Shown here: piece by piece, positions 1 through 64,000 of the stretch | Layout of the letters: every line of letters starts with the position of its first letter | Numbering within the stretch: the first letter of the stretch is position 1 | Assembly: GCA_049322615.1 (NCBI GenBank) | Contig: JBMORX010000001.1 | Location: 6,715 to 70,714, forward strand | Length of the DNA stretch: 64,000 nt | Reading direction: 5' to 3' | Source: Patescibacteria group bacterium | GTDB lineage: Bacteria > Patescibacteriota > Microgenomatia > CAYGWK01 | Program-made: the position numbers and the translations under genes | Notes under the pieces: generated by a model | The model's database searches: none | Told to the model about the DNA's origin: nothing | What the model saw: only the letters and a program-made list of their open reading frames with translations

Positions 1-243
1 CAACCTCCCGAACTCCTAATCCTTGAATTTTTCTGGCTAATTTTTCAACTGTTGTCGCTGCCGCATAAGGGGTGGACTTTCGAGTTCCCTTAAACCCAGC
101 GCTTCCCGAAGTCTCCCAGGCAATAGTATCTCCCAAAGGGTCAGTGGCGGTAACCAAGGTATTATTAAAGGTTGCCGTTACGTAAATTTTTGCCTGTTCA
201 ATCTTCCCTTTTTGTCTTTTTTTTGCTTTTATTTTTGCCATAT
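1..243 (-). CDS. rpsK: 30S ribosomal protein S11, 5' portion (3' end lies beyond the window start)
   Basis: My own reverse-complement translation from ATG at 243 gives MAKIKAKKRQKGKIEQAKIYVTATFNNTLVTATDPLGDTIAWETSGSAGFKGTRKSTPYAAA, a typical S11 N-terminus; it sits downstream of rpsM as in the alpha operon. Confidence 0.85.
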
Positions 244-248
244 TTTAA

Positions 249-674
249 TTAAACAGCCTTCTTTTCACCTTTAACTTTTTGACCTGGCTCAATCCTGGTA
301 GTCAAAACTTCTTTTTTCATTGCTCCAATAGTGACCCTTTTACCCCTTTTAGTTCGGGCATTAGTCCGAGTTCTTTGTCCCCGAACAGGGAGATTCTTAG
401 CATGTCTTATCCCCCGGTAACTTCCGATTTCTTTCAGTCTTTTTATGTTTTCGGAAACCTCCCTCCGAAGGTCTCCCTCAATTTTGAAGTCTTCCAAGAC
501 TTTGGAAATTTTGGCAATTTCCTCGCTTGAGAGATCTGATGCTTTCTTGGCACCATCAATTTTGGCTTGATTTAAGATTTTAAGCACGTTTTTCCTTCCT
601 ATCCCATAAAGATAGGTTAAGGCAATCCAGGTAGGCTTATTTTCCGGTATATCTACTCCAGCAATTCTCGGCAT
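249..674 (-). CDS. rpsM: 30S ribosomal protein S13
   Basis: ORF translation begins MPRIAGVDIP and ends in a KRGKR-rich tail, the S13 signature. Confidence 0.95.
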   Translation of the reverse strand: MPRIAGVDIPENKPTWIALTYLYGIGRKNVLKILNQAKIDGAKKASDLSSEEIAKISKVLEDFKIEGDLRREVSENIKRLKEIGSYRGIRHAKNLPVRGQRTRTNARTKRGKRVTIGAMKKEVLTTRIEPGQKVKGEKKAV

Positions 675-818
675 GTTCCCTCGCTTTCGCTTCAGTCAAA
701 TGGAAAAATTAAAATGAAAAACTAAAAATGACAATGTTAAATTAAAAATTTTAAAAATTTGATCTTTTTAAATTTTGAGTTGTAATTTTTCATTTTTATA
801 TTTTATTTTTTATTTTTA

Positions 819-932
819 TCATCCTTGTCTTTGTTTGTGTCGGGGGTTTGAACAGGTAACAAAAAGCATGCCCCGACGTTTGACAATTTTACAATTTTTA
901 CAGCGTTTTTTTACTGATGCTTGAACTTTCAT
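819..932 (-). CDS. rpmJ: 50S ribosomal protein L36 (37 aa; absent from the ORF track because it is under 60 aa)
   Basis: My own translation of the minus strand gives [37 protein letters not shown], a canonical zinc-ribbon L36; its position between infA and rpsM is the conserved one. Confidence 0.8.
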
Positions 933-962
933 AAGAATCTTAAGTTACTTAAGTGACTTAAG
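933..962 (-). repeat. CTTAAGTNA 9-bp-periodic repeat filling the infA-rpmJ spacer; mRNA sense cuuaagucacuuaaguaacuuaagauucuu-AUG
   Basis: Directly seen. Related copies at 4440..4472, 4895..4928, 5085..5128 and 12189..12225. Confidence 0.8.
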
Positions 963-1184
963 TTACTTATATCTATAAATAATCCTTCCTTTTGTCTGGT
1001 CATATGGCGTCATTTCCACCTTAACCTTGTCTCCTGGCAAAATCCGAATATAGTTCATTCTCATTTTCCCAGAGAGATGGCAAAGCAAAACTCTGCCATC
1101 AGAAAGCTTCACCCTAAAAAGAGTATTGGGCAAAGCCTCGATTACTTCTCCCTCAACTTCAATTGTTCCTTGATGCACCATCAT
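963..1184 (-). CDS. infA: translation initiation factor IF-1
   Basis: 73 aa with an S1-like fold; [24 protein letters not shown] is the IF-1 signature. Confidence 0.95.
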
Positions 1185-1188
1185 GAAA

Positions 1189-1953
1189 TTACTTCGTTAA
1201 CACTAAGGGATCGTTGGCGGTTACGGCGACGGTCTCCTCAAAAAGCCCTGATATTTTACCATCTTTTGTCTTAATTGTCCAGCCATCGGAGGTTAAAACT
1301 ACCTCAGGTAAGCCAAGATTATAGATAACCTCAATTGCTAAAGTCATTCCTTTTTTAAGTTTTGGTGTTTTTTCTACCCTTCCTTCCAAAAAACAGGGAA
1401 TTTGCGGCTCCTCATGAAGAATCCTGCCAATCCCGTGCCCTGTCAAAGCCCGCACTGGAGAAAACCCAGCCTTTTTAATTTCCCCCTCAATGGTTTTGCT
1501 TATCTGTCCTAAATAATTTCCCGCTTTTGCCATTTTAATCGCCTCCTCAAGCGCTTTTCTCCCAGTTTCTAAAAATCTCTCTGTTTCTTCATTTTTAATT
1601 TTTAATTTTTCATTTTTAATTTTTATCGTCTCTGCCATATCCGTATGAAACCCCTTATAATACATTCCCATGTCGACTCCGACAACATCGCCCTCTTTAA
1701 TCTTTCTTTCTCCCGGGATTCCATGAACCACTTCCTCATTGACGGTAATACAGGTTGCCCAAGCATAGCCTGGAACCATTTTAAAGGATGGTTTTCCTCC
1801 AAAAGCTAAAATTTTTTCTTCGGCTTGCTTGTCAAGCTGCAAAGTCGTTATTCCAGGCTTCAAATTTTTTAGAACATGCTCTAAAACCTGTCTTAACCTT
1901 TTTCCGCCTTCTACCATAATCTCAATTTCTTTTTTGCTCTTGAGTGGTATCAC
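1189..1953 (-). CDS. map: methionine aminopeptidase type I
   Basis: 254 aa with the MetAP fold motifs (HGIPG, GHGIGR); conserved position next to adk. It carries an in-frame [12 protein letters not shown] repeat insert. Confidence 0.9.
1589..1627 (-). repeat. AT-rich in-frame repeat (coding sense AAAAATTAAAAATGAAAAATTAAAAAT, giving [12 protein letters not shown]) inside map
   Basis: ttcatttttaatttttaatttttcatttttaatttttat. Confidence 0.6.
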
Positions 1954-2597
1954 TTTAATTTCCCTAAAATATCCTTTAAAACATCCTTAACTGTCTGTTC
2001 GCCGTTAATCTCGACCACCTTGCCCTTTTTTCTATAATAATTAATCATTGGGGATGTTTGGGAGTGATACTCTTTTAGTCTTTTAACAATAGCTTGCGGT
2101 GTCTCATCTTCCCTGATAACTAACTTAACATCGCACTCATCACAAAGTTCATCATTTTTGGGTGGCATAGTTAGCATATTGTAATTCCGTCCACACTTTG
2201 GACAAATTCTTCGAGCTTGCAACCTCCTTATTGATTCCTTTTTGGAAATGTTTAGATAAATTAACTTATCTATCTGATTATTTTTCTTGGCAAGGATCTT
2301 GTCTAGCCATTTAATCTGCGGCAACGTTCGCGGAGAGCCATCAAGGATGAATCCCTTCTTTAGAACCTCTCTGGTTAAAATCTGTCTTAATAGTCTGACA
2401 ACTTCTCTATCAGGTACCAATACACCTCTGTTAATCCAGGCCTTAACCTCTCTTCCAAAAGCCGTGTTTTTTTCCGCAATCTGCCGAAACATCTCCCCAG
2501 TCTCCAGATGAACTAATCCCATTTTTTCTGCTAAAAGCCGAGCCTGCGTTCCTTTCCCTGAACCCTGGGGCCCGGTAATAATGAGATTCATCCTCAA
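1950..2597 (-). CDS. adk: adenylate kinase with zinc-binding lid
   Basis: [11 protein letters not shown]-loop; lid CPKCGRNYN...CDECD. Confidence 0.9.
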
Positions 2598-3886
2598 TAT
2601 CCCTCCAAAAATTTTTCGTAACCTCGCATTTGAATCATATTTTCAATAACCTTAACCGTCTCCAAGACCACGGAAACAACAATTAGAATTCCCGTCCCCC
2701 CGATGGTTAAGGTGGCAATTCCGGTCATTCCCTGGGCAATTGAGGGAAGAATCGCCACCAACCCTAAAAAAATTGCTCCGGCTAAGGTAATCCTTGTCAA
2801 AATCCAATTTAAAAGGTCTGCGGTTGGCGGTCCAGGACGAATGCCGGGAATAAAACCTCCATATTTTTTGATTTCATCAGCAATTTTTGTCGGGTTGAAG
2901 ATAACCGCAGTATAAAAATAAGTAAAACCAACCACCAGGAAAAAGTAAGTTAGATTATAAACCACGCCTCCTGGATTAAAGAAAGTAGCAAAACTGCGAG
3001 CAATTCCCGAAAGAAAGGGATTTGGAACCTGTTCTAAAAACCGACCAAGCATCGAAGGAAGAAGGACCAAGGAAATAGCAAAAATAATCGGAATTACTCC
3101 TGCCTGATTAACTCTTAAAGGCAAATAAGTGCTAGTTCCGCCATACATTCTTCCTCCCCTTATTCTTTTAGCATATTCGATCCGAATTTGGCGCGAGGCT
3201 TCATTAACCACCGTAATCGCCCCAATAACCAAAACTGCCATAACAGAAAAAACAACGATATTGAAAAAGTTCTGGGCTTCAAAAGTGGCTAAAGTCTGCC
3301 CAAGAGCAATTGGGAAGCGCCCGACAATTCCGGCAAAAATAAGAAGGGAGATTCCGTTCCCAATTCCATTTTCGGAAATCAGCTCCCCAAGCCACATCAA
3401 AAAAATTGTCCCACAAGTCATCGTTGTCACCAAAGATATTAGGGCAACAGGAGAAAGGTTCCCCATTATCCCTTGATTTTTCAAAAGGGCGTACATCCCA
3501 AAAGCCTGAAGAGCCGAGAGAGGAACAGTTAAAAATCTAGTATATTGATTAATTTTTTCCCGACCATATTCTCCCTCTTTTGAAAGTTCTTCCAAATAGG
3601 GAAAAACCATGGTTAAAAGTTGAAAAATAATTGAGGCATTAATATAGGGGTTAAGCCCTAAAGCCATGATGGAAAAGTTAGCCAGAGTTCCGCCTGAGAA
3701 AATATCCAAAAGTCCTAAGAATTGACTCCTTTCAAATAAAGCCCGCAAAGAGGGAAGGTCAACCCCCGGAACCGGAATATGGGCTGCCAGTCTAAAAATT
3801 ATAAAAATAAAGGCAGTAAAAACGATCTTTCTTCGCAAATCAGGAATTTGAAAAGCGCTTGCTAGAACTTCAATAATCCTATTCAT
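2594..3886 (-). CDS. secY: preprotein translocase subunit SecY (probable start at the internal Met MNRIIEV at 3886; the track start at 3964 would overlap rplO)
   Basis: 10-TM SecY with the N-terminus [23 protein letters not shown]; conserved position after rplO. Confidence 0.9.
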
Positions 3887-3890
3887 GGCA

Positions 3891-4439
3891 TCACTGAGAC
3901 GCGGAACCCCGCTTAGCGGGGCGCAGAGACGCGGAAATTTTCTGCGTTTCCGCCTGCCCGCCAAGGCTTACGCCATCAGGCGTTGGCAGGCGGGCGGTTA
4001 CAATTTTTCCTCCCGCTTTTTCGATCTTTGCCTTAGCTCCCTTAGAACACGGCAGTTTGACAATTAAGGGAATTTTAACCTCGCCTTCACCTAAAATTTT
4101 AACATTTTTGGATTTGCTATCCTCAATTCTTAATATTCCCTTATCTTCCAGAGTTTTTAAAGTAACCTCTTCTTTGGGAGAAAAAAGATTCAGATACTTT
4201 AAATTGACGATAATTGGTTTTTGGGAACTTGGTTTGAATTTGCCTTTCCCCCTTATTAAAGGCAGTCTTTTAAGAAGAGACTTCTTTATTTTTGTTCCCT
4301 CAAAAAGAAAAGCTATTTTTCCCCTCGCTTTCTGACCTTTGGCGCCCCGACCAACAGTATGACCTCCCTTGCCTGAACCGATTCCCCGACCAATTCTTTT
4401 TTTAGATCTAGTTGTTATTTTAGGTAGTTTGCTTAACAT
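3891..4439 (-). CDS. rplO: 50S ribosomal protein L15 with a roughly 35-aa C-terminal extension encoded by a GC-rich repeat element
   Basis: [25 protein letters not shown]15 motif; 182 aa against a typical ~145; the extension covers 3896..3997. Confidence 0.9.
3896..3997. repeat. GC-rich palindromic element, copy 1 (core 3896..3953 plus an extra inverted repeat to 3997), translated as the L15 C-terminal tail
   Basis: gagacgcggaaccccgcttagcggggcgcagagacgcggaaattttctgcgtttccgc; about 65% GC in a roughly 38% GC context. Confidence 0.8.
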
Positions 4440-4472
4440 ATAAGTTACTTAAGTCACTTAGGTAACTTAAGT
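4440..4472 (-). repeat. CTTAAGTNA repeat spanning the rpsE 3' end (it encodes KLKLPK) and the spacer before the rplO AUG
   Basis: ataagttacttaagtcacttaggtaacttaag. Confidence 0.8.
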
Positions 4473-4894
4473 TTTTTTAATGCCTCAAAAGTGGCATAAA
4501 CATTCGAGGCTTGATTCCGAGTTCCTAAGATTTTTGAAACAATGTCTCTAATTCCTGCCGCTTCAACCACTGCCCTGACTGCTCCTCCGGCAATAACTCC
4601 TGAACCTTCAGGCGCTGGCTTAAGCAAAACTTTCGCTGCTCCAAGTTTAACATAAACTTGATGAGGAATAGTTGTCTCTCTGGTAGGCACAGAAATTAGA
4701 TGCTTTTTAGCGTAAGTTGCTCCTTTTAAGACGGCTGCGGAAACATCAGGAGCTCGGCCTAAACCTACTCCAACTCGACCTTTTTTATCTCCAACAACCA
4801 CTAAAACAGAAAAGGAAATTCTGTTTCCGCCTTTGGTTTTTTTGGAAACCCGATTTACCTGAACTACTTTTTCCTCAAATTCTTCGTTTTCCAT
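4454..4894 (-). CDS. rpsE: 30S ribosomal protein S5
   Basis: S5 dsRBD and C-terminal domain ([17 protein letters not shown]). It is followed directly by rplO with no L30 gene. Confidence 0.95.
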
Positions 4895-4928
4895 AAGTTA
4901 CTTAGGTTACCTAAGTCACTTAATTGAC
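4895..4928 (-). repeat. CTTAAGTNA repeat in the rplR-rpsE spacer, immediately before the rpsE AUG
   Basis: aagttacttaggttacctaagtcacttaattgac. Confidence 0.8.
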
Positions 4929-5222
4929 TTAGAACTCTAACCCTCCTTCCCTGGCTCCTTCGGCTAGGGCTTTTACTCGACCATGATATTTAAATCTTCC
5001 TCGGTCAAAATAGACTTTTTTTATACCTTTTTTCAAGGCTTCCTCGGCTAACAGTTTTCCAACCTGACGACTTCTCTCGATTTTACTTAAGTTACCTAAG
5101 TCACTTAAGTTACTTAAGTCGTTTACCGCCACTAAAGTCTGACCCTCCTCATCGTCAATAATTTGCCCATAAATATATTTATTTGAGCGAAAAACCGAAA
5201 GTCTCAGACGGGTTCTTTTCAT
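4929..5222 (-). CDS. rplR: 50S ribosomal protein L18 (contains an in-frame 9-bp-periodic repeat insert [11 protein letters not shown])
   Basis: L18 fold motifs ([17 protein letters not shown] ... [24 protein letters not shown]). Confidence 0.9.
5085..5128 (-). repeat. CTTAAGTNA repeat inserted in frame inside rplR (encodes [12 protein letters not shown])
   Basis: ttacttaagttacctaagtcacttaagttacttaagtcg, with a 9-bp period that preserves the reading frame. Confidence 0.8.
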
Positions 5223-5800
5223 TTCGTTCCTCCTTTTGCCATACCGGCTGGCGCACCCGCTATTCCAACCTTAACTTGCTTTCCGGGCTTTAATTTAATT
5301 TGCTCTTGCTCAAAGCGGATTCCCTTTCCTTTATAAGCATCTGGGGGCTTAATGGCTCTGATCCGAGCAGCCACTTGCCCCACTAACATCTTATCAGCCC
5401 CCGAAACCGTGATTTTATTTTGGGAAACGGTAAAAGAAATTCCCGGTGGGGGAACAACCTGGATTTGATGGGAAAATCCAAGCGAAAGTGAAAGTTTTCC
5501 CTCAAGCAGGGCTACCCGATAACCTGTTCCTATAATCTCTAGAGTTTTTGACCAACCATCTTTCACCCCTTTTATCATGTTAAAAACAAGATTGCGGATT
5601 GTTCCCTGGTAAGCTTTGGTTTTCTCGGAGGTAGTTTTTTGCGAGAATTGAATTTCCCTCGGGCTGACCTTAACTTTTATTTCCGGAGGCAAGGTTAGGG
5701 AAAGTGAACCTTTTGCTCCAGCCACTTGAATTTTCCCGTCTTTTACTTCTACGGTTACTCCATCTGGTATTTCAACTGGTTTTTTTCCTATCTTAGACAT
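5219..5800 (-). CDS. rplF: 50S ribosomal protein L6
   Basis: Two L6 domains; canonical spc order. Confidence 0.95.
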
Positions 5801-5810
5801 TTGCTCCTTT

Positions 5811-6206
5811 CTACCATATTTCGCAAATCATCTCTCCGCCTAAATTTTTCTTCCTTGCTTCTTCTCCAGTCATAAGTCCTCCGGGGGTAGAGATGATATT
5901 TATTCCTGTTCCTCCCAAAACTTTTTTTATCTCTTTGGCTTTTAGATAAACTCTTACTCCTGGTTTGGAGATGATTTTAACCCCGCTTATCGCTGGTTTT
6001 TTACCTTGGTAAGTTAAGCCAATCTCAAGGACTTTGTTTTTTTGTTTTTTTGACTCTAAAACCTGAAACTTGGCGAGAAATCCTTCATCTACTAAAACCT
6101 TCGCCAACCTTTTACCAAAACCAAAATAAGGAAAAGTGACATCCTTTTTCCTTGCCAAATAAGCATTCTTAATTCTAACTAACATATCTGTAACTCTATC
6201 AGTCAT
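5811..6206 (-). CDS. rpsH: 30S ribosomal protein S8
   Basis: MTDRVTDMLVRIKNA S8 N-terminus. Confidence 0.95.
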   Translation of the reverse strand: MTDRVTDMLVRIKNAYLARKKDVTFPYFGFGKRLAKVLVDEGFLAKFQVLESKKQKNKVLEIGLTYQGKKPAISGVKIISKPGVRVYLKAKEIKKVLGGTGINIISTPGGLMTGEEARKKNLGGEMICEIW

Positions 6207-6216
6207 AAAGATATAA

Positions 6217-6405
6217 TTACCAAGAAGCTTTTTTTACTCCTGGTAATTCTCCTTTCTGGGCAAGTCCGCGAAAACAAAGTCGACAAAGCCCAAAAAGCCG
6301 CATAAAACCTCTTGGTCTGCCACAAACCGCACAGCGATTCCGAAAACGGACTTCATATTTTAGTCTCTTTTGGGTTTGCTTAACAACTTTTGATTTTTTC
6401 GCCAT
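6217..6405 (-). CDS. rpsZ: 30S ribosomal protein S14, zinc-binding type Z
   Basis: 62 aa with CxxC...CxxC (CAVCGRP...CRLCFR). Confidence 0.9.
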
Positions 6406-6876
6406 TTATTTCTCCTTTTTAAAGGGTGCACCTTGCGCCTCGAGTAATTTTTTTGCTTCCTCATCGGTTTTACTCGAGGAGACAATTGTTATCTCAAGTC
6501 CCATCGCTTTTTCGCCTTTTGAAAACTCTGCTTCTGGAAAAACAGTTTGCTCCCTTATTCCAATCGTATAATTGCCATGCCCATCAAAACTTTTTGAGGA
6601 TAATCCACGAAAATCGCGGACTCTTGGCAAAACTAAAGAAAAAAGCTTTTTTAAAAAATCAAACATTTTCTTTCCTCGAAGAGTTACCGCCAAGCCAATG
6701 GGTGCCCCTTTCGAAATCTTAAAACCGGCGATTGATTTTTTCGCCCGACAAATTTTGGGTCTTTGCCCGGTTATCTTTGCCAATATTTCTCCTTGTTTAG
6801 CCAAGAGATTCTCATCGCTTGCTCCCTCTTTTATTCCCACATTGACTACCACCTTTAAAAGTTTTTGTTCTGACAT
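6406..6876 (-). CDS. rplE: 50S ribosomal protein L5
   Basis: L5 signature and spc order. Confidence 0.95.
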   Translation of the reverse strand: MSEQKLLKVVVNVGIKEGASDENLLAKQGEILAKITGQRPKICRAKKSIAGFKISKGAPIGLAVTLRGKKMFDFLKKLFSLVLPRVRDFRGLSSKSFDGHGNYTIGIREQTVFPEAEFSKGEKAMGLEITIVSSSKTDEEAKKLLEAQGAPFKKEK

Positions 6877-6877
6877 T

Positions 6878-7219
6878 TTAAATCACCTCTTTGCATTTTC
6901 GACAAATCCTTAATTTGGAGAGGGCTCCGTCCCCTCCAACTCCCCCAATTATTTTAAAACCTATTCTCGTTGGTTCTCCACACTTTGGACAGATGAAAGC
7001 AACGCTTGAATAAGGCAGGGGGGAAACAATATCAATAATTCCTCCTGAACTTCTGCCTTCCTTTCCCTGGCGGCGTGAGTGTTTTTTGTAGATATTGCAA
7101 CCTGAAACTAAAACTTTTTCTTTCTTTGGAAAAACCTTCTCCACCATTCCCTCTCTGCCTTTGTCTTTTCCTGCTATTATTTTTACCTTATCACCTTTTT
7201 TAAGCTTTGTTTTTCTCAT
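6878..7219 (-). CDS. rplX: 50S ribosomal protein L24 with C-terminal zinc-ribbon extension (CPKCGEP...CRKC)
   Basis: N-terminal KOW motif (KKGDKVKIIAGKDKGREG) followed by a Cys4 extension. Confidence 0.9.
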   Translation of the reverse strand: MRKTKLKKGDKVKIIAGKDKGREGMVEKVFPKKEKVLVSGCNIYKKHSRRQGKEGRSSGGIIDIVSPLPYSSVAFICPKCGEPTRIGFKIIGGVGGDGALSKLRICRKCKEVI

Positions 7220-7572
7220 ACTAGTTCCTCTGCCAGTGAGGCAATTTTGTTAAAACCTTTTTCCTTTACCTCGCGCGCTATTGGTCCAAAAATTCTCGTC
7301 CCTAAGGGATTTCCTTCTTTATCAATTAAAACTCCAGCGTTGTCATCAAAGCGGATGTAAGAACCATCAGGTCTTTTTATTTCTTTTTTTGTTCTGACAA
7401 GCAAAGCCTTAACAATCTGGGAGTCTTTGACCGCTCCGTTTGAGTCTGCTTGATCAACCACACAGACAACTACCTCTCCAATTTTAGCAAAACGGCTTTT
7501 AGTGTGAATTACCTTTAACTTTTTGGCGCCGGTATTATCAGCCGGAACAAGCACGGATCTCAATTGAATCAC
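7216..7572 (-). CDS. rplN: 50S ribosomal protein L14
   Basis: MIQLRSVLVPADNTGAKK, the L14 N-terminus. Confidence 0.95.
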   Translation of the reverse strand: MIQLRSVLVPADNTGAKKLKVIHTKSRFAKIGEVVVCVVDQADSNGAVKDSQIVKALLVRTKKEIKRPDGSYIRFDDNAGVLIDKEGNPLGTRIFGPIAREVKEKGFNKIASLAEELV

Positions 7573-7799
7573 TTTTTAACCACCTCCACTATTTTCCATT
7601 TTTTTGTCTTTGAAATTGGCCGTGTCTGAACAAATTTGACTAAGTCTTTCTCTTTAACGCCAAGTTCGTCATGAACATGATATTTTTTCCTCACCTTTAT
7701 TCTTTTTTTATAAAGAGAGTGGATTTTCTGACGGACGACTCTGACCACGGCTGTTTTTGGCGTTTTTGTCGAAACAACTTCTCCTTTAAATTCTTTCAT
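7569..7799 (-). CDS. rpsQ: 30S ribosomal protein S17
   Basis: OB-fold S17 (GEVVSTKTPKTAVVRV). Confidence 0.9.
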   Translation of the reverse strand: MKEFKGEVVSTKTPKTAVVRVVRQKIHSLYKKRIKVRKKYHVHDELGVKEKDLVKFVQTRPISKTKKWKIVEVVKK

Positions 7800-8005
7800 T
7801 TTTCCTCCAATGCTTTCTTTTCGCTAATTTTGGTTAATATTTGGGCTATTTCGTCCCTTTTTCTTGAAACCGCCCGAACATTTTTGGTCTTCGCCGTTTT
7901 CAAATCCATCTTCAGCTTCACTAAAGAAATTTGCGTCTCCTCCAAAAGTTTTTTAAGCTCTTCTTGGGTTTTGCCTGAGAGTTCTTTTATGTCTTTTCTT
8001 TTCAT
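7796..8005 (-). CDS. rpmC: 50S ribosomal protein L29
   Basis: 69-aa helical protein in the conserved position between L16 and S17. Confidence 0.85.
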   Translation of the reverse strand: MKRKDIKELSGKTQEELKKLLEETQISLVKLKMDLKTAKTKNVRAVSRKRDEIAQILTKISEKKALEEK

Positions 8006-8412
8006 ACGTTTTTAGCAACAAAACGAGTTTTAAAAGGAATCCTATATCCTGCTCGGCGCAAAGCCTCTCGGGCTGCCTCAAGAGGAATTCCGGAAACTTC
8101 AAAAATTATCTTACCCGGAGTTACCGGAACTACAAACCCAACCACGTCCCCCTTACCCGAACCCATTCTTGTTCCGGCTGCCTTTTGGGTTACAGGCTTA
8201 TCGGGAAAGACCCGGACCCAAATTTTGCCTTCCTTGCGCGTAAAAAAGGAAATAGCCCGCCGGGCTGCTTCAAGTTGTTTTTCGCTTAACCTTCCCCTGG
8301 TAACTGCTTTAAGACCAAAGTCGCCGAAAACAATGTTTGCGCCTTTTTCAGAAATTACCCTGGCTCCCCTTCTGAACTGTTTCTTAAATTTTTGTTTTTT
8401 TGGTTGCAACAT
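8002..8412 (-). CDS. rplP: 50S ribosomal protein L16
   Basis: MLQPKKQKFKKQFRG ... L16 signature. Confidence 0.95.
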   Translation of the reverse strand: MLQPKKQKFKKQFRRGARVISEKGANIVFGDFGLKAVTRGRLSEKQLEAARRAISFFTRKEGKIWVRVFPDKPVTQKAAGTRMGSGKGDVVGFVVPVTPGKIIFEVSGIPLEAAREALRRAGYRIPFKTRFVAKNV

Positions 8413-8443
8413 TTACTCTCCTTTATAAGCTTGCTTTCAAGTT

Positions 8444-9073
8444 TTACTTATATATCCAAACCTTGACTCCGACAAAACCTGATTTGGTCAAGGCTGCCAC
8501 TTTAGCAAAATCAATATTCGCCCTAATAGTACTTAAAGGCAGTTTTCCAGCCGCAAATCTCTCCCGGCGGGAGATTTCTGCTCCGGCAATTCGACCAGAA
8601 AGAACGACCTTGACGCCCTTGCCCCCAGCCGTCATCACCCTTTCCATGGCTCGCTTAACTACTCTCCGATGGGGAAGACGACGTTCAAGTTCACTTGAGA
8701 TTCTTGAAGCCACGAGCATTGCCGAAAGCTCAGGGTCGGAAACCTCAACTACCTCGATTTGAACATTCTTCTCCGGTTCAAGCAGAGAGACTAGAGGCAT
8801 TAACATTTTTTTAAGTTCCTCAAGTCCCGAGCCTCCCCGACCAATGACCACCCCGGGTCTGGTAACATGAATAGTGATTTTCATTTTGTGTATCAAGCGG
8901 TCAATCTCCACCCCCACAATTCCCGCCAACTTTAATTTTTCAAACAAAAACTTGCGAATTCTTAAATCCTCAACGAGATTTTTTTGGTAAGCCTTTTTTC
9001 CGGCAAACCAATGTGATTGCCAAGTTTTCCCTTGGCCCATTCTAAAACTTATTGGATTAACTTTTTGTCCCAT
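8444..9073 (-). CDS. rpsC: 30S ribosomal protein S3
   Basis: MGQKVNPISFR, plus KH and S3-C domains. Confidence 0.95.
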   Translation of the reverse strand: MGQKVNPISFRMGQGKTWQSHWFAGKKAYQKNLVEDLRIRKFLFEKLKLAGIVGVEIDRLIHKMKITIHVTRPGVVIGRGGSGLEELKKMLMPLVSLLEPEKNVQIEVVEVSDPELSAMLVASRISSELERRLPHRRVVKRAMERVMTAGGKGVKVVLSGRIAGAEISRRERFAAGKLPLSTIRANIDFAKVAALTKSGFVGVKVWIYK

Positions 9074-9083
9074 ATTCGCTGAT

Positions 9084-9503
9084 TTACGCAGATTTTTTAA
9101 CTGATCTACGCTGATTGCCTCCTTTTTCGTTAGCCCCTGATACTTTTGATGTCTCTAACATCTTCTTTTTTTCAGCTTCCGCCTCAAGGATCACTTTTAT
9201 ATGACTTGTTCTTTTTTTAATTGGATGAGCCTGACCTCGGGAAACTGGCTGAAAACGTTTATATATCGGTCCTTCGCTTACTTCTATTTTTTTTATCTTC
9301 AAATCCTCATTTTTTAAAGAAAAATTATTTTGGGCGTTGGCAATTGCCTGTTTTAAGGTTTTGCTTAACCATTCTCCTCTTTTGCCTGCTTGAGAAAGCA
9401 AGACAAGTGCCTGTTTTGAGTTCATTCCCCGAATACTGTCGGCGACCAAACGCAGTTTTCGCGGGCTAATCCTTGTATATCTTGACTTGGCAACAATTTC
9501 CAT
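9084..9503 (-). CDS. rplV: 50S ribosomal protein L22
   Basis: L22 fold (AKSRYTRISPRKLRLVADSIRG). Confidence 0.9.
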   Translation of the reverse strand: MEIVAKSRYTRISPRKLRLVADSIRGMNSKQALVLLSQAGKRGEWLSKTLKQAIANAQNNFSLKNEDLKIKKIEVSEGPIYKRFQPVSRGQAHPIKKRTSHIKVILEAEAEKKKMLETSKVSGANEKGGNQRRSVKKSA

Positions 9504-9788
9504 TTAGGTTTTCTCCAAAATTCTTTTGACTACTTGTCCGTGACCTCGGAAAATTCGAGTTTGAGCAAATTCACCAAGCCTATGCCCAACCATTGCCTCA
9601 GTCACAAAAATTTCTTTAAAATCCTTTCCGGTATGAACTTGAAATTTGTGACCAACAAACTCTGGCGGAATCTGGCAGCTTCTTGCCCAAGTTTTAATTG
9701 GCTCATGAGAATCTTTGGCTTTTTGAGCCTGAACTTTTTTGAGCAATTTTTGATCAATATATGGACCTTTTTTAGAACTTCGTGCCAT
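9504..9788 (-). CDS. rpsS: 30S ribosomal protein S19
   Basis: MARSSKKGPYID ... GHKFQVHTGK. Confidence 0.95.
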   Translation of the reverse strand: MARSSKKGPYIDQKLLKKVQAQKAKDSHEPIKTWARSCQIPPEFVGHKFQVHTGKDFKEIFVTEAMVGHRLGEFAQTRIFRGHGQVVKRILEKT

Positions 9789-9791
9789 AAT

Positions 9792-10553
9792 TTACCTCCG
9801 TCGCTTAATAATCCATTTATCGCTATATTTTCCTTTCTTTCTTGTTCTTTTCCCCAAAGTTGGTTTCCCCCAAGGAGACACAGGTCCGGGCATGCCAATC
9901 CCTGACCTTCCTTCTCCACCTCCATGGGGATGAGAGGCCGGATGTTGGGCAACCCCCCTTACCGTTGGTTTTATTCCCATGTGTCTTTTTCTCCCTGCTT
10001 TAGCAAATTTGACATTTTTCCAATCAATGTTACCAACTTGGCCAATGGTGGCAAAACAATTTAGGGAAATTTTTCTTGTCTCTCCAGAAGGAAGTTTAAC
10101 CACGGCAAAATCTTTCTCTTTAGCCAAAACTGAAGCGGATGAGCCGGCTGACCTTATAACTTGTCCCCCTTTGCCTGGGGTAAGTTCAAGGTTATGAATC
10201 GGAGTTCCAATCGGAATTTTAGAAAGTGGTAGGTGGTTACCTATTTTTACTTCGACTTGGGGCCCTGAAACCACCTCGTCCCCAACATGCAAGCCCTCTG
10301 GGGCTAAAATATAGCGTTTCTCTCCATCAGAATAGGCAAGAAGAGCAAGGTTAGCAGTCCGATTCGGGTCATACTCAAATGCTAACACTTTAGCCTGGAT
10401 ACCAAACTTTTCTCTTTTAAAATCTATTTCCCGCATAAATCTTTTTTCTCTTCCTGCCTGATGACGAACTGTCACCTTTCCCCACGAGGATCTTCCTGCT
10501 TTTTTCTTGAGAATTCTTATTAATGACTTTTCAGGAATGCTTTTGGTTATCAT
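9792..10553 (-). CDS. rplB: 50S ribosomal protein L2
   Basis: [32 protein letters not shown], the L2 C-terminal signature. Confidence 0.95.
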
Positions 10554-10858
10554 TTTTTCTCCTCCTCTTTTCCGGTTTCGAAAACATCAATTTTTTGTCC
10601 TTCTTTTAGTTTAACAATTGCTTTTTCCCAATTGCCTAAACGATATTCTCTTCTGGTCTTAAGCGCCCGCCGAGTCTTTCCCTTGACAACCATTGTTTTT
10701 ACCTTCTTAACATCTACTCCAAAAACTTTTTTTAATGCTTGAACAATATCTTTCTTTTTGGCGTTTTTGTCTACCTCAAATGTGTATTCACCTTTAGAAG
10801 CAGCCTCAAGCGATTTTTCGGAAATTATTGGTCGTTTTAAAACTAATCCTTGCTCCAT
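10550..10858 (-). CDS. rplW: 50S ribosomal protein L23
   Basis: L23 fold in the conserved position. Confidence 0.9.
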
Positions 10859-11514
10859 TTTTCCTCCATAATTTTAAGCGCTTCTTTGGTGATTAAAATT
10901 TTCCTCGCTTTTAGAATCTCGTAGGTATTTAATAAATTAACCTGGGTAGGTCTTACTCCTTCAATATTTCTGGTAGCAAGAATAACATCTTCAACTGATT
11001 CAGGTAGAACAACTAAAATTTTTAATTTTGCTTTGCCCGCCTGTCGGCGAGGCAGGTCATTTTTCATTTTTAATTTTAAATTTTTAATTATCTTTAACAT
11101 CTCTTTTGTCTTTTTCACTTTTTCAAGTCCTTCAACAACCACTATTTCTTTGTCTGAAGCTTTGCTGGATAAGGCAGAGATAATGGCAGCTCGGCGCATT
11201 TTTTTAGGCAAAGTCATTTGGTAATTCTCAAGTCCGGTTGGTCCATGTGCCTTGCCGCCACCGACAAAAATCGGAGCCGAGCGGGCCCCATGCCTTGCCC
11301 GACCAGTTCCCTTTTGGCGAAACCATTTTGCTTTTGTCCTTGAAACTTGAGCGCGGGTTTTGGCTTTTGCCCGAGCTTTCCGTTGGTTACTCAAATAGAC
11401 CCTTACTGCTTGAGCCAAAAGAGATGGGTTTATCTTTGCCCCAAAAATTTTTTTGGGCAGGGAAATTTTTGGTTTTTTTGTTCCTGATAAAGTTATTACC
11501 TCGGCATAAATCAT
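10843..11514 (-). CDS. rplD: 50S ribosomal protein L4 (contains an in-frame lysine-rich repeat insert KNLKLKMKN)
   Basis: L4 family; conserved S10-operon position. Confidence 0.9.
11058..11092 (-). repeat. The same AT-rich in-frame repeat inside rplD (encodes [11 protein letters not shown])
   Basis: gtcatttttcatttttaattttaaatttttaatt. Confidence 0.55.
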
Positions 11515-12188
11515 ACTTTTTCCTCCTCACCTTTCTCTGGGCTCTCCATTTCTTTCTGCACCCTCTGCCTTGCAGGTTTCTTAATAATCAAAAGCCCCTT
11601 TTTTGCTCCAGGAACCAAACCCTTAACTAAAAGTAGATTTTTCTCAGGCAAAACTTCAAAAACTTGCAAATTCCGCACTGTTACCCTTGCCCCACCCATT
11701 CTTCCAGCCATTTTCTTACCTTTTAAAACTCTTCCTGGAGTGGTGGTTGAGCCAATTGAGCCTGGAGCCCTTTCTCTGTCTGACTGACCATGAGTTTTAG
11801 GTCCTCCGGCAAATCCCCATCTTTTAACCACCCCGGCAAAACCTTTGCCTTTGGAAGTGCCCGTAACATCAACAATATCTCCAGGTTTTAAAACATCCCC
11901 AACTTTAATCTCATCCCCAACTTTAAGATTAGCGCTGATTTCCTGCTGATTAGCGCTGACTTCTCGCAAAAAGCGGGGGATAATTTTTAACCCCGCTTTT
12001 TTTATGTGCCCTAAAATTGGTTTCTTGGTCTTTTTTTCTTTTTTTTCACCAAATCCAAGCTGAACTGAATCTTTTTTAATTTGAACCACGAAACAGGGAC
12101 CAGCCTGAATTTGGCTTACTGGGATTCGCTCTCCTTCGCTGGTAAATTTTTGCGTTTGTCCTAATTTTATTCCTAAAATCGTATCCAT
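11511..12188 (-). CDS. rplC: 50S ribosomal protein L3
   Basis: L3 signature (KGKGFAGVVKRWGFAGGPKTHGQS). Confidence 0.95.
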   Translation of the reverse strand: MDTILGIKLGQTQKFTSEGERIPVSQIQAGPCFVVQIKKDSVQLGFGEKKEKKTKKPILGHIKKAGLKIIPRFLREVSANQQEISANLKVGDEIKVGDVLKPGDIVDVTGTSKGKGFAGVVKRWGFAGGPKTHGQSDRERAPGSIGSTTTPGRVLKGKKMAGRMGGARVTVRNLQVFEVLPEKNLLLVKGLVPGAKKGLLIIKKPARQRVQKEMESPEKGEEEKV

Positions 12189-12225
12189 AAGTTACTTAGG
12201 TTACTTAAGTCACTTAAGTATTACC
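12189..12225 (-). repeat. CTTAAGTNA repeat immediately upstream of the rplC AUG
   Basis: ataagttacttaggttacttaagtcacttaagtattaccc. Confidence 0.8.
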
Positions 12226-12228
12226 CAC

Positions 12229-12250
12229 CAAAAAAGTGCCAGGAGGCACT
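12229..12250 (-). terminator. intrinsic terminator/attenuator hairpin 45 nt upstream of the rplC start (minus-strand sense agugccuccuggcacuuuuuugg)
   Basis: 6-bp GC-rich stem with a U6 run on the minus-strand transcript. Confidence 0.6.
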
Positions 12251-12325
12251 TCTCTTGAAAACTTGTGCCAAGCCGAAAAACCTCTTTTTAATCGGGTGAA
12301 TTCACCTCCATTTCAATTAGGAAAT

Positions 12326-12354
12326 ATTATACTAAAAAGGAAGGTAAGATGCAA
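12326..12354 (-). promoter_or_regulatory. sigma70-like promoter (TTGCAT-17-TATAAT on the minus strand) driving the rplC leader
   Basis: Reverse complement of 12321..12356 is atttgcatcttaccttcctttttagtataatatttc. Confidence 0.55.
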
Positions 12355-12372
12355 ATGAAGAATTGGGTATTA

Positions 12373-12394
12373 CAAAAAATGGCGCGGTCGCGCC
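12373..12394 (-). terminator. intrinsic terminator downstream of rpsJ (GGCGCGGTCGCGCC palindrome with a U-run on the minus strand)
   Basis: aaaaaatggcgcggtcgcgccaaaatat. Confidence 0.55.
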
Positions 12395-12422
12395 AAAATA
12401 TGTAATATTGCGATGGAAAACC

Positions 12423-12452
12423 TACATCTTGATTTCGATGTCGACGCCTGCC
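12423..12452 (-). repeat. duplicated copy of the last 9 codons plus stop of rpsJ (AGVDIEIKM*), about 100 bp downstream of the real rpsJ 3' end
   Basis: ctacatcttgatttcgatgtcgacgcctgc against the real rpsJ end ctacattttgatctcaatgtcgacgcctgc at 12527..12556: 27 of 30 identical. Confidence 0.8.
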
Positions 12453-12531
12453 CCAGTATAGTCTTACCACTCGCCTTTTCAGTATTATTCATACACGGCT
12501 CGTGGAGCGACCTTTGCGGGGCAATCGGCGT

Positions 12532-12840
12532 CTACATTTTGATCTCAATGTCGACGCCTGCAGGGAGATCGAGGTGTTGGAGGGAATCAATGGTTTTTTC
12601 CGTAGGTTCTAAAATATCAATTAAGCGCTTGTGAGTGAGAATTTCAAAATGTTCCCGGGCATCTTTGTCAGTATGAGGAGAAGTGGTAACGCAGATTAAT
12701 TTTCTCTGGGTTGGTAAGGGGATGGGTCCGGAAATTTTGGCACCTGAGGCTAGAGCCGCCTCCAAAATTTTTGAAGCGGCTTCATCAATAACCCGGTGAT
12801 CGTAAGATTTTAAACGTACTCTAATTCTTCCTTTAGGCAT
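12532..12840 (-). CDS. rpsJ: 30S ribosomal protein S10 (start taken at [14 protein letters not shown]; the longer track ORF starts further upstream)
   Basis: Canonical S10 sequence. Confidence 0.95.
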
Positions 12841-12928
12841 ATAATTTAAAGGGGTGGGGATGAGAAATGGGAAGTGGGTAAGATAAATCTCACCTCTCAC
12901 CTCTCACCCTCACCCCAAATTGTCAAAC

Positions 12929-14128
12929 TTAGGAAATTACTTTGGAAATCACCCCAGCCCCAACTGTGTGTCCGCCTTCCCGAATAGCAAATCTTAATCC
13001 TTCTTCCATTGCCACTGGTTGAATTAACTTTACCTTCATCTTGGCATTATCCCCTGGCATAACCATTTCTACCCCCGAGGGCAGAGTGGTTTCTCCAGTA
13101 ACGTCAGTAGTTCTGATATAAAACTGGGGTCTGTACCCGGTGAAGAAAGGAGTGTGTCTTCCTCCCTCTTCTTTGGTTAAAATATAAACTTCAGCCTCAA
13201 ATTCGGTGTGAGGAGTAATTGTCCCAGGCTTTGCTAAAACCTGACCCCGCTCAACATCATCTTTTTCAATTCCCCGAAGTAAAACTCCAATATTGTCTCC
13301 TGCCTGACCTTCGTCCAATGACTTTCTAAACATCTCAATCCCGGTGACAACTGTCTTTTTGGTTGGTCTAATTCCCACAATTTCAATCTCATCATTTAAC
13401 TTTACCTTACCTCGTTCAACCCGACCGGTAACGACTGTTCCCCGACCTTTAATTGAGAAAACATCCTCAATTGGCATTAAAAATGGCTTATCCAAATCTC
13501 GAGTAGGGGTTGGAATATTCTCATCAACCGCCTTGGTCAAATCCAAAATTGCTTTTTCTGCCTCAGCGTCTCCTTCAAGAGCCTTCAATGCCGAACCGCG
13601 AATAATCGGAATTTTATCCCCTGGAAACTGATATTTAGTCAAAAGTTCCCTAATTTCCATCTCAACCAAATCTAAAAGCTCTGGATCGTCAACCATATCA
13701 ACTTTATTTAAGAAAACGACAATTGCCGGAACATTTACCTGGCGAGCCAAAAGAATATGTTCTCGGGTTTGAGGCATTGGTCCATCAGGAGCGGAAACGA
13801 CCAAAATTGCGCCATCCATCTGGGCCGCTCCGGTAATCATGTTTTTGACAAAGTCCGCATGTCCCGGACAGTCAATATGAGCATAGTGGCGATTATCGGT
13901 CTCGTATTCGGAATGATGAATGTTAATAGTTACCCCGCGTTCTTTTTCTTCTGGAGCATTGTCAATGTCATAGAAATCCAAGGCTTTGGTTTTATTACCT
14001 GGCTGCTTTGATAAAACGTGGGTAATGGCGGCGGTTAGAGTAGTTTTTCCGTGGTCAACGTGACCAATCGTCCCAATGTTTAAATGGGGTTTGGTTCTTT
14101 CAAATTTTGCTTTTGCTGTTTCTGCCAT
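12929..14128 (-). CDS. tuf: elongation factor Tu
   Basis: [25 protein letters not shown] GTPase motifs; 399 aa. Confidence 0.97.
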
Positions 14129-14256
14129 ATTTTTTGAGTTAAAAAAGAGGTCTAAACCTCAAATCTTTTTGTATTTTACAGGCTTATTTTACAGATGTCA
14201 AGCCCCGATTGCAAATCGGTGTATAAGTTAAGTCAAGCACCTTATTTGTAACTTCT

Positions 14257-14290
14257 TTGTATCATTGTCATAGTACAATAGTACAAAAAC
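14257..14290. promoter_or_regulatory. operator-like motif copy A (contains TGTCATAGTACA, the reverse complement of the core), ~130 bp upstream of island-1 promoter
   Basis: tttgtatcattgtcatagtacaatagtacaaaaac. Confidence 0.55.
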
Positions 14291-14437
14291 TCGGCTTTAC
14301 ATGAGTATTTTCTCCCATGCCTTAATAAGTAGAAAGTCAAATCTGAGTAATCCCCAACCTTAGAGGTTGAATCTTATTCTCTATAACTTCTATAACTTGA
14401 TTTCAATCACCTTTCTTGTTATAATTTCTCCTCTAAT

Positions 14438-14602
14438 ATGTCCAATATGTCCACGGAAAGAGTTACTGATAATCAAAAAGATCAAAGAGTTCAGCAAGAA
14501 ATAGCCGATATTATGGCGTTAACTCCGTCTGGATCTAGGAAAGAGAGGCTGCAAAGAGGTGCAGAAATGGCTCAACTGTATGCTAGGCTTAGACAAAATT
14601 GA
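14438..14602 (+). CDS. small hypothetical protein (54 aa; MSNMSTERVTDNQKDQRVQQEIADIMALTPSG...), first gene of the plus-strand island between fusA and tuf
   Basis: My own translation; an extended -10 (TGTTATAAT) about 15 nt upstream; its stop overlaps the next ORF's start. Confidence 0.3.
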   Translation: MSNMSTERVTDNQKDQRVQQEIADIMALTPSGSRKERLQRGAEMAQLYARLRQN

Positions 14603-15042
14603 AGCAGGTTTCTGACCCTACAATTGCTCACCTAGCTTTAGGGGGACATCGTTTAGCAATGACAGAATTTGACAGGAGACTTGACGAAGGAAGAATCTTT
14701 CCGTTAGATGTATTGTTTGAAGCCGCAATGCCTCTTGCATCAAGCTCTTTAGTAACTAAAGGAGATAAGAGATTATATAAGCGGATAGTTGACGCCATTG
14801 AAAGACATGCACCAAGTGCCCCTCTTGAAGAAGTAGTGAATGCATTTGAAAAGTATGCAGGAAGCCAATTAGATCTAAACGTTGACCTTTTAGATGTTTT
14901 ATTAAGTTGTAGAGATGATGCCGACACTATTGTTTCGGCAGTTATAGCAAGCGCATCAGATAAAAAGTTTTTAATTTTAGATATGGAGCAGAGAAAAATA
15001 AGAGCGGGGATAATCCGAGACAGAAGGAAGAATAAGGTTTAG
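14599..15042 (+). CDS. hypothetical protein (147 aa, TTG start) in the plus-strand island inserted in the str operon
   Basis: Long ORF on the opposite strand to all its neighbours, noticeably more GC-rich than its surroundings; no recognisable family. Confidence 0.5.
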   Translation: MKQVSDPTIAHLALGGHRLAMTEFDRRLDEGRIFPLDVLFEAAMPLASSSLVTKGDKRLYKRIVDAIERHAPSAPLEEVVNAFEKYAGSQLDLNVDLLDVLLSCRDDADTIVSAVIASASDKKFLILDMEQRKIRAGIIRDRRKNKV

Positions 15043-15045
15043 CGC

Positions 15046-17154
15046 CTAACTCTTCCTCGCTAAAATTGCTTCTTGAATGTTTTTTGGGACTTCTTCATAA
15101 TGAGAAGGCTCCATATAATAGGCAGCCCGACCTTGGGTTAGAGAACGCAAGGTGGTGGCATAACCGGGAATCTCGGCTAAAGGAACCAAAGCAGTAATAA
15201 CCCTAACTTTCCCTCTTATTTCTGAACCTAAAATTTGGGCTCGGCGAGAAGACAAATCGCCAATGACTGTTCCCATAAATTCTTCAGGAGTGGTCACCTC
15301 AAGCTTCATAATTGGTTCAAGTAAAGTTGGCTCTGCTTGTTTGACCGCCGACTGTAAAGCCATACTTCCAGCAATCTTAAAGGCGATTTCTGATGAGTCA
15401 ACTTCATGGAATGTTCCATCATAAACCGCCACTTTCATATCAACTAAAGGATAGCCAATCAAAACCCCATTTTCCATTGCCTCCCGGGCTCCTTTTTCAA
15501 TTGCCGGAATAAATTCTGAAGGAATAGCCCCACCTTTAATTTCTGACTTAAATTCGCAGCCTTCACCCCTGCCTTTTGGTTCAACCCGCAAGAAACAATG
15601 ACCATATTGTCCTCGCCCACCAGTCTGTCTAATATATTTCCCTTCAGCGAAGGCTTTCTTTTTAATCGTTTCTTTATAGGCAACTTGGGGACTACCTGTA
15701 GTTGCTCCGACGCCAAACTCTCGTTTCATCCGATCAACAATAATCTCTAAATGTAATTCTCCCATCCCGGAAATTATTGTTTGTCCGGTCTCTGGGTCAG
15801 ATTTTATCTTGAAGGTTGGGTCTTCTTCAGAAAGTCGACCTAAAGCATAGCCTAATTTTTCCTGATCAGCCCGAGTTTTTGGTTCAATCGCCAAAGAAAT
15901 AACCGGTTCGGGAAATTTAATTGACTCCAAAATTATCGGATGAGCGGGATCAGCCAGAGTATCCCCAGTGGTCGTCTTAACCAGTCCGATAGCGGCGACA
16001 ATTTCCCCAGCAAAAACTTGGGAGATTTCTTCACGTTTATTGGCATGCATTAAAAGAAGTCTGCCAACTCTTTCCGGCTCGTGCCTGGTAACATTCAAAA
16101 GACTTGTGCCAGACTTAAGTGTTCCTGAATAAATCCGCAGATATGTCAGTTTTCCTACATGGGGATCAGTTTGAATCTTAAAAGCCAAAGCGGAAAAAGG
16201 CTCCTCGTTTTTGGGCTGGCGGGCTTCTTTCGAGTTTGTTTTTGGATTTATTCCCGAAACTGGCGGAACATCTAAGGGCGAAGGCAGAAAATCTACGACC
16301 CCATCCAAAAGTGGCTGAACTCCTTTATTACGAAGAGAGCTTCCACAGTAGATTGGCACAAGGCGAGAGGAGATAGTGGCTTTTCTAAGCGTCGCTTTCA
16401 AATCAGCCAAAGGCGGTTCCTCTCCCTTGAGGAATTTTTCAATTAAAGCTTCATCTTCTGAGCAAATTTCCTCAACCAGTTTTTTGCGAGCCTCTTCAAC
16501 CTCTTTTTCCATCTCCGCAGGAATTTCTTTCTCGGAAAATTTCACCCCTGATTCGTCCTGATCCCAAATTAAGGCTTTTTTCTCCAAAAGCAAAACCACA
16601 CCGCAAAAATCTTGTTCTTTGCCAATCGGTAAAGTTAAAACAGCGGGTTTTGCTCCAAGCCTGTCTTTAATCATCTCAATCGTTCGAGGAAAATTTGCTC
16701 CAAGTTTATCCATCTTATTGACGAAAACGAGCCTGGGAACATTATATTTTGAGGCTTGATGCCAAACAGTTTCCGACTGTGATTGAACTCCTTCTTCGGC
16801 ATCAAAGACAACCACTCCACCGTCTAAAACGCGGAGTGACCGTTCGACTTCGGCCGTAAAATCAACATGACCAGGGGTGTCAATAATATTTATTCTAGTA
16901 TCTTTCCAAAAGGTTGTCACTGCGGCGGAAACAATCGTAATTCCTCGCTCTCTCTCTTGAGCCATCCAGTCAGTAACCGTTGTTCCCTCATCAATATTCC
17001 CCAGTTTATAAGTTCGACCAGTATAAAAGAGAATCCGCTCGGTCGTCGTCGTTTTTCCAGCATCAATATGGGCAATAATGCCAATATTGCGAACTTTTTC
17101 AAGCGGGACAACTCTTTCTTTAGTGATTTCAATTTTAGGAACTTGTTGAGCCAT
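15046..17154 (-). CDS. fusA: elongation factor G
   Basis: [21 protein letters not shown] and the EF-G domain IV/V signatures; 702 aa. Confidence 0.97.
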
Positions 17155-17310
17155 AAATATAATCTAAAATTTAAAATGTATAATTGATAATTATTATATC
17201 TAATTTTAAGCGTACAAAAAACTGCTTTTCGCAGTTTTGCCTCGAAAGATATTTTAACAAAAACGAGTTTGTAATTCAACAACTTGAAAATATATGATAT
17301 AATTTAAAAA

Positions 17311-17799
17311 ATGACTAAGGTAATCTTTGATTCCTCTTCTTATCTAAAAAACAGAAAACGAAAGCGACAAATCCTGGCGCTTTTGGTTCTTCTGCCTCTT
17401 CTTTTTGGGTTTAGCCTTTTTTCTAACTTGCCTTTGGTCTTTGGTCATTTCCCCATGCTTATCCACCTCACCCGACCCCAGCCCTCAAAACGGGTTTACC
17501 TGCTTGGTGAACCGGTCACAATCAGTCTTAATATCCAAAATGTCAGTCCAGTCGGTTTTTCCACCCCTGTCTGTGTTCGGGAGATAGTCGCTCGGAAAAG
17601 CTACCATATTGGTTGCGTCCCTGAAGTAACTTTTGCTCCGCTTGACGGTGGAAGTAGGTTTACTTTCGAGGTTAGTCGACCAGCCCAACGTCCTGGCCGC
17701 CATTTAGTCATTTTTTCCTATCGCGATATTTATGGAAATTGGCATGAGATTATGGACTCTGGTCATCACCTCTTAAGGACCTCTTACCGCGTCAACTAA
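17311..17799 (+). CDS. hypothetical membrane-anchored protein (162 aa)
   Basis: N-terminal hydrophobic segment LLVLLPLLFGFSLF; located in the second plus-strand island of the str operon. Confidence 0.5.
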   Translation: MTKVIFDSSSYLKNRKRKRQILALLVLLPLLFGFSLFSNLPLVFGHFPMLIHLTRPQPSKRVYLLGEPVTISLNIQNVSPVGFSTPVCVREIVARKSYHIGCVPEVTFAPLDGGSRFTFEVSRPAQRPGRHLVIFSYRDIYGNWHEIMDSGHHLLRTSYRVN

Positions 17800-17914
17800 G
17801 TTGCCTCTCGCTTTTGAAGTTAAAACTTTCGAAAAATTCCCACCTAAAAGGCTTTACATCTGCGGACACAATTTCGTCCAATAGGATGAGATTATATCGA
17901 CAAACTTGACAAAA

Positions 17915-17950
17915 TTTTTGTATCATTGTACTATGACAGTGATACAAACA
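17915..17950 (+). promoter_or_regulatory. operator-like motif copy B overlapping a TTGACA promoter and ending at the ATG of the TrpR/YerC-like gene
   Basis: cttgacaaaatttttgtatcattgtactatgacagtgatacaaacatg. Confidence 0.6.
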
Positions 17951-18474
17951 TGGGAAGAACAACTTACTATCCAAGAATTAAAAGAATTGAAAAACTAAAA
18001 AGAGAAGAGATTTTGGAATTGATGTTTGACTTACTTAATGCCTTTCGCCTAGTGAATTCGCCCCTTGAGACGGCTTTTTTAATCCAAGATCTTTTAACTG
18101 CCAATGAAATTAAAAATTTAGCCAAAAGACTTCGTATCGCCAAACTTTTATTGGAAGACAAAACCCAAAGAGAGATTGCCCAGGAAGTCAAAGTAAGCTT
18201 GGCGACGGTCACCAAAGTTAATTTGTGGCTGATGCAGGGAGGAGAAGGATTCAAAAGAGTAATCTCAAAACTGCCAAAAAAATACCAAATACCAAAAAAA
18301 CTGCCGCCGCGACCACTAACTTTTAATCTTCCGGAAACTCTTTTAATTTTGGCTTCTTATGGTTTAGCCAAAAGACAGGAGAAAAATTTGGAAAAATTCC
18401 TTCAAGGAGTTGAAAATAAACAAATCCTTGATAGAAACCTTCGCGAAGTCTTTGATGAAGAATTCAGAAAATAA
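17950..18474 (+). CDS. TrpR/YerC-like helix-turn-helix DNA-binding protein (ATG at 17950 preferred over the track's TTG at 17926)
   Basis: LLTANEIKNLAKRLRIAKLLLEDKTQREIAQEVKVSLATVTKV follows the Trp-repressor-like YerC/YecD family pattern; the gene is flanked by operator-like motifs. Confidence 0.6.
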   Translation: MGRTTYYPRIKRIEKLKREEILELMFDLLNAFRLVNSPLETAFLIQDLLTANEIKNLAKRLRIAKLLLEDKTQREIAQEVKVSLATVTKVNLWLMQGGEGFKRVISKLPKKYQIPKKLPPRPLTFNLPETLLILASYGLAKRQEKNLEKFLQGVENKQILDRNLREVFDEEFRK

Positions 18475-18480
18475 CTCTTC

Positions 18481-18510
18481 TGTACTACTGTACTATGACA
18501 ATAGTACAAG
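18481..18510 (+). promoter_or_regulatory. operator-like motif copy C, downstream of the TrpR-like gene in the convergent gap with rpsG
   Basis: tgtactactgtactatgacaatagtacaagg, immediately followed by AAGGAGGT. Confidence 0.5.
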
Positions 18511-18550
18511 GAGGTAACAAGATAAAGTGAAAAAATCTAAACCAGGAAAA

Positions 18551-19030
18551 TTACCAACGAAAGTGAGCAAAGGCTTTGTTGGCTTCTGCCATCCGGTGGG
18601 TATCTTCTTTCTTTTTAACCGCCCCACCAGTGCCGTTTGAAGCGTCAATGATTTCTCCAGAGAGTTTTTCGGAAAAAGTAGGGAATTCCTTTGGGGAACG
18701 CTTTTGGGCAGCCTTAATTAACCAACGGATTGCCAGGGTTTCTTTTCTTTCTCCCCGAACTGGCATTGGCACTTGATAGGCTGCCCCCCCAATCCTTCTT
18801 GGCCGGACCTCCATCTGGGGTTTAATATTCTCCAAAGCCTGATTGAAGACAACTATTGGGTCTTTTTTTGTTTTCTCTCTCACCAGTTCAAAAGCCTGAT
18901 AGATTTGTTTTTGGGCAACAGATTTTTTTCCTGATTTCATTGTTCGGTTTATCAACTTCGCCACCAATTTTGACCCAAAGAGCGGCTCTTCTGCGATTTG
19001 TCTTTTTTTAACTTTCTTGTGCCGTGGCAT
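18551..19030 (-). CDS. rpsG: 30S ribosomal protein S7
   Basis: [39 protein letters not shown], an S7 N-terminus. Confidence 0.95.
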
Positions 19031-19502
19031 TTTCTCCTCCCTCTGGTTTTGGCTCTTCCCTAACTACAGTGGTTACTCCAACTGGCGCAACCACTCCAGA
19101 TTTTTTCGTCCCGTAGCGAGAACGACCTTTTTTGCGACCCAAAACTCCGGTCGTGTCGTATTTGCCCCTAACGATATGATATTTAACTCCAGGCAAATCC
19201 TTAACTCTACCGCCCCGAACTAAAACAATCGAGTGTTCTGCTAACTCATGACCAATTCCGGGAATATAAGCGGTTACTTCTTGCTTGTTCGAAAGCCTAA
19301 CCCGGGCAACCTTGCGAAGAGCGGAATTTGGTTTCTTGGGAGTCACGGTTTTCACCAGAAGGACGACTCCCTTCTTAAAAGGGCTTTTGAGTTCTTTCAT
19401 TCGTCTTTGCCTGGCATTAAAATATCTCCGCAAAGCTCCAGCCCGAAATTTCTTTTTAATTTTTTTTCTGCCTTTTCTTGTAAGTTGGAATATTGTTGGC
19501 AT
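19008..19502 (-). CDS. rpsL: 30S ribosomal protein S12 with a C-terminal extension overlapping the rpsG start
   Basis: [13 protein letters not shown] ... [12 protein letters not shown], the S12 core; the ~25-aa tail is unusual. Confidence 0.95.
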
Positions 19503-19609
19503 AATTTAAGTAGGGGTAATAGTCATTAGTAACTCGTTATTAGTAAATTACTAATTACTAATAACATAAAACTTCTACTTTCTACTCTCAATTCTATCAC
19601 AATTTAGGT

Positions 19610-22600
19610 TCACTTTTCAACCTTTGCCCTCTCTGAAAGAACAGGAATGAGCCTACCAATAATCACATTTTCTTTAAGCCCCAAAAGCTTATCTTCTTTA
19701 CCTGAAACCGCCGCATCAGCTAAAACATTAGTCGTTTCCTGAAACGAGGCGGCTGAGAGCCAAGATTCGGTATTAATTGCCGTTCTGATTAGTCCCAGGA
19801 TAGCGATCTGGGCAGTCGCCGGCTTGCCACCTTCTTTTTTAACTTGGGCATTTTCTTCCTCAAGGCGAACTTTATCCACTAATTCCCCGGGAAGTAGGGT
19901 GGTGTCTCCAGAAGTAGTTACTCTTACCTTCTCGCTCATTTTCCTAACAATTACCTCAAAATGTTTATCGTGAATCGGGATTCCTTGAGACTCATAAACA
20001 CTTTGAACTTCAGAAATCAAATATTCTTGGGCAGTCTTAAGCCCGCGAACTTCCAATATTTCCCTAACATCCAAAGCTCCCGAAGCAAGTTGGGTGCCAG
20101 CGGAAACTAACTCGCCATCAGAAACCCAAAGAGTTGAAGTTAGGGGAACAAGATATTCTCTCTCCTCGGCTGGTTTTACGCCAACACTTTTAATCCTAAC
20201 TCTAAAACCCTCCTCAGTCTCGCTAACAGAAACTTTACCGGAAATTTCTGCCAAAGGCGAAAGGGTTTTAGGAATCCTTATCTCAAGTAATTCTTCAACC
20301 CGAGGAAGACCTTGGGTGACATCCAAGCCAACTACTCCCCCGGCATGTTTCGTTTTTAGAGTTAACTGGGTTCCTGGCTCACCAATTGATTGGGCAGCAA
20401 TTACCCCAACTGGCGTTCCCACCTCCACCATTTTTTTATTAGAAAAATCCCAACCATAACAGGTACTGCAGACTCCATAGCGAGTTTTACAAGTCAGGGG
20501 TGAACGAACCATAACTTTCTCAATCTTGTGATTCTCCAACAGAGAAATATTTTCCTCAGTTATTTCTTCGCCTTTCTTCAAAATTACTTTTTTGCTCTTT
20601 GGGTCTTTTAAGTCTCTGCCTAGAATCCGTCCCAAGACTCGAATCGAAAACATTTTTTCCCTTGGACCCTTTCTTCCAATCTCAATTCCCTCGTCTGTGC
20701 CACAATCTTTCTCCCGAACGAGACAATCGTGAGCGACATCAACCAGCCTCCGGGTTAAATAACCTGCATCTGAGGTTTTAATCGCCGTATCAGTTAGCCC
20801 CTTTCTTGAGCCCCGAGCCGAGGTAACGTATTCAAAAACCGACAAACCTTCTCTAAAGTTTGATTTTGTTGGCAAATCGACAATTCTTCCTAGGGGATCA
20901 ACCACTAACCCCCTCATGGCAGACAACTGCTTAATTTGATCTCGGGAGGCTTTTGTTCCTCCAGAATCAACTAAAAGTCTAACCGAAGAATCAGGAGGCA
21001 AGGCTTCCCAGGTTATATCAGCCACTCTTTCGGTTATCTCCATCCAAACTTCTCGAACTAGACGTTTTTTTTCTTCAACCGTAATTAAACCCTGTTTATA
21101 ATTTTCTTCAATCTCCGCCGCTCTTTTGTCTCCTTCTTTAATAATCTTTTCTTTTTCCGAAACCAAAACACAGTCAAAAAGGGAAACTGAAATAGCCGAA
21201 ATGGTGGCAAAATAGAATCCCACATCTTTAAGATTATCAATGAGAGTGGTAACTTCCTCACTTGAACAAATCTGGAGGGCTTTAGTAACAAGAGTCTTAA
21301 TCGTTCCATACTGGACCGTCTCATTAATAAACCGTAAGCCCAAAGGTAGTATCTCATTGAAAATAACTCTCCCAACAGTGGTCTCAATTAATTCTTTATC
21401 CATGGCAATCAAAACCATCTCCCGAAGCCCAATTTTTCCTGCTTGATAGGCAAAAACTGCCTCCTTGGTACTTAAGAAAACCTGTCTTTTCCCTTCCTCT
21501 TTTTGATTGCCGCCTACTGAAGTCAGATAATAAATTCCAACCACCATGTCTTTATTAGGAACGGCAATGGGTGATCCATCGGCTGGTTTAAGTAAATTTT
21601 TATCGGGCATCATCAGGGTTACTGCTTCTTCTTTTGCTTGGGAGGATAAAGGAACATGAACTGCCATTTGGTCTCCGTCGAAGTCAGCATTATAGCCAGC
21701 GCAAACGCAGGGGTGAATCTGGATAGCATTTCCCTCAATTAAAATTGGATAAAAGGCTTGAATCCCAAGTTTATGGAGAGTCGGTGCCCGGTTGAGTAAC
21801 ACCGGATGAGCACGAGTTATCTCTTCTAAAATATCAAAAACTTCAGGTGGACGGTGTTCAAGCATATTTTTCGCCGATCTTACATTTGGGGCAATTCCCC
21901 TTAAAATCATCTCCCGAAGAACATAGGGCTTAAACATCTCCAAAGCCATTTCTTTAGGTAATCCGCACTGAGTGAGTTTTAATTCCGGACCAACGACAAT
22001 AACACTTCTGCCTGAGTAGTCAACCCGTTTACCTAAAAGATTTTGTCTAAACCTTCCCTGTTTACCTCTCAACATATCAGAAAGAGATCGCAAGGGTTGG
22101 GTTAGCCTTCTCCTTTCTTTGGTCCCCCTGCTTGAGGAGTCGATTAGAGCGTCAACTGCCTCTTGAAGCATTCTTTTCTCATTCCGAAGGATAATTTCCG
22201 GAGCTCCCAAATCAATAAGATGCTTTAGTCTGTTGTTTCGATTTATAACCCGACGGTACAGATCATTTAAATCAGAAGTGGCAAATCTTCCACCCGAAAG
22301 CTGGACCATTGGGCGAAGATCCGGGGGAATAACTGGTAAAACCTTAAGTATCATCCAAGAGGGAGAAATTTCCGCCTTTTTCATTCCTTCGATAAGCCGA
22401 AGTCTCTTGGCTGCCTTAAGATGACGCTGTCCAGAAGTTCTAGCCACTTCTTCTCGAAGTTTGCCTACGAGAAAATTAAGGTCAAGATTTGAGATTGCCT
22501 CATCTAAGGCTTCTGCGCCCATCCCAACTTTGAAAAAAGAAGCGGCGTCGTATTGACCAAGTTTTAGGTATTCGTCTTCCGTTAATAAACTTAAATTTCG

Positions 22601-23317
22601 CAGTAGGCGAACTTTTTCAATCAAATTTTGATAAATTTCCCGGCACCTTCCCTCTTCTAAAATTTGCTCATCTCTGATATTTTGAATTTCTTGCTTAGCT
22701 TTTAAATCAAGCTCCCGAAGAGCAAGGGCGCAAGATTCCTTATTTTTAATTTTTTTCTGGGAATTCTTTTTTTCTTTTTCAGTCTCTTTTTTAACTTGTT
22801 TTTCCTTTTCCTCGGCTTCCTTCTTAATCTCCTTAAGTTTTCCTTCAAGTCCTTTTTCCAACCGTAAAACAGCCTCTTTCTTCCCTTTCTGATCAATTTC
22901 ACTGACAAGATATTGAGCAAAATAAACAACTTGTTCTAAAGCTCTTGGGGTTATGTCTAAAATTAAAGAAAGCTTAGAGGGAGCACCCTTGAAAAACCAA
23001 ACGTGAGCACAGGACGCGGCCAGGGTAATATGCCCCATCCTTTCTCTGCGAACGCGTGACTGGGTAACCTCAACTCCACATTTATCACAAATAATTCCTC
23101 GGTATCTTATTCTTTTATATTTTCCACAGTAGCATTCCCAATCTTTAGTTGGACCAAAAATTCTTTCGCAGAAAAGTCCATCTTTTTCTGGACGAAGAGT
23201 CCTGTAATTTATTGTCTCTGGTTTTGTCACCTCACCTTTTGACCACGATTTTATTTCCTCGGGTGAAGCGAGGGCAATTTTAAGTCCTGAAAAATCAATA
23301 ATATTTTTAAGTTCCAT
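19610..23317 (-). CDS. rpoC: DNA-directed RNA polymerase subunit beta'
   Basis: Zinc finger CxxC...CxxC in the N-terminus and NADFDGDQMAVH catalytic motif; 1235 aa. Confidence 0.97.
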   Translation of the reverse strand: MELKNIIDFSGLKIALASPEEIKSWSKGEVTKPETINYRTLRPEKDGLFCERIFGPTKDWECYCGKYKRIRYRGIICDKCGVEVTQSRVRRERMGHITLAASCAHVWFFKGAPSKLSLILDITPRALEQVVYFAQYLVSEIDQKGKKEAVLRLEKGLEGKLKEIKKEAEEKEKQVKKETEKEKKNSQKKIKNKESCALALRELDLKAKQEIQNIRDEQILEEGRCREIYQNLIEKVRLLRNLSLLTEDEYLKLGQYDAASFFKVGMGAEALDEAISNLDLNFLVGKLREEVARTSGQRHLKAAKRLRLIEGMKKAEISPSWMILKVLPVIPPDLRPMVQLSGGRFATSDLNDLYRRVINRNNRLKHLIDLGAPEIILRNEKRMLQEAVDALIDSSSRGTKERRRLTQPLRSLSDMLRGKQGRFRQNLLGKRVDYSGRSVIVVGPELKLTQCGLPKEMALEMFKPYVLREMILRGIAPNVRSAKNMLEHRPPEVFDILEEITRAHPVLLNRAPTLHKLGIQAFYPILIEGNAIQIHPCVCAGYNADFDGDQMAVHVPLSSQAKEEAVTLMMPDKNLLKPADGSPIAVPNKDMVVGIYYLTSVGGNQKEEGKRQVFLSTKEAVFAYQAGKIGLREMVLIAMDKELIETTVGRVIFNEILPLGLRFINETVQYGTIKTLVTKALQICSSEEVTTLIDNLKDVGFYFATISAISVSLFDCVLVSEKEKIIKEGDKRAAEIEENYKQGLITVEEKKRLVREVWMEITERVADITWEALPPDSSVRLLVDSGGTKASRDQIKQLSAMRGLVVDPLGRIVDLPTKSNFREGLSVFEYVTSARGSRKGLTDTAIKTSDAGYLTRRLVDVAHDCLVREKDCGTDEGIEIGRKGPREKMFSIRVLGRILGRDLKDPKSKKVILKKGEEITEENISLLENHKIEKVMVRSPLTCKTRYGVCSTCYGWDFSNKKMVEVGTPVGVIAAQSIGEPGTQLTLKTKHAGGVVGLDVTQGLPRVEELLEIRIPKTLSPLAEISGKVSVSETEEGFRVRIKSVGVKPAEEREYLVPLTSTLWVSDGELVSAGTQLASGALDVREILEVRGLKTAQEYLISEVQSVYESQGIPIHDKHFEVIVRKMSEKVRVTTSGDTTLLPGELVDKVRLEEENAQVKKEGGKPATAQIAILGLIRTAINTESWLSAASFQETTNVLADAAVSGKEDKLLGLKENVIIGRLIPVLSERAKVEK

Positions 23318-26300
23318 TTCCAGTTTTTACTATTTCTACCTCCTCAGGCATTTCAACTGTTTCCAGTCCTTTCCCTTCAGCAATAATTTCTGCTCCAGCT
23401 GCTTGAGCTAATTCCTCTGCCTCTTTTAATGTTTTCTCCTCCTCGGGTTTCTCTTCTACTTTAGCCTCAACTACTCCGGTTGAGATAACTGATAGAGAAA
23501 GACTTGCCAACTCTTTGACCAAGACTTTAAATGACTCCGGAATGCTTGCTTGGGGAATATCCGTACCCTTAACAATCGCCTCAAAAGCCCTTCCTCTGCC
23601 AATGACATCATCTGACTTTATGGTCAACATTTCCTGGAGAGTATAGGCAGCCCGATGAGACTCTAGGGCCCAAACTTCCATTTCTCCTAATCTTTGTCCA
23701 CCCATTTGGGCTTTTCCCCCAAGGGGCTGCTGGGTCACCAGTGAATAAGGACCGGTTGAGCGAGCATGGGTTTTGTCCTCAACCATATGAATTAGTTTCA
23801 TAATATAAGCGATTCCAACCACTACTTTTTGATCAAGGGGCTCGCCTGTTTTACCGTCAAAAAGAATTGTTTTTCCATCAATTGGCAAACCGGCATTTTT
23901 AAGTTCCTGAATAATTTTTTCCTCGGAAATCTTTTCAAAGACAGGGATGGCAAATGATTTTCCTTGTTTTTGAGCGGCAATGCCTAGATGCGCTTCAAGT
24001 AATTGTCCCAGGTTCATTCTTGCCAAGACGGAAAGAGGAGAAATAATGATGTCAACCGGAGTTCCGTCTGGAAGATAAGGCATATCAGCCTGGGGAATAA
24101 TTTTTGAAATCACTCCTTTATTGCCATGGCGTCCAGCCAGTTTATCGCCGACAACGACCTTCCTTATTTGGGCGACTTTAACAATTACCTTTTTATTAGC
24201 TCCTGGTTCAAGCTCGTCTCCCTTTTCTTTGTCCAAAATGGAAACATCAATGACAATTCCTCTCTCGCCGTGGGGCATCCTAAGTGAAGTATCCCGAACT
24301 TCCCGAGCTTTTTCTCCAAAAATTGCCCGCAGAAGCCTTTCTTCAGCCGTTAACTCTGTTTCTCCTTTGGGAGCAATTTTACCCACCAGAATGTCGTTTG
24401 GACCAACCTCTGAACCGACAACCACAATTCCATCAGAGGCAAGGTGAGCCAGATCCTGTTCAGCCACATTGGGAATATCCCGAGTCAGCTCTTCTGGTCC
24501 AAGCTTAGTATCAACCACTAATGCTTCGTGTTCTTCAATTGTAATTGAGGTCAAAATATCTTCGCGAACAAGTCTCTCGGAAATAACCACTGCATCCTCA
24601 TAACCTAAACCCTCAAAAGAACAATAAGCAATAAGTAAATTCTGACCAAGAGCAATCTCGCCGTTGTCTATAGCTGGACCATCAGCCAGAAGATCTCCCT
24701 TTTTAACATTTTCGCCAACGGAAACTTTTGGTCTTTGGGAATAACAAGTTGAGCCAGGATTTGTCCGGACAAATTTGGTCAAAAAATAAATTTCGTTCCC
24801 TCCCTCAATCTTAATATTTTCTTCAAGATTTTCCTCATTTTTTGGCTTCTGGTTAAGCCTAACAATGATTTTTTCTCCATCAACGAAAATAATCTTTCCG
24901 TCGTGTCGAGCCCGAACCATTCTTCCCATTGCCCCAGCAACCAGGAACTCCATTCCTGTCCCCACCGTTGGAGCTTTGGGTTTAACTAAAGGTACTGCCT
25001 GACATTGCATAATAGTTCCCATTAAAGCTCGGTTTGCTTCATCGTGAGAAAGGAAGGGAATCAAAGAGGCAGAGGTACCAACAATTTGTCTTGGCAAAAG
25101 ATCAATAAAAGAAACAAGTTCTGCCGGTCCTTCTAAAAATTCACCCTTATACCTTACTGGAACCCAGGGATCGGAGATAAAACCATCTTTATCAATGGCA
25201 ACCCCCGCGTGGGTAATATAATATTCTTCTTCGTCATCTGCTTGAAGATAGATAACCTCATCAGTAACCCGCATTCTAGTTTTGCCACCAATTGTTACTT
25301 TCTCCACTTTTCTATACGGTGTTTCCAAAAATCCATATTCATTAATCCGAGCATACAAAGCCATATAAGTGATAAGTCCGATATTCGGTCCTTCAGGCGA
25401 ACGAATCGGACATATTCGACCATACTGGGAGGAATTTATATCTCGAATTGAAAATGAAGCTCTCTCTCTGGTTATTCCTCCTGGACCCATCACCGAAAGT
25501 CTTCTTAAATTATCTATCTCAGATAGGGGATTTGTTTGGTCTAAAATTGTTGAAAGTTGATTTGAACGATAAAATTCATTGATTGAAGAGATAATCGGTC
25601 TAGCGTTAACTAGCATCATGGGGGTCACCTGTTCCTCGGTTCCCACCAAACTCATTTTTTCTCTAACTGCCCTCTCTAGCCGCAAAAGTCCGGGTCTAAA
25701 GGCAGCTTGACAGACTAATTCTCCAACCCGTTTGACCCGACGATTTGCCAAGTGATCAATATCATCAGTCCAACCTTCTCCGCTTTGTAAGCTCATAAGA
25801 TAAGAAGTGGTTGCTAAAACATCCTCGGGTTTTAAAACCCAGTTTTCTTGAGTGTTAGGAATAGATAAGCCGAGGCGTTTATTCAGTTTATAGCGACCAA
25901 CCCGACCTAAATCATACCTTCGGGGATTAAAAAACATATTAAAGATGAGCTCCTGAGCATTTTCCAAAATGGCTGGCTCACCTGGTCGCATTTTTCGATA
26001 AAGTTCGATTAAAGCTTCTTCTCGAGTTTTGCTGGGATCTCGCTCCAGGGTGGCGGTAATAAACGCCCCAAAAGGCTGCTCCTTTTTGGCAAAACGGGAA
26101 AGAATTTCTTCATCAGAACCTATCCCTATCGCCCGCAAGAGGGTGGTAACGGCAAATTTTCTTTTTCTGTCAATTCGAACCGAAATAACATCATTTCGGT
26201 TGACAAAGAATTCAAGCCAAGAACCACGAATGGGTCTAATCTCAGCCATGTAGAGCATTCGCCCGGTAACCGGATCTATATCACCAGTAAAATAAACTCC

Positions 26301-26714
26301 AGGTGAACGAACAATCTGATTGACAACTGCTCTATCAATTCCATTAATAACAAAGGTGCTCTCGGTCGTCATTTGGGGAATATCGCCAAGAAAAACTTCT
26401 TGGGTTGTTTTCTTTCCGGTCTGTTTATTAATCAGGGTTGCCTGAACTTTTAGGGGAACATCGTAGGTTAGACCCTTAATCCTTGCTTCACTTGGGGTTC
26501 TTGAGGGCTTACCAAAGGAGTGTTTACCAAATTCCAAAATCCAGTTTTTACCGGTAAAATCCTCAATTGGAGAGATTTCCGCTAAAACTTGGGCAATTCC
26601 TTCTTCTAAAAACCATTGCCAGGACTCTCGCTGGACGTAAGATAAGTCAAGCAATGGTAAGTTGGGGTAGGTTTTACCCCAAAAAAGCCGAGGAGGGGTC
26701 TTTTTATTTGGCAT
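23307..26714 (-). CDS. rpoB: DNA-directed RNA polymerase subunit beta
   Basis: Conserved beta-subunit blocks (e.g. GDKLAGRHGNKGVISKI); 1135 aa. Confidence 0.97.
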   Translation of the reverse strand: MPNKKTPPRLFWGKTYPNLPLLDLSYVQRESWQWFLEEGIAQVLAEISPIEDFTGKNWILEFGKHSFGKPSRTPSEARIKGLTYDVPLKVQATLINKQTGKKTTQEVFLGDIPQMTTESTFVINGIDRAVVNQIVRSPGVYFTGDIDPVTGRMLYMAEIRPIRGSWLEFFVNRNDVISVRIDRKRKFAVTTLLRAIGIGSDEEILSRFAKKEQPFGAFITATLERDPSKTREEALIELYRKMRPGEPAILENAQELIFNMFFNPRRYDLGRVGRYKLNKRLGLSIPNTQENWVLKPEDVLATTSYLMSLQSGEGWTDDIDHLANRRVKRVGELVCQAAFRPGLLRLERAVREKMSLVGTEEQVTPMMLVNARPIISSINEFYRSNQLSTILDQTNPLSEIDNLRRLSVMGPGGITRERASFSIRDINSSQYGRICPIRSPEGPNIGLITYMALYARINEYGFLETPYRKVEKVTIGGKTRMRVTDEVIYLQADDEEEYYITHAGVAIDKDGFISDPWVPVRYKGEFLEGPAELVSFIDLLPRQIVGTSASLIPFLSHDEANRALMGTIMQCQAVPLVKPKAPTVGTGMEFLVAGAMGRMVRARHDGKIIFVDGEKIIVRLNQKPKNEENLEENIKIEGGNEIYFLTKFVRTNPGSTCYSQRPKVSVGENVKKGDLLADGPAIDNGEIALGQNLLIAYCSFEGLGYEDAVVISERLVREDILTSITIEEHEALVVDTKLGPEELTRDIPNVAEQDLAHLASDGIVVVGSEVGPNDILVGKIAPKGETELTAEERLLRAIFGEKAREVRDTSLRMPHGERGIVIDVSILDKEKGDELEPGANKKVIVKVAQIRKVVVGDKLAGRHGNKGVISKIIPQADMPYLPDGTPVDIIISPLSVLARMNLGQLLEAHLGIAAQKQGKSFAIPVFEKISEEKIIQELKNAGLPIDGKTILFDGKTGEPLDQKVVVGIAYIMKLIHMVEDKTHARSTGPYSLVTQQPLGGKAQMGGQRLGEMEVWALESHRAAYTLQEMLTIKSDDVIGRGRAFEAIVKGTDIPQASIPESFKVLVKELASLSLSVISTGVVEAKVEEKPEEEKTLKEAEELAQAAGAEIIAEGKGLETVEMPEEVEIVKTGNGT

Positions 26715-26808
26715 TATTTTTTGAACGACAAAAATTGGCGTATGCCATAATACGCCTATCAGAAAATAGACTTATACTATAAATAACATATTTTTTTCTT
26801 TTTGTCAA

Positions 26809-26912
26809 GCCCTGAACCAGAATGAAATTCGGTTCAGGGCGCAGACCCCGTATACTCGCCCCTCGGAGGCGAGGACGTAGACCTCGCGACGAGGTAAGAG
26901 TTATACGGGGTC
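26809..26912. other. GC-rich multi-hairpin element between divergent promoters of rpoB and the 26971 gene
   Basis: A perfect 10-bp-stem hairpin gccctgaacc-N12-ggttcagggc, then an 11-bp closing stem gaccccgtata...tatacggggtc enclosing two hairpins (ctcgcc-cctcgga-ggcgag and acctcg-cga-cgaggt). Confidence 0.6.
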
Positions 26913-26970
26913 AAGGGGTAAATTTCTTTCTTCTTGACAGCATTCCGAAAATCGATTAGTATTAAAAAAG

Positions 26971-27531
26971 ATGAAAAAAATAATTCTCGTTTTTCTTTTG
27001 GGATTTTTGCTTTTCCCCTCTTATGTTTTAGCCAAACCTCCTTCTTGGACAACTCCACCTAATAAACCAGAAGTCACAAGACCAGTTATTACCAGGGTGC
27101 CTCTCCCAACCAAAAAGGCAGAAATAAAAGCAAGACTTACGGAGAAACGTCAACAATTTATTCGTCAGTTTTTTAATCAAATGGTCAAACGGCTTGAGGC
27201 GGCGATTGCCCGATTAGAAAAGTTAATCTCCAGAATTGAATCAAGACTGGCAAAACTTGAAAGCCAGGGCGAAGATGTCTCAAAAATTAAAACCGAGGTT
27301 GCCGATGCCAAAACAAAACTCGCCAAAGCAAAGGCTGATTTGGAAAAAGCTAAGAATAAACTGGAAACAGTTCTTGCAAGCGATGATCCCAAGGCTGCTT
27401 TTGGGGAAGTTCGAACTTTAATCAAGGGGGTTAAAAGCCAACTAATTGAGGTTCACCGAATTCTAGTTCATGTCATTGGCGATATTAAAGGCTTAAGAGT
27501 CGGTCAGATTACGCCTACACCAACAATATGA
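26971..27531 (+). CDS. hypothetical secreted coiled-coil protein (signal peptide MKKIILVFLLGFLLFPSYVLA)
   Basis: N-terminal signal peptide, then heptad-rich K/E/A sequence. Confidence 0.6.
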   Translation: MKKIILVFLLGFLLFPSYVLAKPPSWTTPPNKPEVTRPVITRVPLPTKKAEIKARLTEKRQQFIRQFFNQMVKRLEAAIARLEKLISRIESRLAKLESQGEDVSKIKTEVADAKTKLAKAKADLEKAKNKLETVLASDDPKAAFGEVRTLIKGVKSQLIEVHRILVHVIGDIKGLRVGQITPTPTI

Positions 27532-27773
27532 AACTGAAAAAAGAAAACTCATTTTTAATTTTACTGGCAGCGGCTATCCTTTTAATAGGGATGGTGGGAA
27601 TTTATCTTAGCAAAAAACCACCAGCTCGAGTTAAAGACACCCAAACCCAAAAACTTCAAATCCAACAAAAATCTGATGAAACCTCCTCAATCGAGCAAGA
27701 TCTAAAGGCAACCGATTTCTCCGGACTTGACAAGGAGCTTGAAGATATCGAAGCCGAACTCTCGGGAATTTAA
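27528..27773 (+). CDS. small membrane-anchored hypothetical protein
   Basis: Single TM (FLILLAAAILLIGMVGIYL); 4-nt overlap with the upstream gene suggests co-translation. Confidence 0.45.
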   Translation: MKLKKENSFLILLAAAILLIGMVGIYLSKKPPARVKDTQTQKLQIQQKSDETSSIEQDLKATDFSGLDKELEDIEAELSGI

Positions 27774-27781
27774 CCTCACCA

Positions 27782-28150
27782 ATGGAAAATAATTCTCTAA
27801 TCTCTTCTTTTGGTTTTGCTTTCTCGGGAATTTGGCAGGCAGTCAAAAGAGAAAGAAACTTAAAAATTCACCTCTTGGCGGCAATCCTGGTAATCTTGGC
27901 GGGAATTTATTTCAAGATTTCCAGACTTGAGTGGCTGGTATTGGTCTTGACTATTTCTTTGGTTTTGACTGCCGAGATTTTTAACTCGGCCATCGAGGAG
28001 ATCTGCAACCTCTTAAAAGAGAAACTAAGTCTGGATTACGGCAAGACAACCCTTATTCGCAATCTTTCTGCGGGAGCAGTTCTAATTTTGGCTATTGGTT
28101 CGGTAATTTTAGGCTTAATTATTTTTCTTCCCCATCTACTTTCCCGCTAA
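27782..28150 (+). CDS. dgkA: prokaryotic diacylglycerol kinase / undecaprenol kinase family
   Basis: FAFSGIWQAVKRERNLKIH and LTAEIFNSAIEEICN match DgkA conserved segments; three TM helices; 122 aa. Confidence 0.75.
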   Translation: MENNSLISSFGFAFSGIWQAVKRERNLKIHLLAAILVILAGIYFKISRLEWLVLVLTISLVLTAEIFNSAIEEICNLLKEKLSLDYGKTTLIRNLSAGAVLILAIGSVILGLIIFLPHLLSR

Positions 28151-28465
28151 TTTCCTCACTAATTTTATTTGCCAGAGGAAAAATATCCCAGCCAAAATAG
28201 AGATTGCCCCCCAAATTAAAAACCCTAAATAACCTTTTGGATAAATAATTGAGTCTAAGAAAGCAAGAATTGCCAAACCTGTCGGCGATAAACCAGTTTC
28301 TAAAAGACCGAAGAAGGAAATTTTGTAAAACAAGGGGTGGAAAATCAGAAAAATTCCAAAAATCAAAAAACTACCTCCCAGAGCCGCCTTTACATAACAT
28401 AAAAACTCATACCAAAGATTTGGATATGGGTCAGAAAGTTTTAAAATTTTCCCTAACTTCCCCAT
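28136..28465 (-). CDS. hypothetical integral membrane protein
   Basis: Three to four hydrophobic helices; no recognisable family. Confidence 0.45.
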   Translation of the reverse strand: MGKLGKILKLSDPYPNLWYEFLCYVKAALGGSFLIFGIFLIFHPLFYKISFFGLLETGLSPTGLAILAFLDSIIYPKGYLGFLIWGAISILAGIFFLWQIKLVRKLAGK

Positions 28466-28470
28466 TTTCT

Positions 28471-29412
28471 CTATTTTACCACAAGCAAGAAATTTTTCGC
28501 GATTTTTGCTAAATCCCGCAAAAAGATTCTGACCGTAACCGGCCCAATTCCTCTAAATTCTAAAAGTTTTTTCTCTAACTCCCTTTGATTTTTTGATTGA
28601 CGAAGAAGGTTAGTCAGACTCTCATATTTAGTTTTAAGTTCTTGACAAATCTCTAAAAGTTTGGTGGCGGTCGAGAAATCGTATCTCACATAGTGCCCTC
28701 TATCCAAAACCTCAACTAATTTATCCCAACCGGCTTCTAAAATTTTTTCAGGAGTAAGCAGGTCTTCTTTTTGAAACTCAAAATAAGTTCTTTTAGCCAC
28801 CTCTTGCTGGATGGGCTTACCAAATAAAAGACAGGCTAAAAACCACTTAAAAATTTCCTTTTCCTTGCCCGATTTTAAATCAATACCCAACTGGTAAGAA
28901 TAAATTTTCTTTTTCCGAGGGGAAGCCTTCCGCAAACGAGATGAGGTTTTAATTAAAACATAGCGGGCTAAAGTTTCGGCGGCGATTGTCTGAAAAGAAA
29001 CCTTTTTGTTTTTATAAATCGCATGTCTTCGAGGCAACCAAGTTTTATGTGTTTTCCATAAAAGCACTAGCTGTTCTTCTGATAAATTTGCTTTAACCCA
29101 TTTTCTTGCAGACTTTCTAAGTTTATCAAATTTGTTATTAAATTCACTCAAAATTTGCTTTTCTGTCCTTAGTTGAGGATTAAGATATTTTTCTTTTATC
29201 TTTAACAAATTTATTGATTTTTCTTCCAAAAGAAGGTTAATTAACAGTTTAAATAATTGAAGTGGCGCTGTTTCTGGTAATTGATGAGAAATTAGATGGC
29301 GAAATTCTCTTAGATTTTCTGGAACCCTCCGATGATTAGGTAATCCCCGAAGTTTCAAGGCCATTTCCTTCTCGAATTGTTCTTTAATTTCTTTCCAATT
29401 TATCTTTCTCAC
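28471..29412 (-). CDS. hypothetical protein with a possible C-terminal helix-hairpin-helix motif (EFRGIGPVTVRIFLRDL)
   Basis: 313-aa ORF; the HhH-like GIG motif near the C-terminus is the only recognisable feature. Confidence 0.5.
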   Translation of the reverse strand: MRKINWKEIKEQFEKEMALKLRGLPNHRRVPENLREFRHLISHQLPETAPLQLFKLLINLLLEEKSINLLKIKEKYLNPQLRTEKQILSEFNNKFDKLRKSARKWVKANLSEEQLVLLWKTHKTWLPRRHAIYKNKKVSFQTIAAETLARYVLIKTSSRLRKASPRKKKIYSYQLGIDLKSGKEKEIFKWFLACLLFGKPIQQEVAKRTYFEFQKEDLLTPEKILEAGWDKLVEVLDRGHYVRYDFSTATKLLEICQELKTKYESLTNLLRQSKNQRELEKKLLEFRGIGPVTVRIFLRDLAKIAKNFLLVVK

Positions 29413-29520
29413 AATTTCATTTTAGCAAATCCAGGAAGAAACTTTATTATAGAACAGAGCGGGTATCCTTATTCCAATATTCTCAAGAGTTCGAGAATGT
29501 TTTTGAGAATGTTTGGAGAA

Positions 29521-29546
29521 TATATCATATATCGATATATGATATA
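29521..29546. promoter_or_regulatory. perfect 26-bp palindrome TATATCATATATCGATATATGATATA, with 12-bp tandem repeats (gagaatgttt x2.5) just upstream, in the leader of the 28471..29412 gene
   Basis: Reverse complement is identical; contains TGATATAT extended -10-like hexamers in both directions. Confidence 0.5.
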
Positions 29547-29603
29547 TGAATTCGTTCGTAAGGGATTCAGAGCAAAACAAATTTCGATTAAGATGGGTGA
29601 TTT

Positions 29604-29652
29604 TAGGAAAGACCGGCCACGCGGGGCTGTCCCACCCCGAGGTGGAAAAACG
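29604..29652. repeat. diverged copy of the composite intergenic repeat (gattttagg ... gcggggc ... ccgaggtggaaaaa)
   Basis: gggtgattttaggaaagaccggccacgcggggctgtcccaccccgaggtggaaaaacg shares modules with the 57.5-62.3 kb repeats. Confidence 0.5.
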
Positions 29653-29657
29653 TAAAT

Positions 29658-30161
29658 TTAAGTTCTCGATTTATCGGAATCTGGTGTCAATAAATTTGAT
29701 ATCTTTAAAACTTTACCTATTAATTTAGAATCTTTGTTGATAAAATTCTTCATTTGATAGATCCTCTTGTCGGTATAGCTAACTTGAAGCCAAAGAATCA
29801 TCTCCAGAGAAAGTAAATCTTTATTGGAATCTTTTAGAAAAGTCCTTTGTCTAAAATCTCTTATTACTTTCCCATTATAAGCTACAGCACCGATGACGTT
29901 ATGGACAAAATTGGTCCAATTTAATTGAGGATGATTAGAGGTAAAAGCAACCACCCATGAATGCTCGTGACCGGAATCGTAGTCTTCAAATTGTTTTTTA
30001 GCAGTATGCAAAAACCTTCTAAGTTTGTAAAAGGTGGTATCCCAGTGATACATTCTTGTAACCGGATTAAGTTTATGCTCGGGAGTTTTGACTTCGCAAT
30101 AAAAAATTAAGTTGTTTTTATTTGATACCATAAAGTCTGGAGATTTTTTACCTGGCGGCAA
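29658..30161 (-). CDS. PD-(D/E)xK nuclease-like protein, probably frameshifted at its 5' end
   Basis: SPDF...NLIFYCEVKT gives a PD-x14-E-x-K motif. The same frame upstream reads LVKNYLEKHGFDCKEIKTKK but is closed by a TGA; the adjacent frame encodes MDWASIKPLTEFEAAR. Confidence 0.5.
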   Translation of the reverse strand: MPPGKKSPDFMVSNKNNLIFYCEVKTPEHKLNPVTRMYHWDTTFYKLRRFLHTAKKQFEDYDSGHEHSWVVAFTSNHPQLNWTNFVHNVIGAVAYNGKVIRDFRQRTFLKDSNKDLLSLEMILWLQVSYTDKRIYQMKNFINKDSKLIGKVLKISNLLTPDSDKSRT

Positions 30162-30323
30162 TTTTTTAGTTTTAATTTCCTTACAATCAAATCCGTGTTT
30201 TTCAAGGTAGTTTTTTACTAACGTGCGGCCTCAAATTCAGTTAAAGGTTTGATACTCGCCCAATCCATGTATTTTTAAACTGATTCTCCTTTCTCTGTTT
30301 TATTTTGCTGATATCTTCTAACA

Positions 30324-31655
30324 TCACCTTAAAATTTTATCCATCATGGTGAGTGTCTTTCTACGTAAAAAGGGGCACTTTATGAGAAATACCAGAGAAA
30401 TCGCTGACACTACCGCTCCTCCGAAACCTATGATAGCTTTATACCAAGGAACTAACGATACTAAGCCGAAGCCAACACTAGCAGAAAGCCCCAAAATAAC
30501 ACCAAATAAAGTTAAACTATTCGTGTCCCAATTTCCCTTTAAAATTTCTTTTACGTATCCTAGTTCGGCTTTTGCCCTGTCTTTTATTTCTCTTAATCTC
30601 TTTTCCTGTTCCCATCTTTTCTTGGAACCATGTTCAAATGAATATTGGTAATAATCCAGTGCTTGATTAATCAGCTGGTAGTCAGCTTCCCAGGAGAACA
30701 ATAAATTCTCTATCTCGTTACTAATCTCTTTGGCCCTACATCTTTTCTTGCTCTCTTTTTCTTCGAATGCGAGCGTACCCCCATATACTCTTCTATTATT
30801 TAGTTCGTTAAGTCTTTTTCCTTGAGGAGATTCCCAAAACTCAATTTCCTTTATCCGCCTTTCGGCTTCTGATAGTTTCCTAGTAGTTTCTATTTGCTGT
30901 TTTTCTTCTTCATAAATTTTCCACAAGGCCTTAAGCTCTCTTTCCTCACCATCAGACAAAAGAGAAGCAGGATCTTCAAACTCGGGATCTAAAATATCTT
31001 CGTAAGGACCTAAGAAGCTCATTTTTGAATTAGCCAAAACATCTATTACATCTTTCGCCTTACAATCAATTGGTTTACGGGAAGTAACTATCAAAGAAAT
31101 TTCAATCTTGTCTTGAACCGGGGTTAAAACAAGTTGTGTAAAATTTTTTTCAAAATCGCTTAACCTTTTCTTTCTAAAATCAGAAAACAAAGATTCATCT
31201 TTCAATAATTCATGCTTTATATCAAAAACATAGGTGAGGAATCTTGCTAAGCACCAAAGTGTGTAATCGCCCGAGGGAATCCAAATAGTTTTTGCTTTTT
31301 CTTTTTTTTGTTGGGCAATGGCTGCTTTCTGTTTGGAATGCCAATAATTTGCAATAACCTCTCTAATCTCTTTCCATCTATAATTTTTACTATCATTTAA
31401 CCAAGGCTTTAAATCTAAATCTAGCAAAATTTTCTCAAGCGCTCCTCCCCAAACATCATCCCTTGCGGAATCTAGCTCCGTTATCATAAACTTCCTTGCT
31501 TCCCGCACTTCTATCAACCTTGCAACCGTAGCTTTATATTCAACTCCATTTTTTTTAAGTACACCCTTATACCGTCTTGTTTCAACTTTTACATCTACAG
31601 AAAAGGATTCTAGTTTACCCCGGCGGTTATATAGAAATGGCAAAAAACTTCTCAT
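30324..31655 (-). CDS. hypothetical protein: ~380-aa soluble domain plus a C-terminal two-helix transmembrane hairpin
   Basis: C-terminus LTLFGVILGLSASVGFGLVSLVPWYKAIIGFGGAVVSAISLVFLIK; no recognisable N-terminal family; sits between a putative REase and a PD-ExK nuclease. Confidence 0.6.
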   Translation of the reverse strand: MRSFLPFLYNRRGKLESFSVDVKVETRRYKGVLKKNGVEYKATVARLIEVREARKFMITELDSARDDVWGGALEKILLDLDLKPWLNDSKNYRWKEIREVIANYWHSKQKAAIAQQKKEKAKTIWIPSGDYTLWCLARFLTYVFDIKHELLKDESLFSDFRKKRLSDFEKNFTQLVLTPVQDKIEISLIVTSRKPIDCKAKDVIDVLANSKMSFLGPYEDILDPEFEDPASLLSDGEERELKALWKIYEEEKQQIETTRKLSEAERRIKEIEFWESPQGKRLNELNNRRVYGGTLAFEEKESKKRCRAKEISNEIENLLFSWEADYQLINQALDYYQYSFEHGSKKRWEQEKRLREIKDRAKAELGYVKEILKGNWDTNSLTLFGVILGLSASVGFGLVSLVPWYKAIIGFGGAVVSAISLVFLIKCPFLRRKTLTMMDKILR

Positions 31656-31712
31656 TTTATTTTGTTAAAGCTTCAATTTCTTCCAGCGTGAGGCTAATAT
31701 ATGTCCTTAAAT

Positions 31713-32576
31713 TTAAAAGTATTTCTCGATCCTTTGTGTGAGTAATTTGGCTAGATTTTGATAAGGAATAGCCTTATTAGCAGAAAAGAAGTTCAATGTT
31801 AATCTTAAGACTTTCCCCTTTCTAAACATTACCTTAATAATTCCTTCTTCCCATAATTTTTCATTTTCTAAAATTTTTCTCCAATTCCTTAATTCTAAGT
31901 TTTTAATTTCCTTAAAGCTTTTCTGTGGTGACGCATCAAAGTCTATCTTGGGTAATTCTGGTAGGTCATCTTTCCATCGTTTCAACCAAGAAAGTATGTT
32001 ATCCCAAATTTCGGGATGTTTTAGATATTCAAATAACTCTTTTCCATAAAAGAGATACAACTCTACGCCGTAAAATTCTTTCAGTCTGCGGAGCTCTTGA
32101 AGATAATAATTTTTATTTTTGGTTAAATCGGGATCTATAAAATACATAATCCCAAACAACGCTGATTTATGCTTTTTTTGTAAGATTTCAAGTTTTGTTT
32201 CAAAGTTAGTTATTTGTCCTCGTTTTTTGGAAGAATCATGATCGTCTCTTACTTTCTGTTCAACAAACCAATATATCTTTCCGTCAGTAAAATATTGGTC
32301 TAATGAGAACGCGTTTCCATTCTCATCAGTCATACCTTTAGGCATAACTTTAAAACCTAGGGAATTAAGAATTTCTTCTATTATTTCTTCAAGCGCGTCA
32401 CCCATCCGGATTTCGTGAGATTGTAAAAGATGTTGCAAAATCTTGGCTCCTGGTTTTGTTGGCCTGAAAAGACCCATAAAACGCTCTGGGTTTTTAGCTA
32501 TATTCCGCAGCAATTCTACTTTCTCACCTTCAAAAATATGTTTATTTAAAATGGCACAAAATCTTTGATAATTCAT
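31713..32576 (-). CDS. putative type II restriction endonuclease (PD-(D/E)xK-like core LDQYF...YWFVEQK)
   Basis: Start overlaps the methyltransferase stop by 4 bp (ATGA) on the same strand, the classic R-M arrangement; a D...ExK motif is present; no closer homology is recognisable by eye. Confidence 0.5.
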   Translation of the reverse strand: MNYQRFCAILNKHIFEGEKVELLRNIAKNPERFMGLFRPTKPGAKILQHLLQSHEIRMGDALEEIIEEILNSLGFKVMPKGMTDENGNAFSLDQYFTDGKIYWFVEQKVRDDHDSSKKRGQITNFETKLEILQKKHKSALFGIMYFIDPDLTKNKNYYLQELRRLKEFYGVELYLFYGKELFEYLKHPEIWDNILSWLKRWKDDLPELPKIDFDASPQKSFKEIKNLELRNWRKILENEKLWEEGIIKVMFRKGKVLRLTLNFFSANKAIPYQNLAKLLTQRIEKYF

Positions 32577-33460
32577 TTAAATGCCCCTAAATTCATGTAT
32601 TTATTTATATATTCTTCACTCAAGGAGGGTTGCTCTGTTATTTTTAATGGGTGTTTAAATCTCTCCTCTATGCCCTTTACATACTTTGGGTTGATTTCTA
32701 TCATAACAAAATTTCGTTTTAACGCCTGGGCAACATACCCTGTTGTTCCAGTCCCTGCTACAGGGTCTAAAATCAAATCGCCCTCTTTTGTAGATGTTAA
32801 AATTACTCTTTTAAGAAGATCTACTGGTTTTTGGGTAGAGTGCAGTTTTTTGCCTTTTTCATTTTTAAGTCGCTCGTCTCCCCAACAAAGCGGCAAAACC
32901 CAAACATTCGCACCTACTTTGCCAATCCCAAATTTTTTAGCATATTCTTTGTTAAATGTGTATTTTTTAGAGTTTTTGTCTTTTACTGCCCAAATGAGAT
33001 TCTCGGTAGCGTTTGTAAATCTCACGCCTAACCAGTTCGGCATAGGATTAGTCTTTACCCAAATCACATCATTGAGTATCCAATAACCTAAATCTTGCAT
33101 AATTTTCCCTATTCTAAAAGCACTATGATAAGTAGAAATAACCCAGATTGTAGCGGTTGGTTTCATTACTCTTTTTACTTCGGTAAGCAGTTTTCGGATA
33201 AACTCATCGTACTCTTCAAATGAAGAAAATTTATCCCATTCGTCATTAACTCCCTCAACTACAGTTTTGACACTCCACCTTCTTAATTCTTTATTTGGTA
33301 ATTGTAAGAAATAAGGTGGATCAATAAATACCATATCAAACGTTTCGTCGTCAATTTTTTTAAGCACTTTAAAAGCATCACCCAAAATGACCTTATTTTT
33401 GATTTCGTTTAACTTATATTTCTCACTCGCTGGGGTATCTTTTACTACTAGATTGTCCAT
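32573..33460 (-). CDS. beta-class amino DNA methyltransferase (N6-adenine or N4-cytosine)
   Basis: Motif IV DPPY (MVFIDPPYF) precedes motif I (ILDPVAGTGTTG), and HSTQKP is present, which is the circular-permuted beta-class order seen in M.PvuII/M.RsrI-like enzymes. Confidence 0.85.
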   Translation of the reverse strand: MDNLVVKDTPASEKYKLNEIKNKVILGDAFKVLKKIDDETFDMVFIDPPYFLQLPNKELRRWSVKTVVEGVNDEWDKFSSFEEYDEFIRKLLTEVKRVMKPTATIWVISTYHSAFRIGKIMQDLGYWILNDVIWVKTNPMPNWLGVRFTNATENLIWAVKDKNSKKYTFNKEYAKKFGIGKVGANVWVLPLCWGDERLKNEKGKKLHSTQKPVDLLKRVILTSTKEGDLILDPVAGTGTTGYVAQALKRNFVMIEINPKYVKGIEERFKHPLKITEQPSLSEEYINKYMNLGAFK

Positions 33461-33640
33461 TGTCTATTTATTTTCCCAATTTTATCATTTTCTGAATCTT
33501 TTAACAAACCCGACTTCGGGAAATTAAGATATTAAGAGATTGAGAAATTAAGGGTTTTTAGAGACTAGAGAGTAGAGATTATGATAGACTAGGACTAAAT
33601 AAGAAATTAATCTAATTAATCTAATTTCTAATTGACCTAA

Positions 33641-34315
33641 ATGAGAAAGAAAAGGATAAATTTTAGCCTAATTTTGTTTTTACTTTTAATTCCTTCCCTA
33701 CTTTTAAACATCTTTCTTTTTCAAAAAACAGAAAAGCTAGAAGAAAACAATCTGGTTACAGGAGTAATTGATGGCGATACTTTTGTCTTAAAATCAGGAC
33801 AAAAGGTAAGATTAGGAAATCTTGACGCCCCAGAACTGGAATTTTGCGGAGGCAAAGAAGCCAAAGAAAGATTAGAAAAGTTAATTTTGGGCAAGACCGT
33901 CGAGCTTGATATCTTCTCCTATGGTGAATTCAACCGCCCCCTGGCTTTGGTCTATCAAAAGGGAACCTTAGTTAATGAAATTTTACTTAAAGAAGGTCTG
34001 GTCAGATATGACGGCGATCCCAGTCCTCAAAGAGAAAGACTCAAGAAAGCTCATGATGAAGCAGTTGAGAACAGAAAAGGGATTTTTGGTCCGCCCTGTC
34101 TTTCTTTAGAGCCTGATAAACCAGGTTGTCTTATTAAGGCAAATATTGATCGCCACAGTGGTAAGAAGATTTATCATTTTCCGGGCTGTAATGAGTATCA
34201 AAGCGTCAAGGTAGAAAAGGATTTAGGGGAAAACTGGTTCTGCTCAGAGGAGGAGGCGGAAAAAGCAGGCTTTAGCAAAGCTCTAAATTGTCATGGGAAG
34301 AGTTATAATGATTGA
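33641..34315 (+). CDS. membrane-anchored staphylococcal-nuclease (SNase)-like thermonuclease with a Cys-containing C-terminal domain
   Basis: N-terminal TM, VIDGDTFVLKSGQKVRLGNLDAPE SNase core, and a C-terminal CLIKANIDRHSGKKIYHFPGC...[13 protein letters not shown]...NC shared with the paralogue at 55369..56127. Confidence 0.8.
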   Translation: MRKKRINFSLILFLLLIPSLLLNIFLFQKTEKLEENNLVTGVIDGDTFVLKSGQKVRLGNLDAPELEFCGGKEAKERLEKLILGKTVELDIFSYGEFNRPLALVYQKGTLVNEILLKEGLVRYDGDPSPQRERLKKAHDEAVENRKGIFGPPCLSLEPDKPGCLIKANIDRHSGKKIYHFPGCNEYQSVKVEKDLGENWFCSEEEAEKAGFSKALNCHGKSYND

Positions 34316-34316
34316 T

Positions 34317-35324
34317 TTATTGGAGTAAGTATTTGGTGATGTTTTCTTGGTGTTCTTCGGAAGTTTTGGCATAGTGCATTTTGCCTTCTTTATCCGAAAG
34401 ATAATACCAATAGTCAGTACTTTGGGGATCTAAAACTGCCTTAATTGCTGCCAGACCGGGATTACAGATTGGTCCTGGCGGAAGACCGGGGTAAAGATAA
34501 GTATTGTAGGGAGATTTGATTTTTAAATCCTCGCGGGTTAAATTTTTTGGCCACCAATCTTCACACTTTTCACTTCTCCCTTCGCACTTCTTGCTCCCCA
34601 CCGCATACTGGACCGTCGCATCCGCCTGCAATGGCCAGTTCTTTGCCAGGCGTTTAAGTAAAATTCCCGCCACAATCGGTCTATCCTGGCTATATTTTGC
34701 CTCTCTTTCCACAATTGAGGCTAAAATCAGGACTTCTCTTGTCGGTAGAGGAGTTTTTTTGGCAAAATTTTTGGTTAAAATCTCAACAATTTTTTTAGCA
34801 TCCGCCTCTCGAGGAATTAAATAGGTATCAGGAAAAAGTTTTCCCTCTAAATTTTTGGTTTGTTCCAGAAATTCCTCATATTGGAAATTGGAATCTGGAA
34901 ATTGGAAATTTGAGGCCAAGTATTGGCCGATTTGTTCTCTTCTTAATCCCTCAATAATTGTTACCCAACGATCTAGGGTTCCGTGGGTTAATTCCCTGGC
35001 GATTTCTAAAGGCGCCATCTTTGGATTAAGCCGGAAATCGCCTGCCTGAATTTTTCGAGTAATCCCTTGGCTGGTTGCCAAAATTTGAAAAGCAACTGAA
35101 GAACGGATGAGTTTTTCATTCTCCAGGCGCTGGCTAACTGAACCTAAACTTTCTCCTTTTGAAACCACAAAAATTTTAGGCTGACAGTCTTTCTGGCAGG
35201 CTGGCGAAGTCGCCCAAGACCACCATAGCCAAGAGAGAAGAAAGAAGAGAGAAGAAAGAAGAATAAAAAATAATACCTTTTTCATTCGTTTAAATTCGCG
35301 AGCCCGAAAATGCTTTTTGGGCAT
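34317..35324 (-). CDS. mltG: endolytic murein transglycosylase MltG (YceG family)
   Basis: N-terminal TM, and YNTYLYPGLPPGPICNPGLAAI conserved in MltG/YceG. Confidence 0.85.
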   Translation of the reverse strand: MPKKHFRAREFKRMKKVLFFILLSSLFFLLSWLWWSWATSPACQKDCQPKIFVVSKGESLGSVSQRLENEKLIRSSVAFQILATSQGITRKIQAGDFRLNPKMAPLEIARELTHGTLDRWVTIIEGLRREQIGQYLASNFQFPDSNFQYEEFLEQTKNLEGKLFPDTYLIPREADAKKIVEILTKNFAKKTPLPTREVLILASIVEREAKYSQDRPIVAGILLKRLAKNWPLQADATVQYAVGSKKCEGRSEKCEDWWPKNLTREDLKIKSPYNTYLYPGLPPGPICNPGLAAIKAVLDPQSTDYWYYLSDKEGKMHYAKTSEEHQENITKYLLQ

Positions 35325-35396
35325 TAAAAAAGCTTACTGGCATCCAATATAACACAACAAAACCAGTAAGCAAAATTCGTGTTAATTCGTGTTGGT

Positions 35397-35597
35397 CTAG
35401 ACTTCTTCAAAGAGGGCCCGGCGATATTTTTTAGTCTTTTTATCAAAAATGTAAATTCTGCCACATTTGCAAGTCACTTTTTCCCCTAGGTCACTTTTGA
35501 TCTGCCTTTTGCCTTTTTCTAAAGATACACCACAACCAACACACTTGCCTTGGGCAAGTAACCATGCTTGAACTGGAGCAATAATTTTTTTAAACAT
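35397..35597 (-). CDS. small zinc-ribbon protein (CxxC...CxC), hypothetical
   Basis: 66 aa with CVGCG ... CKCG. Confidence 0.45.
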   Translation of the reverse strand: MFKKIIAPVQAWLLAQGKCVGCGVSLEKGKRQIKSDLGEKVTCKCGRIYIFDKKTKKYRRALFEEV

Positions 35598-35608
35598 ATT
35601 ATAACGCT

Positions 35609-35688
35609 AAGACGCTGAACCTCGCTTCGCTCGGCGCAGAGACGCTAAAAATTTTGCGTTTTTGCTAAATTCTACGTTTTTGCGTTTC
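35609..35688. repeat. GC-rich palindromic element, copy 2 (same orientation as copy 1), between ruvX and the Zn-ribbon gene
   Basis: aagacgctgaacctcgcttcgctcggcgcagagacgctaaaaattttgcgtttttgc. Confidence 0.75.
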
Positions 35689-36030
35689 CAGATACTCTTG
35701 CAATATTAGCGCCGCAGAGATAGCATCTTCGTCTTTGACTCTCTTGCCTATCTCTTTCATTTTAGCAACTGCTTCTTGACTCGTCAAGGTTTCATCTTGA
35801 AACTTAACTGGCAACCCGGTAATTTTTCCCAAACCACGCCCAAATTTTCTTGCTCTTTCCGCCATTTTTCCTTCAGATATTCCGACGACTATTTTCTCAA
35901 TTCCCTCTTTCTGGCAAATACTTACAATTTGCCTGTTACTTTTTACTATTTTTAAGGGCTCGGCTAGCACTCCTTCAGAGATTGCCAACCCAATTTTTCT
36001 CTCACCATAATCTATTCCCAATATTTTCAT
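35665..36030 (-). CDS. ruvX: Holliday-junction resolvase-like RuvX/YqgF
   Basis: MKILGIDYGERKIGLAIS, the RNase H-like YqgF N-terminus. Confidence 0.85.
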   Translation of the reverse strand: MKILGIDYGERKIGLAISEGVLAEPLKIVKSNRQIVSICQKEGIEKIVVGISEGKMAERARKFGRGLGKITGLPVKFQDETLTSQEAVAKMKEIGKRVKDEDAISAALILQEYLETQKRRI

Positions 36031-36722
36031 ATCTTGACCAACCTTGTCCTAACCACCAACCTGCGCAGGTATGTCCCCGGCGGAACACAGGTAATCAGGG
36101 TTAAATATGAATCGTCATATTTTTGTTCAAGAACAGAAATATCTTCTTTTTTAACTTCAGTCATTTGTTCAATCATGTACTTATATTTAACCCCGTCAAA
36201 ATCAACCAAAATTTCATCTTTCACTTTTAAGGTCGGTAAGGTTGAAAAAATGGTTAAATAGTTTTTGGGGTTATAGAATTGAGGCAAAACCGAATGACCA
36301 AAGACAACCGTATTGCCAAATTGACCAGGAAAAGCTGTTCCTTCATATTGAATCAGGCTTTTTTTCAAATCTTCGCCACCAATTTGAACTACAGCCTCGG
36401 CAATTTTTAGTTTTGGGATAGTCAAGGTATAATGGGTGATTTTTGAGGGTAAAGGTGGAAGTTTTGGCGCAGTCGGAAACCAGTTGGATACTTTAGTAAA
36501 ATCAACTTCCTCTACATTTTTTTCTCCTAAAACTTGCTCTTGGGGTATCGGTTTTATCATCTCGGAAAATTTTGGGGAAACAAAAAATTGATAGAAGAAA
36601 ATCGGTCCGGCTGCGCTTCCGATTAAAATAAAACCGACCAAACTCAAAAAAATAGATAAAAATTTGCTATTTACGGCATGTTCTCGAGTTTGGCTCTCTT
36701 TTTTAACATAACAATAGTGCAT
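36027..36722 (-). CDS. sortase family transpeptidase
   Basis: N-terminal TM, a catalytic His in VVFGHS and the TLITC active-site Cys motif. Confidence 0.75.
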   Translation of the reverse strand: MHYCYVKKESQTREHAVNSKFLSIFLSLVGFILIGSAAGPIFFYQFFVSPKFSEMIKPIPQEQVLGEKNVEEVDFTKVSNWFPTAPKLPPLPSKITHYTLTIPKLKIAEAVVQIGGEDLKKSLIQYEGTAFPGQFGNTVVFGHSVLPQFYNPKNYLTIFSTLPTLKVKDEILVDFDGVKYKYMIEQMTEVKKEDISVLEQKYDDSYLTLITCVPPGTYLRRLVVRTRLVKI

Positions 36723-38870
36723 CTACTTACTCCTTATCTCAAGGGTAATCTTATTCTCCCTTCTAGGGATGGTTCCCAATATTCCGGGAAGCCGGGGAGA
36801 AAGGATAATTTCTGAATCAGCATACCCGGAAAGACTTGAAAGATACTTTTTGGCAAGATCTGGGTACTTTCCCTTGATATTTTTAATAATTTCTTCTTTG
36901 TCTAGCTTTGGCAAAAGATTGGCTTTAATAATTGTCTTGAAAAGAATGCTCCCGTCCTCATTTTTCTTCTTAATCTCAAAACGGGCAGTGATTTCTTCTT
37001 TCTTAAGTTCGAAATCTTGGGGAATTGAGCCTGAGATAAGTTTCTGAGCCAAAAAAGCAAGATCCTCATCAGTAAAAGTCAGTCCAGTTACTTTAACGGT
37101 TAGGTTTAAAGCCAGCGTTTGGGCTTCATCGCCGACTTTATGATCAAAATTTGTAGAAACAGGCTGAGCCAGAATCTCCTCAATTAATTTTTTACCTGAG
37201 GACACTTTAGATAAAAGACTCATTTTCCCTTTCTCAGTAAGTTCTTGAGAAAGTTTTACGAGAAGGTCTTTTTGGTCTTTTTCGGAAACTGCTTGGATCT
37301 GCCGACTTGTCCCGCCAATGAAAGCAGACTCATTTTTAGCCAAATATGAAGAGGTGGGAAAATCTTTAAAAGAAAACTGGGAGGAGGAAGCTAAATTATA
37401 TTGAGCGCCAATATCAACAGCAGTAACGGCAGTTTTCGTCTCTCCCCACTTATCCACTCCGCTTGCTAAATCTGGGGTTTTAGAGGCAACAGTTGTTTCT
37501 CGATCAAGAGTAAATTTAAGATTTCCCGGTCCAACAATAATTGTTCCCTCAGCAAAGATCTTCTTGCTATCTGTCCGGTTATAGACAGTTACCTCGCCAC
37601 GAGCATGCTCACCCACAGTTTTCTCCCCAGTAGTTGGGGCGGTTTTCTCTCCAGTTTCCTGGGTTTCAATGACTTGAGCCGGCAAAATAAAATTTTTCTC
37701 ATCAACCACTTCTTGATTTGGATCAACGGTCAACTCTAGCCCTTTTTCGAGAGCTTGAGGAGTGACATAAATTGTCACTTGAGCTTTGGGCACATTCCAC
37801 CAAAAGACCACCACTGCTCCTAAGATTAAAAGGATTATTCCAACACCCATGGTAACAAGCGGCATTCCAACCGGCAGGGCTGGTAATGAGGGGAGATGAA
37901 TTGTGGATAACTTTTCTTTTAAAAGCCCGAGTGTTGGTTTGGGTTTTTCCTCTTGGGGCGGGGCAAAAGTTGGTTCCTCAGGCACAGGGACAACCTCTGC
38001 TTTAAACTCTGAAGCCACATCTTTGCCTTTAACAAATCCCAAATCTCTAGAGGGTTCCACTTCTTTTTTTGGTTCAGAGATAACTTTAAATCCTAAACTT
38101 TTAGCCACTTCTTTTCCTCCAGCCAAGGAAACGGCAGTGATATCAAAATCATAAGGAAGAATTTCTATTTTGGGAAAATGTAAAAACGGAAGCCTTTTTC
38201 CCTCAATTTGAAAAGTTTGCCACTGATAACCAATTAAAACCTGCCTTGCTTCCTCCATGTCCTCACCATTGAAAAGAAGCATTCGTGAAGGCAAAATTTC
38301 AATCCCGGTAAATCGCAATAATCCTTCACAAACATCAGCTGCCAAATTCTCGCTTCGCACAATTTGCTCTACTCCCTTTATTTTCCCAACCTCAACAATC
38401 GCCAAAGTTACTTTTGTTCTGCCGGGACTAATTAAAATTGCCGAAGCTGGTGTCCCTTCGACATCTTTTAAATGATGATTCAAGGCATCAAAAGTTGAAA
38501 CAAAACCAACTGGCTCAAGCTCTAATTTCTGACAAAGAGCCGAAAGCTTTTCCTGATACTCGGGCTTAATCTTGTTCTCCAATGTCCAGTCTTCTGGTAA
38601 GCCAAAAATAACTTTTGAGGGCTCGCCTCCTTCGCCAACAAACCGTTCAGAGGCTGTCGAAAGACTTTTATCAACGGCAATCGTTAACTCTTCAACTCCA
38701 TCTTCCCAAGCCTCATGGCTCCCTAAAGCCACAACCTTGGTTTTCTCCTCTTCAACCGTCCAGATAGCGCTTTTGACTCCTTCGTCCCAAATTTGAAGAG
38801 CCCAAAAATATTCTTTTTTAGCTTTTTCTTCTGGATGAGTTATTTTATCGATGATGTTAGGCAGCTCCAT
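36723..38870 (-). CDS. large hypothetical membrane protein (N-terminal ~330-aa cytoplasmic domain, one TM, long extracellular domain)
   Basis: TM GMPLVTMGVGIILLILGAVVVFWW; no recognisable family; likely translationally coupled to the downstream sortase. Confidence 0.6.
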   Translation of the reverse strand: MELPNIIDKITHPEEKAKKEYFWALQIWDEGVKSAIWTVEEEKTKVVALGSHEAWEDGVEELTIAVDKSLSTASERFVGEGGEPSKVIFGLPEDWTLENKIKPEYQEKLSALCQKLELEPVGFVSTFDALNHHLKDVEGTPASAILISPGRTKVTLAIVEVGKIKGVEQIVRSENLAADVCEGLLRFTGIEILPSRMLLFNGEDMEEARQVLIGYQWQTFQIEGKRLPFLHFPKIEILPYDFDITAVSLAGGKEVAKSLGFKVISEPKKEVEPSRDLGFVKGKDVASEFKAEVVPVPEEPTFAPPQEEKPKPTLGLLKEKLSTIHLPSLPALPVGMPLVTMGVGIILLILGAVVVFWWNVPKAQVTIYVTPQALEKGLELTVDPNQEVVDEKNFILPAQVIETQETGEKTAPTTGEKTVGEHARGEVTVYNRTDSKKIFAEGTIIVGPGNLKFTLDRETTVASKTPDLASGVDKWGETKTAVTAVDIGAQYNLASSSQFSFKDFPTSSYLAKNESAFIGGTSRQIQAVSEKDQKDLLVKLSQELTEKGKMSLLSKVSSGKKLIEEILAQPVSTNFDHKVGDEAQTLALNLTVKVTGLTFTDEDLAFLAQKLISGSIPQDFELKKEEITARFEIKKKNEDGSILFKTIIKANLLPKLDKEEIIKNIKGKYPDLAKKYLSSLSGYADSEIILSPRLPGILGTIPRRENKITLEIRSK

Positions 38871-38906
38871 GATTATAGTAAATTTTAAATAGTAAATAGC
38901 AAATAG

Positions 38907-40769
38907 TTAGTCTAGTGTTGCATAGATCCGACGGATACCGGCGCCTGCCGACCCTTCTTTTATAATCTTAAACCTTCCAAGCCTGCCTGTAAAGTCAACA
39001 TGAGGTCCACCGCAAACTTCAACCGAAAAAACTTGCCCTGAGCCTACCGAAGGGTCTCCGATTGAGTAAACCTTAACTTTTTCACCATATTTTTTTTCAA
39101 ATTCAGCCATGGCTCCTTTCTCCTTGGCTTGCTCAAGCGTCATCATTTCCATCTCAACTGGCAGGTTTTCTTTTATCTTCTGGTTTACTAATTCTTCCGT
39201 GTCTTTCAGTTCTTTTTCCGTGAGTTTCCGTGGGTTGGGAAAGTCGAAACGAAGCCGCTCGGCCGTGATATTTGAACCAGATTGTTTAACATGCTCGCCT
39301 AAAATTTTCCGCAGGGCAGAATGCAAAAGATGGGTAGCTGTATGAAGTTTTGTAACTTTCTCCGAATGATCCGCCAAGCCGCCGGCAAATTTTTTCTCTG
39401 CCCCAACCCGAGAAGTTTCCTGATGTTTTTTAAATTCTTCTTCAAATGCTTTTTTATCAATTTTTTGCCCCCTTTCTTGAACAATTTCCTCGATCATCTC
39501 CAGAGGGAATCCATAGGTTTCGTAGAGATAAAAAGCAATTTTTCCATCAAGTTTTTTACATTTTTCTATTTCTTTAAGTCCGCGCTCTAAGGTTTTTTTA
39601 AATTTTTCTTCTTCCAAAGTCAAAGTTTCCAAAATCTGGTTCTTTTTCTTTTCTAATTCTGGATATTCTCCTTTCATTGTCTGAATTACAGTTTCTGCAG
39701 CATTTGGAGTAAACAGTTTAATTAATTGTCCGCCTTTGGCGGAAAGTGTTCTTCCAAAACGGACTGCTCGTCGAATCAGTCGGCGCAAAACATATCCCTG
39801 TTCAACATTTGAAGGTGTCACACCATCGGAAATCAAAAATGTTGCCGCCCGAAGATGATCAGCAATAATTCGCATTGGTTTTTGGTTTTCTTCTTGCTCG
39901 TAATTTTTTCCAGAAAGCACTTCAATTGATTGAATTATTGGTTTAAACAGTTCTGTTTGGTAATCATCATCAAGTCCACCCAAAACCGCAACCGTTCTCT
40001 CAACTCCCATCCCGGTATCCACGTTTTTTTGTTTAAGAAAAACATATTCGAAATCCTTTTCTCTGGCGTTCTCATTTTTTAATTTTTCATTTTTAATTTT
40101 TAACTTTTTTTCGTACTCCATAAAAACATCATTCCAAATTTCAACCCAGGAAACATCATCTGGATTAAAGGTTTTTGGTGCTTCATCTTTGCCCACCCAA
40201 ACAAACATTTCCGTATCCGGTCCGCAGGGACCAGTTTTCCCAGCCGGGCCCCACCAATTGTTCTTTTTGGGTAATTTTGCTATTCGAGTATCGGATATAC
40301 CCAATGAAACCCAAATATCATATGATTCCTTATCAAATGGAGCATCGTTATCTCCAGCAAAAACGGAAATTGCCAGTTTGTTTTTGTCAATTCCCAACCA
40401 TTCTTTACCGGTTAAAAACTCAAAACTCCACTGGATCGCTTCTTTTTTCCAGTACCCGCCTTGTCCGATGCCGTCAGGCGAGGCAGGATCTCCCAAACTC
40501 CAATTTCCCAACATTTCAAAAAAGGTATGATGGACAGTATTTCCGACTTTATCAATATCATCGGTCCGCAGACATCTTTGAACCGAGCAAAGTCTCTCGC
40601 CAAAGGGGTGAGGCTCACCAAGTAAATATGGTACCAGCGGGTGCATGCCGGCGGAAATAAAAAGAGCAGTTGGATCGTTTTCGGGAATCAAGGAAGCATT
40701 GGGGATAACTCTATGCCCTTTTTTGGCAAAAAAATCAAGATATTTTTGCTTTAATTCTTTAGCGGTCAC
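38907..40769 (-). CDS. alaS: alanine--tRNA ligase, short form (catalytic, tRNA-binding and editing core; no C-Ala domain)
   Basis: FISAGMHP ... HHTFFEMLGNWSLGD class II core; editing HxxxH (HTATHLLH) and CGGPHV; 620 aa; an in-frame [13 protein letters not shown] repeat insert. Confidence 0.9.
   Translation of the reverse strand: MTAKELKQKYLDFFAKKGHRVIPNASLIPENDPTALFISAGMHPLVPYLLGEPHPFGERLCSVQRCLRTDDIDKVGNTVHHTFFEMLGNWSLGDPASPDGIGQGGYWKKEAIQWSFEFLTGKEWLGIDKNKLAISVFAGDNDAPFDKESYDIWVSLGISDTRIAKLPKKNNWWGPAGKTGPCGPDTEMFVWVGKDEAPKTFNPDDVSWVEIWNDVFMEYEKKLKIKNEKLKNENAREKDFEYVFLKQKNVDTGMGVERTVAVLGGLDDDYQTELFKPIIQSIEVLSGKNYEQEENQKPMRIIADHLRAATFLISDGVTPSNVEQGYVLRRLIRRAVRFGRTLSAKGGQLIKLFTPNAAETVIQTMKGEYPELEKKKNQILETLTLEEEKFKKTLERGLKEIEKCKKLDGKIAFYLYETYGFPLEMIEEIVQERGQKIDKKAFEEEFKKHQETSRVGAEKKFAGGLADHSEKVTKLHTATHLLHSALRKILGEHVKQSGSNITAERLRFDFPNPRKLTEKELKDTEELVNQKIKENLPVEMEMMTLEQAKEKGAMAEFEKKYGEKVKVYSIGDPSVGSGQVFSVEVCGGPHVDFTGRLGRFKIIKEGSAGAGIRRIYATLD
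40072..40106 (-). repeat. The same AT-rich in-frame repeat inside alaS (encodes [13 protein letters not shown])
   Basis: tcattttttaatttttcatttttaatttttaac. Confidence 0.6.
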
Positions 40770-40786
40770 GAAGAAAATTATACTAT

Positions 40787-41188
40787 TTAGGAGAGCCTTT
40801 TACCAGCCCGAAGGAAGAAGCGGCGCGCCGGCGATTCCGAAGGTAATTCTTCTTGTTTTTCCTTGTCCTCCGAAGCTTCAGCGAAGGAGGATTTTTTCTC
40901 AATCTTTTTCTCTTCGCCTCCACCTTCTTTCAAAAACGTCTTAATAAATTCTGCCAAGGAACGAAGACCGGTAGCAAGATCAGAAATGCCTGAAATTGGT
41001 TTGGCAATAGATTCAGAAATTATTCCCGTGTCATCTAAAATTTTGTTCATTTTTCGAACTGACTGGCGAAATTCCTTCAAGATTAGAAAAACCTCAACTC
41101 CGACAATCGAAAGGATAGTGGTTAAAACCAAAACCGTAATGATAAGAAGAATTTGAGTGGTATCCATGGCACGTAAATTGCGAAACAA
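40787..41188 (-). CDS. small membrane protein, hypothetical
   Basis: Single N-terminal TM, acidic C-terminal tail. Confidence 0.45.
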   Translation of the reverse strand: MFRNLRAMDTTQILLIITVLVLTTILSIVGVEVFLILKEFRQSVRKMNKILDDTGIISESIAKPISGISDLATGLRSLAEFIKTFLKEGGGEEKKIEKKSSFAEASEDKEKQEELPSESPARRFFLRAGKRLS

Positions 41189-41275
41189 TAACGTGCCTAC
41201 GGCGTTAATTCTCGAGAATTTTACGCCGTGGGCAGTCTACTTCTTCTAAAAGTCTAAATCCTAAAATCTGTGGTG

Positions 41276-41914
41276 TCAAGGACCAAAGTAAATAGTTCTT
41301 TCAATTTTTGTCTTCTTTCCCCGGCGGGATAGGGCTTCAATTAAGATTTTGTTTTCTCCAGGAGAAAGGGCGAGAGTTTTTTCAAAAGAACCATCGGCTA
41401 GAACTAAAGCCATTTCTCCATTAATAAAAACTACTGCGTCAGGACTAGTCTTCCCTTGAATTCTCACCTCATTTGTTTTAAGACTTTCTCTGTTTGCCGG
41501 AGAATAAATTTCCAAGGGGGGAGAACCTAAAAACCCCAAAAGTTGGAATGCTAAATAGGTAGCCAGAATGAAAAATAAAGCCCCGACTCCAAATCCAATC
41601 GTCAATTTTGGTGTCCAAGAAAAATTTGGCTGATAAAGTGGTTCATAAACTCCCCGAGGCAGAATCTTTCCCTTTTCATCCTCAATAAAATCCCGGCGAA
41701 AGATAGCCAGCAAATCACGTGAGGAGAGCCCAAGGAACTCGGCATAATTTTTGATAAAACCGCGAACTACCGTAGCTTCGGCGATTTTGGAAAAATCATT
41801 CTTTTCCAAAGCCTCAAGAAAGCGCACTTTTATTTTTGTCGCCCCTTCGACTTCGCTCAGGGCAAGCTTCTTTTTCAGTCTTTCATTTCTTAGAATCTCG
41901 CCAACAGTTTTCAT
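41276..41914 (-). CDS. RodZ-like cytoskeleton protein (N-terminal HTH, one TM, C-terminal domain)
   Basis: XRE-like HTH at the N-terminus (TVGEILRNERLKKKLALSEV), a TM in the middle and a beta-rich C-terminal domain, the RodZ architecture. Confidence 0.6.
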   Translation of the reverse strand: MKTVGEILRNERLKKKLALSEVEGATKIKVRFLEALEKNDFSKIAEATVVRGFIKNYAEFLGLSSRDLLAIFRRDFIEDEKGKILPRGVYEPLYQPNFSWTPKLTIGFGVGALFFILATYLAFQLLGFLGSPPLEIYSPANRESLKTNEVRIQGKTSPDAVVFINGEMALVLADGSFEKTLALSPGENKILIEALSRRGKKTKIERTIYFGP

Positions 41915-44001
41915 GAAGTTTCTCCAGAGGAGCTTAAGAATTCGTCAGGATTACGGACTAAAACATCCCGAGGCTTTGAACCTTCTCCCGGACCAACGAC
42001 TCCTGCTGCCTCCAGCTGATCCAGAATCCGGGCCGCCCGGGCATAACCGATTGAGAGCCGACGCTGCAAAAGGGATGCACTTGCCCGTTCATACTGACAA
42101 ACAGTCCGTAGGGCTTCTTCAAAAAGCTCGTCTCTTTCCTCTTCCTCACCCTTTACCCCCCAACGTCTTACCCCAACTGGCATAGTCGTTACTTCCTCGG
42201 TATAAGCCGGGGCTGCTTTTTTCCGTAAGAAATCAATTAAGCGTTGAATTTCTGGTTCGGAGACAAAAGCACCCTGAATTCGAGTTGCTTTTGCTTGATC
42301 AGGAGGAATATAAAGCATGTCTCCTCGACCTAAAAGTTTTTCTGCTCCCCCTTGGTCAAGAATAACTCTTGAGTCAACCATTGAGGAAACGGCAAAAGAA
42401 ATTCGACAAGGAATATTGGCTTTAATCAATCCAGTTAAAACATCAACCGAGGGACGTTGGGTTGAAATAACCAAATGGATTCCCGTTGCCCGCGCCATTT
42501 GGGCAATTCGACAAATGGCATCCTCAACCTCAACTGGAGCAAAAAGAATGATATCTGCCAACTCGTCAATGATAATCACAATATAGGGCATGGCAACAAA
42601 ACCAGAAAGCTCGTTATAAGAGTCAATGTTGCGGACCCCGGTTTCGGCAAAAAGCTTATATCTTCTGTCCATCTCGGAAATTGCCCATTTTAAAGCCGAA
42701 AGAACCTTTTCGGGATCAACGATAACTGGAGTTAGAAGATGGGGAACACCATTGTATTGAACAAGCTCGACCCTTTTTGGATCAACCAAAATTAATTTGA
42801 CTTCATTTGGAGTTGTCTGAAATAAAAGGGTGGCAATAAAAGAGTTCAGAAGAACAGTTTTCCCGCTTCCAGTTGAACCAGCAATTAAAACATGAGGCAT
42901 TCGGGCAATATCAGCCACAACTGCCTCGCCTGAAACATCAAGTCCTAAAGCAACCGTTAACTTGCTCTTGGCATTTTTTAAAACATTTGACTCTAGCATT
43001 TTTTTCAAAGTGACAAACTCAAGGGAACGATTGGGAAGCTCTATCCCAACCAAAGACCTTCCGGGAATCGGCGCTTCAATCCTAATCTGTCCATGGGGAG
43101 CAGCCAACGCCAAAGCCAAATCATTTGATAAAGCGGTAATTTTAGAAAGTTTTGTTCCCAAAGCAACCTCAAAAGCATATTGGGTAACTGCCGGACCTAA
43201 ATTTACCTCAACCACCCGAGCAGAAATTCCAAAAGACTCTAAAGTTTTCTCAATAATGGCTGCATTACTCTTGATATCACCCCTGTCTGCTTTACTTCCA
43301 AAAACATCGGAAAGAAGCGTTATCGGTGGATATTCCCAAATTTTTGTTTGAGCCGAGGAGATGGCGCTTAAACCTGGAGCAAGTTCTTCCTTTGCGGGCA
43401 CCGCTTTTAGGGGTTGAGCTTCAGAAACTCGAAGGAGGGGCTTTTCTTCCAAAACCTTTGGGACTTTTGGTTTGCGAACTGCGACAACAAAACCTTTAAT
43501 GCTTTTTAAAAGATTAATTATAAAAATAATGACCTGGTCGATTGAAGTATTAAAAAGAACAATTAGACCAATTAAAACTCCACCAACCAGGACTAATAAT
43601 GCTCCGGCAGAAGTAATCATTCCCGCGGTCCCAATCCAGATTTCTCGACCAAAAACTCCGGCTTTGGTCAAACCAAGAGATGAAAGCAAAAGCAAAATGG
43701 CACCAACAAAAACGTGGGGTTCGTTAACTGGGGTTTTTAGTTTAGTGAGCACTAAACCGGCAACAGTTAAAATAAATGGAAGAAAAATTACCCCCCAACC
43801 AAAAAGATGTAAAAGATAGCTATTTAGCTTAATCAGTAAACTCCCCTGTCTTAAAAAAGAGATAATAGTCAGCCCTGCTAAGGAAAGAAAACAAACACTC
43901 CCGATTGAGAAAATAGTTGATCTTCTAAGGCGAACCCGAAAAGAGCGGCGTAAAAACCGTCGGGAGGGAAACTGTGATGGTAAACCTGGCAGGATCATCA
44001 A
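41911..44001 (-). CDS. ftsK: DNA translocase FtsK/SpoIIIE
   Basis: N-terminal TM helices, Walker A GSTGSGKT, and a gamma-domain-like wHTH at the C-terminus. Confidence 0.9.
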   Translation of the reverse strand: MMILPGLPSQFPSRRFLRRSFRVRLRRSTIFSIGSVCFLSLAGLTIISFLRQGSLLIKLNSYLLHLFGWGVIFLPFILTVAGLVLTKLKTPVNEPHVFVGAILLLLSSLGLTKAGVFGREIWIGTAGMITSAGALLVLVGGVLIGLIVLFNTSIDQVIIFIINLLKSIKGFVVAVRKPKVPKVLEEKPLLRVSEAQPLKAVPAKEELAPGLSAISSAQTKIWEYPPITLLSDVFGSKADRGDIKSNAAIIEKTLESFGISARVVEVNLGPAVTQYAFEVALGTKLSKITALSNDLALALAAPHGQIRIEAPIPGRSLVGIELPNRSLEFVTLKKMLESNVLKNAKSKLTVALGLDVSGEAVVADIARMPHVLIAGSTGSGKTVLLNSFIATLLFQTTPNEVKLILVDPKRVELVQYNGVPHLLTPVIVDPEKVLSALKWAISEMDRRYKLFAETGVRNIDSYNELSGFVAMPYIVIIIDELADIILFAPVEVEDAICRIAQMARATGIHLVISTQRPSVDVLTGLIKANIPCRISFAVSSMVDSRVILDQGGAEKLLGRGDMLYIPPDQAKATRIQGAFVSEPEIQRLIDFLRKKAAPAYTEEVTTMPVGVRRWGVKGEEEERDELFEEALRTVCQYERASASLLQRRLSIGYARAARILDQLEAAGVVGPGEGSKPRDVLVRNPDEFLSSSGETS

Positions 44002-44031
44002 ACTTAATTATACTCGCCACGCTTGGCGGGG

Positions 44032-45702
44032 TCAAACTTTAATCACCTGGGTAAGGATTATCGGTCGGCGACCAGTTTTTTGAAAGAAGAATTTCTCAAG
44101 AGCGTCCTGAAGATCTCTTTGGACAAAACGAAATTCAGTTTTTTTGCCTGTCCATTTTGCTAAAATTTTCTTTATCTCTGTCTTTGTTTCCCTGATTAAT
44201 TTTTCTGACTCCTTAACATAAACAAAACCTCGGGTAACAATTTCTGGCTCACTTAAAAGTTTAAAAGTTAGTTGGTCAATCAGAATAATTGCCACCACAA
44301 TTCCTTCTTGGGAGAGAATTTTTCGGTCGCGTAAAACTACATTGCCAACATCGCCAACTCCTAAAGCATCAACCATCACTGTCCTAACCTCAATGGCTTG
44401 GGAAAGATCCACCCTCCCTTCGGAAAATAATTTAACTATTTGACCATTATCGGGAAGAATTATTCTATCTTTTTGAAAACCCAATCCTTGAGCCAATTTT
44501 TGATAGGCAATCATGTGGCGAAAATTTCCCCCAATGGGTAAAACAAATTTCGGTTTTACCATCTCAATTAGTTTTTTTAAATCGGAAGAAGATCCATGAC
44601 CAGAAACATGGACGTCAGAGGTCACATCAGCATAAGAAACTTCTCCACCTTGACGCATAATTTCATCAATCAAAGCGTAAATTGCCGCTTCGTTGCCAGG
44701 AATATAATCCGTAGAAAAAACAACTTTATCTCCCCTTTCAATTTTAACTTCATGCTCGCCCGCGACAATTTTTTCCAGAGCCGAACCTGGTTGTCCTTGA
44801 CTTCCAGCCACCAAAAAGGTAAGACCCAAAGCGGGGAATCTTCTTGCTTCTTTCACTGATAAAAATAAGTTTGGGGGAAATTTTAAATAGGAAAGTTTTA
44901 AGGCTTGAGCCACATTTTCTTCCACCGACCGACCGACTAAAACCACTTTTCGCTTGTGTCTTTGAGAAACCTCAATTGCCTGCTTAAGCCTGGAGATGTT
45001 CGAGGACATGGTGGTAACAAAAAATTTTCCCAAGGTTTTCTCGATTTCTCTTTCAAACATTTCTTGAAGTTTTGCCTCTGAAGGAGTAAATCCCTCTCTT
45101 TCTGCTCGCAAACAATCCGAAAGAAGACAAAAAACTCCTCTTTTACCGACTTGAACAATAAGATTCTGGTCTGTTGGCTTCCCCATCACTGGGGTTAAAT
45201 CAAGTTTAAAATCAGCCGCATGATAAAAAATTCCAATTGGAGTCGAAATTACCAAATGCATTGTTTCGGGAATCGAATGAGTCACCTCAATGAATTCGAT
45301 TTGAAAATTTCCCAAAAAAAGTTTTTTACCTTCGGATATTTCTTGAAAATTTGCCCCAAAACCAAATTCAGAAAGTTTTTCCCTAGCTAAGGCTAAAGCC
45401 CACTTTGAGCCGAAGACAGGAATTTTGCCAAGTTTAGGCAAGATGTAGGGAAGAGCACCGATGTGATCATCATGACCATGAGAAATTATAAGTCCCTTAA
45501 TTTTTTGTTTTTTAGGCAGGAGATAGGAAACATCAGGAATAAGCAAATCCACCCCTCTCATTTCTTCAGTGGGAAAACCAATACCACAGTCGACAATTAA
45601 AATGTCTTTTTCCGTCTCATAGACAAACATATTGTTTGTCACCTGTCCAAACCCGCCAAGGGAAATGATTTTTAAATAATTTTTCTCTGCTTTCTGGTTC
45701 AT
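44032..45702 (-). CDS. rnj: ribonuclease J
   Basis: Metallo-beta-lactamase HGHDDH motif plus beta-CASP and C-terminal domains; 556 aa. Confidence 0.9.
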   Translation of the reverse strand: MNQKAEKNYLKIISLGGFGQVTNNMFVYETEKDILIVDCGIGFPTEEMRGVDLLIPDVSYLLPKKQKIKGLIISHGHDDHIGALPYILPKLGKIPVFGSKWALALAREKLSEFGFGANFQEISEGKKLFLGNFQIEFIEVTHSIPETMHLVISTPIGIFYHAADFKLDLTPVMGKPTDQNLIVQVGKRGVFCLLSDCLRAEREGFTPSEAKLQEMFEREIEKTLGKFFVTTMSSNISRLKQAIEVSQRHKRKVVLVGRSVEENVAQALKLSYLKFPPNLFLSVKEARRFPALGLTFLVAGSQGQPGSALEKIVAGEHEVKIERGDKVVFSTDYIPGNEAAIYALIDEIMRQGGEVSYADVTSDVHVSGHGSSSDLKKLIEMVKPKFVLPIGGNFRHMIAYQKLAQGLGFQKDRIILPDNGQIVKLFSEGRVDLSQAIEVRTVMVDALGVGDVGNVVLRDRKILSQEGIVVAIILIDQLTFKLLSEPEIVTRGFVYVKESEKLIRETKTEIKKILAKWTGKKTEFRFVQRDLQDALEKFFFQKTGRRPIILTQVIKV

Positions 45703-46301
45703 TTCAGTGTCCTCTGTGTTGCAAGTTTTTTATTCAATAATTGTCCCAGTTTACTAAAATCGTTTCTTAATTCCTTCAAGATTCCCCCATTTCTTAACCC
45801 AGCCGCCGGGTGATACATCGGCATCACCATTATCTTTCTGCTATTCCAGTATACCATGCGACTTGTTCCATGAATTTTAGAAATAGATTCGCCTGGCAAA
45901 AATTTTGCCATCGAAAATCTACCCAAAGTAACAATAATTTCTGGGTTTATAATTTCTATTTGTTTATCAAGCCAAACTGAACAAGATTGAATCTCTTCCG
46001 ACAGTGGATCACGGTTGCCAGGTGGTCTGTGCTTTATCAAATTTCCAATCCAGACATCTTTTCGAGCCACTTTAATTAATTGAAGTAATTGTTCCAATAA
46101 CTTACCGGCTTGACCAACAAATGGTTTTCCTTGTTTGTCCTCAAAAAAACCGGGCGCCTCACCAATAAACATAATTTTTGTATTCGGATTTCCCTCTCCA
46201 GGAACTGCTTGGGTGGCAGTTTTATAAAGAGAACATCTCCGACAAGAAGAAATTTCCTGGGAAATTTCTTTTAATTTTTCTTCCTTTTCTTCTAAAGTCA
46301 T
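45699..46301 (-). CDS. uracil-DNA glycosylase, family 4 (Fe-S)
   Basis: CRRCSLYK ... GEGNPNTKIMFIGEAPGFFEDKQGKPFVGQAGKLL, the family-4 UDG motifs. Confidence 0.85.
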   Translation of the reverse strand: MTLEEKEEKLKEISQEISSCRRCSLYKTATQAVPGEGNPNTKIMFIGEAPGFFEDKQGKPFVGQAGKLLEQLLQLIKVARKDVWIGNLIKHRPPGNRDPLSEEIQSCSVWLDKQIEIINPEIIVTLGRFSMAKFLPGESISKIHGTSRMVYWNSRKIMVMPMYHPAAGLRNGGILKELRNDFSKLGQLLNKKLATQRTLK

Positions 46302-46596
46302 TTAAACAAGTACTTTAAATAATTAAAGTGGCTTTCTTTCACCCAATTCTCTACGGTTTAATGATACTTATTTTCTTGTTCTTTTATATATTTTCTAACC
46401 GTCCCAATTGTAACATTTCCGGCAGCTCGATACTCTCGGCACTGAAGTGTCGAGTCTCAAAAATTTAGGTTCTAAACTACTCGGCTCTAAAGAGCCAAGT
46501 TTTCAAAAACAGGCTCGGCATTTCAATGCCGAGTATTTGAGGGCATCTGAGACCACTCCCGGCAATTCATTGTCGGGTAACCAACTTCCGATCCAC

Positions 46597-47670
46597 CTAC
46601 CAGGTAGGCAAAAATTCCTTGATGTTCTCCTCTGTCAGCCGGAATTTTTTGTCTTTTTTCTCAACCATCATTTTGGCGACTTTGCGGCAAATGCCATTAA
46701 TTGTCCGCTCCAAGGTTCTTACTCCCGCGTCATAACCTAGGGGTCTGACAATTTTGGGCCAAACTACCTCGCTTATCTCCAAATTATCTTTAGTTAGTCC
46801 TGCTTCTTCTATTGTTCTTGGCAAAATATAATCCCGTCCAATGGTAATCTTCTCCTCATCAGTATAAGAAGGCATCATCATCGGTTCAAGTCGATCCATT
46901 ACTGCGGTTGAAATATTAGTCGTATTGTTGGCGGTGGCGATAAACAAAACCTCAGACAAGTCAAAAGGATAGTCTAGATAGTGATCAGAAAAAGCCATAT
47001 TTTGTTCAGGATCTAAAAGTTCAACTAAAACTCCCATGATCGTCGCCCGCGATTCCTCAACTACCCGATCAATTTCATCAAGTAAAATTACCGGGTTTTT
47101 TGTCCCGGCTCTACGTAAAGCCTTTATAACTTGCCCTGGTTCGCTGTCTGGGTGAACTCGCGATTGCCCCCGAAGATATAAAGGATCTCCCATTCCGCCA
47201 AAAGGAATTCTTTCAAATTTTCTTCCCATCGCTTCGGCAATTGAATAAGCAATCGTTGTTTTCCCAGTTCCAACAAGACCGACAAAACAAAGAATCGGCG
47301 CTCTCATAAAACTCCCTCTCACCCTTTCGCTCTCTTGCCCTCTTGCTCTTTTTAATTTCAATACTGCTAAATATTCTAAAATCCTTTCTTTAATTGGTCC
47401 CAAACCATAATGATTCTTATCAAGAATTTTCTTGGCAAAATCAAGGTCTAAGATGTCATCGCTTCTTTTTATCCACGGAAGACGGCAAACCCAGTCAACA
47501 TAAGTTGAAATCTGGACGTACTCTTGAGTATATCCGCCAGACCCAGCTAGTCTTCGGAGTCTTAGGGTTTCTTCTTCAAGTTTTTCTTTGAGTTCAGGCG
47601 GGAGGGTGACTTCCTTTATTTTCTTTTCAAGTTTTTCTATCTCGATGAGAATTTCTGGTTTTTCGGTCAT
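46597..47670 (-). CDS. Lon-like AAA+ ATPase lacking both the N-terminal substrate domain and the C-terminal S16 protease domain
   Basis: YVDWVCRLPW ... HYGLGPIKERILEYLAV and Walker A GLVGTGKTT match the Lon ATPase module; the ORF ends right after the AAA+ alpha subdomain. Confidence 0.8.
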   Translation of the reverse strand: MTEKPEILIEIEKLEKKIKEVTLPPELKEKLEEETLRLRRLAGSGGYTQEYVQISTYVDWVCRLPWIKRSDDILDLDFAKKILDKNHYGLGPIKERILEYLAVLKLKRARGQESERVRGSFMRAPILCFVGLVGTGKTTIAYSIAEAMGRKFERIPFGGMGDPLYLRGQSRVHPDSEPGQVIKALRRAGTKNPVILLDEIDRVVEESRATIMGVLVELLDPEQNMAFSDHYLDYPFDLSEVLFIATANNTTNISTAVMDRLEPMMMPSYTDEEKITIGRDYILPRTIEEAGLTKDNLEISEVVWPKIVRPLGYDAGVRTLERTINGICRKVAKMMVEKKDKKFRLTEENIKEFLPTW

Positions 47671-47719
47671 GGGCAGCGTCGTGTCCTTTTAGGTTTATAT
47701 TAGCAAACCTTGCTAAATT

Positions 47720-49840
47720 TTACCAGCTAGGTCGACGAGGACGGAAAAATCGGGGTTTTAAAGCTTGAGGGCGAAATTTCTGCCTTTCCTTTTGTTCACC
47801 AAAAAGCATCGAAAGATTAATCCTTTTTAGCTCGTCAATCTCCGTCACCCTCACTTTTACCTTTTGCCCAACAGAAACAATTTCTGATGGGTCTTTGACA
47901 AAACCAGGGGACATTTGCGAAACATGAATCAGACCTTCCTTTCCTGGTATTATCTCGACAAACGCCCCAAAAGGCTGAATTCTTTTGACGACTCCCTCGT
48001 AAATCTCACCAGGGCGAACCTCTTTGGTTAAACCACCAACCAAATCAACTGCCTTCTTTACCGAAGCTTCGTCAATTCCGGAGATATTGACTGTTCCGTC
48101 GTCTTCAATGTCAACCGTCGCTTGGGTTTCGGCGATTATTTTTCTAATTACTTTTCCACCTGGACCAATAACCTCACCAATCTTTTCCGGATCAACATGC
48201 AAAACAACTACTCGGGGGGCATACTGGGAAAGTCTTTCTCTCGGCTTGGGTAGGGCGCGGGTCATCTTTTCTAAAATAAAAAGTCTTGCCTGGCGGGCTT
48301 TTTTTATGGTCTCTTCAATTACATTACTGTCAAGTCCGGGGATTTTAACATCCAGCTGGACGGCGGTAATTCCATTTTTGCTTCCGGCAACCTTAAAATC
48401 CATATCTCCATTAAAATCCTCCATTCCTAAAATATCAGTCAAAATCATAAACTTCCCGTCTTTTCCCATCATTAATCCCATGGCAATCCCAGCGACAGGC
48501 TCTAAAATTGGTACTCCAGCGTCCATTAAAGAAAGACTCGAACCACAGGCTGAAGCCATTGAAGTTGAGCCGTTCGAAGATAAAACCTCGGAAACCAGAC
48601 GAATAGTGTAGGGAAATTCATCTACCGAAGGAATCACCGGTTCTAAGGCTTTCTCTGCTAAGGCTCCGTGTCCGATTTCTCGACGATTTGGGCCAACCAC
48701 TCTGCCTACCTCACCCATTGAATATGGCGGCATACTATAATGATGAATAAATCTTTTGGTTTCTTCTCCTTCTGGACTTTCAATTAACTGTTCAAGCGAA
48801 GGACTGCCAAGGGTTGTGACCGTTAAAACCTGGGTTTGACCCCGAGAAAAAAGGGCACTCCCATGAGTTCGAGGTAGAAGTCCAACCTCAATTTCGATTG
48901 GTCTTATCTCATCAGCCTCTCTCCCATCGATTCTTTTACCTGACAATGTCTTTTCTCTAACTGCCTTTTTGAAAACCTCATCAAAAATTTTCCCAATCTC
49001 CCTCTTTTTCTCTTCTGAAAATTCTTCCAAAATTGCAGTTTTTACCTCGAAACTCTCTATTTTATCCGAAAATATAAGGTCCATATTTTTCTTTATTGCT
49101 TTTTCTATCCTGCTTTTAATTTCCTGGTCTACATGCTCTTTCTCAACCTCTTTTTTGGGAACTCCTGCCTCTTTTGCCAAGGAAGAAATTAGAGAAATAA
49201 TTTTTGAAGCCTCTTGGCTTCCAAAGTTTATCGCCTCTAAAAATTTCTCTTCGGGAACCTGTTTGGCTGCTGCTTCAATCATTACTACCTTATCACCACT
49301 TGAGGAGACGACTAAATCTAGGTCAGAAAATTCCAATTCGCCATTAACTGGATTAACAAAACAACTTCCATCCTTAAGCCCTACTCTGACTGTTCCGACT
49401 GGTCCACTCCAGGGAATATCAGAAATCGCTAAAGCAGCCGAGGCGGCAATAACTGACAAGGTATCCGGACTATTCTCCAAATCAACCGACAGAACGGTAA
49501 TTGTTATCTGGGTCTCATTTAAATATTCTTTGGGAAAAAGTGGCCGGAGAGAGCGATCAACTAACCTACCAACTAAAATCGCTTCATCCGAGGGTCTTCC
49601 TTCTCGCTTTACCCAACGGGAGCCCTTAATTCTCCCCCCGGCGTAGAGCCTCTCAACGTACTCAATGTCCAAAGGAAGGTAGTCTAGATCCTCTCTCTTT
49701 GCTCCAGAGCAAACTGCGGCTAAAACCTCGGTGTCTCCATAACGGGCTAAAACTGCCGATTTTGCCTGATAAGCAATCCCGCCAGTCTCAAGCATCAAGG
49801 TTCTTCCTCCAATTTCTGCTGATTTGGAAATTTTTCTCAT
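47720..49840 (-). CDS. pnp: polyribonucleotide nucleotidyltransferase (PNPase)
   Basis: Two RNase PH domains, KH and S1 domains; 706 aa; follows rpsO. Confidence 0.95.
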   Translation of the reverse strand: MRKISKSAEIGGRTLMLETGGIAYQAKSAVLARYGDTEVLAAVCSGAKREDLDYLPLDIEYVERLYAGGRIKGSRWVKREGRPSDEAILVGRLVDRSLRPLFPKEYLNETQITITVLSVDLENSPDTLSVIAASAALAISDIPWSGPVGTVRVGLKDGSCFVNPVNGELEFSDLDLVVSSSGDKVVMIEAAAKQVPEEKFLEAINFGSQEASKIISLISSLAKEAGVPKKEVEKEHVDQEIKSRIEKAIKKNMDLIFSDKIESFEVKTAILEEFSEEKKREIGKIFDEVFKKAVREKTLSGKRIDGREADEIRPIEIEVGLLPRTHGSALFSRGQTQVLTVTTLGSPSLEQLIESPEGEETKRFIHHYSMPPYSMGEVGRVVGPNRREIGHGALAEKALEPVIPSVDEFPYTIRLVSEVLSSNGSTSMASACGSSLSLMDAGVPILEPVAGIAMGLMMGKDGKFMILTDILGMEDFNGDMDFKVAGSKNGITAVQLDVKIPGLDSNVIEETIKKARQARLFILEKMTRALPKPRERLSQYAPRVVVLHVDPEKIGEVIGPGGKVIRKIIAETQATVDIEDDGTVNISGIDEASVKKAVDLVGGLTKEVRPGEIYEGVVKRIQPFGAFVEIIPGKEGLIHVSQMSPGFVKDPSEIVSVGQKVKVRVTEIDELKRINLSMLFGEQKERQKFRPQALKPRFFRPRRPSW

Positions 49841-49844
49841 GAAG

Positions 49845-50114
49845 TTATTTTGGAAGATCGAGGTCTGAAATTACCTTTTTATAACGATCTTCATCTTTTT
49901 TTAAAAGATATGATAAAAGTCTTCTTCTTTTTGAGACCATAGACAAAAGTCCCCTTCTTGAATGAACATCCTTTTTATGGTCTTTAAGATGCTCGGTGAG
50001 TTTTTTTATTTTTTCGCTCAAAAGGGCAATTTGGACTTCAGGACTACCAGTATCACCCCGAACAGTGGCAAATTTTTCAATTATTTTTTTCTTTTCCTCT
50101 AAAGTCAGCGGCAT
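49845..50114 (-). CDS. rpsO: 30S ribosomal protein S15
   Basis: [15 protein letters not shown] ... S15 helical signature. Confidence 0.95.
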
Positions 50115-50161
50115 AAGTACATTAATTATATCAAAAGTAAGTCTTGCTTCGCAAGAAGAGA

Positions 50162-50986
50162 TTATGGCAGGGTTGAGCCTTTGTAGATTTTGGGTTCAAG
50201 CCAGTCCGAGGGGGCCGCCGCTTGGGTTTTCTTCTCTTCTTTTGGAGGAGAAACCACCTCTCTTCTTCCTCCGGCTCGCAAACAGAAAGCCGCTGCCTCA
50301 AAGGTATCAGCGGAAACTTTCGGATTTTGAAAATTTTGCGTTGCCTCTCCTATTCCTTGGATTAAATTAGAGCCAATGTCTTCATCAATCGGCAAACCTA
50401 GACTCTGAATAATCGCCGCCACCGTCTCCGAACAAGAGGAAGACTCCAAATCCACCAGGTTTAATCTCCCGAAATTAGAATTTTGAGGGTTATTGTCAAT
50501 GTTGACTATCGGTTTTTCCTGAAAAATTACCTGGTTTTCTAAATATATTTTTCCTAAGCCTTCAACTTTCCTTGCGCCGACGGTAATAACAAGATCTACT
50601 CCTCCCCCAGATTGGTTAAAAATAATTTGTTCTTTAGTGATTGGCGAGACCCCTGCTTTCGGGGCAATAACTAAACTTAGGTGTTGACCATCATCTGTGG
50701 TTGAAATTTTATCAACATTCTCAATTGGGGTATTTATGGTTAAAACTAAATTTCCCCCTAAGATTTTATCAGTTATTTTATCAAGACCTACAAGGTGGGA
50801 GAACCCAACTGTCATTGGTTCGGGAGAGACGATATTGACACTTTTTCCTGTTTTTGAAAGACTTAAAAATAGAGAAAGACCGGCCGCTGCCTGATCTAAA
50901 GTAACGCTTTTAGGCAAGCAAATCAAAACATTTTTTGCTTCTCCTAAAAGTCTTTGAATTTCTGTGAAAGGATAATTCTTATTCAT
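50162..50986 (-). CDS. DHH/DHHA1-like (NrnA-like) protein with a degenerate active site
   Basis: Occupies the rbfA/nrnA slot downstream of infB. A GGG motif (FNQSGGGVD) sits where DHHA1 has GGGH, and no DHH motif is visible, so it is probably inactive or divergent. Confidence 0.45.
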
Positions 50987-53900
50987 TTGTCTTGGGCAGG
51001 GCGGGCTGATATTAACACATCACCAACCTTGAAGTCAAGTGAGGGCGTGAAAACTGCGCCAAATTCTTCTCCTTCTAAAGCCTCGGAAATATCAGTTTTT
51101 TGATGTTTCATTGAAGAAATTTTTGTTTCTCCAACTTCCTTTCCCCCTCTTTGAAGAGACAAATTGCAAGTCTTATTTATTCTTCCTTCTAAAACCTTGC
51201 AACCAGCAATTCTTGTTCCGGAGATATTGAATCCCTTAATAATCACCGCTTTACCCAAGATTTCTCTTTCAACTTCAGGCAAAACTTTCTCCAGTCCTTT
51301 TTTCTCTACATCCTCCAAAAGTTCATAAATAATTTTATAGGTTTTTATCTTCACTTTTTCGGTTTCTGCCAGTTTCTCAACTTGAGAGGAGGCTTTGACA
51401 TTAAAACCAACAACTTCAGCGTTAATTGTCCGGGCAAGTAAAATATCAGATTCCAAGATGTCTCCAACGCCTGACATAACGATAAAAACATTTCCTGGTA
51501 AACTTCCTTTTATCGCCTCTCCAGAACCAAAAGAATCAGTTCTTAAAATAATTTTAAGTTTGTCTTTTGCTTCTTCTGGAATTTCAAGTTTTCCTATCTC
51601 CCTGGGCAAAGCTTGGGGAGTTGTTAGTTCTTCTATTTTCTCCACCTTGGCTCCCACTAAAGGAAAACTCTCAAAACCCCAAACTTCGACTGGCTGACCA
51701 GGTTTAGCCTCAGTTAAATTCCTGCCATTTTCATCCATCATTCCTCGAACTCGAGTGGAAACTTTCTCAACCAAAATCTGCTCACCTGTCCTTAGGGTAC
51801 CATTTTTGACAATCATCGTTCCCACCATCCCCCTCCTATCCATTTTTGATTCAATAACGACAGCCTCAAGGGGCGCTTGCGGGTCGCTTTTAATTTCTTC
51901 CATCTCCCCCAAAAGAAGAATCATCTCTAGAAGTTCTTCTATTCCTTGTCCGGTCTTGGCTGAAACTGGGACGCAGACGATATCTCCACCATATCCCTCA
52001 ACTAAAACTCCATTATCAGCTAGCTGTTTTTTTACTTTCTCTGGGTCGATTCCAGGGAGATCAATTTTACTTATGGCAACTAAGAATGGCACTTGGGCTT
52101 CCTTGATATGCTCTAAAGACTCTAGGGTTTGGGGCATGACACCATCATCAGCCGCTACCACCAAAACGACAATATCAGCCACGTTTGCCCCTCGAGACCG
52201 CATGGCGGAAAAAGCCTGATGTCCTGGAGTATCAATGAAGGTGATCTTGCGTGTTTGGTCCACAAGGTCATCCTGAGCTTGCCGAAGGATCCCTCGACTC
52301 TCTTCGGTCGCTCGGGATGACGGTTCCACCGTCACCTGATAAGCGCCTATTTTTTGGGTAATTCCCCCGGCTTCCCTTTCAGCGACGTGTGTTTGGCGGA
52401 TACGGTCAAGAAGGGTGGTATTGTGAATAACGATACGCTCAGCAATAAAGTTATGCGTGTCAGGGACAGTAAAATCGTACACAAATTTATCCCGTGCTCT
52501 TATTTTTTCTACCTTGCGAACTCTCACAGAACTTAAACTGGTATTTAAAACCGCTCCCATCTGATTCTTAAATTTTAGTAATCCTAAAGAAGATAGGTGT
52601 TTTAAAAAAGGACGAGTTAAAAACCCGCTGGTTTTCTGGTAACTGCCCCAATACGGAATTACCTTGTTGTTAGTTTTAATTCCCTTTAAAAACTGAGAAG
52701 TTAAAGGAGTAAAATCAAAAATTCTACTCACCGAGGACCTAGTTAAAGCATTTTTAATTCTTGTTTTCTTATAATCAAGCCGTAAATTAAATTGTCGTAA
52801 GAAAATCTCAAGATAAGGCTTGTTGGCGATACGCAAATAAGTATAACCATTCTTGCGATAGAGCGTACTGTGGATGCCAAAGTGAAGTAAGGTCACGCCT
52901 ACCTGTCTTAACAAAATCTCACTTCTGCTTGTAAATTCGGCGCTGTAATTAATTTCCGAAACATAGCCGTCGGTATCAAAAAGGCCAGCAATAAATTCTC
53001 TCATTAACGGAAGGGAACGGGTTATTAACGAAGGCACCCCTACCTCCGAGCTTTTCCGAAGGAGGGGAATATCGAAAATCTCTGTCATAAAACGTCGCAA
53101 TGTTTTACCGCCAGTGGTATAACTCTTGAGGGCGGGATGACCGCGCCTAGTTTGAGTAGCGACACCAAATATTTCCTCCATGTATTTCCTAAAAGTTCCA
53201 TAAACCTGAGCATCATTGTTGTGAAGGAAGATATTGTTCTCATTAAGGCTACCATCACCGACAATACAGCCAGTAATATAAGCCAATTTAGTAAAATCTG
53301 TTTTGGTTTTAGGGAGAATAATTTTGTTACTTGTGTGTCCAACTCGCCATTTTGGGGAAGCATTCTTGACTGCCGTTATAAAATCATAAAGCTCCTCATC
53401 AGTAAAACCCAGAATAGAACCAAGATTAAGATAGTCCTGGAGGCGCAACCGTCTTTTTCCAAGCTGCGTCCGGGCATCAGTCGTGAATAAATTCTTTCTC
53501 ACAAGATCGCTGGTTTTGCATTTTTGGATTTTTTGCCAAAACCTTTCTGCTTCTTTATGTAAAAAAATTACCCAATTCCCCCGAGCTATCATCCTTTGCA
53601 AAATATCTCTTTTAATATCTTTCAGGCTTGCCGAGCGGATAGGTAAATCTTTCGGCACAATGACAAAATCACCTACTGTTAACTGTTCTGCTTTCTTTTG
53701 GATGATTTCTCCATGGGGAGTAAAAAGATAGAAAGGATGCTCTCCTGTCGTCACCACCCTATCACCCGAATAAAGTGCTGTCCTAACAAGGTACTTTGGA
53801 GAATTTAGTTTCCAAAGATGAGAAACGCGACGCGTGGTTATTCTTTTTCCATCAAAGCTAAAAACTTTAAGTAAACCTTTCAATTCAAACCTTGATCCGT

Positions 53901-54087
53901 CTGGAAATTTTTCTTCTTGAAGACTGCCGGAATAAATCTCGAAAATTTTGGCGGCGGTAAGAACTCTACCGTCGGCGAGGGGAATTAACGTCTCACCGGT
54001 AACGCACTTTCCATGGTCAACGTGTCCTAAAACCGCCACAATCGGCGGCCGGGTAAAAGCTTTGCTTTTCTCTTCTTTTTTGGCCAT
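50983..54087 (-). CDS. infB: translation initiation factor IF-2 interrupted by an intein in the G1 P-loop
   Basis: GHVDHGK | C...HN | TTLLDRIRQT, then the G-domain, domain II and C-terminal domain; 1034 aa, of which 529 are intein. Confidence 0.95.
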   Translation of the reverse strand: MAKKEEKSKAFTRPPIVAVLGHVDHGKCVTGETLIPLADGRVLTAAKIFEIYSGSLQEEKFPDGSRFELKGLLKVFSFDGKRITTRRVSHLWKLNSPKYLVRTALYSGDRVVTTGEHPFYLFTPHGEIIQKKAEQLTVGDFVIVPKDLPIRSASLKDIKRDILQRMIARGNWVIFLHKEAERFWQKIQKCKTSDLVRKNLFTTDARTQLGKRRLRLQDYLNLGSILGFTDEELYDFITAVKNASPKWRVGHTSNKIILPKTKTDFTKLAYITGCIVGDGSLNENNIFLHNNDAQVYGTFRKYMEEIFGVATQTRRGHPALKSYTTGGKTLRRFMTEIFDIPLLRKSSEVGVPSLITRSLPLMREFIAGLFDTDGYVSEINYSAEFTSRSEILLRQVGVTLLHFGIHSTLYRKNGYTYLRIANKPYLEIFLRQFNLRLDYKKTRIKNALTRSSVSRIFDFTPLTSQFLKGIKTNNKVIPYWGSYQKTSGFLTRPFLKHLSSLGLLKFKNQMGAVLNTSLSSVRVRKVEKIRARDKFVYDFTVPDTHNFIAERIVIHNTTLLDRIRQTHVAEREAGGITQKIGAYQVTVEPSSRATEESRGILRQAQDDLVDQTRKITFIDTPGHQAFSAMRSRGANVADIVVLVVAADDGVMPQTLESLEHIKEAQVPFLVAISKIDLPGIDPEKVKKQLADNGVLVEGYGGDIVCVPVSAKTGQGIEELLEMILLLGEMEEIKSDPQAPLEAVVIESKMDRRGMVGTMIVKNGTLRTGEQILVEKVSTRVRGMMDENGRNLTEAKPGQPVEVWGFESFPLVGAKVEKIEELTTPQALPREIGKLEIPEEAKDKLKIILRTDSFGSGEAIKGSLPGNVFIVMSGVGDILESDILLARTINAEVVGFNVKASSQVEKLAETEKVKIKTYKIIYELLEDVEKKGLEKVLPEVEREILGKAVIIKGFNISGTRIAGCKVLEGRINKTCNLSLQRGGKEVGETKISSMKHQKTDISEALEGEEFGAVFTPSLDFKVGDVLISARPAQDK
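52420..54006 (-). mobile_element. intein (Hint splicing domain plus LAGLIDADG homing endonuclease) inserted between GHVDHGK and TTLLD of IF-2
   Basis: N-terminal CVTGETLIPLADG (block A), LAGLIDADG motifs LAYITGCIVGDGSL and EFIAGLFDTDGYV, C-terminal VIHN followed by Thr+1; 529 aa. Confidence 0.85.
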
Positions 54088-54093
54088 TTTTTC

Positions 54094-55188
54094 TCACTTC
54101 TTTTTTGTTTTTTTTGTTTTTTTCTGTGCTTTCTGCTTGCCCGCCGTAGCCTTGCTCGGCCTCCGCAGCCGCTTCGGCGAAGGAGGCGCGGAGGCGGGTG
54201 TTGCAGGTTTTCCCTCTCCTTCACCCATAATATCAATTTTGTAGCCAGTCAATTTTGCCGCCAGCCTGACGTTTTCTCCCTTTTTGCCAATTGCCAAAGA
54301 TAATTGATCCCCAGGGACAACCACTTTAGCAGTTTTTAGTTTTTCATTAAGCTCAACGCTTATTCCCTGAGCTGGAGATAAAGAGGCGGTAATAAATTTT
54401 TCTGGATTATCGCTGTGCTGAATGATATCGATTTTTTCCCCATTTAACTCTTCAATTACTTCCTGAACCCTAACCCCTTTTTGACCAACGCATGAGCCAA
54501 CTGGATCAACTCCGGCTTGATTTGAGAAAACAGCAATTTTAGTCCTTCCTCCCGGTTCTCGGGCAATGGCGGCAATTTCAACTGCTCCTGAGGAGACTTC
54601 AGGTACTTCTCGTTTAAAAAGTCCTTCCACCAAACCCCTTGAGGCTCGAGAAACAATAATTTGTTGACCGCGAGGTCCCTCTTTAATTCCTTCAATATAA
54701 AACGTCAGTCTTTGATTAAGCTTGTAGCCCTCGCTTCTGACTTGTTCTGAAGGAGGCATAACCGCCTCGGTTTTACCAATATCAACCACAATGTTAGGAC
54801 CATCAAAACGGAGAATCATTCCCGAAACTAGAGTGCCTATTCTTTGCGAATACTCATCCAAAATAGCACTTTTCTCAGCCTCGCGGATTTTTTGCAAGAT
54901 TACTTGTTTTGCGGTCTGAGCGGCAATTCTTCCAAATCCAGGGGGGGTAATATCTTCTCTTTTTTTGCCCTTTTTCTGAAAAATCTTTGCTTCGCCTGAA
55001 GAAGGGTTTATTTCAACTTCAAATTCTTCTTCTTCAGGAATTACTATTCCCCGCTCCCGGGCATCCCGCCGGTAGGCGGCGACAATGGCTGCCTTAATTG
55101 TTTCCAAAACCACCTCGGGCTCAATCCCTCTTTCTGTGGCAACTTGAGTTAAGGCAGTGGCAAATTCAGTTCTTGGTATATAAGCCAT
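54094..55188 (-). CDS. nusA: transcription termination/antitermination factor NusA (start at MAYIPRTEF; the track ORF extends upstream through a repeat element)
   Basis: N-terminal domain, S1 domain, two KH domains, and a lysine-rich tail. Confidence 0.9.
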   Translation of the reverse strand: MAYIPRTEFATALTQVATERGIEPEVVLETIKAAIVAAYRRDARERGIVIPEEEEFEVEINPSSGEAKIFQKKGKKREDITPPGFGRIAAQTAKQVILQKIREAEKSAILDEYSQRIGTLVSGMILRFDGPNIVVDIGKTEAVMPPSEQVRSEGYKLNQRLTFYIEGIKEGPRGQQIIVSRASRGLVEGLFKREVPEVSSGAVEIAAIAREPGGRTKIAVFSNQAGVDPVGSCVGQKGVRVQEVIEELNGEKIDIIQHSDNPEKFITASLSPAQGISVELNEKLKTAKVVVPGDQLSLAIGKKGENVRLAAKLTGYKIDIMGEGEGKPATPASAPPSPKRLRRPSKATAGKQKAQKKTKKTKKK

Positions 55189-55195
55189 AATAGTA

Positions 55196-55262
55196 TCGCA
55201 GAAACGCAAAATTTTCTGCGTTTTCGCGCCCCGATTTAATCGGGGTTCCGCGCCTTTGCGTA
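55196..55262. repeat. GC-rich palindromic element, copy 3 (inverted orientation), immediately upstream of the nusA start
   Basis: Reverse complement gcggaaccccgattaaatcggggcgcgaaaacgcagaaaattttgcgtttctgcg aligns base-for-base with copy 1. Confidence 0.8.
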
Positions 55263-55368
55263 TCTTAAAAAGGTGGGTTCTTCCCACCTTCAGAACGTCT
55301 GACGTTCTCAATCTCACTTAAACTTAAGAAAAATTCTATCACGAAGACTTTCAGAAGTCAAACAAAAA

Positions 55369-56127
55369 TTACGGACAATTTAAAGCCTTGCGCCAACCGG
55401 CTGCTTTGGCTTCTTCTTCTGAACAAAACCAGCGTTCGCCCCGGCTCTCATCTATTTTGGTTTTGGCATAAGAACCACAAGTTTGAAGATGATAAATTTT
55501 TTCTCCAGAGGAGCTGATGTTTCCCTTAATATTACAATCAGCCGAAATCTTGCCGCTGGGGGATGGGCTGGAAACTGTTGGTGATGCCAAAGGACAAGCG
55601 GACCAAAGTCCTCGATTTTCTCTTCTGGCTTCTGCCTCGGCGGCAAGAATTTCAGTTTGATGTTTTACGTCTGGCGGATAGGTGTAAGAAGTGGCAAAAC
55701 CAAGTTTTACCAACTCAAGATTAACAAAGACGACTTGTCCTGAGCCTGTCGAAGGATCCACGTAAACATAGCGCAAAAGCCTGCCATACTTATCTTTGTC
55801 AGAAATATCTTTTTCCAAACGAACATTTTTCCCTTCAACCAATTCTTTATTCTTCCTTGAAGCCTCAACCCCAAAACATTGAACTGGTTTTCGGGGATCA
55901 ACTGTTTCTGGAGTATCAATCCCTAAATAGCGTACCCGTTCACCACCTTCGATTTCGATAGTATCACCGTCAATTACCCGAGTTACTTTAAAAGTTTCTG
56001 AAACTGGCAATGGCAAGGAAGATTTATTATCAATGTTTACTCGACCTAAAAGAAAACCAATCAGAAGAAGGAAAATCCCGCCAGCCAGAAAAACAAGGCT
56101 CTTTTTCTCAATTTTCACCAAAACCAT
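55369..56127 (-). CDS. membrane-anchored SNase-like thermonuclease, paralogue of 33641..34315
   Basis: [26 protein letters not shown] SNase core, and the shared C-terminal domain [26 protein letters not shown]...[19 protein letters not shown]. Confidence 0.8.
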
Positions 56128-56132
56128 GATAA

Positions 56133-56786
56133 TTAATCAAATTCGGCGATGAGTTTATGCCAACGGCAAAATTCACACTCGGTATGTTCTTTTGGAATTG
56201 GTCTTTGGAGGGTTTCGACGGCTTTGTTAATTAAATTTTGGGCATCATTTAAATTTGTTTTTATTTCTTCTGGAGTAATTTCAAATTTGAAGATTCCGCC
56301 TTCCTGCTCACTTTTTGGGTAAAAATAAATTAAATAAGAAGTTCCGTCGGTTTTATAACCATTTTTATCCAAAAGAAAAGTATAAAGATCAAGCTGGTGT
56401 TGATAAAATTCTTTGGTTTCCCCTTTTGCCTCCGATGCTCGGGTTTTAAAATCAATCGGAATAAAAATTTCGCCATCTTGCAAAACATCATCAAAAGCAC
56501 CGTATAAGGACCACTCCTCGTTTCCTATTCTTAAGCTTGTTTTCCAATTTCGCCAGCGATTTAATAATTCTTGATCATCGAAAAGAACACCTCTGACTTT
56601 TCCTTGTATTTCCGGAGGTAATTTTCCTCGATATTTGTCAAAATATTCTTTAATAATTAAATCCATTCCGCCAGGAAGTGAGGGAAAAGCCCCACCCGGT
56701 CGTTTATGACCGCGATTTACATGAAGCCAAAAACACCGCGGACACTCTTTATAAATTCCCAACAGAAACGGCGAAAGAAAAATCAT
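56133..56786 (-). CDS. Cas4-like / RecB-family PD-(D/E)xK nuclease with a four-Cys (Fe-S) cluster
   Basis: N-terminal CPRC, C-terminal CEFC, a core IPIDFKT (D-x-K) and a QLDLY (QhxxY) motif, the DUF83/Cas4 signature. No CRISPR array or other cas genes are in the window. Confidence 0.6.
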
Positions 56787-56789
56787 AAT

Positions 56790-57506
56790 TCAATTCTTCC
56801 CTTCTTCACTCAAATTAAATTCTAAATTAATAATTTTTGCTAAATCCAATGACGCTTTGCCTAAACGAACCATCTTGCTCCTTAATGGTCGCAAAGGCTT
56901 ATGCTCGGCAAGATTGGCTAAGGCCTCACCTACCGAAATTAATCCATTAACAACAATAAAAGCCGAGGTTTCGGCATCAAAAGTTCGAAGCTCTGGGTCT
57001 TTTTCTTTTTCATCTTCCAACCTTGAAGTTAAAGCCCGGTAAATTTTGGCTCGAATTAATGGTTGGTAATGAGAAATAACCTCCATATTTTCCAAAACAA
57101 GCCTTTCATTAGTCTCGATAGGAACTATCTCTAAATTTTTTAAAAGTTTTTCTAATCTTTTTGAAAATTTTTCAACTAAATTATAAAGAGGAAATTTTTC
57201 TGGTTCCGGGGGTGGCTCGTAATCCGAATCGTCAATTTTACTTAAATCAATTCCCCATTTTTTCGCCCCTTTTTCGATAAGTCTCATTGTCTTTTCAAAA
57301 CTTTCTTTAACCGTCACAAAAACATATTCCCAAGAGTCAGGATCTTTACCTTGCTTTATCCACTTTTCTCTTGATTTTTGCTCGTCCTGAAAAACTTTGC
57401 AGATTTCCGTTAAGTTGCATCTCTCGCACCAACGATCACAATAATTAAAAGGAAGATGATAAAAATCTTTTTTGTCAATCCAGGGTGGTCTTATTGCTCC
57501 AGCCAT
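56790..57506 (-). CDS. hypothetical protein with an N-terminal Cys cluster (YCDRWCERCNLTEIC)
   Basis: 238 aa; 4-nt spacing to the Cas4-like gene suggests an operon. Confidence 0.5.
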   Translation of the reverse strand: MAGAIRPPWIDKKDFYHLPFNYCDRWCERCNLTEICKVFQDEQKSREKWIKQGKDPDSWEYVFVTVKESFEKTMRLIEKGAKKWGIDLSKIDDSDYEPPPEPEKFPLYNLVEKFSKRLEKLLKNLEIVPIETNERLVLENMEVISHYQPLIRAKIYRALTSRLEDEKEKDPELRTFDAETSAFIVVNGLISVGEALANLAEHKPLRPLRSKMVRLGKASLDLAKIINLEFNLSEEGKN

Positions 57507-57526
57507 TTCATTCTAAATTGTAGCAA

Positions 57527-57565
57527 ATTTTGGGGCGGGATTTTAAGAGGTCAAAAAGTTGGTTT
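57527..57565. repeat. composite intergenic repeat R, copy a (partial)
   Basis: ttttggggcgggattttaagaggtcaaaaagttgg. Confidence 0.6.
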
Positions 57566-57730
57566 TATTCTTTGCCGAAAAGGCTTTTAATCCAGTTTAT
57601 AAGTGAGCGCAACCAGTCTATGAGAGAGACGGCTCTATCAACTTTCTCTCGACCCTCTTCCAGTTTATCTAAAGTTTCCATATTCCAATTATACAACAAC
57701 CCTTCCCAGGAAGTTTACCCTGAATGAAAT

Positions 57731-57772
57731 GAGGGGGAATTTTAAGGGCCCAAATCCCGAGGTGGAAAAAAC
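57731..57772. repeat. composite intergenic repeat R, copy b
   Basis: gagggggaattttaagggcccaaatcccgaggtggaaaaaac. Confidence 0.65.
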
Positions 57773-57780
57773 TTTGCCAC

Positions 57781-57809
57781 TTGACAAGGGGTTTATTTTA
57801 GGTATAATA
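57781..57809 (+). promoter_or_regulatory. near-consensus sigma70 promoter TTGACA-17-TATAAT on the plus strand
   Basis: ttgacaaggggtttattttaggtataat. Confidence 0.6.
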
Positions 57810-57850
57810 TCGTCTTGCAGTCGAAAAGGCTGTTTATCAACCGCCTTCAG

Positions 57851-57880
57851 TCCCGACACTTGTCGGGATTTGGCTTTTTA
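57851..57880 (+). terminator. intrinsic terminator (cccgac-actt-gtcggg plus a T-run) ending a roughly 65-nt transcript from the 57781 promoter
   Basis: tcccgacacttgtcgggatttggcttttta. Confidence 0.55.
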
Positions 57881-58569
57881 AGAAGACCTAACCAAGAATT
57901 CTTCTCTAAGTTTCCAAACGTCTTGATAGTGATCTATATTCTTTGAGGTTCTAAGCTCATCAGCCACATGTCCCCTTCTAGATAAAACCAGCACTCTCTT
58001 CTTATGCTTTTTAAGAAAGGATGTTAAATAGACAAAATCACTATCTCCAGAGAAAAGTACGAAGGTATCAAAGTTATTCAGCCAGGAGACCGCATCAACT
58101 GAAATCTCAACGTCAAAATCGGCTTTACGCTCATCTGCCATTCTATTTTTATGTCCACACTGTTCGCATGTGATAGTCTTTCCTCTGCCCAAGATAGTTT
58201 TTATTGGTTTCCAAACAACGCGATATCCGTTTTTCTTTAAAAACATAAGAAATTTATCATGCGACCTTGTCCCAAAACGAGCTGTATAGAAACTTATACT
58301 TGAGACCCGAGTATTCTTTCTAAAAAATTTGTGAAGCTTCTTATAGTCTACTCGCCAAAGGTTTTTATTCGCTTTCCAATTTGCACCTTCGGCGAGATGT
58401 TTTGGCGGGGTAAAACCCAATGCTTGAACCGATTTTCGAGGTTTGCCGCATCAATATAAACAGCCACCAGACCCTGTAGTTGACTAATTAGTTCCCTTGT
58501 TATCTGTTTTTCTGCCGTTTTTAAACTCTTACCTTTTCCTGGTTCCTTTTTTCTTTTCATTAAATCCAT
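57878..58569 (-). pseudogene. NYN-domain (LabA/YacP-like) ribonuclease gene split by a frameshift near 58400-58440
   Basis: The 73-aa ORF (58348..58569) carries the N-terminal AVYIDAANL motif. The 180-aa ORF (57878..58420) continues in another frame with RVDYKKLHKFF ... FSGDSDFVYL and a CEQCGH zinc-ribbon insert. The overlap lies at a GGG/TTTT/CCCC/AAAA run. Confidence 0.6.
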
Positions 58570-58596
58570 TGTAACAGATTTTAAGGAGAGAAATTT

Positions 58597-58670
58597 TGGG
58601 GCGGGGCGGGATTTTAAGGGCTCAAATCCCTAGGTGGCGAACCTGTTTTACCTCCAAGGTGGAAGAGTCA
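58597..58670. repeat. composite intergenic repeat R, copy c
   Basis: ttttggggcggggcgggattttaagggctcaaatccctaggtggcgaacctgttttacctccaaggtggaagag. Confidence 0.75.
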
Positions 58671-58682
58671 CTTTCCTCCACA

Positions 58683-58740
58683 ATTTTAATCAAATTTGGC
58701 AATAAGCCTATACCAACGGCAAAATTCGCACTCGGCAACA
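58683..58740 (-). pseudogene. remnant 3' end of a second Cas4-like gene (encodes ...ECEFCRWYRLIAKFD*)
   Basis: ttaatcaaatttggcaataagcctataccaacggcaaaattcgcactcgg aligns with the 3' end of the intact Cas4-like gene at 56130..56180 (attaatcaaattcggcgatgagtttatgccaacggcaaaattcacactcgg). Confidence 0.6.
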
Positions 58741-58778
58741 AAAACGGCGACAAAGAAATCATAATTAAAAATAATGGT

Positions 58779-59228
58779 TCAACTATGTCCTGAGGGTATA
58801 TTTTGGCCAACATAGTTAGCCAAAAATCTTGCCTGCCAGTTAATTTTTCCGACCTTTCCCCTAGATAAATTAGATAAATTTGGAAGTCTGTCTCGCTGAT
58901 CCCGGTATAGTAGATAAAACTGCGCCTCATTAGCTATCGATACAAAAGCATGTGCCATCGATTCAAATACTGCCTCTTCCACGGTTCTATCTCCCCATTG
59001 AGGTCCAGTTTCATACTTCCATTGTTTATTAAATCTCTCTTTAAAAAGAGGACTATCTAAGAATTGTTTAAGAGATTTATAAGGATCCTTTATCCTAATA
59101 TCTTTAGGAGGGCGTTTATTCCAAAATGCTATGATCTGTTCTGGCTTAAAGTGCATATCCAAAATAATCGCTAGGGCTACTTCTGGCGAAGATTGCATAG
59201 TTAGTTCTGATAATTGCTCATTACTCAT
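58779..59228 (-). CDS. hypothetical protein (149 aa)
   Basis: Preceded by an extended -10 (TGATATAAT on the minus strand at 59252..59262); its 3' end runs into a gene remnant and repeat element. Confidence 0.4.
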   Translation of the reverse strand: MSNEQLSELTMQSSPEVALAIILDMHFKPEQIIAFWNKRPPKDIRIKDPYKSLKQFLDSPLFKERFNKQWKYETGPQWGDRTVEEAVFESMAHAFVSIANEAQFYLLYRDQRDRLPNLSNLSRGKVGKINWQARFLANYVGQNIPSGHS

Positions 59229-59327
59229 ATTTACAGGACGGAAGAGATTATATCATAATGATTTAAATCATTTAAACAATTTGTGGGAGATTTTAATTAA
59301 GACAAGGGAAGTTTAAAAAAACTCACT

Positions 59328-59365
59328 CGGGGCGGGATTTTAAGGGCGCAAAGAGGTGTGAACCT
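59328..59365. repeat. composite intergenic repeat R, copy d (5' module only)
   Basis: ctcggggcgggattttaagggcgcaaagaggtgtgaacc. Confidence 0.65.
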
Positions 59366-59382
59366 AGAATTTTATAAATACT

Positions 59383-60228
59383 TCATTGCCTTTTCCCAAA
59401 GACTTCAATTCTCATGTTTGGATAAGAAAGGGAGGAGACAGGTAAAGAAAATTCCTTGGCAAAAATTCCCCTCTTTTCTAACCCTTCCTCTTCTTCTACT
59501 ACCAGGGTTGTCAGGAGGAAATTAGCCTTTGTAGAAATTCTTCCAAATTGATCAAAAAATAAACTCTCAAAAAATAAGTCTGAAGGATAACAATAAACCA
59601 GATCGGCTGTTAGAAGTAAGCCATCTTCCGTCTCTTTTAATAATCCTAATTGACTATATGGGTTTGGCCCAGTTTCTCCTAGAACGCAGGAGATTTTTTC
59701 CTCCACTGTCGTTTCTAAAGAAAGTCTGCCCGGTGATACTAAAAGCGAGTCCACATAATCCTTGAAACTGTCAGTCTCCAAACAACCATATTTGGAAAAA
59801 CGCCTTTTCAATTCTTCAACCATCTTTTCTTTTAACTCGCCAGCCAACTGGGGAATATAATAAGAACCAATCGCAATCTTTCCTTCGCTGAAAACTAACC
59901 CTTCTTTATATGCCCTAAAATTTATTTCCTGGGCGATCGAGGCTAAGTCTTCGCTTGCCTCAATCCCAAAACTCTCAAATCCTGCCAATCCCGCTAAAAC
60001 CATCACTGTTCCATCTCCACAACCACAATCTAGAGAAATCGGTCTGGGTTCTGGAAACATTTCTCGAAGCTTAATAAATCCTGCCAAAAGAGAGGGTAAT
60101 ATTTCCTTTGGCTCGTTAAGATATGAGGGCCACCAATGCTCCAACTTACTTAATTGGGGATTTTTCTCTTCGAGCAGTCTAAGCACTTTAGGAATACAAT
60201 CAGATGGAACCTTTCCTCTCTCTTTCAT
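59383..60228 (-). CDS. class I SAM-dependent methyltransferase
   Basis: Motif I ISLDCGCGDGTVMVL. Confidence 0.75.
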   Translation of the reverse strand: MKERGKVPSDCIPKVLRLLEEKNPQLSKLEHWWPSYLNEPKEILPSLLAGFIKLREMFPEPRPISLDCGCGDGTVMVLAGLAGFESFGIEASEDLASIAQEINFRAYKEGLVFSEGKIAIGSYYIPQLAGELKEKMVEELKRRFSKYGCLETDSFKDYVDSLLVSPGRLSLETTVEEKISCVLGETGPNPYSQLGLLKETEDGLLLTADLVYCYPSDLFFESLFFDQFGRISTKANFLLTTLVVEEEEGLEKRGIFAKEFSLPVSSLSYPNMRIEVFGKRQ

Positions 60229-60315
60229 TGGCTCATACGGGCAGCGAGTTGGATTATATCATTTTTTCAAGACAAGCAGGACCATAAAAAATTGCCTTCA
60301 GTAATCTCATGGCAA

Positions 60316-60436
60316 GCGGGGCGGGATTTTAAGGGCTCAAATCCCTAGGTGGCGAACCCCATAAACCAGAAGAAACGGTTTAGGGCCATGAACCGATTAA
60401 ATCTGGTTCATTGGCTATTCCACCTCCCAGGTGAAA
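60316..60436. repeat. composite intergenic repeat R, copy e (full length, ~120 bp, four hairpin modules)
   Basis: gcggggcgggattttaagggctcaaatccctaggtggcgaaccccataaaccag...ggtttagggccatgaaccgattaaatctggttcattggctattccacctcccaggtg. Confidence 0.8.
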
Positions 60437-60455
60437 ATTTCTAGTATATCTTTTT

Positions 60456-61523
60456 TTAATAAGAGAGTAACTTTATTAACTTCTCGAATATATAAATTCT
60501 TCTATTTTTAAAACGCACTATTTTCACTACGTCTAACTCGCTAAATTTTGTCAATAACCTCCTTATAGTTCTTTCTTCAATTTTCGAGCTTTTACTAACA
60601 TCTCTCACCTTAAATATGGGCATCCTGAACATGAAATTTACAATCTTATAGGTATAGGGAGATTTTAGATGTCCGGTTAAATTTTCGACTTCTTTCATCA
60701 ATGTATTAATTTTTGAGATTAAATTTTGCGTTTCTTTTGCTTGGTTCTTAACAGAAATTAAGAAAAACTTCAACCATCTTTCGTACTCTCCTGTTTTGTC
60801 AACTTGATTTAAAGCATCTATATACCTATCCCTACGTTTATCAAAATAACCACTAATATAAAGAGTTGGTTGGAAAAGTAATTTTTTCCAAAATAAGTAT
60901 AAAGGTATAAGTAATCTACCAATTCTCCCATTGCCGTCTTGAAAAGGGTGTATTGCTTCAAATTGATAGTGAAGAATCCCAACCTTAATTAGAGGATGTT
61001 CACCGTCTCCAAGGAGATATTCTTCTAAATTTTCCATATAGTCTTGAATTAATAATGCCTCGAGTGGAATATAGGTTGCTTTCTCAATAGGCTCTCCTTC
61101 TTTTCCAATCCATACTTGTTCTTTTCTGAAATTTCCTCTTGTTTTATGCCCTCTGGTATTCTCCAAGAGTATTTGGTGAAGACCCTTTATAAAACTCAAG
61201 TCAATAGGTGTATTTTTCAGTTGTTCAATCGCCATGACCATTGCTTTTTTATAATTAGAAACCTCAACAGTATCGGGATGTTTAATTTCGCCTGTTGCTT
61301 CATATTTAAGCACGTCAGAAATAGTGCTTCTCGTGCCTTCGATTCTCGAACTAATAGTTGCTTCCTTAATCAAAAGAGGAGAAATTAAAATTTGAGGGTT
61401 TGGTAAGCTCCTTTGAAGTCCATCTAACCTACCTAATTCAAAAGAAGCGCTAGCTAGCTCGTTTGACAAGGTTGAGAAATTATATTTCGCTAACAATTTA
61501 GGTGGGTGATGTGGTTCTATCAT
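60456..61523 (-). CDS. Fic family protein (AMPylase-type) with a C-terminal winged helix
   Basis: Canonical Fic motif HPFQDGNGRIGRLL. Confidence 0.9.
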   Translation of the reverse strand: MIEPHHPPKLLAKYNFSTLSNELASASFELGRLDGLQRSLPNPQILISPLLIKEATISSRIEGTRSTISDVLKYEATGEIKHPDTVEVSNYKKAMVMAIEQLKNTPIDLSFIKGLHQILLENTRGHKTRGNFRKEQVWIGKEGEPIEKATYIPLEALLIQDYMENLEEYLLGDGEHPLIKVGILHYQFEAIHPFQDGNGRIGRLLIPLYLFWKKLLFQPTLYISGYFDKRRDRYIDALNQVDKTGEYERWLKFFLISVKNQAKETQNLISKINTLMKEVENLTGHLKSPYTYKIVNFMFRMPIFKVRDVSKSSKIEERTIRRLLTKFSELDVVKIVRFKNRRIYIFEKLIKLLSY

Positions 61524-61640
61524 TTTACGCTGATATTAACATATCCCGGACACTTTGTCAACTTTCTGTCCGAAAACCTCGATCTCCGGACACAAGTGTC
61601 CGAAAATAAGAACTTAAATAAGAAAATTAATTAAGGTACC

Positions 61641-61665
61641 TATTCCACCTCCGAGGTGGAAAAAT
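61641..61665. repeat. composite repeat R, 3' module only (ctattccacctccgaggtggaaaaa)
   Basis: A CCACCTC-c-GAGGTGG palindrome shared with copies b, e, f and the 29.6 kb copy. Confidence 0.6.
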
Positions 61666-61674
61666 TAATTCTCT

Positions 61675-61905
61675 TCATTTTTTCTTCTTTAAAAGTTTCT
61701 CAAATTCCTCGATGCTTATGTTGGCAAGTTTTAATTGTTTTCTGAGTAAAAATGGAGCAATCTCTTTATGTCTTGGAATAGAAATATTATAAGGACATTT
61801 ATCACTCTTCAAAATTATATGAGCACCATCGTCGCTTCTAATATAAAAATCGGCCCGTTGAAAGGCCACAACAACTTCTTTCCAAGAAAGTCCGACTAAC
61901 TTCAT
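61675..61905 (-). CDS. hicA: HicA-like mRNA interferase toxin
   Basis: 76 aa; W...GAH...ISIPRHKEIAPFLLRKQLKLANIS follows the HicA pattern (GSH...TVPHPKK...GTVKSILKQAGL); immediately downstream of a HicB-like gene. Confidence 0.65.
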   Translation of the reverse strand: MKLVGLSWKEVVVAFQRADFYIRSDDGAHIILKSDKCPYNISIPRHKEIAPFLLRKQLKLANISIEEFEKLLKKKK

Positions 61906-62142
61906 TTAGGCAGCGGCAAATACTTTGGGAAGCGAAACCCGAACGTTTCTGACTTCACCTACTTCTTTTTTCTCTTCTTCAGCCCTTACTTTCAGAAACG
62001 CTTTAATTGCCTTTTTTACATTGGAGACCGCCTCTCTTTTTGTTTTTCCTTGAGACATACAACCCGGAAGATTTAAAACCTCGGCAACGTAACCCTTATA
62101 TGCTTTATCGTAGATTAATTTAATGGTAAAAGTAGAAGCCAT
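61906..62142 (-). CDS. hicB: HicB-like antitoxin (RNase H-like fold N-domain)
   Basis: YDKAYKGYVAEVLNLPGCMSQGKTKREAVSNVKKAI matches the HicB/UPF0150 pattern. Confidence 0.65.
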   Translation of the reverse strand: MASTFTIKLIYDKAYKGYVAEVLNLPGCMSQGKTKREAVSNVKKAIKAFLKVRAEEEKKEVGEVRNVRVSLPKVFAAA

Positions 62143-62208
62143 GTTAAATAGATTTTATCCAATTTTCGGCTTTTTGTCAACGTCGAATTAGGTGGAGAAA
62201 TTTTTCGC

Positions 62209-62336
62209 GAGCGGGAGTTTAAGGGCTCAAATCCCTAGGTGGCGAACCCCATAAACCAGTCCGCCAACCGGCGAACGGTTTAGGGCCATGAACCGATTAA
62301 ATCTGGTTCATTGGCTATTCCACCTCCGAGATGGAA
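62209..62336. repeat. composite intergenic repeat R, copy f (full length; near-identical to copy e)
   Basis: gcgggagtttaagggctcaaatccctaggtggcgaaccccataaaccagtccgccaaccggcgaacggtttagggccatgaaccgattaaatctggttcattggctattccacctccgagatgg. Confidence 0.8.
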
Positions 62337-62395
62337 GGATAAGTTTGTATTATATTCGATTTTTTAGAAAATGAGTAGGAAACCAAAGAATGTGG

Positions 62396-63079
62396 TTATT
62401 TTTGAGATTGGTAGTAAGTTCTGCCCTTTTTCGTAATCTCCCAAATCCCACGAGGAGAGTCTTTCATTAACAGTCCTTCTTCTTTCATTTTCTGCCGTTC
62501 CCACTGGGCGGCATTTTCCCATCTGATAGATGTTCCTGACGGAAGCCTTCCTAAATCTGCGGTGGTTAATTTATCCTTTATTTTGCTTTTTATTTTTTCT
62601 AAAACTTTTTCCATTTTCCCTCTCCCGCCCATTTCTATTAAGCTCTCCAAAATAGGAATTCGATATTCTTTTTGGGGGGTTCTTTTTATTTTTTTTCTTG
62701 TTGATTTCGGAAACTCTTCCCGCTCTCCTGCTACGGTCACTACTCCTTTCTCTTCCAGTTTATCTATAGGTATATTCCTTAGGAGCAAACTTACGTTTTC
62801 TGAAAACTCTTTATAACTCTCCTGAAGGAAGATAAATTTTTCTCCTTCCCGCTCGTATGCATATTTTTCAGCAATTTTGTGTACCCCCTCTTCACAATCT
62901 GATAATATCATCAATGGATTCAATTCCCATAAATCTAATATTTCGGCACTTCGATGACTCCGCCTATATTGGACCAGTGTAGCTCTAATGTTTGTCGTTT
63001 TTCCTATTTTAACATCGGAGATTTTCAATCCGCTATAAGACAAATCAGCAACTTTTATCGCATAAATCATTTCAGCCAT
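62396..63079 (-). CDS. GIY-YIG-like N-terminal domain protein with a C-terminal Mrr_N-like winged helix
   Basis: MIYAIK ... KIGKTTNIRATL resembles GIY-x10-YIG; the C-terminus TTADLGRLPSGTSIRWENAAQWERQKMKEEGLL resembles restriction-system wH domains. Confidence 0.45.
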   Translation of the reverse strand: MAEMIYAIKVADLSYSGLKISDVKIGKTTNIRATLVQYRRSHRSAEILDLWELNPLMILSDCEEGVHKIAEKYAYEREGEKFIFLQESYKEFSENVSLLLRNIPIDKLEEKGVVTVAGEREEFPKSTRKKIKRTPQKEYRIPILESLIEMGGRGKMEKVLEKIKSKIKDKLTTADLGRLPSGTSIRWENAAQWERQKMKEEGLLMKDSPRGIWEITKKGRTYYQSQK

Positions 63080-63303
63080 AATTTACCTCCACAAACCCGT
63101 CTTGCCCTAATTTTACCCCATAAATTTGCTTTCAGCAACTTACTGGGCAAGCCGCCCTCTCCTTTTTATCAATCAGAGGTTTTTCTGTTTCGTTTTGGAA
63201 ACCTATCTTGGTTCGAGGCGGAGGATGAGGCGGGCAGTTAAAACTTTATCAGCTTTTAATTGAAGAGGGCAAAAAAACCAGCGTAGGCGCCCTCAGGTCG
63301 AAT

Positions 63304-63953
63304 CTAATCTTGAATAAAACTGACATCGCTCATAAATTTTACTTCATCATTATTTTTTAACACTTCGTCTTCTGTTGGGGGTCTATCATTTAAGAGAAAT
63401 CCTAAAGTGCCCGGATGGAATTTTTGATGAATTTCTGGGTAAGAAGAAAAGATAAAATTTAAAAATTGAACAAATGTTAAGTTTTTGGAAACTATCGCTT
63501 CTTCAAAGCTTTTCCCGGTAATTCTTTGCAATCTGTCATCATAAAAAATCTTAATTTTAATTGGTCTTAAGAGTTTTCTCATCATAAACCTAAAAGTGGT
63601 TTCTCCCAGCCAAAGCAAGTTTCTTGGTCTTTGAGAATCTCAAAAGCTTTACGGCACGAAGAGTCAAGTTTGACATACTCGATTAACATCGCGACGACTT
63701 CTTCTATAAACCCGCCGACAGTTCCGTCAGAATCGTCAACACCGCCGAAACTTAATTTTTTATCCAGCCTCAAAAGCAATTTAATAACAAGCTCTGTTGT
63801 CTGGAGGCTCACCGGCAAATCTGAAACTATCACCGCTAAACGATTGCATCCTTCAGTAAGCGATGCTTGGTAGGCAAACCAAATTTTAGAAGGACCATTA
63901 TAGGGCTTGATATAACGGGCTGCCTCAGAAATCAAACTTTTAACTTTTATCAA
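63304..63953 (-). CDS. hypothetical protein, possibly one frameshifted gene (ORFs 63582..63953 and 63304..63618 overlap in different frames)
   Basis: Two consecutive overlapping ORFs with no recognisable family. Confidence 0.35.
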
Positions 63954-64000
63954 TTGATTTTTGTCCAGCTTACCCAGATGACCACTGCATTTTATTTCAA

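Follow-up and report, generated by a model that had tools for sequence, protein, structure and literature searches.

Several abortive-infection effectors carry C-terminal transmembrane (TM) helices, namely, the 2TM effectors of CBASS and retrons, PycTM of Pycsar and the CorA-like proteins associated with type III CRISPR. Another type of effector is PrrC, a latent suicide protein embedded in the restriction-modification (R-M) locus EcoprrI, which may serve as a backup once restriction is inhibited (PMC1484252). Among type IIP R-M systems, M.HpyAIV is a β-class methyltransferase (MTase) that forms m6A in GANTC (PMC3936762). XisH and XisI are needed together with the serine recombinase XisF for excision of the fdxN element (PMC4874684).

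The DNA analysed here (the window) is a stretch of 64,000 nucleotides from a Patescibacteria group bacterium. An earlier note had described four co-oriented genes in it as a defence-like island. The coordinates of the open reading frames agree with this layout: all four lie on the minus strand, the MTase and restriction endonuclease (REase) genes overlap by 4 nt (ATGA) and a gap of 57 bp separates the REase gene from gene 3. The region comprises the following features:

33479..33507, minus strand: candidate sigma-70-like promoter upstream of the MTase gene (TTGTTA-17-TAAAAT with TG; consensus match)
32573-33460, minus strand: gene 1, MTase, 295 aa
31713-32576, minus strand: gene 2, REase, 287 aa
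31657..31701, minus strand: residual 3' end of a methylase gene of the Eco57I family (..YISLTLEEIEALTK and stop), directly upstream of gene 3
30324-31655, minus strand: gene 3, 443 aa
30378..30515, minus strand: coding region of the TM hairpin of gene 3 (residues 381-426; Gly/Ser-rich helices, loop of ~6 residues)
29658..30268, minus strand: gene 4 as reconstructed, PD-(D/E)xK fold, 203 aa, split by a 1-nt deletion
29658-30161, minus strand: open reading frame within gene 4, 167 aa
~29596-29655, no strand: diverged member of an intergenic repeat family whose other copies cluster at 57.5-62.4 kb (alignment)
29520-29547, no strand: perfect palindrome of 28 bp (ATATATCATATATC/GATATATGATATAT) in the spacer of 245 bp that follows gene 4 (repeat search)

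The R-M pair and the island

Genes 1 and 2 are, judged by their profile matches, an intact type IIP R-M pair of an ordinary kind, predicted to act on GANTC. Gene 1 matched PF01555 in Pfam with 6e-55 (187 bits, gathering cutoff 26.7) and MTase_II in PADLOC with 4e-104. Its motif IV (DPPY, residues 46-49) is located N-terminal to the AdoMet motif I (VAGTGTTG, residues ~233-240). The earlier β-class call is upheld by the Pfam match and this motif order. The enzyme is classed as an N6-adenine DNA MTase similar to HinfI, CcrM and M.HpyAIV. The best NCBIfam match was the GANTC methylase CcrM (NF050803), but with 329 bits it remained below the equivalog cutoff of 830, so the enzyme is related to CcrM and was rejected as CcrM itself. 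Gene 2 scored 245 bits on NF045832 (restrict_HpyAIV, NCBIfam), passing the equivalog cutoff of 160, with residues 1-256 covering positions 1-265 of 269 and thus the full length of the profile. It matched REase_II in PADLOC with 4.4e-78, and its translation shows a D-x12-E-x-K motif (LDQYF...VEQK). The cognate REase proposed previously can thus be specified by its profile score as a full-length type IIP endonuclease of the HpyAIV family.

Given an HpyAIV-family REase and a CcrM/HinfI-like β-class m6A MTase as partner, GANTC is the predicted site of the pair. The MTase would protect GANTC by m6A and the REase would cut the unmodified site. GANTC showed an observed/expected ratio of 0.86, a mild depletion which is only suggestive of this specificity. 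The consensus match at 33479..33507 is a possible, weak promoter for an operon of MTase, REase and gene 3, as promoter-like sites in the region are as numerous as expected from shuffles. No terminator-like site was found between the REase gene and gene 3, and gene 3 is probably expressed through read-through from the R-M operon.

The GC content is 0.31-0.37 in the island block compared to 0.40-0.46 in its flanks, and the low-GC block extends from ~28000 to 33700, beyond the four genes first flagged. At the island edge, a perfect palindrome had been correctly noticed, but it measures 28 bp and not 26 bp. Of the diverged repeat copy described there, the ends (ATTTTAGG ... CCCGAGGTGGAAAAA) match the repeats at 57.7-62.4 kb; beyond them nothing is shared and the copy contains a 19-nt insertion. 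The explanation put first here, with a confidence somewhat short of even for the explanation as a whole, is that the region represents an accessory island assembled as a mosaic of three independent pieces: the R-M pair, a gene 3 cassette and a decayed gene 4.

Gene 3 and the methylase tail

Gene 3 belongs to a very rare, uncharacterised family, with 11 homologues in 5.8 billion clusters and ~20 clusters in 1.84 billion representatives. No homologues were found in phages, plasmids, IMG/VR and GTDB representatives. Profile searches gave no match in Pfam, PADLOC (PADLOC-DB v2), PHROGs and NCBIfam, and the AF2 model gave no fold match with E < 0.2 in PDB and BFVD, so that no homology connects gene 3 to a known defence or pore-forming protein. 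A CorA-like fold appeared at noise level only (E 0.5, TM-score 0.10-0.12) and was discarded. The model itself is of moderate confidence (pLDDT 73; 45-63 in the TM region) and predicts a three-strand β-meander at residues 15-62 followed by a helical bundle, with a long helix at residues 326-373.

Exactly two hydrophobic segments were detected, residues 380-404 and 405-431 (Kyte-Doolittle, 19-residue windows > 1.6). Both are predicted helices, and the C-terminal tail is basic (5 K/R vs 1 D/E). The predicted topology is N-in/C-in with a cytoplasmic N-terminal part. The hairpin is kept in 18 out of 19 aligned homologues, P0046 being the one without that region, and the two-helix anchor reported earlier for the C-terminus is thus widely conserved. 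The invariant residues W69, K147, P224, E237, G292, E301, R347 and W376 do not suggest a mechanism. With a dN/dS of 0.10-0.15, the family is under strong purifying selection.

Nine independent loci including the window, mostly on short metagenomic contigs, were compared, and gene 3 is the only gene common to them. Restriction or defence genes neighbour it in six of the nine, which is a raw count from a small sample without a background model. Directly 5' of gene 3 on the same strand, five of the loci carry a restriction/defence operon or a gene with a restriction-nuclease domain. The neighbours include:

Window: HpyAIV REase upstream, co-oriented
L015/16: EcoRI-like MTase and GmrSD_N/HNH REase_II upstream, co-oriented
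L002: HKD-Snf2 protein and Eco57I/IIG-like MTase upstream, co-oriented; PDC-M30A downstream
L021/22: HSDR_N_2 protein upstream, co-oriented
L001: divergent SIR2; YchF/S6/SSB downstream
L005: PDC-S18 1 kb downstream

For gene 3, the six loci tend to support the description as a defence-like island. Housekeeping or unknown genes surround the homologue in L004, L008 and partly L001, and a consistent housekeeping context was not found across the loci. None of the known defence or Abi families recurred across the 19 family members.

The methylase remnant at 31657-31701 is absent from the earlier note and was first noticed here. It lacks a start codon of its own and its stop codon is located 1 nt before the ATG of gene 3. 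An nhmmer model from which the window had been left out gave this site as its best match in the window (E 0.023). The DNA patterns of the tail are unique within the window and had 0 matches in shuffled sequence. A copy of the tail (..LYGLTxEEIxIVE and stop) precedes gene 3 in four loci (window, L002, L003 and L015/16) with a stop-to-start spacing of 1-12 nt, and all six regex matches in six-frame translations of 216 kb adjoin gene 3. L003 contains three copies, while in L002 two copies flank the gene 3 homologue as a direct repeat of ~70 nt (6960-7031 vs 8367-8435). The L002 MTase (1166 residues) ends with this tail, which lies C-terminal to its TaqI_C domain (up to residue 1099). When the 24-aa tail was searched against plasmids with tblastn, 20 of the 25 matches listed lay in annotated Eco57I/N-6 methylase/TaqI_C genes and five were unannotated; a match in Halovenus ends 15 nt short of the stop of the MTase gene. 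These alignments identify the tail as the genuine C-terminal end of methylases of the Eco57I family.

Because of the flanking direct repeats in L002, gene 3 appears to move as a cassette with the remnant marking its 5' edge; the basis of this idea is four loci with seven copies of the tail in total. The remnant and the short spacing imply an ancestral translational coupling. The ancestral position of gene 3 would have been immediately 3' of an Eco57I-family methylase, as is still the case in L002, and the cassette may spread or persist via recombination at the conserved methylase tail. Alternatively, the replacement of upstream methylases could have left the tail behind as a scar.

Gene 4

The N-terminal 16 codons of gene 4 (30268-30218) end with TAG, and from 30230 onwards the remainder reads through in the -1 frame. 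This places the frameshift at ~30219-30225 (CGT(T)TAG, one T missing) and not at 30165-30175 as formerly given. Thirty-two intact homologues of ~200 aa span 97-99% of the reconstructed 203 aa including the 16-aa N-terminal piece, and E11, P44-D45, E59-x-K61 and Q93 are invariant in them. These full-length homologues and the conserved core residues confirm that the gene is frameshifted and of PD-(D/E)xK type. In the window, the helix bearing the invariant E11 is removed.

The AF2 model (pLDDT 88) predicts the topology H11-24/E28-31/E46-50/E53-61/H76-97/E104-111. The top Foldseek matches were XisH (2inb/2okf) and Hjc (2wiw) with a probability of 0.84-0.89 and E ~0.01-0.02 (XisH 0.013); the top structural neighbours are all nucleases of the PD-(D/E)xK fold, at marginal E-values. 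The catalytic constellation on a modelled α-β-β-β-α-β core identifies gene 4 as a member of the PD-(D/E)xK nuclease superfamily. The family profile gave no match among PDB sequences. Within the mosaic, the window copy would be a decayed, frameshifted representative of a separate family and no partner of gene 3.

Possible roles and comparison with known systems

It is conceivable, if somewhat unlikely, that the gene 4 family provides an accessory factor of serine-recombinase integrative elements, either an XisH-like directionality/excision factor or an element-borne nuclease, and that the window copy is a relic whose recombinase was lost. Serine recombinases, mutually 19-25% identical, lie within ~0.5 kb of gene 4 homologues at three independent loci out of seven contexts, the best fold matches are XisH proteins, which act with XisI beside XisF in fdxN excision (PMC4874684), and the frameshifted window copy is accompanied by no recombinase remnant within the window. 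However, the Foldseek E-value is only ~0.01, none of the 32 members matched XisH (PF08814) in Pfam at E <= 1, and four contexts are without a recombinase: L014 contains type I R-M and ImmA-like genes, L019 AbiU2/zeta-toxin-like genes, and L020 and L023 housekeeping genes. Furthermore, a factor of purely architectural function would fit the invariant E/D/ExK residues less well than an active nuclease. Far less credible is the earlier proposal that genes 3 and 4 are an undescribed two-component defence module of membrane effector and nuclease riding with the R-M system, which is close to refuted and was rejected. The two genes are adjacent, co-oriented and 55 bp apart in the window, and in L003 a PD-(D/E)xK-like protein of 248 aa follows two genes after the gene 3 homologue (hhalign probability only 2.6%), but the homologues do not co-occur in the loci examined. 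BLAST detected no gene 4 homologue in the eight other gene 3 loci and, with the window gene 3 as query, no gene 3 homologue in the gene 4 loci L009-L014; the gene tables and ORF/Pfam lists of later loci showed no gene 3-sized gene beside gene 4, so that all seven gene 4 contexts lack it. The loss of the E11 helix also speaks against a joint module, as does the tail remnant 5' of gene 3, according to which gene 3 arrived as a cassette of its own.

For gene 3, the likeliest role within the mosaic explanation is a stand-alone second-line anti-phage module. Its cytoplasmic domain of ~375 aa, joined by the long helix to the hairpin, would sense infection, or that restriction has failed or been inhibited. 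The hairpin would oligomerise and either breach the membrane or block it (abortive infection or exclusion). From architecture and neighbourhood, a membrane abortive-infection protein is plausible. Gene 3 might also serve restriction systems specifically, as an accessory or guard with a PrrC-like logic, kept inactive by or dependent on the upstream R-M system or methylase and firing at the membrane upon phage inhibition of restriction. Three R-M-type systems, not homologous to one another, and one HSDR_N nuclease lie directly 5' of gene 3 in the same orientation, and the implied coupling to a methylase would suit such a guard. This is nevertheless quite unlikely: the partner systems are mutually unrelated, so that it is difficult to see how a guard could contact them through a specific protein-protein interface, L001, L004, L005 and L008 are without a recognisable upstream R-M or restriction-nuclease gene, and NTPase and nuclease domains as in PrrC are missing. 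It is rather unlikely that gene 3 encodes a non-immune membrane protein that merely gathers in variable hotspots where defence genes also collect. Such a protein might serve, for instance, DNA uptake, the envelope or host contact of the episymbiotic Patescibacteria, or a selfish function of the cassette. Variable regions gather cargo of all kinds, gene 3 is not homologous to any defence family and some of its contexts are housekeeping or unknown (L004, L008, downstream of L001). Against this stand the restriction/defence genes as nearest neighbours in six of nine contexts, the patchy and extremely rare distribution, and the strong purifying selection, which argues against gene 3 as junk.

Compared to HpyAIV and HinfI, the R-M pair shows the order of MTase before REase with the 4-nt overlap typical of such pairs, the REase passes the HpyAIV equivalog cutoff and the MTase is of the β-class of PF01555. 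It differs in its host, a Patescibacteria MAG, and in its specificity, which is predicted from the sequence; moreover, the MTase is no CcrM orthologue. The model of gene 4 shares the minimal restriction-endonuclease-like fold and the invariant E...PD...ExK with XisH and Hjc, and its family often adjoins serine recombinases as XisH adjoins XisF. It is, however, without a match to the Pfam XisH family, its structural E-values are marginal, and it is ~70 residues longer, with an extra C-terminal β/α part. The gene 3 cassettes resemble integron-like or tRNA-3'-end-restoring insertions, as each is preceded by a copy of one short sequence, the methylase tail, and the duplication in L002 flanks the inserted gene and leaves the reading frame of the methylase intact. 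However, neither an integrase nor attC or att sites were detected with them, and the repeat is the end of a protein-coding gene, known from a handful of examples.

As an ABC-ATPase anticodon nuclease, PrrC is associated with R-M systems of type Ic, whereas gene 3 is without NTPase or nuclease motifs, predicted to be membrane-anchored and found beside unrelated R-M types; both are non-R-M genes linked to restriction loci. From the TM-helix effectors of CBASS, retrons, Pycsar and the CorA-like group, gene 3 differs by the lack of sequence or fold similarity (PADLOC negative, CorA at noise level) and of an associated signal-generating enzyme. It shares with these effectors a predicted architecture of cytoplasmic domain, long helix and C-terminal hairpin as well as its position amid restriction and defence genes.

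Layout of the island and its restriction-modification pair

The four minus-strand reading frames described in the earlier note as a defence-like island were confirmed. They are enclosed by a block of low GC content (0.31-0.37) at approx. 28.0-33.7 kb, with flanks of 0.40-0.46 that carry housekeeping genes, namely, rpoB/rpoC-sized ORFs upstream and YceG-, RuvX- and sortase-like ORFs downstream. The block continues beyond gene 4 with two more minus-strand ORFs.

Features in and beside the low-GC block
33641-34315, plus: secreted-type staphylococcal-nuclease homologue with a C-terminal 'sunset' domain (NCBIfam NF051437), divergent, adjoining the methyltransferase
32573-33460, minus: gene 1, DNA methyltransferase (MTase), 295 aa
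31713-32576, minus: gene 2, restriction endonuclease (REase), 287 aa
30324-31655, minus: gene 3, predicted membrane-anchored protein, 443 aa
29658-30161, minus: gene 4, PD-(D/E)xK protein, frameshifted
28471-29412, minus: 313-aa protein with weak HhH-GPD/DUF2400-like matches (E ~0.02) and a C-terminal LEFRGIGPVTVRIF hairpin motif
28136-28465, minus: 109-aa hydrophobic protein inside the low-GC block

The 313-aa and 109-aa ORFs had no match in the PDB or among defence families; they may be part of the same acquired island. L001, one of the loci compared below, carries a relative of the staphylococcal-nuclease homologue (42% identity) approx. 6 kb away from its gene 3 homologue. The perfect palindrome reported at the island edge is present and measures 28 bp (29520-29547) rather than 26 bp. 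Likewise, a diverged copy of the intergenic repeat does occupy 29596-29655, but it contains an insertion, and the family is otherwise clustered at 57.5-62.4 kb. No convincing att-like direct repeats flanking the island were obtained in the repeat search, and Rfam and tRNA scans of the whole window were both empty.

The assignment of genes 1 and 2 to a type II restriction-modification (R-M) system was borne out by family matches. The MTase is a beta-class N6/N4 methylase (PF01555, 6e-55 in Pfam). Among NCBIfam models it comes closest to that of CcrM, a GANTC methylase, with 329 bits, below the equivalog cutoff of 830. The REase passed the NCBIfam HpyAIV-family equivalog over its full length (245, cutoff 160) and matched the PADLOC REase_II model with 4e-78. 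Both genes share an ATGA overlap. M.HpyAIV is a type IIP beta-class m6A enzyme with the target GANTC (PMC3936762). This pair is routine, already known biology. The window has 173 GANTC sites where 202 are expected, a mild depletion, and GANTC avoidance was dropped as a sign of R-M activity as the ratio is only 0.86. CTNAG is far more depleted over the whole 64-kb window, with 113 observed and 190 expected sites (0.59 versus 0.86), a hint that the lineage is, or has been, under DdeI-like restriction pressure.

Further repeats were observed elsewhere in the window. Composite intergenic repeats (GGGGCGGGATTTTAAGGGCTCAAATCCCTAGGTGGCGAACC..., ..TTCCACCTCCGAGGTGGAA..) are clustered between short minus-strand genes at 57532-62369, including a 63-nt pair at 60374/62274, and matched no Rfam family. 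Short arrays of TTACTTAAG-like units with 9-nt periodicity at 928-979, 4437-4479, 4890-4932, 5075-5126 and 12184-12217, in the first 12 kb, are possibly an operator or promoter motif family. Two copies of a 48-nt GC-rich repeat (CTGAGACGCGGAACCCCGCTTAGCGGGGCGCAGAGACGCGGAAA) were observed (3894-3941 and 35607-35654, 81% identical), the second within the 35598-35664 gap directly ahead of a RuvX-like ORF (35665-36030).

Gene 3 and its genomic neighbourhoods

Gene 3 belongs to a real, rare family without known relatives that is associated with restriction loci. A search of 5.8 billion protein clusters gave 11 homologues, and one of 1.84 billion representatives gave 20 clusters (E <= 1e-3); most of these 20 are full-length (~395-465 aa, with a single common architecture) and a few matches are fragments. 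A profile re-search added only one further distant member. The family members had no match in Pfam, PADLOC, PHROGs or NCBIfam, and the family profile had none among PDB sequences. No relatives turned up in phage and plasmid collections (tblastn), nor in IMG/VR and GTDB species representatives (pattern scans). The dN/dS ratio of 0.10-0.15 at dS 1.0-1.5 shows strong purifying selection.

The AF2 model, built from 11 sequences (pLDDT 73, pTM 0.61), runs from three long beta-strands (residues 15-62) through a helical region and a helix of 48 residues (326-373) to two terminal helices (381-400, 404-426). It had no neighbour below E 0.2 in the PDB and BFVD. Hydropathy gave exactly two segments of transmembrane grade; a loop of approx. 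6 residues separates them, and the tail behind them contains five K/R. The predicted topology is an N-in/C-in hairpin with most of the protein in the cytoplasm.

Nine independent loci, including the window, were compared, and gene 3 was their sole common gene. No conserved neighbour was retained; other shared 'ORFs' were antisense shadows within gene 3 itself.

Neighbours of gene 3 in nine independent loci
Window: HpyAIV R-M directly upstream, co-oriented
L015/L016: EcoRI-like methylase and GmrSD_N/HNH type II REase directly upstream, co-oriented
L002: HKD-Snf2 helicase-nuclease and 1166-aa Eco57I/type IIG-like methylase directly upstream, co-oriented; PDC-M30A candidate downstream
L021/22: HSDR_N_2 protein directly upstream, co-oriented; gene 3 homologue merely 27% identical
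L003: DUF5677 protein directly upstream, co-oriented
L001: SIR2, divergent
L005-7: PDC-S18 protein 1 kb downstream
L004 and L008: no recognised neighbours

The nearest neighbours were recognised restriction or defence genes in six of the nine contexts, and in no locus was gene 3 tied to the same core genes. Such a pattern, in this small sample of nine loci, would fit a defence-island gene that is mobile.

In L002 (8433-9374, 313 aa) and L015 (3749-4603, 284 aa), the next gene downstream of the gene 3 homologue encodes a protein with no family match. The two proteins are reciprocal best phmmer matches with negligible scores and a common 'SALDxLAxxL' block, and could possibly be distant homologues. 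A HEPN-like (Rx4-6H) kinship of the gene 3-neighbour proteins of L002 (313 aa), L015 (284 aa), L004 (295 aa) and L008 (326 aa) was rejected on account of negligible phmmer scores and an unconvincing alignment.

Methylase tails and the proposed role of gene 3

Just upstream of gene 3, positions 31657-31701 of the window read ..YISLTLEEIEALTK, a remnant of the C-terminal end (tail) of an Eco57I-family methylase, with the stop codon 1 nt ahead of the ATG. This methylase-tail cassette signature is a new and unexpected observation, and the element also precedes gene 3 in three other loci.

Tail elements ahead of gene 3 in other loci (each ending in a stop codon)
L002: ..MVYKLYGLTPEEIVIVEENLK, genuine C-terminus of an Eco57I-family methylase
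L003: MIDKLVYKLCGLTQEEIAIVDE, orphan mini-ORF behind the DUF5677 gene
L015/16: ..KPYILTPEEIKIVEN, orphan, behind the HNH REase

A regular expression, written with sequences already known, gave six matches in the six-frame translation of 216 kb, all of them adjacent to gene 3. As an independent check, an nhmmer model made from non-window tail copies only returned the window site as its best window match (E 0.023). Two tail DNA patterns were unique in the window and did not occur in shuffles. When the 24-aa tail was searched with tblastn against 72,556 plasmids, 20 of the 25 matches listed fell in Eco57I, N-6 DNA methylase or TaqI_C genes and the remaining five under no listed gene. One archaeal match stops 15 nt short of the methylase stop codon.

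In L002, the tail forms a direct repeat of approx. 70 nt (6960-7031 and 8367-8435, ~80% identical) that flanks gene 3. Both copies finish in ATAAGATG, where the stop codon leads into the beginning of the next gene. Such a repeat is what would result if a [tail + gene 3] unit were inserted at the 3' end of a methylase gene. L003 carries three copies (135-198, 1170-1230 and 2483-2550) between unrelated gene sets (150 + 148 aa, then DUF5677, then the gene 3 homologue). Judged by their arrangement, the copies in both loci look like a cassette array inserted at a methylase 3' end. Between loci, the tail core shows stronger conservation than gene 3 does at its synonymous sites; either the core was re-acquired by recombination or it has a function of its own.

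Little seems to be known of anti-phage defences beyond R-M in Patescibacteria with their tiny genomes. Judged solely from architecture and neighbourhood, gene 3 would most likely be a sensor-effector, complete in itself, that works at the membrane in abortive infection or exclusion and is expressed together with the upstream restriction operon. This reading draws on the cytoplasmic domain, the long helix, the Gly/Ser-rich hairpin and the defence neighbourhoods, as well as on the finding of neither a terminator between the REase and gene 3 nor an enzymatic signature in gene 3. An attractive variant would be a guard of restriction by analogy with PrrC (PMC1484252), yet the partner systems of gene 3 are diverse. 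A membrane protein with a non-immune role is conceivable.

Should gene 3 be a defence gene, its family would be one that is absent from current catalogues. We consider it unlikely, though worth stating, that gene 3 founds a new family of restriction-linked membrane effectors in ultra-small (CPR) bacteria and is shuffled with other small defence genes as recombinase-free cassettes. These would insert at the conserved 3' ends of Eco57I-family methylase genes and regenerate them, giving integron-like arrays with methylase-tail repeats between cassettes, as in L003 with its three tails and L002 with its two. The tail remnants offer a concrete, testable route for the addition of accessory genes behind restriction systems, and a sequence tag for spotting more such cassettes.

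Gene 4 and serine recombinases

The N-terminal piece of gene 4 reads MDWASIKPLTEFEAAR-TAG (30268-30218), and from 30230 the remainder reads on in the -1 frame. The frameshift that had been proposed is thus real in the sequence, although it lies at approx. 30219-30225, where one T is absent in CGT(T)TAG, and not at 30165-30175. Programmed frameshifting was discarded because the CGT-TAG site lacks a slippery heptamer; the simple loss of 1 nt or a misassembly is the likelier cause. Since the helix with E11 is out of frame, gene 4 of the window has probably lost its activity, provided that the frameshift is not an artefact of assembly.

For the reconstructed protein of 203 aa, 32 intact homologues of approx. 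200 aa were retrieved; E11, P44-D45, E59-x-K61 and Q93 are invariant. The suggestion that genes 3 and 4 form a two-component module was rejected, as their homologues never adjoined in an all-against-all BLAST of the neighbourhoods. In three of seven contexts, gene 4 homologues were found ~0.5 kb or less from mutually divergent serine recombinases; the others were a type I R-M + ImmA-like locus at a contig end, an AbiU2/zeta-toxin-like one and housekeeping surroundings. In L009-L013 and L026-L028, diverse serine recombinases (245-567 aa) have an intact gene 4 homologue no more than ~0.5 kb away, sometimes with a small ORF of 55-67 aa in between. The pairing of gene 4 homologue and serine recombinase suggests an integrative-element module of Patescibacteria. 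No recombinase remnant was found beside gene 4 in the window.

The AF2 model of gene 4 is confident (pLDDT 88). Its nearest structures are XisH (2inb, 2okf) and Hjc (2wiw), with other nucleases of the restriction fold next, and all E-values are marginal; the family members had no match to Pfam XisH. Proteins of this family may be new accessory nucleases that serve serine-recombinase elements of Patescibacteria. As excision of the fdxN element requires XisH and XisI alongside the serine recombinase XisF (PMC4874684), an accessory role analogous to that of XisH/XisI would be a lead, not a finding, for the gene 4 family.

Follow-up and report, generated by a model that had tools for sequence, protein, structure and literature searches.

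A predicted full-length class-1 intein with a LAGLIDADG homing endonuclease in the P-loop of translation initiation factor IF-2 from a Patescibacteria group bacterium

The closest described system is the P-loop intein of archaeal aIF2/aIF5B (Pyrococcus, Methanocaldococcus, and others; NCBIfam NF011418/PRK14845), which is hosted by an orthologue of bacterial IF-2, the universal IF2/eIF5B GTPase. This intein is located after the Lys of GHVDHGK and before T or S; it is full length and combines class-1 chemistry (Cys1 ... HN, then Thr/Ser) with a LAGLIDADG_3 endonuclease. Table 2 of PMC4760082 counts 15 cases of the IF2 intein allele, and the same paper describes inteins as rare in translation factors. 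PMC9226500 mentions the aIF5B intein of P. abyssi. Archaea and eukaryotes are known to have IF-2 inteins, whereas bacterial ones are apparently unreported: the bacterial top-15 list of PMC4760082 contains no IF-2 intein, and no published bacterial case was found by a full-text literature search.

The intein considered here interrupts infB, which encodes the essential factor IF-2, in an ultra-small, Microgenomates-like Patescibacteria group bacterium of the CPR; infB is located in a 64-kb window, which is the whole stretch of DNA analysed. The gene occupies positions 50983..54087 of the minus strand and encodes, in a single uninterrupted frame, a precursor of 1034 aa plus stop (NCBI MFZ5365728.1), the sole annotation of which is 'GTP-binding protein [Patescibacteria group bacterium]'. 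The layout of the precursor is MAKKEEKSKAFTRPPIVAVLGHVDHGK / CVTGETLIPLADG ... ERIVIHN / TTLLDRIRQ, where slashes, here and below, mark the junctions. The N-extein (54007..54087, minus strand) is 27 aa in length, and its last residues, GHVDHGK, are the first half of the G1 motif, or P-loop. The first residue of TTLLD, the +1 Thr (52417..52419), opens the C-extein (50983..52419, minus strand; 478 aa plus stop), in which the remaining part of the G domain is followed by domain II and the C-terminal domains of IF-2. Removal of the intein gives an extein of 27 + 478 = 505 aa with a contiguous GHVDHGK/TTLLD P-loop.

An earlier note on this DNA, made from the sequence alone, had named the host as IF-2, and the profile scores bear this out: against TIGR00487 (cut-off 424.4 bits), the spliced extein reaches 463 bits and the precursor 433.6 bits. 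The alignment of the 27-aa and 478-aa exteins that the note had proposed shows a seamless P-loop, gap-free across the junction when compared with Thermus thermophilus IF-2 and likewise with six intein-free CPR IF-2s. The neighbourhood of the gene, nusA-infB-274aa-rpsO-pnp, has the same order in intein-free relatives. We call the host bacterial because of the nusA-infB operon, the TIGR00487 match, and the NCBI record from the Patescibacteria group; judging by its sequence, it is a bona fide bacterial IF-2 whose P-loop would be seamless after splicing. Elsewhere in the window, no further inteins of the IF2/aIF5B P-loop family were found, and no Rfam family reached its gathering score in the window.

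The intein occupies positions 52420..54006 of the minus strand (1587 nt, 529 aa; precursor residues 28–556), runs from Cys1 to Asn529, and is inserted between Lys27 and Thr28 of GHVDHGK/TTLLD. Its boundaries and length had been given correctly to the base in the earlier note, and the GHVDHGK, block A Cys, two LAGLIDADG motifs, ERIVIHN, and TTLLD read there from the translation are all present at the mapped positions. With 529 aa, it exceeds the mature host protein (505 aa) in length. Block A (53968..54006, minus strand; CVTGETLIPLADG) provides the Cys1 nucleophile, which is invariant in 44/44 related inteins. Block B (53728..53757, minus strand) reads VVTTGEHPFY and contains the T87-x-x-H90 motif; T87, E89, and H90 are invariant in all 44. 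The same is true of V509, Y510, and D511 in block F (52441..52488, minus strand; KFVYDFTVPDTHNFIA), while block G (52420..52440, minus strand; ERIVIHN) ends with H528-N529 and is followed by the +1 Thr. Cys1, the TxxH of block B, the Asp of block F, the His-Asn of block G, and the +1 Thr are the features of a class-1 intein.

A search of residues 28–556 against the profile collections, also suggested by the note, gave matches to Pfam Intein_splicing (E = 1.7e-22, 80–83 bits, above the gathering score), NCBIfam TIGR01445 intein_Nterm (47.3 bits vs. a cut-off of 24.5), TIGR01443 intein_Cterm (25.5 bits vs. 15.6), and, in two stretches above the gathering score, Pfam LAGLIDADG_3 (E = 5.5e-21). 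The match to the intein profiles is far beyond chance, and both Pfam Intein_splicing and the predicted structure indicate a Hint fold. The GC content of the intein is close to that of the window (0.395 vs. 0.401); therefore, it is not an artefact of foreign composition.

The homing-endonuclease domain, said in the note to be retained, was recovered by profiles, AlphaFold modelling, and Foldseek as a two-motif LAGLIDADG domain within a full-length intein. Its core (52732..53304, minus strand; intein residues ~235–425) consists of two alpha-beta-beta-alpha-beta-beta-alpha halves. Motif 1 (53245..53286, minus strand; LAYITGCIVGDGSL) contains GCIVGD251G, with D251 present in 31/32 members of the IF2 clade; motif 2 (52957..52995, minus strand; FIAGLFDTDGYVS) contains GLFDTD346G, with D346 present in 32/32. 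The AF2 model of the intein, built from a 13-sequence alignment, has a pLDDT of 89.6 and a pTM of 0.90, the LAGLIDADG core being modelled with a pLDDT of ~90. It superseded a model from a 5-sequence alignment (pLDDT 50), which was unusable beyond the core. At both termini, the beta-strand regions reach pLDDT values above 90 and superimpose on the mini-inteins 4o1s and 6rpp with an rmsd of 1.3–2.2 Å. The order of secondary-structure elements in residues 235–425 agrees with the pseudo-dimeric alpha-beta-beta-alpha-beta-beta-alpha saddle fold. Model parts of lower confidence are a helical linker of ~110 residues (~126–235) and a helical segment of ~60 residues before block F. Foldseek with the whole model found the full-length intein homing endonucleases 7qss (E = 6e-25), 2cw7, 1dq3, and PI-SceI; I-DmoI, I-Tsp061I, and WhiA were also matched, with TM scores of 0.66–0.75 relative to the target. 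With a probability of about 0.9, we regard the element as a class-1 intein of canonical type that carries a LAGLIDADG homing endonuclease with two motifs; active splicing and cleavage are predicted from its sequence and model.

According to the proposed mechanism, infB would be translated as the 1034-aa precursor, in which nucleotide binding by the GTPase would be impossible before splicing. By the conserved chemistry of the family, an N–S acyl shift would occur at Cys1, the resulting thioester would be attacked by the +1 Thr (trans-esterification), cyclisation of Asn529, aided by His528, would free the intein, and an O–N shift would then give an ordinary peptide bond. The expected products are an IF-2 of 505 aa, its P-loop intact, and the released intein of 529 aa. 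Since the 64-kb window was found to contain no second infB, it is reasonable to expect efficient splicing in this organism. The released intein, or the precursor itself, would be predicted to cleave infB alleles lacking the intein at a junction-spanning sequence of ~20–40 bp, and repair (homing) would copy the intein with flanking extein DNA into the cut allele. The intein may still be mobile, which is consistent with its retained catalytic Asp residues, its patchy distribution, and the recombination footprint at the insertion site.

The IF2/aIF5B P-loop intein family comprises at least eight CPR IF-2 genes and ~24 archaeal aIF5B genes (mostly DPANN), all with one shared site. It was recovered by an exhaustive representative search and a GTDB DNA scan; a word-indexed protein search gave six matches only. 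In GTDB species genomes, 25 full-length relatives with 34–42% identity were found, five of which have bacterial hosts, and the junction in all 25 loci is GH(V/I)D(H/C)GK/C...HN/(T or S). Additional bacterial hosts were found among protein representatives. The identity of the window intein to 31 other IF2/aIF5B inteins is 34–45% over the full length; among the sampled full-length inteins, the nearest has 45% identity, and a fragment of 123 aa reaches 66%. No recent cross-domain pair was found in the family, the maximum identity being 0.44. When the insertion site was compared with catalogued inteins, as the note had advised, the K/T junction proved to be the same as in the archaeal aIF2/aIF5B intein. 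PRK14845, an archaeal model that includes the intein, can be aligned without interruption from block F/G of the window intein into the C-extein, whose start corresponds to model position 475 here as well as in three relatives from archaea. The intein is homologous to the others at this site, and the sequence similarity points to common descent rather than independent invasion.

In the trees, which were built by neighbour-joining only, CPR and archaeal inteins form a joint clade with 100% bootstrap support versus the P-loop inteins of aEF-2, FtsY, and a second, distinct aIF5B intein lineage (P0019, P0021, P0029), which is separate from that of the window intein. The monophyly of bacterial inteins has a bootstrap support of 35–39% and is lost with endonuclease columns only; because of this weak support, we do not claim a single transfer. 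The lineage common to CPR IF-2 and the DPANN-dominated archaeal aIF5B most likely crossed between domains at least once, long ago, since bacteria and archaea share a conserved P-loop target. Among the closest IF-2 homologues (50–82% identity), the intein was found in 0/120.

A comparison with the closest intein-free orthologue revealed a putative gene-conversion (co-conversion) tract of ~0.5 kb directly downstream of the insertion site (51913..52419, minus strand), where synonymous divergence is in excess. The fraction of identical codons is 0.53–0.55 in the tract vs. 0.78–0.79 in the rest of the gene. The maximum chi-square breakpoint lies after precursor residue 725 (permutation p ≤ 0.0005); in four control pairs, the breakpoint was not significant. 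The tract can be considered a putative trace of gene conversion that accompanied the arrival or the removal of the intein: the lineage of the window could have gained it, or that of the intein-free locus L082 could have lost it. The outgroups L083, L085, and L086 give identical-codon fractions of 0.46 vs. 0.59 over ~115 sites, a difference within noise. Upstream of the junction, 28/30 nt agree between the window flanks and the empty sites in L082 and L083; the empty-site sequence of both is GCGGTTTTAGGTCATGTTGACCATGGAAAG/ACTACTCTTTTGGATTTTATC, and the L083 DNA across the junction is ...GGTCATGTTGACCATGGAAAG/ACTACTCTTTTGGAT....

The same G domain contains an in-frame insertion that does not belong to the intein (52255..52323, minus strand; PSSRATEESRGILRQAQDDLVDQ). 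It is located in the beta2-beta3 loop and consists of a GC-rich palindromic repeat; while separate from the intein, it falls inside the mosaic tract. The GC-rich blip at ~52250–52330 was considered as an intein boundary and rejected, being this palindromic insert in the C-extein.

A more far-reaching reading, held tentatively and at slightly less than even odds, is that one intein lineage moved between these two groups of ultra-small episymbionts, from DPANN aIF5B to CPR IF-2 or in reverse, homing on the P-loop codons conserved across domains, and later reached several CPR classes (Microgenomates-like, Saccharibacteria, Uhrbacteria, Peregrinibacteria) in a patchy manner. In that case, the mosaic G domain would be a co-conversion scar of comparatively recent homing. 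Alternatively, the element might be a splicing-competent but immobile relic of an old acquisition, whose endonuclease no longer cuts and which is kept since imprecise loss from the essential P-loop would be lethal. The homing cycle predicts decaying stages, the closest full-length relative is 45% identical, no recent donor was found among the sampled inteins, the best cross-domain identity is ~0.44, and the composition of the intein is fully ameliorated to that of the host. However, conservation extends to both catalytic Asp residues and the entire LAGLIDADG core, for which the confidence of the model is high, the full 529 aa are kept with no reduction to a mini-intein, none of the 120 nearest host relatives has the intein, and the recombination breakpoint abuts the insertion site. 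We consider the loss of mobility rather unlikely.

It is improbable that the intein has been co-opted as a conditional protein splicing switch, making IF-2 active only under certain redox or temperature conditions. Insertion into the P-loop inactivates the precursor by construction, Cys1 has redox-sensitive chemistry, and the clustering of inteins in functional motifs has been argued to reflect regulatory use (PMC4760082). Nevertheless, nothing in the sequence specifically points to regulation, the patchy distribution (0/120 nearest relatives) argues against a selected host function, and the endonuclease is retained, as expected of a selfish element. A non-splicing insertion or an inactivated infB pseudogene, with a functional IF-2 encoded elsewhere in the genome, is very improbable: the view is limited to 64 kb of the genome and the protein is annotated merely as a GTP-binding protein, but the ORF of 3.1 kb is unbroken, the extein shares 84% identity with an orthologue that lacks the intein and has the same operon context, all splicing residues are intact, and reduced CPR genomes rarely duplicate translation factors. 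An assembly or binning chimera, in which an archaeal (DPANN) intein was misjoined into a bacterial infB contig, is hardly credible: although the closest named intein relatives are archaeal and the DNA comes from a metagenome-assembled genome, the element sits precisely in frame at the canonical K/T site between two bacterial exteins, the GC content of the intein agrees with the host, a related intein occupies the same site in at least seven further bacterial IF-2 genes, which are independent and come from different studies, and identity to archaeal sequences does not exceed 42%, so that no donor is available for misjoining.

Together with its relatives, the intein adds Bacteria to the hosts of the long-known IF2/aIF5B P-loop intein and offers a concrete, testable case of a selfish element common to CPR bacteria and DPANN archaea, reduced co-occurring lineages in which gene exchange is hard to study. 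If the inter-domain movement is true, infB/aIF5B would serve as a natural marker of DNA exchange between domains, and possibly as a route for it, in groundwater-type communities. The precursor exceeds the IF-2 equivalog cut-off by 9 bits only; given this narrow margin and the 'GTP-binding protein' label, intein-bearing infB can be missed in CPR marker-gene and completeness analyses. The element, which is larger than its host protein and has a mesophile-like composition, is also a candidate new splicing and endonuclease tool, its target being the universally conserved GHVDHGK/TTLLD codons.

When the element is compared with known full-length inteins, its predicted fold agrees over the whole chain with the TliVMA/PhoVMA inteins (7qss, 7qst), PI-TkoII (2cw7), PI-PfuI (1dq3), and yeast PI-SceI (1vde), with Foldseek E values from 6e-25 to 7e-11 and TM scores up to 0.78. 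They have in common a Hint domain split by a two-lobed LAGLIDADG endonuclease and accessory DNA-binding regions, and the VMA inteins are likewise inserted in a P-loop NTPase. However, the sequence identity is 12–18%, their hosts are V-ATPase A, RNR, and PolB, and the window intein differs in its long helical linker and its segment before block F. The P-loop inteins of archaeal aEF-2 and of FtsY/SRP receptor (loci L027–L048) are homologous, full length, and 23–29% identical, with sites after GK and before TT (AHIDHGK/C...HN/TT and GFNGTGK/C...HN/TT); this shows that the Walker A codons of GTPases in translation and in the SRP pathway are targets of the lineage. They differ in their host genes, are all archaeal, and form an outgroup to the IF2 clade (100% bootstrap).

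LAGLIDADG endonucleases of CPR rRNA introns, such as I-ShaI (PMC11270868), occur in the same host group (CPR, including Shapirobacteria-like lineages), belong to the same superfamily, and follow the same homing logic. Their patchy distribution has been interpreted as homing, and decaying stages of the homing cycle are cited for them (PMC11270868). They are free-standing, mostly single-domain enzymes of group I introns removed at the RNA level (PMC11270868), whereas the window enzyme has two motifs, is located inside a Hint domain, and would be removed at the protein level. The archaeal aIF2/aIF5B intein is the closest of these systems: the insertion point, chemistry, and endonuclease type are the same, and homology to the intein part of PRK14845 reaches 97.7 bits. 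Within this allele, the window intein is nearest to DPANN/Micrarchaeota-type inteins (37–42% identity), not to the classical euryarchaeal ones. Described IF2/aIF5B inteins have archaeal or eukaryotic hosts, whereas the host here is the bacterial IF-2 (TIGR00487) of a CPR bacterium, encoded in a nusA-infB operon. This is an extension of host range with no mechanistic difference, and the window intein is a bacterial addition to the known IF2/aIF5B P-loop intein allele, with an ordinary predicted mechanism.

The infB gene occupies 50983..54087 on the minus strand as a single uninterrupted ORF of 1034 codons. The N-terminus of its product, MAKKEEKSKAFTRPPIVAVLGHVDHGK, is followed by CVTGETLIPLADG; 529 residues further on, the insert ends with THNFIAERIVIHN and the C-extein resumes with TTLLDRIRQTHVAEREAGGITQ. 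The earlier note had placed a full-length intein inside the P-loop of IF-2 at 52420..54006, and the translated ORF matches these coordinates exactly (minus strand, precursor residues 28–556, 529 residues). Removal of the insert leaves 27 + 478 = 505 residues with a contiguous P-loop, and the spliced extein aligns to the Thermus thermophilus IF-2 straight through the motif, as expected from the claim of a seamless junction. The exact same protein is deposited in NCBI as MFZ5365728.1 under the title ‘MAG: GTP-binding protein [Patescibacteria group bacterium]’, from a 110.7-kb contig.

The insert is an intein by its architecture, residues, predicted fold, and site, and its host is a bacterial IF-2. 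The Pfam Intein_splicing domain covers precursor residues 75–556 (E = 1.7e-22, 80 bits, cut-off 35.8), and LAGLIDADG_3 matches two stretches within this span (E = 5.5e-21). Both NCBIfam profiles of intein splicing regions exceed their cut-offs, with 47.3 bits for the N-terminal and 25.5 bits for the C-terminal one, which bears out the assignment to Hint/LAGLIDADG inteins. Taken by itself, the insert has its best whole-family NCBIfam match in the intein portion of PRK14845, the model of intein-containing archaeal IF-2 (97.7 bits), and its sequence matches the solved archaeal inteins PhoCDC21-1 and PI-PfuI, as well as VMA and PolII inteins. When 44 related inteins are aligned, Cys1, Thr87/His90 (block B), Asp511 (block F), and His528-Asn529 (block G) are invariant in all 44, including the one studied here, and the +1 residue of its C-extein is Thr. 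Both LAGLIDADG acidic residues are also retained; in the clade of IF2 inteins, D251 is found in 31 of 32 and D346 in 32 of 32 sequences. The structure prediction was poor with 5 sequences (pLDDT 50) and reached pLDDT 89.6 and pTM 0.90 with 13. The top Foldseek matches of the latter predicted model in the PDB are full-length intein homing endonucleases, namely TliVMA (7qss, E = 6e-25, TM 0.65/0.78), PI-TkoII (2cw7), PI-PfuI (1dq3), PhoVMA, and PI-SceI; further down, the Hint part matches mini-inteins (rmsd 1.3–2.2 Å) and the endonuclease part matches I-DmoI and WhiA. The observation of the intein is confirmed, and its interpretation is supported.

By class-1 intein chemistry, splicing would start with an N–S shift at Cys1, continue with trans-esterification onto the hydroxyl of Thr+1, and end with cyclisation of Asn529 and an O–N shift, yielding IF-2 with an intact G1 motif. 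With its Walker A loop interrupted, the precursor would be unable to bind GTP normally before splicing. By analogy with LAGLIDADG enzymes, the freed intein may cleave the junction sequence of infB alleles that lack it, and repair would then copy the intein into the cut gene.

On TIGR00487, the bacterial IF-2 equivalog (cut-off 424), the spliced extein reaches 463 bits, and the gene order is bacterial: nusA (54094..55317)–infB–274-aa ORF–rpsO–pnp, as in the intein-free relatives L083 and L086. No second IF-2 homologue was found within the 64-kb window, and the P-loops of its EF-Tu (12932..14158) and EF-G (15049..17163) genes are uninterrupted. Because the host protein is the short CPR form of IF-2, with 505 aa when mature, the 529-aa intein is the larger of the two. 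The unspliced precursor is only 9 bits over the TIGR00487 cut-off (433.6 vs. 424.4), and the spliced extein of P0008, another bacterial intein-bearing protein, is slightly under it (418.3). Given these scores and the title of MFZ5365728.1, it is easy to mis-annotate CPR infB genes that are short or bear an intein. The adjacent nusA, as called on the minus strand with a GTG start, encodes 407 aa compared with 351–373 aa in relatives, and its C-terminal tail is Ala/Pro/Lys-rich (...PATPASAPPSPKRLRRPSKATAGKQKAQKKTKKTKKK). The infB start lies 7 nt past the nusA stop, whereas in relatives the two genes overlap by 14 nt. No Rfam family reached its gathering score across the 64-kb window, which is therefore without tRNA, rRNA, or riboswitch genes.

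Searched exhaustively with HMMER, 1.84 billion representative proteins yielded 1932 matches at E ≤ 1e-3, of which only 39 were at E ≤ 1e-30. Among full-length matches P0008 is the best (45% identity); P0023, a fragment of 123 aa, has 66% identity. In GTDB, with each species represented by a single genome, a scan returned 25 full-length relatives (L002–L026, 34–42% identity), all of which have the junction GH(V/I)D(H/C)GK | C...HN | (T/S) of an IF2-type GTPase. Five of their hosts are bacterial (Saccharibacteria, Uhrbacteria, Peregrinibacteria, a ‘Patescibacteria group’ MAG, and an unclassified ‘bacterium’ MAG), as are the hosts of P0008 and P0013; the other hosts are Micrarchaeota, Woesearchaeota, Pacearchaeota, Nanoarchaeota, unclassified archaea, and one member of Geothermarchaeales. 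The spliced exteins of the bacterial hosts match TIGR00487 with 418–738 bits, while the three archaeal exteins tested match PRK04004/TIGR00491 and not TIGR00487. In the window protein and three archaeal sequences, the C-extein starts at position 475 of PRK14845, and the window precursor aligns continuously with model positions 437–590, from block F/G into the C-extein. Therefore, the comparison with catalogued inteins called for in the earlier note shows that the classical archaeal IF2 intein is inserted at exactly this point.

More distant full-length LAGLIDADG homologues, at 21–29% identity overall and 23–29% for those of aEF-2 and FtsY, are inserted at the corresponding GK|T (Walker A) site of other archaeal GTPases and ATPases: aEF-2 (L027–L048), FtsY/SRP receptor (L032/L035/L037), MCM (L049/L055), and V-ATPase A (L057). 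This intein lineage appears to have hopped between the P-loops of different genes. The intein of L048 (Methanomassiliicoccales aEF-2) ends with HK versus HN, with an ORF stop five codons on, and the C-extein of L047 loses register about 30 residues in; both aEF-2 inteins look degenerate or truncated, and are possibly decaying copies or assembly errors.

A neighbour-joining tree (Kimura-corrected distances, 520 columns, 200 bootstraps) placed the CPR and archaeal IF2 inteins in one clade with 100% bootstrap support, apart from the aEF-2 and FtsY inteins and a second aIF5B lineage. The window intein groups with that of P0008 (80%). In the point tree, the eight bacterial inteins form a group nested among archaeal ones, with 35–39% support, and this grouping is lost when only endonuclease columns are used. 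Mean intein identity is 0.41 between bacterial, 0.45 between archaeal, and 0.37 between bacterial and archaeal sequences; no bacterial intein pairs with an archaeal one at more than ~0.44. From these sequence comparisons, we conclude that a single intein lineage is common to both domains and that inter-domain transfer, if any, would have been ancient. The second lineage at the same site, in the archaeal aIF5B proteins P0019, P0021, and P0029 (P-loops GHTDAGK/GHVDSGK), groups with aEF-2 inteins outside the main IF2 clade; therefore, either the aIF5B site was invaded at least twice, or an ectopic transfer from aEF-2 to aIF5B took place.

As for mobility, neither intein nor LAGLIDADG Pfam domains occur in the best 120 IF-2 relatives from a 5.8-billion-protein collection (50–82% identity, 461–519 aa). 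P0154 is the closest relative (84% in the alignment); among those with a name, a Shapirobacteria protein is nearest. The empty site of L083 reads GCGGTTTTAGGTCATGTTGACCATGGAAAG|ACTACTCTTTTGGAT, and the flanks in the window infB are GCGGTTTTAGGACACGTTGACCATGGAAAG|ACCACCCTTCTTGAC. In comparison with L082, the closest intein-free orthologue, 78–79% of identical amino acids over the C-terminal ~300 codons share the codon, versus only 53–55% over the ~170 codons directly downstream of the intein (Fisher p = 1.4e-6). An unbiased maximum-chi-square scan set the breakpoint after precursor residue 725 (window ~51913, permutation p ≤ 0.0005); four control pairs gave no significant result. Such a mosaic is expected from gene conversion of the flanking extein at intein gain, and equally from precise loss of the intein by conversion in the lineage of L082; outgroup comparisons did not separate the two. 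At 0.395 (GC3 0.36), the GC content of the intein is the same as in the window (0.401), which gives no hint that it came recently from a donor of different composition.

The C-extein also contains an in-frame 23-aa insertion, PSSRATEESRGILRQAQDDLVDQ (52255..52323, minus strand), unrelated to the intein. It lies in the β2–β3 loop of the G domain, between the G2 and G3 motifs, and is missing from T. thermophilus IF-2 and P0154; the intein-free relative P0155/L085 has a form shorter by 7 aa. At the DNA level, the insertion is a GC-rich imperfect palindrome, with an RNA fold of −39.6 kcal/mol (z = −4.1). Three copies of its 18-nt core, CCTTCGRCARGCTCAGGA, are present in the window against 0.13 expected, all on the minus strand and in frame within coding genes: infB (52271..52288), alaS (39036..39053, ORF 38907..40769), and a nuclease-like ORF (55738..55755, ORF 55369..56127). 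It adds ILRQAQDD to infB and DPS(V/T)GSGQ to the other two, and so is read in two frames. A metagenome scan located the core in at least 120 stretches. Some of these form inverted pairs, and the sequences flanking the core vary and are often self-complementary. It has no match among the Rfam families. These observations point to a small, widespread hairpin repeat for which in-frame insertion would be tolerated or preferred.

IF2/aIF5B inteins are known from archaea (15 in table 2 of a survey, PMC4760082), including Pyrococcus abyssi, for which a ‘mature (intein free)’ aIF5B construct is mentioned (PMC9226500), and from a few eukaryotes: Chytridiomycota and Glomeromycota (PMC5784728) and Anaeramoeba (PMC10710043). 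In the article part of that survey, IF-2 is absent from the top 15 bacterial intein hosts, and the small number of inteins in core translation proteins is stressed (PMC4760082). A full-text literature search, covering the main text of this survey, found no IF-2 intein described in bacteria, and no protein intein of any sort described in CPR. CPR are rich in LAGLIDADG endonucleases of rRNA introns, whose distributions are read as homing (PMC11270868), and this fits the case of the window intein. The intein is mechanistically ordinary and new only in its host range, the Bacteria, and in the CPR–DPANN relationship: it is a bacterial addition to the known IF2/aIF5B intein allele.

Follow-up and report, generated by a model that had tools for sequence, protein, structure and literature searches.

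A mosaic family of hairpin-forming repeats associated with single-gene modules in a Patescibacteria genome

A stretch of 64,000 nucleotides from a Patescibacteria MAG (hereafter the window) carries a family of repeats that are composed, as a lineage-specific mosaic, of small DNA elements able to form hairpins, and that show no sequence relationship to attC, to REP or to any family in Rfam. Between 57.5 and 62.4 kb there are seven copies, in an array of genes flanked by nusA-SNase and dnaJ-dnaK, and one diverged copy lies at 29.6 kb. Sequence comparison supports cassette-like behaviour of the array, and its membership in the integrons is not supported. Our preferred reading, to which we assign a probability of roughly 0.45, is that the repeats are mobile hairpin elements of the REP/BIME or IS200/IS605 kind, which act as break-and-join points of self-promoted single-gene modules.

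CPR bacteria are difficult to culture, have very small genomes and are believed to contain few mobile elements of the classical types; to our knowledge, little has been learned about how defence genes are acquired and lost among them. As the present repeats mark the exact borders where single genes come and go, are common to several genera and have no relation to known families, they offer a concrete, searchable signature of the flexible genome, and they point to a candidate DNA-processing enzyme. Should that enzyme indeed process single-stranded hairpins and carry cargo, it would deserve attention as a tool as well as for what it reveals about mobile-element evolution; should the repeats be only structural, they would still constitute a new lineage-specific family of the REP/BIME type.

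Read on the gene strand, the repeat begins with a 19-bp palindrome (TTCCACCT-N3-AGGTGGAA), followed by a linker with ACC at its end and by the module-1 hairpin, which has a 7-bp stem and terminates in the nearly invariant core CTTAAAATCCCGCCCC. This 16-nt core is the best-conserved piece of the repeat and often persists without its pairing partner, and ACC stands 5' of the module-1 hairpin in 12 of 14 copies. The copies are mosaic and truncated, and carry different subsets of these modules. Copy c (58603..58664, minus strand, as are all lettered copies and array genes below; E=3e-18) represents the short form, with the palindrome, the linker GGTTCGCCACC, the module-1 hairpin and the core. Copies e (60316..60436) and f (62209..62336) represent the long form, in which the short form is joined by a nested doublet, confined to these two copies, of a third hairpin type (CCATRAACC..GGTTYATGG), its members, hairpins 2 and 3, being paralogues. 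The near-identity of these two copies reported in an earlier note on this DNA is confirmed (95–98%), apart from a 10-nt extension that lengthens hairpin 2 of copy f by an extra helix. Its reading of the 3' arm of hairpin 3 as ggttcatgg has to be amended to ggttcattgg, with a bulge, and the ccacctc-c-gaggtgg palindrome that it described is perfect in copy g only.

Copies c and e are identical over about 45 nt, and in copies a, c and f the repeat continues leftwards into AAATTTT(CTCC). Copy a (57532..57561) consists of the core only, whereas in copy b (57731..57775; E=7e-8) the 3' end of the palindrome is joined directly to the module-1 hairpin and core. Copy d (59329-59365, within a repeat-derived stretch at 59329..59382) has the core after a decayed hairpin half, with a second degenerate core, TATAAAATTCTAGG, immediately 3' of the stop codon of a methyltransferase-like gene, and copy g (61641..61665; E=2e-5) has the palindrome TTCCACCTCGGAGGTGGAA followed by TAGGTACC, without module 1. 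The diverged copy h (29604..29652; nhmmer E=4e-7) is a short form situated 5 nt past the stop codon of a gene in a restriction-modification region. A solo hairpin of the type of hairpins 2 and 3 (CCCTGAACC-N12-GGTTCAGGG; 26810..26839) occurs upstream of rpoB, which shows the long form to be a mosaic of separate hairpin families.

All window copies are intergenic and in a single orientation; this uniformity is confounded with a strong gene-strand bias. Each copy lies just 3' of one gene and 5' of the next promoter, giving the order [gene]-[repeat]-[promoter]-[gene] that the earlier note had recognized, and the promoter boxes cited there are present in the array. The modules are self-contained single genes with their own -10 box; promoter-like sites as a class are not enriched (26, against 19.2 ± 4.8 in shuffles). 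The first module is the gene at 62396..63079, whose product has a weak N-terminal match to T5orf172 (GIY-YIG-like) and a clear C-terminal Mrr_N domain, and which adjoins ThiS-like, SWIM, DnaJ and DnaK genes. Along the array from there come HicB (61906-62142) and HicA (61675-61905), a SoFic-type Fic defence protein (60456-61523; SoFic E=3.5e-109), a 281-aa methyltransferase-like protein (59383-60228) and a 149-aa protein of unknown function (58779-59228), the last two each forming a module of their own. Copy c is abutted by the 3'-end remnant of a second Cas4-like gene (58686..58735; family D18, 86% identity), beyond which lies a frameshifted NYN nuclease gene (57878..58569), with its N-terminal VYIDAANL in a frame other than that of the remaining domain. 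By direct reading of the sequence, copies b and a enclose a module consisting of a 38-aa ORF with its own TATAAT box (57565..57681). The gene of the CxxC protein (56790-57506) has its TACAAT box 9 nt downstream of copy a and is followed by the gene of a Cas4-like PD-(D/E)XK nuclease (56133-56786). The cargo had been described as typical of the mobile or defence genome; it includes toxin-antitoxin and defence genes (HicAB, SoFic), but part of it is conserved rather than accessory among relatives: the CxxC protein and the Cas4-like nuclease, in differing order and contexts, as well as an NYN gene.

The copies, at least seven intergenic ones and the diverged one as previously listed, far exceed chance expectation. 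Allowing up to 3 mismatches, GGGCGGGATTTTAAGGG has 6 matches in the window against 0.30 expected and TTCCACCTCCGAGGTGGAA 7 against 0.01, and a degenerate 24-mer has 6 against none in shuffles. Across 66 kb of readable genome there are 8 copies, 7 of them inside 5 kb. By an ORF-based count, the repeat occupies 4 of 5 array spacers and none of the 21 other window spacers of at least 50 nt (Fisher p=3e-4); by eye, a copy is present at every gene junction of the array, and the sole exception outside it is copy h, whose spacer was concealed from the count by a spurious ORF. The repeat is absent from the housekeeping spacers of the window, so the uniform spread near housekeeping genes that would have counted against the earlier proposal is not seen in these 64 kb.

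These empty spacers argue against a different explanation, possible though somewhat doubtful in our view, that the repeats are passive structural RNA or DNA elements (U-less terminators, insulators or 3'-end stabilisers), of the sort suggested for REP/BIME and BOX elements, that merely accumulate where genes are shuffled by other causes. The position of every copy between a gene end and the next promoter fits this explanation, as do the stable hairpins (z=-3.6 for copy f on the gene strand) and the lack of a recombinase in the window or fetched loci; copies a-d, however, fold no better than shuffles, the stems have no covariation support, and the most conserved piece is a core that often has nothing to pair with. 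The organism does use canonical terminators (e.g. 57849-57880), yet the terminator scan detected no U-run at the palindrome or at the module-1 hairpin, its only match within a repeat being the extra helix of copy f, and the total of terminator-like sites (8) is no higher than in shuffles (8.1). Lacking a U-run on the transcribed strand, the hairpins are not intrinsic (Rho-independent) terminators, and in that specific form the earlier suggestion of a repeat-borne terminator does not hold.

The same tests bear on the proposal, highly unlikely in our view, that the 120-nt unit represents a structured non-coding RNA, whether as a family of small RNAs or as a cis-regulatory element of 3' UTRs or 5' leaders. 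The four hairpins of the long form, and the fact that hairpin 2 of copy f, compared with that of copy e, gains one more helix and is not disrupted, would suit such an RNA. Most copies are nevertheless cut down to pieces unable to fold, and the long form occurs in this genome alone among the genomes compared. The Rfam search proposed in the earlier note returned no family at the gathering score, nor at E up to 10, no tRNA or tmRNA was found, and covariation in the stems was no better than in shuffles; a known structured or tRNA-like RNA was rejected on these grounds. Between genomes, the palindrome arms and the core are conserved without compensatory change. Hence it is the sequence and not the structure that is conserved, which fits recognition by a protein or recent spread better than an RNA fold.

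Whole-collection scans at the DNA level gave no repeat matches, and the repeats of relatives were recovered through protein-anchored loci. The family was thereby traced to at least six related genomes (L015, L018/L019, L020 (=L012), L032, L043/L044 and L045), the carriers being several related Microgenomates-type genomes. All non-palindromic profile matches lie on the gene-direction strand, and the orientation of the repeat ignores the direction of the gene it flanks, as seen with the opposite-strand ORF104 in L012 and a 342-aa gene in L043, an independence that again speaks against passive elements. Copies are homogeneous within a genome and different between genomes. Some also occur between lineage-conserved genes, upstream of SNase in L015 and after the CxxC gene in L020; copies so placed favour the passive explanation and make a general role in intergenic regions possible. 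A diverged counterpart of copy a occupies the same position upstream of the orthologous CxxC gene in L032.

The locus varies among relatives, in agreement with the earlier proposal that the repeats border exchangeable single-gene units. The window, L020 and L032 carry their genes in permuted orders. The methyltransferase-like gene has 81% nucleotide identity to its only homologue, in L018, where the neighbours differ; cores are present on both sides, and copy d aligns with the one downstream of the homologue. The Cas4-like gene occurs in four contexts at amino-acid identities of at least 90%, with adjacent housekeeping proteins 51–78% identical. From such comparisons of different genomes, modules appear to have moved to new sites.

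A near-clonal population has a 557-bp segment that is either present (L012/L020) or cleanly absent (L011/L022), with flanks 99.7–100% identical. The segment is delimited exactly by the outer edges of two hairpin copies in direct orientation, both of its ends being copies of module 1. The empty allele keeps no repeat copy at all and reads AAGACC|GAAATTT, with ACC present, and the ambiguity of the breakpoint amounts to 2 nt (CC) only. In this single event, the insert agrees with a hairpin-ended element of the IS200/IS605 type in its similar, direct hairpin ends, its precise junctions with no sizeable target duplication and the short ACC target kept at the empty site. Passive elements leave unexplained why the indel ends exactly at the outer edges, without a residual copy. 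It is the one clean pair of insertion and empty site found, and its module was always at the same locus. The empty allele could in principle also be the product of a 2-nt microhomology deletion. N-gaps have been placed by two scaffolders at such polymorphic sites.

Under the preferred reading, that of mobile hairpins as break-and-join points, a candidate trans-acting enzyme would recognise the hairpin and core, make one cut 3' of ...GCCCC and another behind ACC on the 5' side of the hairpin, and move whatever lies between two such ends, with a logic like that of IS200/IS605 'peel and paste' transposition or of REP/RAYT mobilisation on single-stranded DNA. The elements themselves have ACC or CCC at their ends, often with RAAATTT next, so that new insertions would land beside old ones; insertion of this kind would build both the mosaic units and the array. 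Effects of the hairpins on transcript ends, if any, would be secondary. A MITE was rejected, since the two ends show no sequence relationship in either the short or the long unit, and no duplication flanks the copies.

IS200/IS605 and REP/RAYT systems have subterminal imperfect palindromes at both ends, are cleaved at some distance from the hairpin, use a short target of fixed sequence and are linked to the replication strand (PMC3201880, PMC5027513, PMC3333891). The present elements share with IS200/IS605 and its transposase-less derivatives (PMC3201880, PMC5027513) a pair of similar, directly oriented subterminal hairpins, one at each end, the lack of a classical terminal inverted repeat, duplication of at most 2 nt, a fixed short sequence (here ACC) 5' of the left end that is kept in the empty site, and uniform orientation relative to the chromosome. 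Unlike those elements, they carry ordinary accessory genes, and a search of the window and of all retrieved loci gave no tnpA or tnpB, nor any other transposase, RAYT or recombinase. Their ends lie 3–6 nt from the hairpins, whereas the ends of IS608 lie 19 and 10 nt away.

Enterobacterial REP/BIME with RAYT (TnpA-REP; PMC3333891, PMC8266576) is similar in its short imperfect palindromes, intergenic only and in variable mosaic units, in its homogeneity inside a genome and difference between genomes, and in hairpins that resemble IS200/IS605 element ends; the nested doublet of copies e and f likewise resembles a REP pair. The present repeats differ in having no sequence relation to those families and no RAYT in the loci examined, in clustering, within the 64 kb, at accessory-gene borders and not over all operons, and in that a segment with a gene in it, bracketed by two copies, is present or absent as a whole. 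Pneumococcal BOX elements are also among the closest known systems.

A strict integron-like system, in which the repeats would be sites for a conservative tyrosine or serine recombinase encoded elsewhere, with circular cassettes and a CALIN-like locus, appears unlikely. The resemblance to integron arrays and CALINs is considerable: co-oriented small genes are each followed by a 25–130-nt repeat, toxin-antitoxin and defence genes (HicAB, SoFic) are among the cargo, repeats are homogeneous within the array, as copies c, e and f illustrate, modules are reshuffled between genomes, and CALINs without a nearby integrase are common (PMC4889954). However, the attC-like nature proposed in the earlier note does not hold, as a search extending 25 nt around each of the eight copies, on both strands, found neither of the attC boxes, R'' (RYYYAAC) and R' (GTTRRRY), and the unit is predicted to fold into 2–4 separate local hairpins, with weakly pairing ends (-9 to -14 kcal/mol), and not into one bulged hairpin. 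A complete integron was likewise rejected: the genes have their own -10 boxes instead of being promoterless, and no recombinase was found in 66 kb. The integrase sought beyond 64 kb is also missing from the next 2.4 kb, which encodes SWIM, DnaJ and DnaK, and no integrase or recombinase domain was detected in the window ORFs that were scanned. Recombination between direct sites would, moreover, leave one site, which the empty allele lacks. The host has a very small genome, and genomes of this size class yielded no complete integrons (PMC4889954).

A broader version of the preferred reading, in which Microgenomates-group CPR/Patescibacteria have their own gene-cassette system, independent of integrons, with self-promoted single genes for defence, toxin-antitoxin and nuclease functions moved between ACC-type targets by paired CTTAAAATCCCGCCCC-ending hairpins, is offered with considerable doubt. 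If it were true, the hot spot beside nusA would be a programmable store of accessory genes in minimal genomes. More speculatively, the Cas4-like nuclease and the CxxC protein, which recur in the variable region, may be candidates for the mobilising enzyme.

That the array order is an artefact of a MAG contig mis-joined at repeats is very improbable. Contigs of the independent Logan assembly of SRR32167786 do break in or beside repeats, at window positions 62298, within copy f, and about 57609, and the module order across the 120-nt copies e and f is that of the MAG contig; the Logan contigs nonetheless agree with the window at 100% to either side of the array, and other genomes and assemblies contain the repeats with their flanks as well. 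A mis-join would in any case affect the order of modules only, and not the existence of the repeats.

In the pdif modules of Acinetobacter plasmids, genes are bracketed by XerC/XerD sites. Discrete modules including toxin-antitoxin pairs, short protein-binding palindromic borders and varied contexts are features held in common, whereas the present palindrome is 8-3-8 against 11-6-11 in pdif, and the present sites are direct and chromosomal where those of pdif alternate.

The window belongs to a 110,692-bp contig of a Patescibacteria MAG, and outside the array its genes are housekeeping ones; ribosomal proteins, EF-Tu and alanyl-tRNA synthetase were assigned there by Pfam match, whereas gene size, tblastn and conserved gene order in relatives identified rpoB/C, EF-G, PNPase, IF2 and NusA. 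Followed along the transcribed strand, the array is entered from DnaK, DnaJ, a SWIM protein and a ThiS-like protein. It then runs through a T5orf172/Mrr_N protein with copy f of the modular hairpin repeat behind it (62209-62336), HicB-HicA with copy g (61641-61665), a SoFic-type Fic protein with copy e (60316-60436), a methyltransferase-like 281-aa protein with copy d (59329-59365), a 149-aa protein and a Cas4-like 3' remnant with copy c (58603-58664), a frameshifted NYN gene with copy b (57731-57775) and a 38-aa ORF, ORF38, with copy a (57532-57561). The exit side is formed by a CxxC protein, a Cas4-like nuclease, SNase and NusA. Reading of 57000-64000 and mapping of the repeats bear out the seven copies that the earlier note had placed between 57.5 and 62.4 kb, along with its diverged copy outside the array, copy h (29604-29652). 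PDB sequence searches with the CxxC protein and the 149-aa protein returned no matches, and an AlphaFold model of the CxxC protein computed without an alignment was unusable (pLDDT 43).

On the gene strand, the short form of the repeat, exemplified by copy c, begins with a palindrome, TTCCACCT-N3-AGGTGGAA, continues through a linker, TAGGTTCGCCACC-TA, and closes with a hairpin, GGGATTT-GAGCCCTTA-AAATCCC, followed by GCCCC. The final 16 nt, CTTAAAATCCCGCCCC, are its most conserved part; this core, in which the module-1 hairpin ends, frequently persists alone, copies a and d being examples. The long form, seen in copies e and f, has 71 and 81 additional nt, respectively, between palindrome and linker. 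The insert comprises two mutually paralogous hairpins in inverted arrangement (CCATRAACC..GGTTYATGG) and aligns with its own reverse complement, and a solo hairpin of the same type is found upstream of rpoB (26810-26839); at least three hairpin families thus contribute to the mosaic unit. In copy f, hairpin 2 has a helix that copy e lacks, copy g consists of the palindrome only, and copy b resembles the product of a deletion between the two AGGTGG/CCACCT motifs. A faint likeness to the core region is seen in GGTTCGAGGCGGAGGATGAGGCGGGCAGTTAAAAC (63200-63240), which lies where the ThiS-like gene gives way to the first gene of the array; it may be a very decayed copy and was left out of the copy count.

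The copies are far in excess of chance in the window, with 6 occurrences of the 5' motif against 0.30 expected, 7 of the palindrome against 0.01, and 6 of a degenerate 24-mer against 0. All share one orientation, each follows closely on the stop codon that ends a minus-strand gene, and a copy occupies every gene junction of the array (Fisher p=3e-4 on a conservative count). None occurs in the 21 other window spacers of at least 50 nt in an ORF-based count, copy h, whose spacer was masked in that count by a spurious ORF, being the sole exception outside the array. The main rival to the reading developed below takes the hairpins for structural elements, with a part in termination, insulation or stabilisation, that do no more than mark a region prone to recombination. 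This would account for the position of the copies, but it leaves unexplained why the bare core survives without a pairing partner and why the other spacers of the window lack the repeat. No U-run follows the repeat hairpins, though canonical terminators exist in this organism. The core was also considered as a fixed promoter element; its spacing from the -10 box, which ranges from 9 to ~66 nt, led to rejection of this idea.

Comparisons with known classes of elements gave no assignment. Rfam yielded no family at the gathering score nor up to E=10, and a tRNA/tmRNA search of the repeat found none, which disposes of a tRNA or tmRNA fragment or attachment site. An alignment of nine copies drawn from five genomes shows 79% pairing in the two main stems and conservation of the stem arms at the sequence level, with covariation no higher than in shuffled controls; a structured RNA is thus an unlikely explanation. 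The array does resemble an integron in behaviour more than it does any other system, and the comparative loci described below uphold the cassette-like character proposed in the earlier note. Its attribution to the integron family does not stand: no copy has an attC core box within 25 nt on either strand, folding of the unit gives separate local hairpins rather than a single bulged one, and no integrase was found among the window ORFs scanned nor, beyond 64 kb, in the next 2.4 kb recovered from an identical Logan contig. A true integron is therefore unlikely, and so is an assembly artefact as the origin of the array.

The degenerate 24-mer, which matches all six module-1 copies of the window and misses the variant of its relatives (GAGAACTTAAAATTC...), gave only 3 + 3 chance matches in species-representative genomes and JGI metagenomes; the family was therefore not detected in these collections by this pattern. 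Five scans of viral contigs with different parts of the repeat likewise gave nothing, or chance matches in coding sequence. Despite these negative scans, the family is present in loci of related genomes fetched through protein anchors, the closest of which have an SNase only 74% identical to that of the window. It is seen as one short form upstream of SNase (L015), as the core in every spacer plus one short form (L018/L019), as five copies (L020, identical to L012) and as two (L032), and it is also present in L043/L044 and L045. A profile search of nine non-redundant loci gave ~28 matches, with all non-palindromic ones on the gene-direction strand. Relatives carry the slightly different variant and the window copies are near-identical among themselves, and thus the family is homogenised within a genome. 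As a mosaic hairpin family of CPR bacteria the repeat is new and lineage-specific, and in kind it stands nearest to REP/BIME and IS200/IS605-derived elements.

Comparison of the locus across relatives, as the earlier note had proposed, revealed the same genes in permuted order and changed neighbourhoods. The order NYN, ORF38, CxxC, Cas4-like, SNase in the window corresponds to Cas4-like, CxxC, NYN, SNase in L032, and to CxxC, an 83-aa gene, NYN, Obg, ..., a different PD-(D/E)XK gene and SNase in L020. The 281-aa methyltransferase-like gene has one homologue only among 5.8 billion proteins; its counterpart in L018/L019, promoter included, is 81% nucleotide-identical to the window and has the repeat core on both sides, but it stands among other genes, with Lactamase_B, 73-aa and 113-aa genes on its upstream side and a CxxC ORF on its downstream side. 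The Cas4-like protein retains at least 90% identity across four contexts (window, L032, L043/L044 and L045), whereas the housekeeping neighbours of window and L032 are only 51-78% identical. No other gene of the neighbourhood is as well conserved between these two genomes: the Cas4-like protein has 91% amino-acid identity (window 56133-56786, L032:1956-2609) against 70% for NusA, 74% for SNase, 62% for PNPase and 51% for IF2, which points to either recent transfer or unusually strong constraint. Remnants of Cas4-like genes adjoin copy c in the window (58686-58735, the final 16 codons) and lie upstream of DUF5674 in the Shapirobacteria-like L020 (L020:4718-4789, the first 24 codons); they are scars of earlier rearrangements at these junctions. 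Horizontal transfer was not deduced from base composition, the slight G+C deficit of the array (0.34-0.40 against 0.40-0.45) not being diagnostic.

A further case is a presence/absence polymorphism among strains, of the kind that the earlier note suggested looking for. In a Shapirobacteria-like population with flanks 99.7-100% identical, the interval from the PD-(D/E)XK gene to a 73-aa gene holds a 557-bp segment in L012/L023, L020, L021, L025, L028 and L029, and lacks it in L011/L022, L013/L024, L014 and L026. The filled allele reads AAGACC|TAAGGATTTTTGAGAACTTAAAATTCTGCC...ORF104 (opposite strand)...GATTTTGAGAACTTAAAATTCCCGCCCC|GAAATTTGG, and the empty one AAGACC|GAAATTTGG; a direct copy of the module-1 hairpin thus forms each end of the segment. 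The right end is the exact 3' boundary of the repeat family, and the empty allele keeps no repeat copy, with a boundary ambiguity of only 2 nt. ACC precedes the hairpin in 12/14 copies and is also found at the empty site, and RAAATTT is often found 3' of the core. Scaffold gaps fall at this very point in L027 and at another polymorphic spacer, Obg-DUF5674, in L033; both alleles occur in groundwater metagenomes, e.g. 3300008095 and 3300025021. Purely structural hairpins would leave unexplained both these exact indel boundaries and an orientation independent of the direction of the flanked gene.

One repeat would stay behind after homologous recombination between two direct repeats, as it would after integron-type conservative site-specific recombination. 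The empty site, being clean, argues instead for another route, in which two hairpin ends delimit the unit that moves. IS200/IS605 elements and, presumably, REPs move in this way, with a subterminal hairpin at each end, cuts a few nt from it and a short fixed target that undergoes no duplication (PMC3201880, PMC5027513, PMC3333891). Under such hairpin-end-defined movement, mosaic units would be nested insertions beside ACC/CCC ends, the array would have grown by successive insertion next to earlier ends, and an excised circle would join ...CCCGCCCC to TAAGGATTTTT... For the mobility reading there is a single insertion/empty pair, whose ORF104 module was found at one locus only, in the same context in all 10 places among the matches listed, and no mobilising enzyme was found in the window or the fetched loci. 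We hold this mechanism, a reasoned proposal, with moderate confidence, a little short of even odds.

The promoter boxes named in the earlier note are present, with -10 boxes within a few nt of start codons. At 57506-57525, 58569-58578 and 57681-57694 they lie only 0-10 nt from the start codon with no Shine-Dalgarno visible, and many genes of the array region look leaderless. A perfect palindrome, CGGACACTTGTGTCCG (61590-61612), is situated between the Fic promoter (TTGACA-17-TAATAT with TG) and copy g, and a half-site of it recurs at the -35 box; the palindrome looks like an operator of the SoFic gene. The region's best promoter match (TTGACA-16-TATAAT, 12/12) lies at 57781-57880 on the plus strand, convergent with the NYN gene, with a predicted transcript of ~65 nt that ends in a canonical terminator (fold z=-5.0). 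In two relatives a consensus-like promoter (L032:4074-4184, L020:3393-3688) likewise converges on the 3' end of the NYN gene. The window transcript may be an NYN-associated antisense or antitoxin-like small RNA.

Other repeats populate the spacers of these genomes. A 9-bp periodic repeat (TTACTTAAG / TCACTTAAG, family D1) forms runs in ribosomal-protein and EF-Tu operon spacers (928-979, 4437-4479, 4890-4932, 5075-5126 and 12184-12217), which could be arrays of candidate regulator binding sites. A 38-nt repeat, TGTATCATTGTCATAGTACAATAGTACAA (family D7; 14249-14286, 17910-17947 and 18472-18509), is found near a Trp-repressor-like gene (17926-18474) and the EF-G/EF-Tu genes. Further G+C-rich families, e.g. 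CTGAGACGCGGAACCCCGC..., ...GGGCAAGCAGGATAAAC and ACTTCGACTCGCTCAGTATAAAC, occur in spacers of the window (3894-3941, 35607-35654), at L020:3393-3688 and in L043 and L045, and one of them underlies an indel polymorphism of 42 nt in the Obg-DUF5674 spacer.
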